A DNA stretch of 39,964 nucleotides from Conidiobolus incongruus B7586 (lineage: Eukaryota), in NCBI GenBank assembly GCA_000697335.1, contig JNEM01010372.1:1-39964 (forward strand). Direction: 5' to 3'. The notes under the pieces are model-generated. The model was not told the DNA's origin. It worked only from the letters and a program-made list of their open reading frames with translations, and did not search any database. This document shows, piece after piece, positions 1 through 39,964 of the stretch. Position 1 is the first letter of the stretch. Every line of letters begins with the position of its first letter. A program made the position numbers and the translations under genes.

Positions 1-529
1 TAATAATTATATTATAGTCTATAATATAAGCTTGTAATAAATATATCAATTAAGGATATTAATTTTAAATATAATCTGAAATTAATTATTGATAATATTA
101 TCTTATTTATTTAAAATCATTATCTTAATAATAATATTAAAAGATTAAAATTTGAGGAAATTTCAGTTTTATCAGTAATATAATTAAATATATGATTTTA
201 ATTCTAATTCATTATTAAAATATATATAATAATGATTCTTAATAATATCAAATATTTAATTAAATTGAAAATTAGAAAAATAAAGTTAACAAATTTTCAA
301 AATTTTATTTTTCTATTAAAATAAATATTTTCCAAAAAATAATTTTTTTAGTTAAATTTTCTCAAAAAACTACTATGTATTTATAGTAATTTTAAATGTA
401 ATATTAATTATTTTGTATTTTGTCAATATCTCAAATTTATAGCATAAATTGAATTTTGATAGAATTTGAATGGGATTGATTGTAAATACTTGATAATTAA
501 AAAATTGAAATTAGTTTATTAATTAATCA

Positions 530-2365
530 TTAATAAAATCCAGGTTTTGCAATGAGATAACTGGAATGTTGAGTTGGTTGATAAGTTTCAACTTTGATAG
601 TGGTGGTTGCGCAGGGGGTTGAGGTTGCCAAGATGGATGTAGTAGTACATGGTTGGGATGTTTGTCGGGCTTTGGTAGTGGTGCAAGGGGTAGGCTGAGA
701 TTTAATGGAAGTGGTGCATGGTATACATGGTAATACTCTGGGGGTAGATTTAGCCTGAATGGTGGTGTATACTTGTTGTGTATGGGTTGGCTTAGGAGGT
801 ACTGGAGCATTGTCACAATCATCATCATTACTTGGACTAATCCAAATCGCAGGTTGGATGCTGGGTAGCGTCTTGAAATCGGAGGGTGCTGCAGGAAGAG
901 GCTTCAATGGTAAACTATTGTAAATTGGAGCCAATTTCACAGTTTGATTCTTGACAATTACTTGACTCAAGCCAGGATTCACTTTAAGCAACATGTCAGG
1001 GCGCTTTAAGAGACAGGACGGAGAAGTGTATGTTGGAATGAGATTATACTTGACAATCAATGCACCCAATTGTGTCTCAAGTGAGCGAAGCTTGGTGGTA
1101 TCGTAACCATTCATTCGGATCCAAGCATCTGGAACTGGTGGTGGTGTTCTGATACAGGTGAGATTGGTACGATCATTGGATGAAACAATCACTTTGGAAG
1201 CTACCTGAGGTGCCAATTTCTTAATAATCTCTTCGGATTTGGCCTTAAGGTCTTTGAATATCTTATTAACATTAATGAATGGGTTCTTAGGGAGTTGAAT
1301 ACCTCCAAAAAGACTAGATTGCGTGTGATTAGAATTATGATTGTTGAGTTTGGTAGATGTAGGACGAGTAGCTGAACCTGATGTGGTAGGATTGCTTCCA
1401 ATTACACTTGAGCTGGTAGCAAATGAGGATTCAGTGATTGTGGCTGTGGCGGTTGGTTGAGTAATTGATTCCAAAGTGGGAGTGGGTTGATTCACTACAG
1501 GTTGAATCACTTGATCATCTTCATAGCTATAGCACAAATTTCTAGTGTCCATAACATATCCAACACTTTCAGGGTATGGAGTCAATTGATCATTAATATT
1601 GGCAGCTGATCCATCGTAATTTTGACCTTCGTAATCGTGAATCAAAGCATTGTGCTTCAATTGCCAGTCTGAATACAACTTGTCCAAGTAGGCATGATGA
1701 ATCCAGAATAAGGGGTCATTGGTACTAGCCATTGTAGACATATGACCACCAATACCATTATGTACCACAGCGTGGGGAGCATATTCAATACCAGTGCGCA
1801 AATCTTCATAGGAAGTGGCTTGATCAATAATAGAATTAACACCTTCCAACGAATAAAACGCACCAATACGGTCACCACTGTCATAATGACGTGAGAGACA
1901 GCTTCCAGTGTTGGTAGACCCATCATTATAGTACGTTGTCCAGCCTGCAAACTGACCATCAGTAACACAATATCCATTATTCTGGTCACCATTGCCACCG
2001 AAGTATTTACCACTAAGAATGCCAGTAAGCTCAGGAGCCTGCGAGTCATAAGACCAATTCCAATAAGGAAGGGTGACTGAAGGATCGATTGCTTGCAAAG
2101 CAGCTTCAAACTCTCTGATAAATCTTCGATGCCAGATCAAAAATTTGGGGACAGAATGCACTTGAGGTACGTAATCCAAATGAGTTTTCACAAAAGCATC
2201 ATAAGCATTAGGACGATTCCCAGAATGCAATTGTAATATAGCTTTGAAGAAACGATCCAATTCATCACTGGACAATTGACGAATTTCTTTACGTTGACGA
2301 ATTCCATTAGGACAATTTTGACCAATAATAATAGTTAACAAACATGATAATATAATTAGTTTCAT
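530..2365 (-). CDS. Secreted tyrosinase (type-3 di-copper protein) with Thr/Ser/Pro-rich linker and Cys-Thr C-terminal tail, 611 aa, intronless
   Basis: N-terminal hydrophobic signal (MKLIILSCLLTIIIG); RKEIRQLS start motif; CuA histidines (THLDYVPQVH...FLIWHR); LPYWNW; CuB (PHAVVH...STNDPLFWIHHAYLDKLYSDWQ). Confidence 0.95.
   Translation of the reverse strand: MKLIILSCLLTIIIGQNCPNGIRQRKEIRQLSSDELDRFFKAILQLHSGNRPNAYDAFVKTHLDYVPQVHSVPKFLIWHRRFIREFEAALQAIDPSVTLPYWNWSYDSQAPELTGILSGKYFGGNGDQNNGYCVTDGQFAGWTTYYNDGSTNTGSCLSRHYDSGDRIGAFYSLEGVNSIIDQATSYEDLRTGIEYAPHAVVHNGIGGHMSTMASTNDPLFWIHHAYLDKLYSDWQLKHNALIHDYEGQNYDGSAANINDQLTPYPESVGYVMDTRNLCYSYEDDQVIQPVVNQPTPTLESITQPTATATITESSFATSSSVIGSNPTTSGSATRPTSTKLNNHNSNHTQSSLFGGIQLPKNPFINVNKIFKDLKAKSEEIIKKLAPQVASKVIVSSNDRTNLTCIRTPPPVPDAWIRMNGYDTTKLRSLETQLGALIVKYNLIPTYTSPSCLLKRPDMLLKVNPGLSQVIVKNQTVKLAPIYNSLPLKPLPAAPSDFKTLPSIQPAIWISPSNDDDCDNAPVPPKPTHTQQVYTTIQAKSTPRVLPCIPCTTSIKSQPTPCTTTKARQTSQPCTTTSILATSTPCATTTIKVETYQPTQHSSYLIAKPGFY
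597..730 (-). repeat. Four degenerate PC[T/A]TT/PCTTS peptide repeats (~13 aa period) in the tyrosinase C-terminus
   Basis: Translated: PCIPCTTS, TPCTTTK, QPCTTTS, TPCATTT. Confidence 0.75.
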
Positions 2366-2374
2366 ACTGACAGG

Positions 2375-2419
2375 TATTAAATTAAATATTAAATATTAAA
2401 TATTAAATTATAAATTAAA
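2375..2419. repeat. Short tandem TATTAAA-like repeat just upstream of the tyrosinase start
   Basis: tattaaattaaatattaaatattaaatattaaattataaattaaa read directly. Confidence 0.6.
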
Positions 2420-3699
2420 GTGAGAATGAATTCTAACCACAATCTATTCAATAATGCAAGTATATATACTCTTCCATGCATGAATGCCAACATCAACAAT
2501 AATATTTCTAATGTTTATTATTTATTACAAGGAGCTGATAAATTTCATGTAAAAAAATATTCTATCCTTTTGCTTTGTATATCCATTAAGTCAAACTATT
2601 CCAAACCTCAAAATTAACTATTTTTTCATTATTTTTTTATTGTAAATATGAGATTTGTTTTTCCAAGACTCCTAGTACGACTCCAGAAAAAAATTTGAAA
2701 GGTTTTTATTTATTGAGGAGTCTCCTCCTAATTTAGGAATTGACCAATTAATTTCAAGTCAATACAAGCTCCTCATTGAATTTCAATTACCCCATGTTAT
2801 TTCAGTTGAGATAATTAAGCTGACAATCTTCATTGTTCGGATCGGTTCAATATTTTGCATCATTTAAATTTCTTTGCATTTATGTTAAATAAATAATATC
2901 AATAAAGAAATATATATATCTGGATATGATTATATTAATACTTCAAATCTTATGTAAATTATTAATAATCTTGAATTTATCAAAAAAAAATAAGCTACAC
3001 TGAAATCTATTATAATCAAAATACTCTTTACATCATTTCGAAAATTATTATTAAATCCAATCCATCTAATATAATTCCAATTAAAAATAAACTAAAAATT
3101 TAGTATATCTGATTTGAATATAGTAATAAAACATTTTTATGAAAATAATACAATTATAGTTATAATCAACAATATTTATATTTTATAATAATAAAATTTT
3201 TAAATACAGTGAAATACCTAATAAAATTCAATATTTATGATCAATTCATAAAATTAACGTATATTCAATTCAAATTGATTTAAAATTATATTAATTGGTT
3301 AATTAAAATTCTAAACATTTTTTTTAAAATTATAAAAAATAATTAATTATTAATAATCAATATATCAATTCAATAAATGAAAAAAATTTGATTGAATAAT
3401 TAAATTTAATTCAATAATATATATTTCAATTTTTAAATTATTTTACCAAAGCTATTGAAAACTCTTTTGAATGTTAATTAATCATTTCTAAACTAACAAT
3501 GATTATCAATTAATATTGGAAATTGAGTCAATTCCAAAAAATATAAACATTATATTAAATTTATTAACTATAATTTACAAAATATTCAAAATTAAATACT
3601 CAGAGATCACTCCTTGTTTAAAGGATAGAAAGATTGACTCATCGGGTAGATATTGTAGTACTTTTACTGACTCTGATTATGTATCAATCTCATTGCTTC

Positions 3700-4195
3700 T
3701 TAAATGTTATAATGAATATATAAAATATGATATGAGTAATAATAATAAATTTTCTTAATTTTAACTAAACTATCAATACCTAAGTCGGGTTGATTATAAA
3801 ATTCCAAATAATTATCATTTTGGTCATTATTATCATTATGACAGGATTCGTTGTTAATATTATCCCTTGTATTAGTTGAACCAAATATAGTATTTTGCAA
3901 ATTGATCTTATTACTGAATTCGTTATCATTATCCGATTTCAAAGTGGAAAGTTGATTTAATTTGGATTTCCTTGATTTTAGCAATTCTTTCAACTTTCTG
4001 ATTAATTCCAATTCATCATTATCATTGCTATTAATTTGATTGGGTTTGTATCGTTTCTAAATATAATTAATGTAAAATTGAGATGGAGATTAATGAATTG
4101 ATTACTTTATATAATACTTGATTCTGTCTAACAATAGGTAATAAATTTATAATACTTCTACTACTTATTTCTTCAAATTTATCCTTTTCTTTTTA
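3700..4195 (-). pseudogene. Possible spliced gene relic or orphan fragment of unknown function
   Basis: A 49-nt GT-AG intron (4057-4105) joins KEKDKFEEISSRSIINLLPIVRQNQVLYK in frame to KRYKPNQ...ELELIRKLKELLK of the listed ORF. There is an upstream in-frame TAA, no clear ATG and no recognisable domain. Confidence 0.25.
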
Positions 4196-5035
4196 ATTTT
4201 GATTTAATCTTTAATTTATATGTCTAAAATATTATAAATTTATAAATGTATTCAATATCCACTTTTTATTTCTTCTACCTTTTTAAATAATCTTAAATAA
4301 TTGATTTGACTTAATTATGGGAATATTTGATAAATTTCTTACCAAATTTAATTTAAAGTAATATTGATAAATCATTATAAATGACTTTGAATTGCTTAAT
4401 ATAATTATATAATTATAAATTTTACTAGTATTTAATAATATAGATCGAATTTCACAAAGCAATAATTTTAGAATTAAATTAATTTATTATTTTATCTAGT
4501 AACCCTTTTATAATTTATTCAATTAATTCCTTTGAAAAAATTAGCTGTCCTGAATAGACATTAAAAAACTAATTCATAAGAAATATTAATTATGGGATTG
4601 ATTCATTAAAAATTTCATCACTTTCCAAATATATCATTATTAACCCTCTGAGGACTCGAGCTATCTATTTAATCTTTGATCCCCAATAAATATTTTGCAA
4701 TTTTATTAATTAATCTTTAGTGTTAAATTTGTTAAAATATATTATTTACACTGATAAAATGTGAATTTATTACATTTTAAATTCCAATTTAGTTGATCCA
4801 ATCATAAATACTTAAATATATCCAATTAATATTCGCTTTTAATAAATTAGCGAATAAAATTAATGAATTATTGAGTAGAAACAATTCCAATTGACTTTTG
4901 CCCTAAAAGGGTTAATTTAGCCTACCTCCCCTAGATCAATATAAACTACATAGATAAAGAATATAAATATAAATACAGCTTTATCAATTTCTTTCAACTT
5001 TAAAAATAATATATACTTAATAATAGTAATAACAA

Positions 5036-6604
5036 ATGATAAAATTAACCATAAAACTAACCATTATAGCATGGATAATATTTTTATCTTTTATGATTAT
5101 TTTTATTTCAATTTGGAGAGGATCTATATCAACTCCAACCTTATCCAAACCGAGTCGTAGTCAACCTTTGGATATTAGGTTGAAATACGCTTGGGACAAC
5201 TTGCCAAAGGAAGATAGCTTGGATAACTACACATATTGTGAAGCTGGTGCTCCTTCAACAGACTCTTACAAACCTTTGGATGACAAAGATTACGACTTGG
5301 TGACGATTTATTTAATGACACGACATGGTGCTAGAACTCCAGAGAATTTTTTACCTCCTGGTTATGAGAAGGAAAGTTGGAAATGTCCCAAGGATTTGAA
5401 CACTATCACTCTGGATGGATTTGGCAAAGCTGATTTGGTTAAAGAGTACGAATTGGATTGTAAGCCTGATGATGAACCTTGTTACGCCCATCCCTTACGA
5501 TCATTGGGTTGGAGTGGCAACTGTACCACGGGACAGTTGACTGAGAAGGGAATGCGACAACTGTTCGATCTAGGTCACAATATGTATAAAATCTATTCTG
5601 AAAAGCTCGATTTCATTCCCAAGGATTGGGAAGATGCTAGAAAAGTGATACAAGTGCGTAGTACTGACTATTGGCGTACTTTCCAAAGCGCCCAAAGTTT
5701 AATTACAGGATACTTTAACCAATCGTTTACTAATATGTCATCCCCCATCAAAATTCATTCGGTGACGAGACAGTTGGAAACTTTGTTGATTAACGAATCA
5801 AGCTGTCCCAACATTAAATCTGGTGACAAAGATCAATTCCAAACCGAAGAATACCAACGCTTGCTAAGTGTTATTGATCCCATTGAAGAAACTTTCAGTA
5901 ATGTATTAGGCACTGCATTCCTAAGAGACAATCCCCTATTCCTAGAAAAATTAGTCGACGTCTTCCAATCCAGACAATGTCACAATAAATCCCCAGTTTG
6001 TTCGTCTGGAGGCAATTGCATCAAGCCAGACTGGGTCAATTTATCCATGGCCTATGCCAACTCCGAACTTCGTATCTTATTCCGTGACCTAAATCCGAAG
6101 TATCCCAACTTGGCAATTGTCAGGGCAGGTGGCTTCTTAATTGAATTAAAGCGCAATATTCTGTTACAAGTAGCTCACCTTCTCAACAACCACGACATCA
6201 TCGACACAACCCACCAGCATTTCAAAGACATGGAAGCATCTCTAATCAAGATTAAATGGTTTTACTACTCCGCTCACGATACTTCCATCAGTCCAGTATT
6301 AGGAGCTCTTAACGCCATTGATATGAGATGGCCACCATACCGCTCCAACATTATAGTTGAACTGTGGAAGCGGAAAGATGCCAAAGATTTCAGTAATTTC
6401 CAACTACACTTTCTTTATAATGGCTCACCCCTCAAAATGAAGTGGTGTCCCACTGGAAATTGCAATCTGCAAGAATTTCTAAACTATCTGGACAATGATA
6501 TGAAACTGGTATTGGGGTGGGAGAGGTATTTAAGTAATTTAAAACAATTGAAAATTGTTAATTTTGAAAGCTTGTGCTGGTCGCAACCTACTCAATGGCA
6601 ATAA
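5036..6604 (+). CDS. Histidine acid phosphatase (branch 2, ACP6/lysosomal acid phosphatase-like) with N-terminal membrane anchor
   Basis: RHGARTP catalytic motif, GQLT..G, RST..RT..SA, proton-donor AHDTSI, WPPYRSNI; hydrophobic N-terminus. Probable 45-nt in-frame intron at 6526-6570. Confidence 0.93.
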   Translation: MIKLTIKLTIIAWIIFLSFMIIFISIWRGSISTPTLSKPSRSQPLDIRLKYAWDNLPKEDSLDNYTYCEAGAPSTDSYKPLDDKDYDLVTIYLMTRHGARTPENFLPPGYEKESWKCPKDLNTITLDGFGKADLVKEYELDCKPDDEPCYAHPLRSLGWSGNCTTGQLTEKGMRQLFDLGHNMYKIYSEKLDFIPKDWEDARKVIQVRSTDYWRTFQSAQSLITGYFNQSFTNMSSPIKIHSVTRQLETLLINESSCPNIKSGDKDQFQTEEYQRLLSVIDPIEETFSNVLGTAFLRDNPLFLEKLVDVFQSRQCHNKSPVCSSGGNCIKPDWVNLSMAYANSELRILFRDLNPKYPNLAIVRAGGFLIELKRNILLQVAHLLNNHDIIDTTHQHFKDMEASLIKIKWFYYSAHDTSISPVLGALNAIDMRWPPYRSNIIVELWKRKDAKDFSNFQLHFLYNGSPLKMKWCPTGNCNLQEFLNYLDNDMKLVLGWERYLSNLKQLKIVNFESLCWSQPTQWQ

Positions 6605-7166
6605 CACTTAATTTCGTTCACTTTAATTTTGATTATTCAAATAATAATTTAGTATTAAGGAAAATTCCATTATTTTATCATAAAATTTAATTCATTCTAT
6701 AAAAAAAAATTATTAATTTAAATTTTTACTCAATTTCAAATACTTGAATTATTTGTCAATTATATAATTTACAATTTCAAACTATTTATAATCATTAAAT
6801 TCTATTAAATAATTCCTCTCAAGTATAATTATATTTTATGTAAATGTCATTTCAGTGCCAATCATTCCATTCAATCGGTTATAAAGCTTAAACTAATAAC
6901 AAATATATGGTTGGATTCTATGTTTTGGCATTTTTGTCCAATATAATAAGTAATACCAAATTCACTTGAATAATTATAGAATATTAATAAAGCAATTTAA
7001 ATTGGAATCTATTCTTATTTAGTATATTAATTGATATTTTTAATTTTAAAATTCATTCTTTTGATTTGATTCCTTCTGTAATTTTCTTATATTTAATAAA
7101 TATTGATAGTAATTATATTAAAAAAGATTATAGAGTATTGTTTATATTAGTAATAAGTAGTCAATT

Positions 7167-8643
7167 TTACATTAAAATTTCGTTGTGGAAACTATCCTTC
7201 AATTCCTTATGAGGTAATACCATACAATTACGTATAATAGTTTCATCCCTAATACTGACATCTCTACCTAAGACCGTGGTGGATTGGATTTTGATACCAT
7301 TCTTAGTGACGAGTTCATGGGAGCCAGTAGGAGCGGAGCCTTCGATACGACACCAGTTTCCGACACGTCCGTCCCATCCGATGATGGCATGGATGATGCA
7401 GGAGTTGTCCTTGATTTGGGTGTTGTCTAAAATTAAACTGTCGCGAACGCGGGATCCCTTGCCGATGGTAACGTTAGGGCCAATGAATACATTGGGTCCG
7501 AGCTTGGCGGTGGGATCGATAGTGGCAGTAGGGTGAACATAAACTTCACCAGTGACCTCGTAGCCACCTTCCTTGGTGGTGGCCATGAGCTCGGGGTTGG
7601 ATTTGGCGAGCTGCTTCAAGCACAAGTGGTTAGCGGGGAGGGCGGTGGGAGCAGTGGTAATTTGAACCCAGGGTTCGGCAGTTTCAAAAACGTAGATAGT
7701 TTGGGAGCCAGCCATAGGTTGCAATAAGTCTTGTTCCAAACGAAGCTTATCATTGTGGCTTTCGATGACATATTCCAAATCGGGGGTTTGGGTGGACAGG
7801 GTACCGTCTCTAGCCTTCTTAATATAATCGAAAATGCTGCAGCTGAAATAGTAAATACCACAAGAGATTAAGTTACTGACGAAGGATTCGGGCTTTTCGA
7901 CGTAGTGAAGCACTTCGGAAGTATTTTCATCAGCAACTAAACAACCAAAGTTGGTGGCCAATTCTTTAGCAACCTAAAAATCCATTTAAATGATATTATT
8001 TTGGTATTAATGATATTCAGACTTACTTGAGTTCCCATAACAGTACCGACACTATTTTTAGAATTGTGGAATTGTTTCAATTGTTCCAATGGGAAACTGC
8101 TCATCACATCGGCATGAAGGACAAAGAAGCCGTCGGGATTTTGGCTGGTGATTTGGTCACGGAAGTGATAAAGACCTCCAGCAGTACCCAAAGCTTGATA
8201 TTCTCTCAAGTATCTAATGAATACAATTGGTTAATAACTGTCATTGACTACTTTTACAATTAGTGAATTATTTTATATTTATGAATTATTGCTTATATAT
8301 TAATTTTAATTAGTCCCATTGTAATTTCCATATTTCTGTTTTTTTTTCAAATTCCACAAAACATTCTCATCAAAAAATACAACTGAATAATTTACCTGAC
8401 ATTGATATTAGGGAAATCCCTCTTAGCAGTATTTAAAAATGGTTGAAAAACGGACTCTTCGAAGAAACCAATCAACAACACTTCCTTTAAGTCGGGAACT
8501 TGACTCAAAGCTTTGACGTGGTGATAGATGATGGGATGGCCGGCGAGGGGGAAGAGGGGCTTGGGAGTATCCAAGCTGAGGGGACGGAAGCGAGTACCTC
8601 TGCTGGGGCCACCGACGAGGATCACACCTTTAGTAATAGCCAT
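7167..8643 (-). CDS. GMPPA: Mannose-1-phosphate guanylyltransferase alpha-type (GMPPA/Mpg2-like), 3 exons (8643-8396, 8213-8027, 7973-7167), 413 aa
   Basis: VILVGGPSRGTRFRPLS (alpha-subunit-type signature), LGTAGGLYHFRDQI, HYVEKP, hexapeptide beta-helix C-terminus, LPHKEL end. GT-AG introns 8214-8395 and 7974-8026 restore the frame. Confidence 0.93.
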
Positions 8644-10044
8644 TTTGGGTTTGTTAATTTGAATGTTAAAAGATAAGTGAAGAACTATATATATTGTAAT
8701 GTCAGCACATTTAATAAATTCCAGCAATGTTAAATTCGTAGTTATGGGAAGATGGTAATAAAATCGGACTAAATTTAGAATTTCCAAGTCATTAATGCAT
8801 TTAAATTTAATTTATTAGTGAGTAATTGTATCACGTTGCAACTTCTTAGTCCTAATAATAATTTATCCAATTATTTTAATGGATTGATTGTCATTGTCCA
8901 TGTATGATATACAAATTATAATATTATATCAAAAGTTTGTATCTATAGATTTTTCAAGTATTAAGTTATTATTATATTAAAATGACTTTTTTATGATTCA
9001 TTACAATTATTCATAATAGTTTCTCATTTAATTAAATTAATGCATTAAATATCAATAGTTTATAACTGTTTTGCTAAAAATCAACAAATTAATGTTAATA
9101 AATTAAAGTTGCATTTTGAAATAATTTATTGATATATTATTGTTATGGTATCAGATTATAAATTAAAAATATCTTGAATAAGATCTTACTATGAATAATA
9201 AAATAATTAAATATAGTCAACAAAAAGTTTGAAAATATAGTTCACTGAATTGAATGACAAATGAATTAATAGGATTTAATTTGGCAAAAATATTAATCAG
9301 ATTAATTCTAGATGTATATATATGATCTTTTCTATATAACAATATTCTAATACAAAATCATTTTGTTTGGTCAGCGTATAATAATAATAATAATAATATA
9401 TTCCATTTATTATTTTAATCAAAATTGAATGAATTAATATCATTATATCTATTGAAAACCGAATTATATCTAAAAAAATTCAATTAACATTTATCAAAAT
9501 TACAAATCTTTCTGATATTATAAATATTATAAAAATTGATCAATAGCAATATATAATTATATTACATAAATTAATTAATTACTAAAAACTGATGACCCTA
9601 AAACATCAAAAATAAATTTTTTATTTAATATTAGCTATTTTTTACAGTACTATGCCGAAATTCCTAAATATCAATTCAGTTAACAAATTAAGAATTTTAA
9701 ATATTTCATCATTTTAATGTCAATAATAAATAGATATACTTATATTTGAAATAATATAATTATTAAATTTATTATCAACATACTATAATCTAATATCACT
9801 ATTGAAATTTCAACACTTATCATTAAATTTGACTATATAAATTTAAATTCATTCAAATATGATATAATCAATTATTAATGATTATAGTAACTATTTGTAG
9901 GGATATTATAACTTTTAATAATAAATATTTTCATTATAAAAATATTCTAAAATTTTAAAATAATCAAAAATTCCAAAAATAATTTACAACAGATTATTAT
10001 CATTATTCTTATTTATTTTTAATAAGCTTTAATTATTCCCCAAA

Positions 10045-12534
10045 TTAGGAAGATTTGATTTGATTTTGTCTTAGCTCTTCATTTTCTTTTTTTAGTCGTT
10101 CGTTTTCTTCCTTTAAAGTTTGATTTTCATTGATTAAATTTTGTATCATTTGGTCAAATGTAATCTATATTATGGATTAATAAATTGTGGTTATATTAAT
10201 ATATTGACTTCAATTTACCAGTGTTGTGTCTAATATAGCAGCAGTTTTACTAAATTTAAAATTTAAAATTAGTAACAGATAACAATAAAATAAATTAGTA
10301 GAGTTACCTTTGAGAATTGGATATTTGATCCTTCAAAGTTTTAGCATTAGATTGAGAGCGTGAAAGATTTGAAGTGGGCTTTTCACCAACAATAAGTGCT
10401 CTCAAGTCCTCAATCATAGCTCTTTGCTGTTCGTTCTGTTTGACCAGAACATCCATTTGTCTGGCGTAGACTATCAGTGAACTCGTGTCAACACATGACT
10501 CTGTTGATGAGCTAGTTTGAAGATGTGCGACATCCGACTTTTCAGCACTAACATGAAATCTTCCGCGAATACTCGTGGCACTAGATGGCGGGTCACCTCC
10601 GTCACTGGCAGTTGACGAATGAACGGTAATACTCGATGAGTTGGCATTATTAACTGAAAATCTACTAGATTTAGAGTTATCACGCTGTATTCCTACGTTT
10701 GGACTTGTTGGCCGTCCTTCGCTAAATGCATCAACTGAAAGAGATGCTTTTTCATCACTTACGCTAAATCGACTCTTTTTAATCTTTCCAGATGAAGGAG
10801 TGGCAGTGACTGGGGTCGCACTTGCTCCCTGGTTGGGAGATGTTGGAGTATTTGGTGGTACATTTTGTGTATCAATCACGAACCTGCTCTTACGACCAGC
10901 TGGCTTGGGTTCAGCTGGGATAGGTATTATCTCAGCAGGTAAATCGCTAGAAATTGATGAAGGAGCATCAAGATCTACTTTGACATTGATCGATGAACTA
11001 TCTTCACCGCTGACTTCTAAAGGTTCTTCAAATCCTGGAGTTAATTTGTTTTCAAAAAATTGCTTTTCGTCAACGGTTACATCAGGAGAAAAGTTCCAAG
11101 ATTCACCACGAGCGGGAAGACGTGTAATTCGAGCAATACCAGCCTTGGCTATATCTGAAATTAATACATTATTGGTAACATTAACTATTTAAACTTACGT
11201 GGAGGTATATTTCGCTCTTCAATCGAAGGAAGAGATTGTATAATTTGGTAAATACAATGTTTCTTTTTACCCAATTGCTTAAAAAATGGATGTTGTAGAA
11301 GTTTCTCGGTAGTGGGTCTTAATAAATTAAATTTAGCCAATTAAATCATATAATTTTGAAAATATCAGTTACCTCTTTCTGGGATCTTTTTGAAGACAAG
11401 AATCGATCATTTCTTTAAACGTCTTACTATATTTGTACTTGGTTAAATCTCGATCAAGAGTTGGAGGATCTTTTGACAAAGTCATCATTAAAACCTATTA
11501 ATAATTAAAAATCAGTAAAAAATAAAGATAATAAAATATAAATATAGTTACCTTAATAGGGGGGAATTTAGCCAAAGGAGCTTGGCCATTAGCCAATTCA
11601 AGAGCAGTAATACCAAAAGACCAAATATCTGCTTTATAGTCGTATCCTGCCTGTAAACATATCATTTAGAGCTAATAATCAATTATTTGAACTAATGATT
11701 ACCTGTTCCATAACTTCAGGAGCCATCCAACAAGGAGTACCCACAAAAGTTTTTCTCATTTTTTGGCGATCGCCACCGTCCGATAAAGAAGAACTTACAC
11801 CAAAATCTGCGAGTAAAACAGTTCCTTGATCATCCACCAACAAATTACCAGCTTTAATATCTCTATTTAAAATATGAATCAATCAATCCAATATATTGGT
11901 AAAATTGGAAATTTAAGTCACAAAATTAAATAATATAGAAATTCAATTACCTATGGATATGGCCATTTTTATGAAGGTACTCCATACCCAATAAAGTTTG
12001 TTTTAAAATACAAGCTATTACAGTTTCTTCAAGTCCTTCAGGATATCCCAATTTTAAAATATCTAAACAAGAACCTAATCAATTTGTTAATTTTTATCCA
12101 GTTCAATTCAATTTAACCAATATTTACCTGCAGAAAGTAAAGGTGTAACGATGTGCAACTTGGTACCGTTTACAAATGTTGCATATACAGGTAATAAATT
12201 TTCATGTCGACATAGGAACATGACTTGAGTTTCTCTCTAAATTAATTAAATTCTTATTAGTAAATTGTTTACTAGATGTAGAAAAATAAGATAAAATATT
12301 TATAAAGATCAAAATTTCAATAAAAAACAAATATATAAGAATAATTACCCTTAATTCATCAATCTGATTCCTCTCAAACATTTCCATATCAATCAATTTT
12401 ACAGCAACTTTCTGGTTAGTAGGCTTATATATAGCTGAGTGAACGATAGCCGACGAACCATAACCGATAATTTTAACAAATTCATAATCGGAAGGATTGG
12501 TAGAAAATTCGTGAGGTTGAGTTTTTGTAGTCAT
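10045..12534 (-). CDS. STE20/GCK-VI family Ser/Thr kinase (OSR1/SPAK/Fray-like), 10 exons, ~638 aa, C-terminal coiled coil
   Basis: [61 protein letters not shown]. Exons 12534-12349, 12236-12128, 12074-11951, 11862-11703, 11650-11552, 11494-11373, 11317-11199, 11154-10308, 10249-10219, 10164-10045 sum to 1917 nt in frame. Confidence 0.92.
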
Positions 12535-14118
12535 ATTATTATATTATTATTTATTATATTTTAGAATTAATATTTTGAGTATTATTGATAATTAATTATG
12601 ATAATCCAGTAATATATATTATATATTGAATAAAAAATGTAAAGATTTTAAAAAATTGAATGATAAAGTTTAAAAAAAGAAATGAAATTGGGATTGAACT
12701 CTTCAATTGAAAGAGGATAATGTATTGAATCAAATCTAAATAATTCTTATCTTTTATTAAGGCGTCTAAAATCTAATCCTAAATAAGATCAATCAATTCG
12801 CTCAAATTCCAATATATGAGGATAATTATATTAAGTAGATAAACGAATGATGTAATTCTTTTTATTAATTCAAAATATTTAAATAATCATTATCAATATC
12901 ACTACTTCTTTTCTAGTATAATTGGTTATTGGAATTTTTTAGTTGATCTTCTTGAATTAAAAGTGAAGAATATTAAATATTCGCAATATTATAAAATTTT
13001 GAACTAATTTTTAATTTGAATTAATAGTTAGATCTTGGTTTCTTTTAAACATCAATATGTATATCATCAAATATTTGCAATTGTTAGTATTTATTAACTA
13101 AAGAATATCAATTTAGATATCATGATAAGGGATATACTTTTAGTAGGAACACTTTGTTTGATATTATTATTATTATTAACGATAATATTTTATCTAAATT
13201 TTAAACCCCAGTTAATATTACATAACTGATAATATACTATGACAATTAAGATTTGATAAAAAATCATAGTAATATTAACCTTTGATTCCAGTTTTCAAGG
13301 AAATACTTTATTAAAGTATGAATACGCAAAATTTAATATTATATTGTTTCAAAAAATGCGTAGTTATATCATTGTTTTGAATTAAAATTTTTTAGATTAT
13401 ATATATTTTATATTACTCTTTTTGAAATTATTAAATATAATATAAGAAATTGTTGAAAGTTTTGTAGTAATTACAATTCATTTATCACAATCTCTTTTAG
13501 ACTAATTTTTTAGTGCAAGTATTACATAACACTTAATACCTGATATTTTTAAGTTATATAAGAATTCACTAATATAGTTAAATAATATAAAATTAATAAA
13601 TACTCAATGATATGCACTATTACATATCTGTGGTTAATATTAAACATTATATATATATTCTGATATAAATAATTGCTGTTTATTTCATCTACTCGATAAG
13701 AAATTATACTCAAAATAACTTTTTTGGATATTGTATCAATATTCAAAAATTATTTAAAAAATGAATTTAGTTTGATTATAAATAAACAAATCCAATATTT
13801 TGATTAAAGAGCAGTAAGAATATCTAATACATAATCAAAGGTGTACGAATAATATAGTTTCTATAATTTTCAAACTATTCAAAAAAAATTTTATTTAATA
13901 TTTATATGATATTTATAATGAGTATAAATAATTTTTACATTTAAAATTTGGTTAAACTGCTTTATGTTTATTATGAATTAAACGATAAAAATCAAATTGA
14001 TAATATTTGAATTTTTATAAGTGATTATAAATAAGAAAAAATATATAAGAAGGTATAAATTAATCCTTTGTTATTGAATTCTAAAAAGATATTAAGAATA
14101 TAGATTGATAAAAATCAG

Positions 14119-14430
14119 ATTATCATGATATATGGTTTAATATCATACAGTTTTTATATCCTAATTTATGATGACAACCAACCATATAAAGAAGGTATAT
14201 CTTATTCTCTTGGATGAATAAAATTACACAAATTTTGAAAAAAAAATCCTTGTTCAAAATTAGGATATATAATTTGAAGATACAAAATATCTTGGATAAA
14301 ATAAGTATAAAGAACTGGATAAGAAATCATTTTAAAACAATATTATGACAAAAGCAGTGCAATATATATTTTAAAATCAAAGTCAAAATTAGATGAGCGA
14401 AAATGGCATAAAGTGGCTCTATTGGCTAAT
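14119..14430 (+). mobile_element. Possible highly eroded Tc1-family transposase relic
   Basis: Fragments in Tc1 order across frameshifts: IIMIYGLISYS (cf. IMVWGCISY), KKVYLILLDE, *MSENGIKWLYW (cf. W..ENGI..L.WP). No TIRs found. Confidence 0.3.
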
Positions 14431-14746
14431 TCGATTGATTAATTGATTAGTGATTTTTAGATGTAATGATAAAATTTTAAGACAATCTACTGAACGAGTT
14501 TTGTCTATGTTTATAATATAATCAAATATATTATATAATAGTTGGATTTATATTTGAAATCCATAAAGCAAACTATGTATATTTAATTTCTTGAATATAA
14601 TTAGTTAATATGTAAATAATTGATCATAGGAAATATCCTTGAATGTGTCGGAATATATATTTACTGAATGACAAATCAAACTAATTATTGAAACGAATTT
14701 TAAATAGACATCTATTATGGAGTTAATATTTGTGTTCAAGATTTCG

Positions 14747-16261
14747 TTAATACCTTAATTTGATTTTAACATGAAATTGTGTCTCCTTTGGAACCATTAA
14801 AAATTCTTTTCTAAGGAATAATTTGGCACCTACTGTAAGCTCAATATCAAATCGATGGGGTAAGTGAGCTAATAATAAAAACAATTCTAACCATGCCAAC
14901 TCACCACCAATACATGCTCGGGGTCTAGTGCTGAAAGGGTACAATTTGGACTTCAAAGAGTCACTTTCTGGTCCAAGCCATTTGTCGATATCAAATTGTC
15001 TAGAATTAGGAAAGTTTTCATCAGAATGATTTATTGCATATGTACTGTATAATATGATGGTCTAAATATTAAATCATTAAACTTTGTTAGATAAGAAATA
15101 TATATATACTTGCTCCTTCTGGAATAAAATGGCTATCTATAACTGTAGCTCCTTTAGGCACTTCTCGTGGAATAGGCCTGAAGGCCACTGAATGGAATCT
15201 CATAAACGCTAGAATGATAGTTTCCAATAGTGAAAGTTTATGACAATCATCCATAGTTGTAATGGCATTAGGATCAGGAAATTCTTTTATGATTTGAGTG
15301 ACAATATGCTGGTAAATTGGTCGGTTTTTCAAAATTTCATAAATAGTAAATATTAAAGTATTGGAAGTAGTGTCAACACCCGCAAGGAGAAAAGTAATCG
15401 ATCCGTCAATTATCTGGTCATCTCTCAAGCTTAAACCTGATTATGTATCCTGAGTGTCTATCATTGACTGAAGGATATCTAGATGATCACTTTTCGATTC
15501 TCTTCTTTTGTTTATAGTTTCGGTAAACAACCCACTGATAAAGTCATGCATTTCTCTAAATGATTTCAAAAATGGGAAAATAATAAGACCAATGAATATA
15601 GTCGCTTTGTGAAAAAATTTCAGATAATGTTTGAATTGATCTGGATTATTGTACATCCAAGAGATTGTCCAAACACTAATCTACTCACAACGGCTAAGGT
15701 ACTCGAATAAAACAATTCAGAGATATTGACTGTAACTTCCTCTTTGCCTGAATTGAACAAACTAGACTAATATCGAATTTAGTTGAGGGTATCTGTTTCT
15801 AGAATTGTAGGTTCCATAATTCGAATGAATTTGGAACTAATTGCTGTTGATATCATCGTTTTCTTTGTATATAATAATTCTAGTCTCATATAGAGAGAAT
15901 GGTAGGATTATTAAATTCAAAAATTTTATATTGCTTGGTTTTCTTATATTGATAGCCGTTTGGTAATTTATATGTGTTAGAATTACTCACAATAAACTTA
16001 TTTTTCGCAACTACAATCACTTTAAGATTACAATGCCAAAGAATATTACAAAATACTTCAAAAATATGTTTAAGTATATTTTTAAAAAAAATATCGAGGA
16101 TAGTTTGGACGTAATAATTTTGATATTGGCCCAGAATAATATGCACGATAAATATGGCTATGATAAAACCAAACACAATTGAAAACTATGGTAAAAACAA
16201 TAAACTCCATATAAGTGATGGATTTCCAAATTTGTTGCAAGTCATTGAACAACATATTCAA
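14747..16261 (-). pseudogene. Cytochrome P450 pseudogene, tandem paralogue of the 18091-19630 gene
   Basis: Collinear fragments: MLFNDLQQIWKSITYMEF...YYSGP, AGVDTTSNTL, heme loop FSTRPRACIG. Multiple stops and frameshifts; ExxR degraded to AFMR. Same 52-nt intron position (15062-15113) but with a GC donor. Confidence 0.9.
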
Positions 16262-18090
16262 AATAAAAAATTCTCAGTTTTATACCAAAATATATTTCTC
16301 GAAATATCTAAGCATTTTGTATTAATTTCAAATCATGCAATATACTATATATTACCTCACTGGTAATCGGTGGGGTCAAAAGTGTATTCATTTGTATTCG
16401 TACAGATTGTATTTAATTCATTATTTAATTGATTATCTTTAATATATTCAAAAAATTAACAAATTTGAATATTATTATAATTCTCTTATTATTTTAGCTT
16501 CATAAACTAAAATATTTGATTTAGGACTTATTCTAAATCTTTTTTAATTATTTTTTTAAATTATATAATTATATAACATACAATATTATAAGTTATATTA
16601 TTTTCAAAGAATATTATGATCAAAGTATTATGAGCTTTTGATATATTTTTAAATGATATTACGTATCATTTTTAAAGATTATAAAAGGTAAAATCAACAT
16701 TTTTAGTTCTGATATTAAATCATAATTTTAAGATTAATATTAATTTGTACTTATAATTTTGTAATATATAACTTAAAAATTAATAAACAATTTCATCTAG
16801 AAATATATATTTAGAGACCAAAAATTGTGAATAAAATATGATGACCAATATATATGATTCATTCCATTTTCAATACTTTTTATTCTCAAATCATTATTTG
16901 ATGCAAAATTTTTGATTTTATCAATTAGTTAACTGAAAATATTGTTTCATAATTTTATATAATTCAGTCCCAAAATTTACTGAATTACCAATTTTTTTAT
17001 TTCTGATAAAATAAAAAATAAATTAAAATTTTTAGTTCAATCAAATATTGATGTTAATAGTAAATTAAAATAAACCTAATTAATATATATTTGGTCAATA
17101 AATCCATTTGAAAATTATATAATAATACTTATAATAATAAGAATATTATATATTATGATTAAACTAAATTTTTGTTTTTTTGCTCAATATTTTATATACT
17201 AAATGGTTATAGATTATGTAAGGTGTAAATTCTTCAAAGTTGTATTTAATATTAATCTTAATTAGACATATTAATTTTGAATAAAATTTACAACTATTAT
17301 ATAAATATCAAAATTAAATAAAATTATTTTTCATCATTAAAATTTGTTTTTTCCCAATTTTTTTGAATTTGAATTTTAAAATACATGTATAAAAAATGTA
17401 AAAATAAATCAAAGAATCAATATAATAATTAGATAACCTAATCTTGTTATAAATTTATATACATATATAGGATGATATTATCAATAATGAGATGTGATGA
17501 TGTAATTCAAATAAAATATTAGAAGAATAGCTTGATTTAAAAAAAAATTGAAAATTGAATTAAATTCAATCAAAAATACTTCTGTTATATATATTAAAAT
17601 TATTATTATATAATCAAAAAAGAATAATATATGGTATATAATTGGATATTATTATGATATATTTATATTTGAATGGATCTATGAGATTCAGCTATTTCGA
17701 ATAATCATTAACCTTTTTCAAAGAATTTTATAATTTACATCTAGTTATAATCTGTATAACTTTTATTAATTCTATTAATGAAAAAAAATTTAAATACTAT
17801 ACATTAACCAAACTATCACATTAATTTTATTAAAAATTCATAATATTAAACATCTTAATGATCAAATATAAATTTTTTGTTAGCTTAAAAAACATTGATA
17901 ACAGATTGGGTACAATCATTTTCATGATTCACTATAAATCATTATACAATGTGATATTGGATGATAATTTATTCGATATTCGTGTTATAAAAAAAATAAT
18001 AAATGTTTAAAAATAATTTCAAATATATAACTAAATATTAAAAAGTAGCTGCTGACTATATATAACAAAAAATTACTTGTAACGCACTGG

Positions 18091-19630
18091 CTAAACTTTA
18101 AAGGATCTTCTTCGAATTTTAATATTCAAATTCTTCTCCCTAGGAGATAGTAAGAAACCATTCACGGGAGTTATCTTAGAATTATCTTCAAGTTCCATTT
18201 CAAATCTATGGAGTAAATGAGAGAGTAATAGGAACATCTCCATCCATGCCAACTCCCTTCCAATACATGACCTTGGCCCTGTACTGAATGCATACAGTTT
18301 TGATTTCAATGACTCTCTCTCTGGTTCAAGCCATCTTTCGATATTAAATTCTTTCGCATTAGGAAAATATTCGTCTGAATGGTTGACTGCGAATGCATTA
18401 AATGCTATTACGGTCTAAAGATTACATTATTAGTGATATAATAAAAAAAGTGTAAAATATAATTACTCCTTCAGGAATAAAGTGACCATCAATTGTGACT
18501 CCTCCTGGAGGAACCAAACGTGGAATGGGTCCAAATGCTACAGGATGAAATCTAAGAGATTCAAGGATAGCAGCTTCTAGTAATGGAAGTTTTTTACGGC
18601 AATCATCCACAGTGATTGTGGCATTAGGATCTGGGAACTCTTTCACTATCTGAGAAACAATACGTTCATAGAGTTCTCGGTTCTTCAAAATTTCATAAAT
18701 AGTAAAGATCAATGTATTGGAAGTAGTATCGATTCCTGCGAAGAGGAGAGTCATAGCTTCATCCACAATTTCGTCATCCCTCAACCTCAAGCCCGACTCT
18801 TCATCTTGTGTATCCATCATGGATTGAAGGATATCGGAATGGCTACAGTTTGACTCCCTTCTCTTTTTCATATTCTCAATAATTATTCCTTGAAAAAGTT
18901 GGGTGGGAAGATACCAACGTTTCAAAATTGGAATTAAGGGTAAAAGGCCAAGAACTAATTGAGCTCTGAAGATGAGCTTCATATAATATTTAAATTCATT
19001 TGGATTCTCTATACAATGAAGAGATTCTCCGAATACTAGTTGGCTAATGACATCCAGAGTACTTCGATAAAATAGCTCGTAAATATCTACGGTAATTTCA
19101 TTGGTTTCGTTATTAAAAAAACTGGACAAATATTTGATCAAGTTAAGAGTTCCAGTTTCGAGTATTAAAGGCTCCATATTTTGCATGGATTTCGAACTGA
19201 ATGCTGGTGATAACAATCTCTTTCTTTTTGCATGGTAATCTTTATCTCTCGATGAGAATATAGTGGGATTATTCAGGTCAAACAGCTTATACATCACACT
19301 CTTTTTATACTTATAGCCATTTAACAATTTAAATGCTTCTATATCGCTAACTAGTACACCATTTTTAGCAAAAACGAATACTTTACCATAATCCTCGTGC
19401 ATTTTATAAAAGTTATCAGCATGTCCTATTAACCTCAAATAATATCTATAAAAGTAAAAGAACAAGGGATTTTTAGGATGAGGTAGATGTGAGTGTGGTC
19501 CTGAATAATAAGCTGTATAAATTTGGCTATAATAAAACCATACAAAATTAAAAATTATAAAGAAGGTCACTAGCTCAATATAAGATATTGAATTCCAAAA
19601 TTGCTCTAAATCGTGTAACAAACTTCTCAT
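18091..19630 (-). CDS. Cytochrome P450 monooxygenase, 2 exons (19630-18467, 18414-18091), 495 aa
   Basis: N-terminal anchor, RKRLLSPAFS, I-helix AGIDTTS, ESLR (ExxR), IERW, heme FSTGPRSCIG; 52-nt GT-AG intron 18415-18466. Confidence 0.95.
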
Positions 19631-20350
19631 TATAAAAAAATCAATAGTTTTAATAATCCTAAAAGAAGTGTGACATTTTGTTTTTATATCAAGAAATACT
19701 TCAGGTTATATACTACTCATCATCAATCTTAGCATGAATTATTTGAAAAAATGGCACCACATCAGCCCGAACATTATACCATTAAACTTTATTACATGTG
19801 ATTATTGAATTTTTGACAATTTGAGTTATCTTTGGAATATGATATTTATAATATGTTAATTATATGGTATTAATCATATTCAGTATTAAAACATAAAAAA
19901 TATTTCAAATATATCAGATCTTCAGACTAAAAATCAGCGATATTTCACAAAAGATCTTAATAACTAAAGGTTATTAAAGGTTTGAAACATTTCAGTTCAT
20001 TCATTTATGAAGCACTTTAAAAACCTGGAGTCTCTATATTCTTGATTTTTATATAATATAATGATTAATGTGATATGTTTTACAATAAATATATCAATAT
20101 TAAATTGAGACTGATATTATTTATATATTGTATATTTAATAACATTGAAAACTTTGTGTATGAATAAATATTTAATAGTCAGAAATCTCATTTTGGTAAT
20201 AAACTGAAACATATAATATTTATTTAATTTACAAACGGAATATAATCAAGTTCTTATTTTGGTATAATTCAAACATATTAAATTAAATGTTACAAAATTC
20301 AACATTTTGTTATTATTGTAAATTTTTTCATTAATTACTACATATTAAGA

Positions 20351-20370
20351 ATATATATATATATATATAT
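20351..20370. repeat. (AT)10 microsatellite
   Basis: atatatatatatatatatat read directly. Confidence 0.9.
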
Positions 20371-22217
20371 TCACCATTGAATCTGATAATATCCAGCAAT
20401 GCTTATTATATTAATTGTTAAAATAATAGATTTGGAGTTAAATATGAATTAACTATTTTACCAATTAAATAACAATAGCAAATCTATAATATTCAAGAAT
20501 TGGTATATATTTTTTTAATTAAAATCAATAATAGAGATAAAATTTAACCATATTAACAAAATTACTAAATCCAAATTATACTTTTAACATTGAAATTGTG
20601 ATAAAATCAAAATTTCGAAAAGATATACATATATATTCCTATTACATGCATTTTAAATTTTGTCAATTTCTTTATATTTTCTTGTAACTGTTATATTAAT
20701 TTGAATAAAATTTGTTTACTAACCGTATTATCAAAATTATTATAAAATTGAATATTAACAGCCATCAATAGAAATATGATAATTACATTTAATATATACT
20801 CAAAGTTAAATGATATATCTCATAAATATTTATTTAAAAATGATTTTGAATATTTTCAAGAGGTTGATTTTGATAATAATACAAAGTGTTAAATTGGAAT
20901 TTTTGAATGTATTTTTTATCATAATATTATTTTATATAACTAAGTCACTAAAGAATATTTTTGAGGTTTGATACTGTATCCAAAATTAAACACTACTTTT
21001 TTTAAAAATTTACCTTTATCAGACTATTAATAGTTATCTATTGCATATTTAATATATTATATTATTTGACTTAACCTATTATTCCAATTATTTTAAAATC
21101 AATAATATAAATTTGGTTCATTTGATTGATTAGAAATTAATTTTACTTTTACTCAATCTAGTTAATATAAATAATTTGATAAAGTTATAGTTTATATCAA
21201 TTTATTAGTAATAAAACTAAAAATTATAATTAAATAATATTCATAAATAAAATAAATATCATGTTGAAAATAATAATATATAATGTATATCGTAAATGAA
21301 AAAACTTGAATTTTTATATTGCGATTTCAAATAAATTAAATTTGACATTTTATATTTTTCACAAAAATTTTGAAAATTATTTGATATCTATATTATTTTG
21401 GAAAATAACATGGGTTAACATAAATAAATTAAAAGTATTCTATCAATAAATAAACTAGGTAATATGATTATCAATTTTATCACAAAAATTATAGAGTTTG
21501 TAATTGATTCATTAGCTTAAACAAATATTATTTCAATTTTGGTAGATAATAATAATTATTCAAGTGTATAATAACAGTGAATTAGAATAATAAATATGAA
21601 TTTAATAATAAAATTGGTACACTAGATAAACTGAATAATGTATCAGTATTCAAATAAATACTAAATTGAGTTTGTCGTTTAATTAATTGAGTATGATTAA
21701 AAAAATTATTTTTGAACTAAAAAAGCGAGTGTCAATAGATAATATAATATATGATATTTATAAAATAATAAGAATTAAAAGATTTTTGGAGTTTATTTTT
21801 AAGCATATTATATGAAGTCCTATTATTGAGTATATTTGAATATGTATTTTTGAAGGATAAACTTTAATAATTTGACTAAATTGAATGATGAAATCATATT
21901 CCATTTTATAAAAAAATAAATTTAATGATATAGAATTTAGAAATTGTGGGATATTATATTTTCCAATAACATTTAGTATTAACAAAGTATTAATCAATCC
22001 AACAAAAATAATTAATACACTGAGCATCGCGGGCCTCTTCTTCTCCATCCACCTTCCAATAGTTGGTGTAAGACACTTTTTTAATTTAACATCCATTAAT
22101 TATCCAATACTAACGAATTCAATTTTTTATATAATCGAAACAAAAAATCAAAAATGTCAACTTAAACTCTCAATTACAAAACTTGAATTTATTGCAATTA
22201 CAGTAATCTGAGTCACG

Positions 22218-22897
22218 ATGAAAGAACTTACCAAGTCCGAAACTTTGGTTATTCCCGAAGGTGTTGAAGTCACCATCAAGGCCCGTTTCATCACTGTTAC
22301 TGGTCCTCGTGGTACTTTGACTAAAGACCTCCGTCACATCAACTGTGAAGTCCAACGTGTTTCCAAGAACAAGATTAACGTTGTTGTCTACCACGGTTCC
22401 CGCAAGCACGTCGCTTGTATCCGTACCGCTGTTTCTCACATCAGAAACATGATCACCGGTGTTACCAAGGTAAATTCCAGTAGTTTACCAGTTTGGGGAT
22501 TCAAATTAATAATTTTAAAATAGGGTTTCTTATACAAGATGCGTTACGTATATGCTCACTTTCCCATCAACGTTATTGTTTCCGATGACGGTAAGAACGT
22601 CGAAGTCCGTAACTTCTTAGGTGAAAAGATCATCCGCCGTGTCGCTATGTTGGAAGGTGTCACTTGTGAAATCTCCACTGAACAAAAGGATGAAATCATC
22701 ATCAAGGGTAACAGCATCGAAAACGTCTCCCAATCCGCCGCTTCTATCCAACAATCCACCACTGTTAAGAAGAAGGATATTCGTAAATTCTTGGACGGTA
22801 TCTACGTTTCTGAAAAGGTAATTACTTTTTGCTATAATATTTTTAATATTGTATTTATTTATTATTTTTTTAGACCACTATTGTTCAAGATGAATAA
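22218..22897 (+). CDS. RPL9: 60S ribosomal protein L9 (uL6), 3 exons (22218-22469, 22524-22817, 22874-22897), 189 aa
   Basis: [57 protein letters not shown]; strong high-expression codon bias; introns 22470-22523 and 22818-22873. Confidence 0.97.
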
Positions 22898-24789
22898 ATG
22901 ACTCAATTATTAAACAGTGAAACTGTTAAAATAAAGCCTATATTGGTAATATAGTGTACTATATTAATTAGAAAATAACACACTTATTTATCGAGCCATT
23001 ATCCGCGATTCTATAACTTCGATTATATATGTGTGTCGATTGAACCCTCTTGTTTGGAGTATAATTTACTTTTTAATATATTCATATCATTATAGATTTT
23101 ATCTCATTTTTACTCGTTCTCAATGTCTCTTGGGCGTGTTTTTACTTATTTCATTTTCATTTTACGGATTATACTTATATCTTGGATTTTCGGGCCTCCT
23201 ATCTTTGTCCATACTATAATGTTTTCTCTGCCCATTTTCAATATCTTTGCCAGCATTTCTGTCTGTCAAATTGCAACACAACAATCTTACAAATCCACCT
23301 ACCTTGAGACATGCTTATTATGACTTTTCAATGTTTTCGACTATTAATATTTATATCATATCGCATTTTTTTAATTTTCTTTTGTATTTTGAATTTTTAT
23401 TCTTCAAATAATCATCCTTGTTTATTATTCTTTTAATAATTTTATCTAACACCATACAACTTTAGATTTTCCTGCATATCTTTCTTACTAATTCACATAC
23501 TTTATAACTCTTATTTCAAATTCAATATATCTAGCATACTTTTGTCTTCATTTGGCATTAAATTGTTATCGAATATTAAATTCTAATTTATCCATTATAT
23601 TTAATTAATTTTGATACTATAAATTTTCAATATTTTTACCATATTTTATAAATTAAGATTTTTTACAAAAATTTTTTGAAAATTTGTGGAAATTTCTTAA
23701 AGTCAATTTCATAAATAATATTTATTTATTATATTCACAAATCTACTATTTATTGAATTTGTGTTTAAAAATATTTAGTTTACTTAAATATATTATAATA
23801 AGTTTAGAAAAATAAAATTAATAAGTTTAATTTTATAATTTTTAAAATATCATAGGTTTGACTTTATATTATAAAATTTTTGAATTATTTTATTAATAAA
23901 TTTTACTATATATAATATTAAAAAATGCATAGTATTCATTTGATTTAAATACCATTGGTCTTTTATTATTTAATTTTAGAGTATGTGGTAATTCTAAGTC
24001 GTAAAATAGATTGTTTTTTGATTGATTGATTTATTTATTTTGAGAAAGTCGAATACTAAAAATATAAATATAATTTAGTAGCATTTTTATATCAATTTAA
24101 ATTTTAGTGCATAAATTTACAGAATATATTTAGATTACTACCAACATTATATTATTAATAAAACTATAAATATTGTTAATAGATTTATTAAACCAAGTTC
24201 CTCTAATTTAATTTTAAACTGTTAATATATTTATTTTTATATATGCATTTATATTTAAAAAATTCAAATCAAAAGTTAAAATAATTTATATAATTGTAAT
24301 AACAAATATTTAATTATTTTTTAATATTCCTAAAAATAATATAATAGTTCATTATTTTAAAAAATTCCTTGAAATATATTTTAATATTATTTTAATATAT
24401 CAAATTATTTATTTAATTAGCATTTTATCAAATCATTTAAATTTGCTAATTGATATATTTATAATTTTGATTTATATAAAATTTATCAAATAATATTTAA
24501 ATTTAAATATAATTGATGAGAAATAAAGCCATACTATATAAAATATCTTGATTAATACCAAATTGAATATAACTATTAGCCAAATTGATAATGATAAAAC
24601 ATATAATATTGAGTTAATTAAATATTCAAAATATATAAATAAATAAATAATTATTTCAATATTTTATTAATATAACTTATATTACAAAAATCTTTAATTA
24701 TTTTATTATAATTTAATATTATTAGTAATTTAAACTGAATATAAATTATTATATAAAAAACTTTAATATTAATTTAAATTGATTTAATT

Positions 24790-25186
24790 TGTAAGTGTGG
24801 TGGTAAATACCAATATAGTGCAGAGGAAGACTTAATATAAGAATAGCGTGACACGGAACGTGGTATTATAACGTGGCAGTAGCGTGCAGATGTAAACAAA
24901 GTTTAATTAAGTTTCGAACTGGGTTGAGTCACCGATATATTAAGATTTATATTGGGTAGTGTCAATATACTGTAATATTGACAAGATGTAGTCTCAATCT
25001 TAGAAATAGTGAAAAGGTAAGGAATAGTAAGAATTGAGAGGAAAAAAAAGAACCTGGTTTATTAGATAATTCAATGCTATTTATATAATTAATTTAGCTA
25101 TAAAAGTATAAATTAATTATATAATTTATAGTTAATTGAATTATATAAAAGTATATATAAGAATTTAGAGAACTAGTCTCTTAACA
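24790..25186 (-). mobile_element. Solo LTR (397 bp) of an LTR retrotransposon
   Basis: TG...CA ends with near-inverted termini (tgtaag / cttaaca); exact 5-bp target-site duplication TAATT at 24785-24789 and 25187-25191; minus-strand TATAAATAG followed by AATAAA and a pyrimidine-rich tract. Confidence 0.8.
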
Positions 25187-25379
25187 TAATTATAAAATTT
25201 ATTATTTTATTATTTATTATTATTTAATTTAATTAATATATTAATTAAAAAAATTATTATTTATATTAATTTATATATATATGAGAAAGATATTATAGTA
25301 TATTACTATAAATTGAATCAACTAAATAATTACAATTTTATAATATTTTCTTAATTATTTCATGATTAAATTTATAATA

Positions 25380-26689
25380 TTACTTTGTATTTTTAATAAT
25401 AGGAATTTTTTACAATTAAAAATAAATAAATATTTAAATATATGATATATAAAAATAAATATATAATATAAATTTAATAGTTTCTTTTATTATTAATAAC
25501 TTTTTGCCATACTTTTAGCAAACTTCTATCACCTAAAAAACAGTTTTTTTTATTAAAGACTAAAATTTGATGTTTCACAAACCAATTAAATTTCCCTGCA
25601 GAAATTTTCTTTCCTGCAAGCTGGTTTTTTAATTACCCAAAGCAATTATAATCACATAGGTTATAATCAAAGGAATATACTGGATGTGGTAGTTCTTTCC
25701 AGTTTTTTTTAATTAGAAAGTTTTTTACATCTTTAGATTTATGTATTTTGCAATTATCATGTAAAATAATAGGTTTTCTCAAATTATATTGAGAACACCA
25801 ATTAGAAATACTTTTATTTAAAAAAGCAATATATAGTTTACTATTAATTGATTTCCCTTCAGGAACTAAATAAGAATAGCATATACCATTATAATTTATT
25901 ACAATAATTAACATTTGCTTATTAACAAAATACTTATTTAAAGGGATTTATAGAGGGGGTTGATTTAGCTTAATCCAGCATCTTGATTTGTGTTTTGGTA
26001 AAGGATTATACATAGGGATCTAAGATTCATCAATTGTAATTATTTGCTGTAAAAGTCTAGGCTTCTGGTAATATTTCAATAAGTTTTGTTTAGCAATAGC
26101 TACTCTAGCTTTTTTTTGAGCTTTAGTTAAATTATAAGGTACCTATTTTACATTTTTATTTATTAATTTTAGTTTAAACTTTAAAATATATAAAATACTT
26201 GTAAAACTAATATTAAAGTGCTTAGATAATTCTCTAGCTGAAATAAAAAGGTGCTTTTCAATATATTTTTTCACTCTATTTACAATTGAAAGAGTGACAG
26301 TTAAAGTTAGTCTTCTAGATTTTAACAGGTTTTGAATAGTTTCTCTCCTAGCTTTAAAGTAATTTACCCAGTGATAAATTGTTGATTTAGATAATGCTTC
26401 ATTACTAAAAGCTGCTTGTAAATTTTGAATAATTTTAAAGGGTTTATGGTTAAGTTTTACTAATACCAAAATAAAAGACTTTTGATGATTACTATTTGGT
26501 TTAAGCATGATTAAATTAAACAACCAATTTTAAAAAGTTAATTTTTTAATCAAAAAAACTAATATATATATATATATTAAAAATATATAATTTCCTATTA
26601 ACTATATATATATTTATTTATTTCAAACTAATAATATGTTTGAAAAATCAGAAATTAAAAAATTTCCCATTATTTCAAATTCAAGGTAA
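25380..26689 (-). mobile_element. Full-length mariner-type (DD34D) DNA transposon, copy 1, 1310 bp, inactivated
   Basis: TA on both flanks. Imperfect ~30-bp TIRs: left ttactttgtatttttaataataggaattttt, right (reverse complement) ttaccttgaatttgaaataatgggaaatttt. Internal transposase. Confidence 0.92.
25474..26508 (-). pseudogene. Mariner transposase pseudogene: 345-codon frame, 4 nonsense codons, no frameshift
   Basis: HTH N-terminus, *VPYNL (cf. WVPHEL), ITIDES*, LHDN-x-YSFDYNLCDY with D34D spacing, C-terminal WQKVINNKRNY. Stops at 26143, 26020, 25948 and 25633 are TAG/TAA. Confidence 0.92.
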
Positions 26690-27504
26690 TATATAATATT
26701 AATTATATATTTATTATAAAATTTATATATAAAAATATTGGTATTATAATAAAATTATTTTAAAATGTTGTAATACTATTTAATTATTATTATTATATAT
26801 TTGTAAATAATTAAATAATATAAATTTTCTATCTATACTAATTACAAAAATTAATTTAAATTTTTCAAACTAGAGTTTTGATATTTGATATATTATTATT
26901 TTATAATTTAAATAATAGGAATTTTTTATGACTAAAAAAATAAATATTTTAATAAATAAAATATAAAATTAATAATTTCTTTTATTTCTAATAACTTTTT
27001 GCTATATTTTTAATAAAGTTTTAATATTTAAAAAATAATTCTTTTTATTAAAGACTAAAATTTAATAATTCACAAACTAATTAAATTTTCCTATAGTAAT
27101 TTTTTTTCTTATAAGTTGGTTTTTTTTAATTATCTAAAATAACTATAATTACATAAATTATAGTCTAAAGAATATATTAGATATAGTAGTTTTTTCTAGT
27201 TATTTTTAATTAGAAAGTTTTTTATAACTTTAACTTTATATATTATATATTTATCATATAAAATAATAAGTTTTCTTAAATTATATTAAAAATACTAATT
27301 AAAAATAATTTTATTTAAAAAAATATAAAGTTTATTATTAATTAATTTATTATTAAAAATTGAATAAAAATAACATATATTATTATAATTTATTACAACA
27401 ATTAATATTCATTTATTAATATATTATTTATTTAAAATAATTTATAAAAAAGGTTGATTTAACTTAATTTAATATTTTGATTTATATATTAATAAAAGAT
27501 TATA

Positions 27505-29077
27505 CACTAACCTGCAAAAGTGAGTCATAAAATCAAAAATATATATATTTTAATTAATAACTAAAACAATTGTATATATTAGATTATTTGAAATTATAAT
27601 ATATAATTAAGGTATATTATTTAATAATAGATAAATATATTTAGATATATTTAGTAAACTATTAGCAAAAATATTAACCTTTAATATTTAACCAAGGTAA
27701 GTTATAAATTTACAGGTTTTTGAGATAAAAGGATATATTTAACAATATATAACTATATCTTTTTTCTCTCTTTGCTATTATTTTATATAATATTTTACAG
27801 ATATACTAAATTTTTTTTATTAGTATCATTATACCTAAATCCCTCTCTAAAAAAATCTACTTGTGTATTAATCAACTTTATAAAAAAAGTAAATCAACTT
27901 GTGATATTGCTAGAATTACTAGTGTTAGCTAGTTTACTATAGTTAAGGTTGTTAAGAATAGCAATAAAAAAACATTTAAACTTAAACTTAAGTGTGTTAA
28001 GATTATAGATGAATATGATGAAAAGTATATCTGTAGGTTGGTTAATACAAGCAAGTATAGTATTACTGTAGAAATACAACAAGAACTACAAGACTATACA
28101 GGAATATTAGTTAGCACTGATACTATTATATGTGCTTTACATTAACATAGATACCACTTACACTTTAAGAAAAAACACCCCCAACTAAAGAAATCCTACT
28201 ATAAAACTAGGTGGGAGTTTAAATGTCACCACTAATGTTAAACTAAAACTAATTAGAGTAAGGTTATTTAATCTGATAAAACAAAAATATACTTTAATAG
28301 ATTTAATAGAAAAGCTAGATACTTTAAAAAAGATACAGAATTACTTTGTGACTATTATGTTAATTTTACCCAAAAGTATAATGGTAGGTTAATTATTGTT
28401 TGGGGATGTATGTTGTCTTTAGGTATAAGGTATCTTTGTAAAGTTAATAGGGGAATTAATGTTGAGATGTATTAAAGTATTCTGAACAATAAATTGAAAA
28501 AAACCATTAAATAGTATAGGTTAAATAAATCTAATGTTATTTTCCAGTAAGATAATGTTTTTTGTTATACTATAGCTTCTACTACCAAATAGCTTAAAAA
28601 TAACAAGATAACAGTTATGAAGTAGCTTCTTTAATCTCCTAACTTTAATCTAATTAAACACCTTTGGGATTAGTTAAAAAAAGTTATTAAAGTTTTCCCC
28701 TTAACAAAAAATTTAAATCAGCTTTAAAAATATATTCAAGAAATATAGAACAAGATTAACCCTTCCTAGTGTAAGAAGTTAGTTGATTCTATACCCCACA
28801 AACTTAAAGAAGTTAGAAAAGCTAAAGGTAGATACACTAGGTTTTAATTTTTTTTTATCATCAAAAACCCACAAATTTATAACTCACCTTAGGTAAAATT
28901 TAAAGGTTTATATTTTAACCAATTAATAGCTAAATATCATCATTTAATGATATATATAACTAATAAATATAATAGATTTTAATTATTTAATTTAGGTTTA
29001 TTTTATTAAATAATAATTAAGTTATTAGTAAAAATATAGGTGTTTTTGGTTTTATAACTTACTTTTATAGGTTAGTG
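27505..29077 (+). mobile_element. Tc1-family (DD34E) transposon, 1573 bp, ~225-bp IR-DR-type terminal repeats, nested in mariner copy 2
   Basis: TA on both sides. Left end cactaacctgcaaaagtgagtcataaaatcaaaaa; right end (reverse complement) cactaacctataaaagtaagttataaaaccaaaaa. A second similar block lies near 27670-27730 and 28855-28915. Confidence 0.93.
27831..28847 (+). pseudogene. Tc1 transposase pseudogene: 339-codon frame, start ATG>ATA, 16 internal TAA/TAG stops, no frameshift
   Basis: KVI*SDKTKI (cf. VIWSDETKI), IIVWGCM, FQ*DN, *LL*SPNFNLIKHLW (cf. WPPQSPDLNPIEHLW; 34 residues from D to the E position), LVDSIP...KAKGRYTRF*. Confidence 0.93.
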
Positions 29078-30206
29078 TATAAAAAATTTAAGATTTATTA
29101 ATTATAATAATTTATTATAAACACTTTAGTTTCTAACTATAACTTAATAAATTCTATTAAAAAATAACTACTCTAACTTTTTTTAAGCTTTAATTAAATT
29201 ATAAAGTATTTTTTTTATATTTTTATAAATTAATTTTAATTTAAACTTTAAAATATATAAAATACTTATGTAACTAATATTAAAATATCTTGATAATTCT
29301 ATAATTAAAATAAAAAGATATTTTTAATATATTTTTTTAAATTATTATTAATTAAAAAAGAAAAAATTAAAATTAGTTTTTTAAATATTAATAGGTTTTA
29401 AATAATTTCTCTCTTAACTTTAAAATAATTTATCTAATAATAAATTATTGATTTAAATAATATTTTATTATTAAAATCTGTTTATAAATTTTAAATAATT
29501 TTATAGGGTTTATGGTTTAGGTTTATTATTATTAAAATAAAAAACTTTTAATAATTATTATTCAAATATAATTAAATTAAATAACCAATTTTAAAAAATT
29601 ATTTTTTAATCAAAAAAATTATTATATATAAAATTTAAAACTATTTATATTTTTATTTGTTTTGTATATACTTTTTATTTAAAACTAATAATAAGTTTGA
29701 AAAATCAAAAATTGAAAAATTTCTGATTTCTTTAATTCTATGGTAATAACTTTAAAATAATATTTTAGATAATATATGAATATAGTGAATATAATTTTAA
29801 TTTATTGGAGATAATTTGTAAATTAATAGAATAAAATGAAATTGAGTAAATATAATGAATTAAATGTAAATTAAAAATATTAATAGAATCATTCAAAAAC
29901 AGTGTAAATCTTGATATCTATAATATAAAGACATACATATCAATTGTAAAAAAATACGTCAAATTTTGAGTTAATTTTGTTCTAAAAACAAAATTACAAA
30001 GCATATTTATTACATACTTAAATGATATTCAAAAGAATCTTGATCATTGTTATAACATAGCTTGTTTGGTTAATATTAAATATAATTTATTATTCAAATA
30101 TATCTTTATTAATTAATTTTATAAAAATAATTAAACTTAACTAAAAAATTGTATATATTTGTCAGTATACTCTATATTATATTATATTCAACCATGTTTG
30201 ATTTAT

Positions 30207-30629
30207 TTAAAATGTAAAAATTGATAACATTAAAATTAAAACTAAAATATGTAAATTGGTTAATACTTTAACTGTCATATTGGTGTTTGAAGTGTTTTTA
30301 GTTGATGGAGCAGATGTATTTTTGGGACCATCTCTACACCAAAACAAAACTTGATTGTCTGAAATTCCACAATTTGCTCTTGTGTCATTATTGAAAGTTT
30401 GATTGTATGTATTGGACCATGTCTTATACTCGTCGGTAGTGTTAAAGTTACAAGCTATATGAAAACCGCATTCAAATATTTCGCCAGTAGTTTCACAAGA
30501 TTTTTGGAAATTGAAAATTCGATCTATATCAGAATGTATATCTGATACTACAACACAACCATGGGGACTAATATGGTAATCATATATTGTGAATGGACCT
30601 TTTTGGTGAGGATTCGTAGAGTTACTCAT
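30207..30629 (-). CDS. Small Cys-rich protein with S/T/N-rich spacer and hydrophobic C-terminal tail (GPI-signal-like); true N-terminus uncertain
   Basis: 140-aa ORF with 6 Cys and coding-like composition; tail VLTNLHILVLILMLSIFTF. An upstream in-frame ATG at 30686 is blocked by TAG at 30633-30635. Confidence 0.6.
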   Translation of the reverse strand: MSNSTNPHQKGPFTIYDYHISPHGCVVVSDIHSDIDRIFNFQKSCETTGEIFECGFHIACNFNTTDEYKTWSNTYNQTFNNDTRANCGISDNQVLFWCRDGPKNTSAPSTKNTSNTNMTVKVLTNLHILVLILMLSIFTF

Positions 30630-33147
30630 ATTCTATATATTAATAAAATTAACTATATCAATTAAAATCCAGATCCATAAATTCATAATGCCTCATTTAT
30701 ATAGTTTTTTTTTGAATTCTCAGACTCTAGATATAACATTTTGTCCAAATATATTGAGAAAATTCAACAGATTGTGTTCAATAAAAGCATGTTATCAGGT
30801 TTTACAATGGTAGATGAAAGGATTTTAAATGGACATCGATTAATAAGGTACTATAACTTTTCATATTAGTAATGTAAGTAATTTGAATAATAACACAATA
30901 GCTTTGTAAATTTCACTTAAAGATAATATCCAATAAACCGTATTAAATAATCATCATTACAGTAAATTTAGTAAATTTAATGATTTTAGATAGTTCTCTT
31001 TGGAATTGGAAATACTAAAAGCAAACTAATCAATAAGTATATTTAGCAATAAACATTTCTAATACAAAGGAATTGAACGGATATTATATAGTTATTTTTA
31101 AAATCAAATTAGATGTATAACTTGATAATTTGATGTAAAAAACATTGTTATTTTTTATATTGACCATTTTAAAATTGTAGTATATCAAAAGGTCATTGGG
31201 TGCAATTGCTATAAAAAATATCAAAAATTAATATAATATAATAAATTATTCAGTGTTAAACTTAAAAATATATGTATATATTTTTATTTTTTAATATTTG
31301 AATTTTTTCTAATATTTTACTACCATATATCATTTATCTTATTTTTAACTCTAATAGTTTTCAGTTCAATTTTTTAAGATTTGTTAAAGCATTTATTCAT
31401 ATTAATTTAACTATGATTACCCCATAATTCTAAAATCAGATAAAATAGATATTTTTACATATTTAATATAAAAATTAAATAATTTTTTTTCGATTAATAT
31501 GATAAAACAATAAAGGAGTTGATTAATTTTTAGTTATAACCAATGTGATATTTGCTATTCGTATCTTAAATTTCATATCATACTATTAATAATGAATACA
31601 CTTAATCAAAATTAATAACACTTTATAGATGTTAAAATACAATTATCCCAATATAAACTATTTAAATTATGGATCTAATAAATTCATTTATAATATTTCG
31701 ATATATTATAATTTTAAGTATACACATGATGCGAATATCAACATTAGTTCTAAAAATACTTTAAATATAAACCTTAAACTTAACCAATATAGTATAGGCA
31801 ATTAGATAACAAGAAATTAATGATTTGTAAATGAAATCATAGAACGATATCTAATATTAAAAGAACCTCTAATAATCATACTACTTTTCTATGTTATAAA
31901 TAATGATGTTTCAATATTAAATATTTTTGAATATATGCTATCATATGCCATTATTGTAAATTTAATCAAAAATTATAATTTATATGCTATCCAAATACTT
32001 AATATTAATTCCCAAAACTAATCACTAATTTTTCTCTATTCACTATAAAAAAAGAGTTAATATATCAATAAATTTAACCAATAAAATATCAGTATTATCA
32101 CAACATCTAGCATAACTGTTAAATCCCAAATTCCCACTCAAAATTATTCTCAATTAATCATAAGAGATGAGAATTGATTTTTTTTTGAATTGGGTAAATT
32201 TGGTAACTTAAAACTCTTCAAAGTTTCAGATAATTTATGGCGAATATGTGTCCTATTGGTTATTATTGTTGGTACTTGAAATTTTTGATAATTATAATAT
32301 ATTTTTATTATAATTGTTTTGCTTATCATTAAGTTGTTTGGGTTATTGGAATGGCATTGATTCATTATTCAAGTGAATACAATATAGTACAATATTAGTA
32401 ATTTAATTGATAAAAGTATATTCAGAATATGAATTATGATGTGGAGTCTAGTGTTTATACCAAGATAATTTGTTCAATTAAAAAAGTATTACATGCTCTA
32501 TATGATCGGCAAAATATATTAGATTCATTTGGGAATATAATAATAAGGAAAAGTTTTTATACTTTGGTTAAAAAATTGATCAATTCACTTTTTGGAAATA
32601 TAAGGAATATTTAGATGAATTGATGAATTACCAACAACAAACAAAATATTAAACATAAAAATTCAATAATAGGTAAAGTAATTAATTTAAAAAAATATAT
32701 CAAAGAGCTTCAATTAACCCAAAATAAAATAACAAAATTCAATAAAAGAAAAAATCTAAAATATAAAAGTATGAATTTTGAAACAGCTAATTTAAATCAA
32801 AATTTCACATTCAAAAAAATATTTTAAAAAACGGTAATTTTTTAATTTTTTTTATTCTAATAAATGGAAGATTTTTTTAACTGTTTGAAATTGTTAATAA
32901 TCAATAATTAATCTCTTATCTCTTAATTAAGTTTTTCTCTCTCAAATTTATTTAATAACAACAAAAAAACAAAATAATAATCATAATAAGTGAATATTGA
33001 ATTAATATATCATTGCTTAATAATTTATTCAAATAATTTTTATAAATAATAAAATATCGTTTATATAATTAATTAATATCAATTTAATTCTAATTAAATA
33101 ATTAATTCAATAATTAAAATTAGTAAAATATTTCAAGTTGAAAAGAG

Positions 33148-33248
33148 GTAATTAAAATTAATCTTCACATTTTATAATATTGTGATAAATTGATTTTACT
33201 AATTCTCAATAATCCTTTATTCATATAATAATATTAATTTTTTTCCAG
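33148..33248 (+). other. Probable 5'-UTR intron of the ankyrin gene
   Basis: AG|GTAATT donor at 33148, TACTAAT branch-like motif near 33198, poly-pyrimidine ttttttccAG ending at 33248, one base before the ATG at 33250. Confidence 0.55.
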
Positions 33249-33249
33249 T

Positions 33250-35007
33250 ATGACTTCAACTTCTTCATGTGAACTCAAAACTGACTCTCCATTCAACTCT
33301 ATAAGAAGTTATGAAGACTTTTCGGAATTAGAAGACGAAGAAGAAATTGACAAGTTATTATTATTGCAAACTAGAATATTTGAAGCTATCTGTAACGAAA
33401 GTAGGAGTACTTTAAAAAAATTATTTGAAACCAGTTCCGCTAGTTTAGTATTACAAATTTTATTAACATTTACTTATCCTAACACCGATTTACACTTTTT
33501 TCACGATGCCGATTTTCTTATCGATGCGGAAGAATTGTTAGGCCCTTCTGTTAAAAATTTAAATGCTATTCAAGCTGCTTGTATGCTGGGCGACGAAGAA
33601 TTGGCTTTGGATATTTTGAATTTTGTTATAACGCAGTGTGAATTAATGGACGCTAGAAAGGTTTTATTCGAATTTTTATCTAAAGTTTGGGGTGATAACT
33701 GTACTACGCTTCACTTGGCTAGTTTTATGGGTATGTCGGAATTAGTGAAAAAACTGTTGGAATCGGGTGCTAATCCCAATAAAGTGAATGACCGTAAGTA
33801 TAAACCGGTGGATTGTGCTGACGATGATAAAACTAGAGCTCTGTTTTTGAACTTGTCAGAGGGTAAAGTAACTAGATTATTGCAATTTTTATATTTAATT
33901 AATACCATGTTTAGTTGTAAGATTTCCAATCAGAAGAACTTTATCTGTGGATGGCGGTGGGTATAAAGCTCCCAATAAGTTTGAACCCATTTTTACCAAA
34001 GGACCATACAACTCTTTGGATCGTCAGAATTCGCTCAAAACTTCATACTCTATCAGAAACAAAGATCTTGGACTTGAATCAGTATCCGAATCACCACCTC
34101 TACAAATGCAACGTGCCTTTTCACTTCAAACTCAGGATTTAACTGAATCGCTTTCCTCATCTGAGAGTATTACACTCAAACCCAAACCCTCAAGGAGAAT
34201 CAAATTTGATCCTCTCACGCTAGCACTCGATTACGCACGACAAGGCGATTCAGTGCACCTTCAAAAGATTTTAGAAAGTAGTGATAATGTAGCCTATTTC
34301 CAATCTGTTTTAGAACACGAAGGTCTTCCAAGTGTTTATGACTTGGTCACGCCCCATACCAGAATGTCTCTGCTTCACCTCGCGGCCAGTTACAATCACC
34401 TTACCGTTTGTCAGTATCTCATTGAGAAGGGCGCAAGTACCAATGTGACAGATTTGGAGGGCTGGACCCCACTCCACTGCTGTGCAGCTGAAGGCCATAC
34501 GATGGTTGTCAAACTCCTTCTATCTGTACAAAATATATCACTAGATAAACTCAATTCGGACCAAGAGACTGCATTAGATGTCTGCCAAGACGAGAATATC
34601 AGGAGGATGATAAAAGGTACAATATATTATTATTGACAATTAATTTTATCTAATTATCAAGTATAATAGACAAAATAGTACGACGCATGAGTCTAGATAT
34701 AAGCAAACTCGAAGAATCTATAAAATACAATTCCATTGAAGATTGGGAAGGGTGTATCCAACCCAGGCAAGTTTACAACGGACCTCGCGGGTTCCGAAGC
34801 TCAAGTTCATCCAGAATTGATTTGGGATCGCTAACATCCCCACTGGGTAGTATGGTGTCAGATACTTCCATCCCAACAAATTCATCAGTCACCTCATCGC
34901 CAGCATCTTCCAACCATAGTCTCAATACCAAAGAATCCAAATCTTTCGGCTTATCGGGACTAGCGAAATTTTTTTCCCCATCCAAGCGCTTTACCCCCAT
35001 CTCGTGA
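33250..35007 (+). CDS. Ankyrin-repeat protein with RVxF-type PP1-docking motif (MYPT/ASPP-like module), 3 exons (33250-33862, 33915-34616, 34670-35007), ~550 aa
   Basis: Ankyrin repeats TTLHLAS..LLESGANPN, SLLHLAA..LIEKGA, GWTPLHCCAAEGH; RRIKFDPL precedes the second ankyrin block; introns 33863-33914 and 34617-34669 join the three listed ORFs in frame. Confidence 0.88.
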
Positions 35008-35293
35008 CATATTACTCTATCAACGACGATAAATCCATTAATATAAATAATAATTATTTTATATATAACAATTATTTGAACCAAAAATTATGTTTTTGGA
35101 CGAATCTTAGTTGGTCATCAACAATAGTATTAAAAAATATCGGATATTTTAATTAAATATTTGTATTAAAATATTTAAAAAAATATTAATCTTTGTGAAT
35201 AAAATAATATTGAAATTATAATTTTAGTTTATTAAAGGGTTGTTGATTGAATTTAGATTTAAGATATAAAAAAAAGTTGAAAACTAAAAGAGT

Positions 35294-35377
35294 TGCTGAC
35301 AGTGAGGTTCGAACTCACGCCCCGTTACCGGGAGGGGATCTTAAGTCACCCGCCTTGGACCACTCGGCCATATCAGC
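35294..35377 (-). tRNA. tRNA-Leu, anticodon TAA, 84 nt, intronless
   Basis: GCTGATA/TGTCAGC acceptor stem plus A73; D-arm TGGCCGAGTGGTCCAAGGC; loop CTTAAGA; long variable arm CCCG-GTAA-CGGG; T-arm GTGAG-TTCGAAC-CTCAC; downstream T-runs consistent with a Pol III terminator. Confidence 0.96.
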
Positions 35378-35719
35378 ATATATAAGTTGATATAAAATTA
35401 TTAGTATTTTGGCAATTGGTTTAACAGTCCATTTATATAACATATTCATCATATTATCATACCCATTTAAATTATATCTTTTTTTCAACCTTCAATAAAA
35501 TTTCAAGTAATTTTGGTTATATTTTCTCAAAACTAATTTAAATATATATATGATTTCATACTATTCATTTTGAAAAATTTATTAAATATTTCATTATATA
35601 ACACTGCATTAACAAGACCTATATAATAAAACCTTGAAAAGTATTAAAATGATAAAAAAACAATCGGATAAAATACATTAAAACCTTAAAAATCTTTCAC
35701 AAAATATTCACTCACTTAC

Positions 35720-36140
35720 TCAATGGTGATAATGAACAGCTAAACTAAATAAAATTAGAAAAATAATATACCATTATCTAAATTTGAACTTACTTGTAAC
35801 CAGCAAATGTCAAAAACAGAACTATCATAAACAAGTTCAAAATTGCAAACACTCGTGCACTCCTATGAATGCTTCGAATGCCGTAGAAGAATCCCGGAAC
35901 CCAAGCAATTGGGACAATGAATCCCATTAGGAAGCAACCCCAAGCTATGTCGAAAGTGTGGGGAGGGTCGTCTTGCAAGGGTTGTTGGTCATTGTTAGTG
36001 TGCATATACACTACACTGTGGTGAGTATGTGGTTCGTTGTTAGGATTAGTTGGAAATGAACCATATTGACCTTGACTTTGACCACCGTGGTTGTTATTAA
36101 TAGGAGCGTATTGGGGAGGTTGATCAGACTTAGTAGACAT
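35720..36140 (-). CDS. Small membrane protein with N-terminal PPxY motif and C-terminal hydrophobic segments (123 aa spliced; 116 aa ending at 35790 if unspliced)
   Basis: PPQY, disordered N/Q/H/P-rich N-terminus, hydrophobic IAWGCFLMGFIVPIAWVPGFFY and VFAILNLFMIVLFLTFAG. A GTAAGT donor overlaps the ORF stop; a 49-nt intron 35745-35793 gives ...NLAVHYHH*. Confidence 0.75.
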
Positions 36141-37532
36141 TTTTGATATTTAGTTAATAAACTGTAATAATACTAATAATATTGAATATAAACTAATTAT
36201 TATTTAGAAAATTTAAATTTCTCATTTTGAGGAATTAGCTAGTATTTATATTATTATTTCAATTATTTAAAAGGAGTTTGAGGTAATCATTACATCATTA
36301 CCAAAATGGTAAATTTCAATACAATTTCACCTTTTTAGTTTGGATTTTATTCTTAATTAATACCAGTTTTTAGATTTTTTAAAATGAATATTAATTTATA
36401 ACATTTAAAAGTATACTCTCAGAATTATATATATAAATATATATACCTTGTTAGAATATATACTTTTTTATACAATATTAATACTTATAATGTTTTCATT
36501 TCGATAATTTAGAGCAACCAAATATTTGATGTAGATCTCAATTGCCATTTAATATTTATCACTCTTTCAATCTATTAACTAATTTTGAAATAATTGAAAT
36601 CTTACTGGTTAATTACAAGTACATACAATTTAATTAAAAGATTTTAATATCTAACTAGTTATCAACAACGCCGCTTTGAAGATAATGCTTAAATATTTGT
36701 TTTCGAATTAATAAGAATGCTTTTTTATCAAATGTTCAAATTGGTTATTTTATAATGCACACGATTTTAATAATAAAATATAGATTCATGATGATGATTT
36801 TATAAATAATATTGTAAATTATATATATTTTGCAACAGTATGTATCGATACAAGGAAAGCAGTGTAAATTAATACATTTAAAATATTTGACAATATAAAT
36901 ATATTTCAATCTATATTGTTGGAATCTGATAGTGTTATTTTTCAATTTTCAACATATTGAAATTAATAATTGATGGGTAAACAATGTAAATACTCAATTG
37001 AATAATAATAATATTGTATGAAGTTATTAATTTTCAATTAATATGTATCAATTTTAATAAATGAATTTTCAAAAAAAATTGAATAGTTCAACTTTATAAC
37101 AAACTTCAAATATAAAAATATTCCATTTGATATTTTTTGATTTCAATCCATATTTGAATTACAGAAATATAAATTAAATTCATCAAAGTATATAATTCTT
37201 TCATAATAATAATAATATATTTAACAGTGTTATTAATTTTAATTCAAAATATTTCCAAAATTAATGGGTGATGATGATCTACTAAGCCATTAATCATAAC
37301 AACAAATCTTCCAAATTGACAACAAAAATTTTGAAATTTTGTTTATTAAATTTGAATTTTTAAAATTTACGAAGTTAATGGATATTGATAAATATTGGAT
37401 GGTTGAATATATATTATAATATGTTCTTTGGAAATAGTATCAATTTATTAATTTTTCATAAGTTAGTTGTTTAAAATTTTATTATTTTTTGCATTTTGAA
37501 ATATTTTTAATAATTTGTATTTATTAATTAAC

Positions 37533-38783
37533 ATGACTCAAATAATTAACACAATATTTTCTTTAATAATTCTAAATTATTTCTTAACATTTGAAGTATA
37601 TGCTCAATCCTCTAAAATGGTCGTAGCATACTTTGCACCTTGGGATGGTGGTGATGTTTCCACGGTACCATTTAACAAAATTACCAATATCGTATACAGT
37701 TTTGGCACTCTGACCAATTCGAAAGATCCCAGTAAAATCATGTATGATCCATTTTATGATGTGCCCAAAATGCGTCAGTTGGTGGAAGTTGGACACAGAA
37801 ATAATGTTAAAGTGTTGCTAGCAGTAGGTGGATGGACAGGGGGTAAATATTTCTCCACAATGGTGAGGTCTAAGGCGCTAAGGACGAAGTTTATAGACCA
37901 AGCTGTTACGTTGATGAAGGATCCCAAAGGTTCAAATTCCACATCGTTCGGCTTTGATGGCATCGATATTGACTGGGAATATCCTGGAGGCGGAGGTCTA
38001 GAGGGGAATGTATCCAATCCAAGTGATTCTGCTAATCTCTTAACATTCTTAAAAGAGTTCCGAGCTCGATTAACTTCGGAATTCCCCAAGAAGAAGAAAC
38101 TCATCACCGCAGCGGTTGCAACAACACCCTTCAAAGGGTCCAATGGTCAACCTTTGAGAAATGTTAGAGAGTATTTCAATTATTTAGATTATGCGAGCAT
38201 TATGGCTTACGACCTGATGGGCCCATGGTCTGCAACCACGGGTGTAAATGCTCCATTGGATTATGATCCGAGATCCAATACCCCATTGGGTTTCAATCAA
38301 GCAATCAATGCATGGCAATCCGCAGGCGCTCCCAAGGATAAACTGGTAGCAGGTACGCCAGGCTATGGCAGGTCTTTCACAGCACTATCTAACATGCTAA
38401 ATAACAAAAACAATATTTATGTTCCCAAATCTTCAACTGTACCCAAGGGAGATAGAACTGATACAAATGTTCCATGTCCACTATGTCCACCAAGCAACTC
38501 ATACTCAGGCATGTATGGCTATAAGTACTTGCGTCAAGACATCCTCAAATCCAACTATAAAACTCCCATTGCACCTTGGATCCGCACCTTTGACAGGGTC
38601 ACAAAAACGCCATGGCTCTTCAATCCACGTACCAAAATGTTTATAAGTTATGACGACCCAGATTCAATTCGGTACAAAGTCCAAAGCGCGAAGCAGAAAG
38701 GCATCGCCGGTGTCATGCTTTGGGATATTAACTATGATTATAATGCCGAAATTGTCAGTGTATTGAATACTATAAGATCTTAA
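37533..38783 (+). CDS. Secreted GH18 chitinase, 416 aa, intronless
   Basis: Signal peptide, KVLLAVGGW, catalytic FDGIDIDWEYPG (DxxDxDxE), IMAYD, FISYDD, GVMLW. First ATG at 37533. Confidence 0.96.
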   Translation: MTQIINTIFSLIILNYFLTFEVYAQSSKMVVAYFAPWDGGDVSTVPFNKITNIVYSFGTLTNSKDPSKIMYDPFYDVPKMRQLVEVGHRNNVKVLLAVGGWTGGKYFSTMVRSKALRTKFIDQAVTLMKDPKGSNSTSFGFDGIDIDWEYPGGGGLEGNVSNPSDSANLLTFLKEFRARLTSEFPKKKKLITAAVATTPFKGSNGQPLRNVREYFNYLDYASIMAYDLMGPWSATTGVNAPLDYDPRSNTPLGFNQAINAWQSAGAPKDKLVAGTPGYGRSFTALSNMLNNKNNIYVPKSSTVPKGDRTDTNVPCPLCPPSNSYSGMYGYKYLRQDILKSNYKTPIAPWIRTFDRVTKTPWLFNPRTKMFISYDDPDSIRYKVQSAKQKGIAGVMLWDINYDYNAEIVSVLNTIRS

Positions 38784-39373
38784 GATCATTTGGATAGAAT
38801 TGTTAATAAATCATATAAATAAATTTAATATAACAGAATTAATTATAATTAATAATAATAATAATAATCATAATAATGTTAAATTTTATATCTTAATATC
38901 ATATTGATCTATTATTAAGCTGATGCCAATTACTAAGAATTTAAGTGTTCATATTTATTTGATGATTACCTCAATTGAAATAAGATTCTAATTATATACT
39001 CTTAAATCATCAATATTTAAATTTTTATTTGTTAAATTATCTTTTTAGAGTATCTTGTTTTGTAACATTCTGAAGTCATAACTCAGTTTGTGCAAAAGAT
39101 ATTTTTAAAATTTTAGTATAAATCAATTTTATTCTTTTTCAATTTGAATATTGCACTATACTTAATAGATGTAAATATTACCCTAAGTTTCATAATTCAA
39201 AATATAAAAAATTAATATATATTAAAAAAGGCTAATTTGAGGTATAATTTTTAATTTATTTTATCAAAATATAATACATTGCATAGTTTAATATCAAGTA
39301 TAACTTTAACTAGTAATATATACTTGAAATTTTTCAATATTATATTTAAACTAATCAATTCAATATTTTAATA

Positions 39374-39964
39374 TTACTTCAGATTTTAAATAATGGCATT
39401 TTATTTAAATCAATTTTGAATTTAATTTCCAATATATAATTTAAAAAATAATTAAATAAATTATATTTAATACTCTATTTTATTATTATTAAATATTTGC
39501 TATATTTTTAACAAATTTTAACACTTAAAAAACTATATTTTTTATTAAACTAAAATTTGGTTTTTTATAACTCAATTTAAATTTTAATTAAATTTTTTTT
39601 AAAAAAATATAATCTTTAATTATCTAAAGCAATTATAATTAAATATATTATAAATTAGTGAGTATATACATTTTATTAATTTTTTATATTTATTTTTATT
39701 TAGAACATTTTTTTTATAGCTATAGATTTATATAATTTAAAATGATTATATATAATAATTAATAATTTGAAATTAAATATATTAATTAGAAATTAATTAA
39801 AAAATATAAAGCTTATAATAAATTAACTTATTTTTATATATTACATAAAATAATTATATGTTATTATAGTTTTTAATAATAATTCATATTGATTTAAAAA
39901 TAAAATAAATATTATATTGATTTTTTTTGATATAAATTATTTTATTTTAATATATTCTTTATTA
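39374..39964 (-). mobile_element. Third, more divergent and extremely AT-eroded mariner relic, truncated by the window end
   Basis: TA followed by TIR-like ttacttcagattttaaataatgg; collinear blocks tttgctatatttttaacaaa and aattatctaaagcaattataat match copy 1 (tttgccatacttttagcaaa, aattacccaaagcaattataat). Confidence 0.75.

Follow-up and report, generated by a model that had tools for sequence, protein, structure and literature searches.

In the window analysed here, the whole 39,964-bp stretch of Conidiobolus DNA, C>T changes were found on both strands of the transposons far above background; they are confined to the transposons, uneven between copies and follow the context order CpG > CpA > CpT > CpC. 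The best explanation, to which a probability of roughly 0.55 is given from sequence comparison, is that the host would methylate transposon cytosines in all contexts and that the marked cytosines would turn into T far above background. The evidence comes from one window and four transposon copies.

For the host, the following marker was compared with C. coronatus KXN68240.1:

7167–7973, minus strand: last exon of GMPPA (mannose-1-phosphate guanylyltransferase)

This exon was identical to the C. coronatus protein at 237 of 269 residues (88%) and to the listed ascomycetes at 44–48%. In a quick GMPPA tree, in which 42 of 120 matches were included, the window was placed with Neoconidiobolus (SH-aLRT 90) and outside the ascomycete clade (99). 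The two best matches of the chitinase in the window (52% and 48%) were both in C. coronatus clusters. Judged by these comparisons, the host is a Conidiobolus (Entomophthorales) other than the reference C. coronatus and outside Dikarya, in agreement with the earlier sequence-only reading of this DNA, in which the host appeared to lie outside Dikarya.

The most heavily stopped frame in the window belongs to a Tc1 element, whose features are as follows:

27505–29077, plus strand: Tc1-family DNA transposon, 1573 bp, TA on both sides, ends located, inserted into mariner copy B
27831–28847, plus strand: dead Tc1 transposase frame of the DD34E type, 339 codons, 16 stops, no frameshift
27505–27730, plus strand: left terminal inverted repeat of Tc1, about 225 bp, imperfect
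28853–29077, minus strand: right terminal inverted repeat of Tc1, about 225 bp, imperfect

The assignment to the Tc1 family is based on the DD34E spacing, the HTH_Tnp_Tc3_2 (E 9.8e-07) and DDE_3 (E 0.0058) domains, both below the curated Pfam cut-off, the TA flanks and the terminal inverted repeats; in the catalytic triad both Asp are kept and the Glu site, 34 residues on, is mutated to Lys. The TA target, the terminal inverted repeats, the HTH and DDE domains and the 34-residue spacing are shared with known Tc1/mariner transposons (Tc1 DD34E; mariner D,D34D), and the elements themselves are not unusual, their nearest intact relatives being 38–45% identical. In the left repeat, a motif near the outer end is found again near the inner end, and a degenerate pattern of the terminal repeats gave 0 matches in metagenome contigs. 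The two terminal repeats were also tried as a source for the substitution spectrum and rejected, since 25 transitions, 28 transversions and several gaps separate them and they were possibly imperfect from the start.

The sequence-only reading had described the Tc1 frame as 339 codons without a frameshift and with 16 internal stops, none of them TGA. This description was confirmed (8 TAA, 8 TAG and 0 TGA), and the frame, read through with X, aligned gap-free with the 338-residue intact homologue P0123. The stops had further been placed at Trp and Gln positions, which is true of those at Trp in both closest homologues (8), at Gln in both (2) and at Gln in one of them (3), and is not true of one stop at an Arg of both homologues, a CpG-type codon; for the stops at codons 281 and 313 no ancestral residue can be assigned from these two homologues. 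The missense changes named in that reading were found again: the start codon reads Ile, Glu is replaced by Lys in both SDE and PIE and Asp by Asn in SPD, and His>Tyr and Pro>Leu also occur. Among the Trp positions common to both first homologues, 8 of 10 are now stops and 0 have turned into another residue, indicating that C>T/G>A changes are not limited to CpG.

Relative to the two first homologues, the Tc1 frame differs at 79 of the 187 columns in which these agree, and 65 of the 79 changes are explicable by C>T/G>A alone. The reverse direction alone explains 4, and random permutation gave 18.0 ± 3.4, with at most 31 in 10,000 permutations. Against 107 intact homologues (the best 150 matches of a profile search filtered to 325–365 residues, plus the two first homologues), the changes explained by C>T/G>A only were 10/10 in columns at least 90% conserved, 18/20 at 80% and 23/30 at 70%. 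At residues common to the four closest homologues there are 58 changes, of which 51 are C>T/G>A-only and 7 need other substitutions. When intact homologues were left out in turn, 10–24 differences were found in 156–170 four-way-conserved columns, so the 7 other changes fall within the drift of intact homologues, and a small transversion load in Tc1 is neither shown nor excluded. The data are thus compatible with death of this frame "purely" by C>T/G>A, as the sequence-only reading had put it, and fall short of proof.

Among the obligate C/G sites of Tc1, 58 of 173 were changed (C 20/70, G 38/103). By context these were CpA 15/31, CpT 7/26, CpC 5/49, ambiguous CpA/G 17/29 and ambiguous CpC/T 8/29, and in Tc1 alone the difference between CpA and CpT does not reach significance (P = 0.11). 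At least six conserved Arg positions in the alignment point to ancestral CG codons, and the element contains 0 CpG against 19.5 expected; CpG is ranked first in the context order because of its total absence together with these Arg positions.

The Tc1 element lies inside a mariner, which the sequence-only reading had overlooked, and three copies of that mariner are present in the window:

24934–29956, no strand: CpG-free block spanning mariner A, mariner B and Tc1
25380–26689, minus strand: mariner copy A, about 1310 bp, ends approximate, lightly mutated
26508–25474, minus strand: mariner A transposase frame, D,D34D, 344 codons, 4 stops (2 TAG, 2 TAA), no frameshift
26896–27504, minus strand: mariner copy B, portion left of Tc1, heavily mutated, GC 9%, left end approximate
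29078–29746, minus strand: mariner copy B, portion right of Tc1, right end approximate
39317–39964, minus strand: mariner copy C, old and degraded, continuing past the window end

In the CpG-free block (5022 bp), 0 CpG were found against 36.5 expected from composition, and mariner A alone has 0 against 14.7. Elsewhere in the window the longest CpG gap, mariner C aside, is 1036 bp, and the observed/expected ratio of CpG for the whole window is 0.76. In this one window the block matches the transposons, while host genes and intergenic DNA retain CpG. As a separate observation, the region around RPL9 (21500–23500) has 1.05–1.28 of the expected CpG, the maximum of the window, and is the only place away from the transposons with a positive composite RIP index. 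An AT-rich palindrome of 70 bp (25080–25149) lies just left of mariner A.

Mariner A was compared with mariner B, which in the nested cluster (25380–29746) received the Tc1 insertion and is far more mutated than the adjoining copy A. Within the frame of A, 160 of 245 C/G sites are T/A in B. In addition, 14 reverse transitions, 46 transversions (34 A/T swaps and 12 others) and 6 indels were observed, so that the claim of death purely by transitions does not extend to the neighbouring mariners. C>T changes number 160 and C>A changes 8, about 20 to 1. C/G loss was similar at synonymous (41/60) and non-synonymous (119/185) sites, so these changes were not under selection. Along the full length of the element, the losses were 75/95 at CpA, 78/120 at CpT and 21/48 at CpC, they were spread over both strands (C>T 83, G>A 91), and no preference for the 5' base was seen (AC 57/89, CC 34/48, GC 33/46, TC 50/80; 62–72%). 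The excess of A/T swaps over other transversions between A (25474–26508) and B is mostly non-synonymous, and many such swaps were also found in the P450 pair described below; they possibly represent the background mutation spectrum of the genome.

In a three-way mariner alignment of 462 columns, in which columns with C/G lost in all three copies are invisible, private transversions numbered 7 in A, 10 in B and 69 in C. At the 95 columns bearing C/G, T/A was found 16 times in A, 63 times in B and 67 times in C, and the difference between A and B is significant (P = 4e-12). The C>T load is therefore uneven across copies of similar apparent age, since A and B are alike in private transversions.

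Ordinary decay in this genome is represented by a control in the same window:

14747–16282, minus strand: cytochrome P450 pseudogene, tandem duplicate of the gene at 18091–19627, not hypermutated

Its five clearly aligned stops replace Arg, Lys, Leu, Leu and Glu, include one TGA and all need transversions; four more stops, next to gaps in the alignment or at the end of the exon, were left uncounted. The DNA alignment with the intact copy contains seven frame-shifting gaps. In the pseudogene 22 CpG are kept compared with 29 in the intact gene, and the well-aligned Trp codons are intact (4/4), so that Trp codons were lost to stops at 8/10 in Tc1 versus 0/4 here (P = 0.015). Having died through transversions and frameshifts with CpG and Trp kept, the pseudogene indicates that ordinary decay in this genome is unlike transposon decay. 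The changed Trp, Gln, His and Met sites of Tc1 are CpA, so the transitions are not confined to ancestral CpG; the pseudogene differs in spectrum and the host is not an ascomycete. None of the three results named as refuting in the sequence-only reading was obtained, and there is thus support for a transposon-directed C>T process acting outside Dikarya.

The sensing of repeats as such, also suggested in the sequence-only reading, gains no support here, the tandem P450 duplicate having been spared. The pair is a weak test of homology sensing because it is a single old pair, now 67% identical, and the duplication may predate the mutational process. Tandem P450s make up 112 of 142 in C. coronatus (PMC6032100); the pair at 14747–16282 and 18091–19627 fits that tandem expansion, which also indicates that gene duplicates survive in C. 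coronatus. When metagenome contigs were searched with a host P450, 72 pattern matches were obtained, none of which was confirmed as a relative. Overall, the interpretation given in the sequence-only reading is partly supported.

Under the explanation preferred here, transposon copies would be recognised through silencing (heterochromatin or small RNA) rather than by duplication alone, and the silenced copies would gain cytosine methylation in all contexts from a putative DNMT1-superfamily enzyme with DIM-2-like non-CG activity. Methylated C would then turn into T on both strands during vegetative growth, with a strength varying by copy, and the final step may be passive methylcytosine deamination or an enzyme-accelerated one. 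Given the mutation rates of methyl-CpG, the 20:1 excess of C>T over C>A is compatible both with passive deamination of densely methylated DNA and with a step driven by an enzyme. Precedents are found in Zymoseptoria, in which mitotic C>T changes in transposons depend on Dim2 (PMC8016269), and in Phycomyces, whose transposons carry CG and CHH methylation (PMC11258239). The Dim2 mitotic mutator of Zymoseptoria tritici, which is methylation-linked and independent of sex, is the closest working model for the proposed mechanism and shares the transposon-restricted non-CG C>T changes. It differs, and here speaks against the preferred explanation, in that more than 98% of its C>T changes are at CpA and CpG is spared (PMC8016269, in part), whereas the Conidiobolus block has lost all its CpG and is mutated at CpT and CpC as well. 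Also against it is a kingdom-wide screen in which C. coronatus is given as 'no_rip' (PMC12543289, in the part available). Methylation-linked hypermutation nevertheless fits better than canonical RID-type RIP because of the context order and the spared gene duplicate.

A true analogue of RIP, in which pairing would detect duplicated DNA, either in the zygospore or at a different fusion stage, and a dedicated enzyme would mutate it in bursts, is rather doubtful. With the RIP of Neurospora crassa and other Pezizomycotina (RID, DIM-2) the block shares dense C>T/G>A changes in repeats with C:G to T:A dominant on both strands (51/58 in Tc1; 160 versus 46 transversions in mariner), Trp and Gln stops without frameshifts (16 stops in Tc1), CpA as the leading non-CpG context and a composite index above 0; of the 78 one-kb windows, 10 have such an index, and 9 of these 10 overlie the CpG-free block or touch it. 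Burst-like action would also agree with a load that does not follow a simple clock (7 private transversions in A and 10 in B; T/A at 16 and 63 of 95 columns), and with the C. coronatus repeats of at least 1 kb, of which 0 are at 95–100% identity and 555 at 80–95% in the available part of PMC12543289, although assembly collapse could explain these counts. The block differs from Pezizomycotina RIP in its host outside Dikarya, its heavily mutated CpT and CpC and its spared gene duplicate. Neurospora RIP prefers CpA (PMC8016269, in part), whereas here the loss of CpG is complete (0 of 36.5 expected) and about half of the Tc1 CpA sites survive, so that a CpA-led RIP signature is not supported. Mariner A and B are linked direct repeats and yet have very unequal loads, their transversion-to-transition ratios do not differ significantly (P = 0.11), and strand-specific tracts were not evident in coarse bins, compared without a formal test. 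RID/Masc1 homologues are reported, in the accessible text of PMC5751038, from Dikarya only, with a bacterial-like gene in Batrachochytrium.

The TpCpG/CpG hypermutation of Pucciniomycotina, with a Masc2-like DNMT1, is likewise a RID-independent transposon C>T process with CpG as the prime target, but it is confined to CpG/TpCpG (PMC3318451 and PMC4352252, both in part). In the Conidiobolus block, 1/3 of the obligate C/G sites of Tc1 have changed, many of them non-CpG (as at the 8 of 10 Trp codons that are now stops), and 5' T is not preferred. Since CpA is not preferred over CpG and the excess is not limited to CpG, the signature is neither canonical RIP nor of the basidiomycete type; the feature is real, and RIP-like in outcome.

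Ordinary decay of CpG methylcytosine combined with AT-biased neutral ageing of dead transposons is improbable and already largely refuted. An AT-rich genome (intergenic GC 18% in the window), CpG as the most depleted context, and the transversions and indels of the mariner copies would all agree with it, but the P450 pseudogene exemplifies ordinary ageing with a different spectrum. In addition, a back-translated intact Tc1 homologue was degraded in simulation under three assumed rate sets, with 40 replicates per setting. At about 16 stops, the AT-biased neutral and CpG-only models gave 37–40% of C>T-only changes versus 88% observed and 4–5 TGA versus 0 observed, and turned Trp into other residues more often than into stops. 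The all-context C>T model was the only one to match the stops, the GC content and the share of C>T-only changes (14 stops, 0.24 and 82%, compared with 16, 0.26 and 88% observed), a fit that shows consistency only, since the model was tuned on this window and its rates are assumed. The zero count of TGA is weak evidence by itself, having a probability of 0.13–0.18 under this fitting model.

Editing of the elements by an APOBEC/AID-like cytidine deaminase is very improbable. The trinucleotide TCA is at 0.47 of expectation in the Tc1 frame and at 1.52 in unique intergenic DNA, which would suit such an enzyme, but neither the 5'-base preference nor the single-strand bias of deaminases was found between mariner A and B, where all four 5' bases and both strands are affected. 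Cut-and-paste transposons are not known to pass through a single-stranded cDNA stage. Damage from elsewhere, either elements arriving already mutated from an ascomycete or a block produced by assembly or chemical damage, is hardly credible even though the region is known from the assembly alone, since Tc1 is nested with clean TA flanks at a site uninterrupted in mariner A, one mariner family is represented at three sites among the genes of the host, chemical damage would not stop at transposons, and total CpG loss is unlike ascomycete RIP.

For the Entomophthorales, RIP was tentatively proposed in 2024 from index values alone, with stated caveats (PMC11105155), the index being 24.2% in Zoophthora radicans and 2.4–5.7% in three relatives. 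According to the same paper, observations of RIP are limited to Dikarya, and the methyltransferase candidates found there are not to be taken for RID homologues. That signal concerns the same order and likewise places RIP outside Dikarya; it differs from the present one in consisting of dinucleotide indices and in covering neither C. coronatus nor Neoconidiobolus, and the available passages contain no substitution-level spectrum or pseudogene control. The 2025 kingdom-wide screen (PMC12543289, in part) regards ascomycetes as unique and gives C. coronatus as 'no_rip', with AT-rich words not enriched in its repeats; comparing such words between repeats and non-coding DNA would have little power at an intergenic GC of 18%. 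The two papers disagree on RIP-like defence outside Dikarya, and the window adds substitution-level evidence and an internal control. Nothing on RIP in Conidiobolus was found in the available parts of PMC13297926 and PMC12387763.

Subscription papers aside, no paper was found that describes this signature in Conidiobolus. Clutterbuck reportedly described in 2017 a CG-deficient/CG-type transposon hypermutation in basidiomycetes and a few lower fungi; Conidiobolus may be among them, in which case the present signature could be less novel. It is possible, and offered tentatively, that Entomophthorales have their own enzyme-driven, RID-independent, all-context burst hypermutator, a second origin of RIP or an ancestral survivor, present from Conidiobolus through to Zoophthora and overlooked in k-mer screens given the AT-rich background. 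Conidiobolus is a small-genome genus, and some of the largest transposon-filled genomes among fungi are those of its relatives. Should the signature hold genome-wide, mutagenic transposon defence would be older or more often invented than thought, could work without RID and could coexist with gene-family expansion.

Several other features were observed in the window. Long intron-free frames encode a tyrosinase with a Thr/Pro-rich tail (530–2395, minus strand), a histidine acid phosphatase (5033–6604, plus strand) and the GH18 chitinase (37500–38783, plus strand). An orphan frame of 141 residues with a hydrophobic C-terminus (30207–30632, minus strand) had no Pfam match, and its matches in an atlas search were all below 0.9. 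An imperfect 240-bp inverted repeat (103–342; 70%) lies in a stretch of 88% AT that contains no CpG as far as position 610, and is possibly a further decayed small element. A tRNA-Leu(TAA) gene is located at 35292–35378 on the minus strand.
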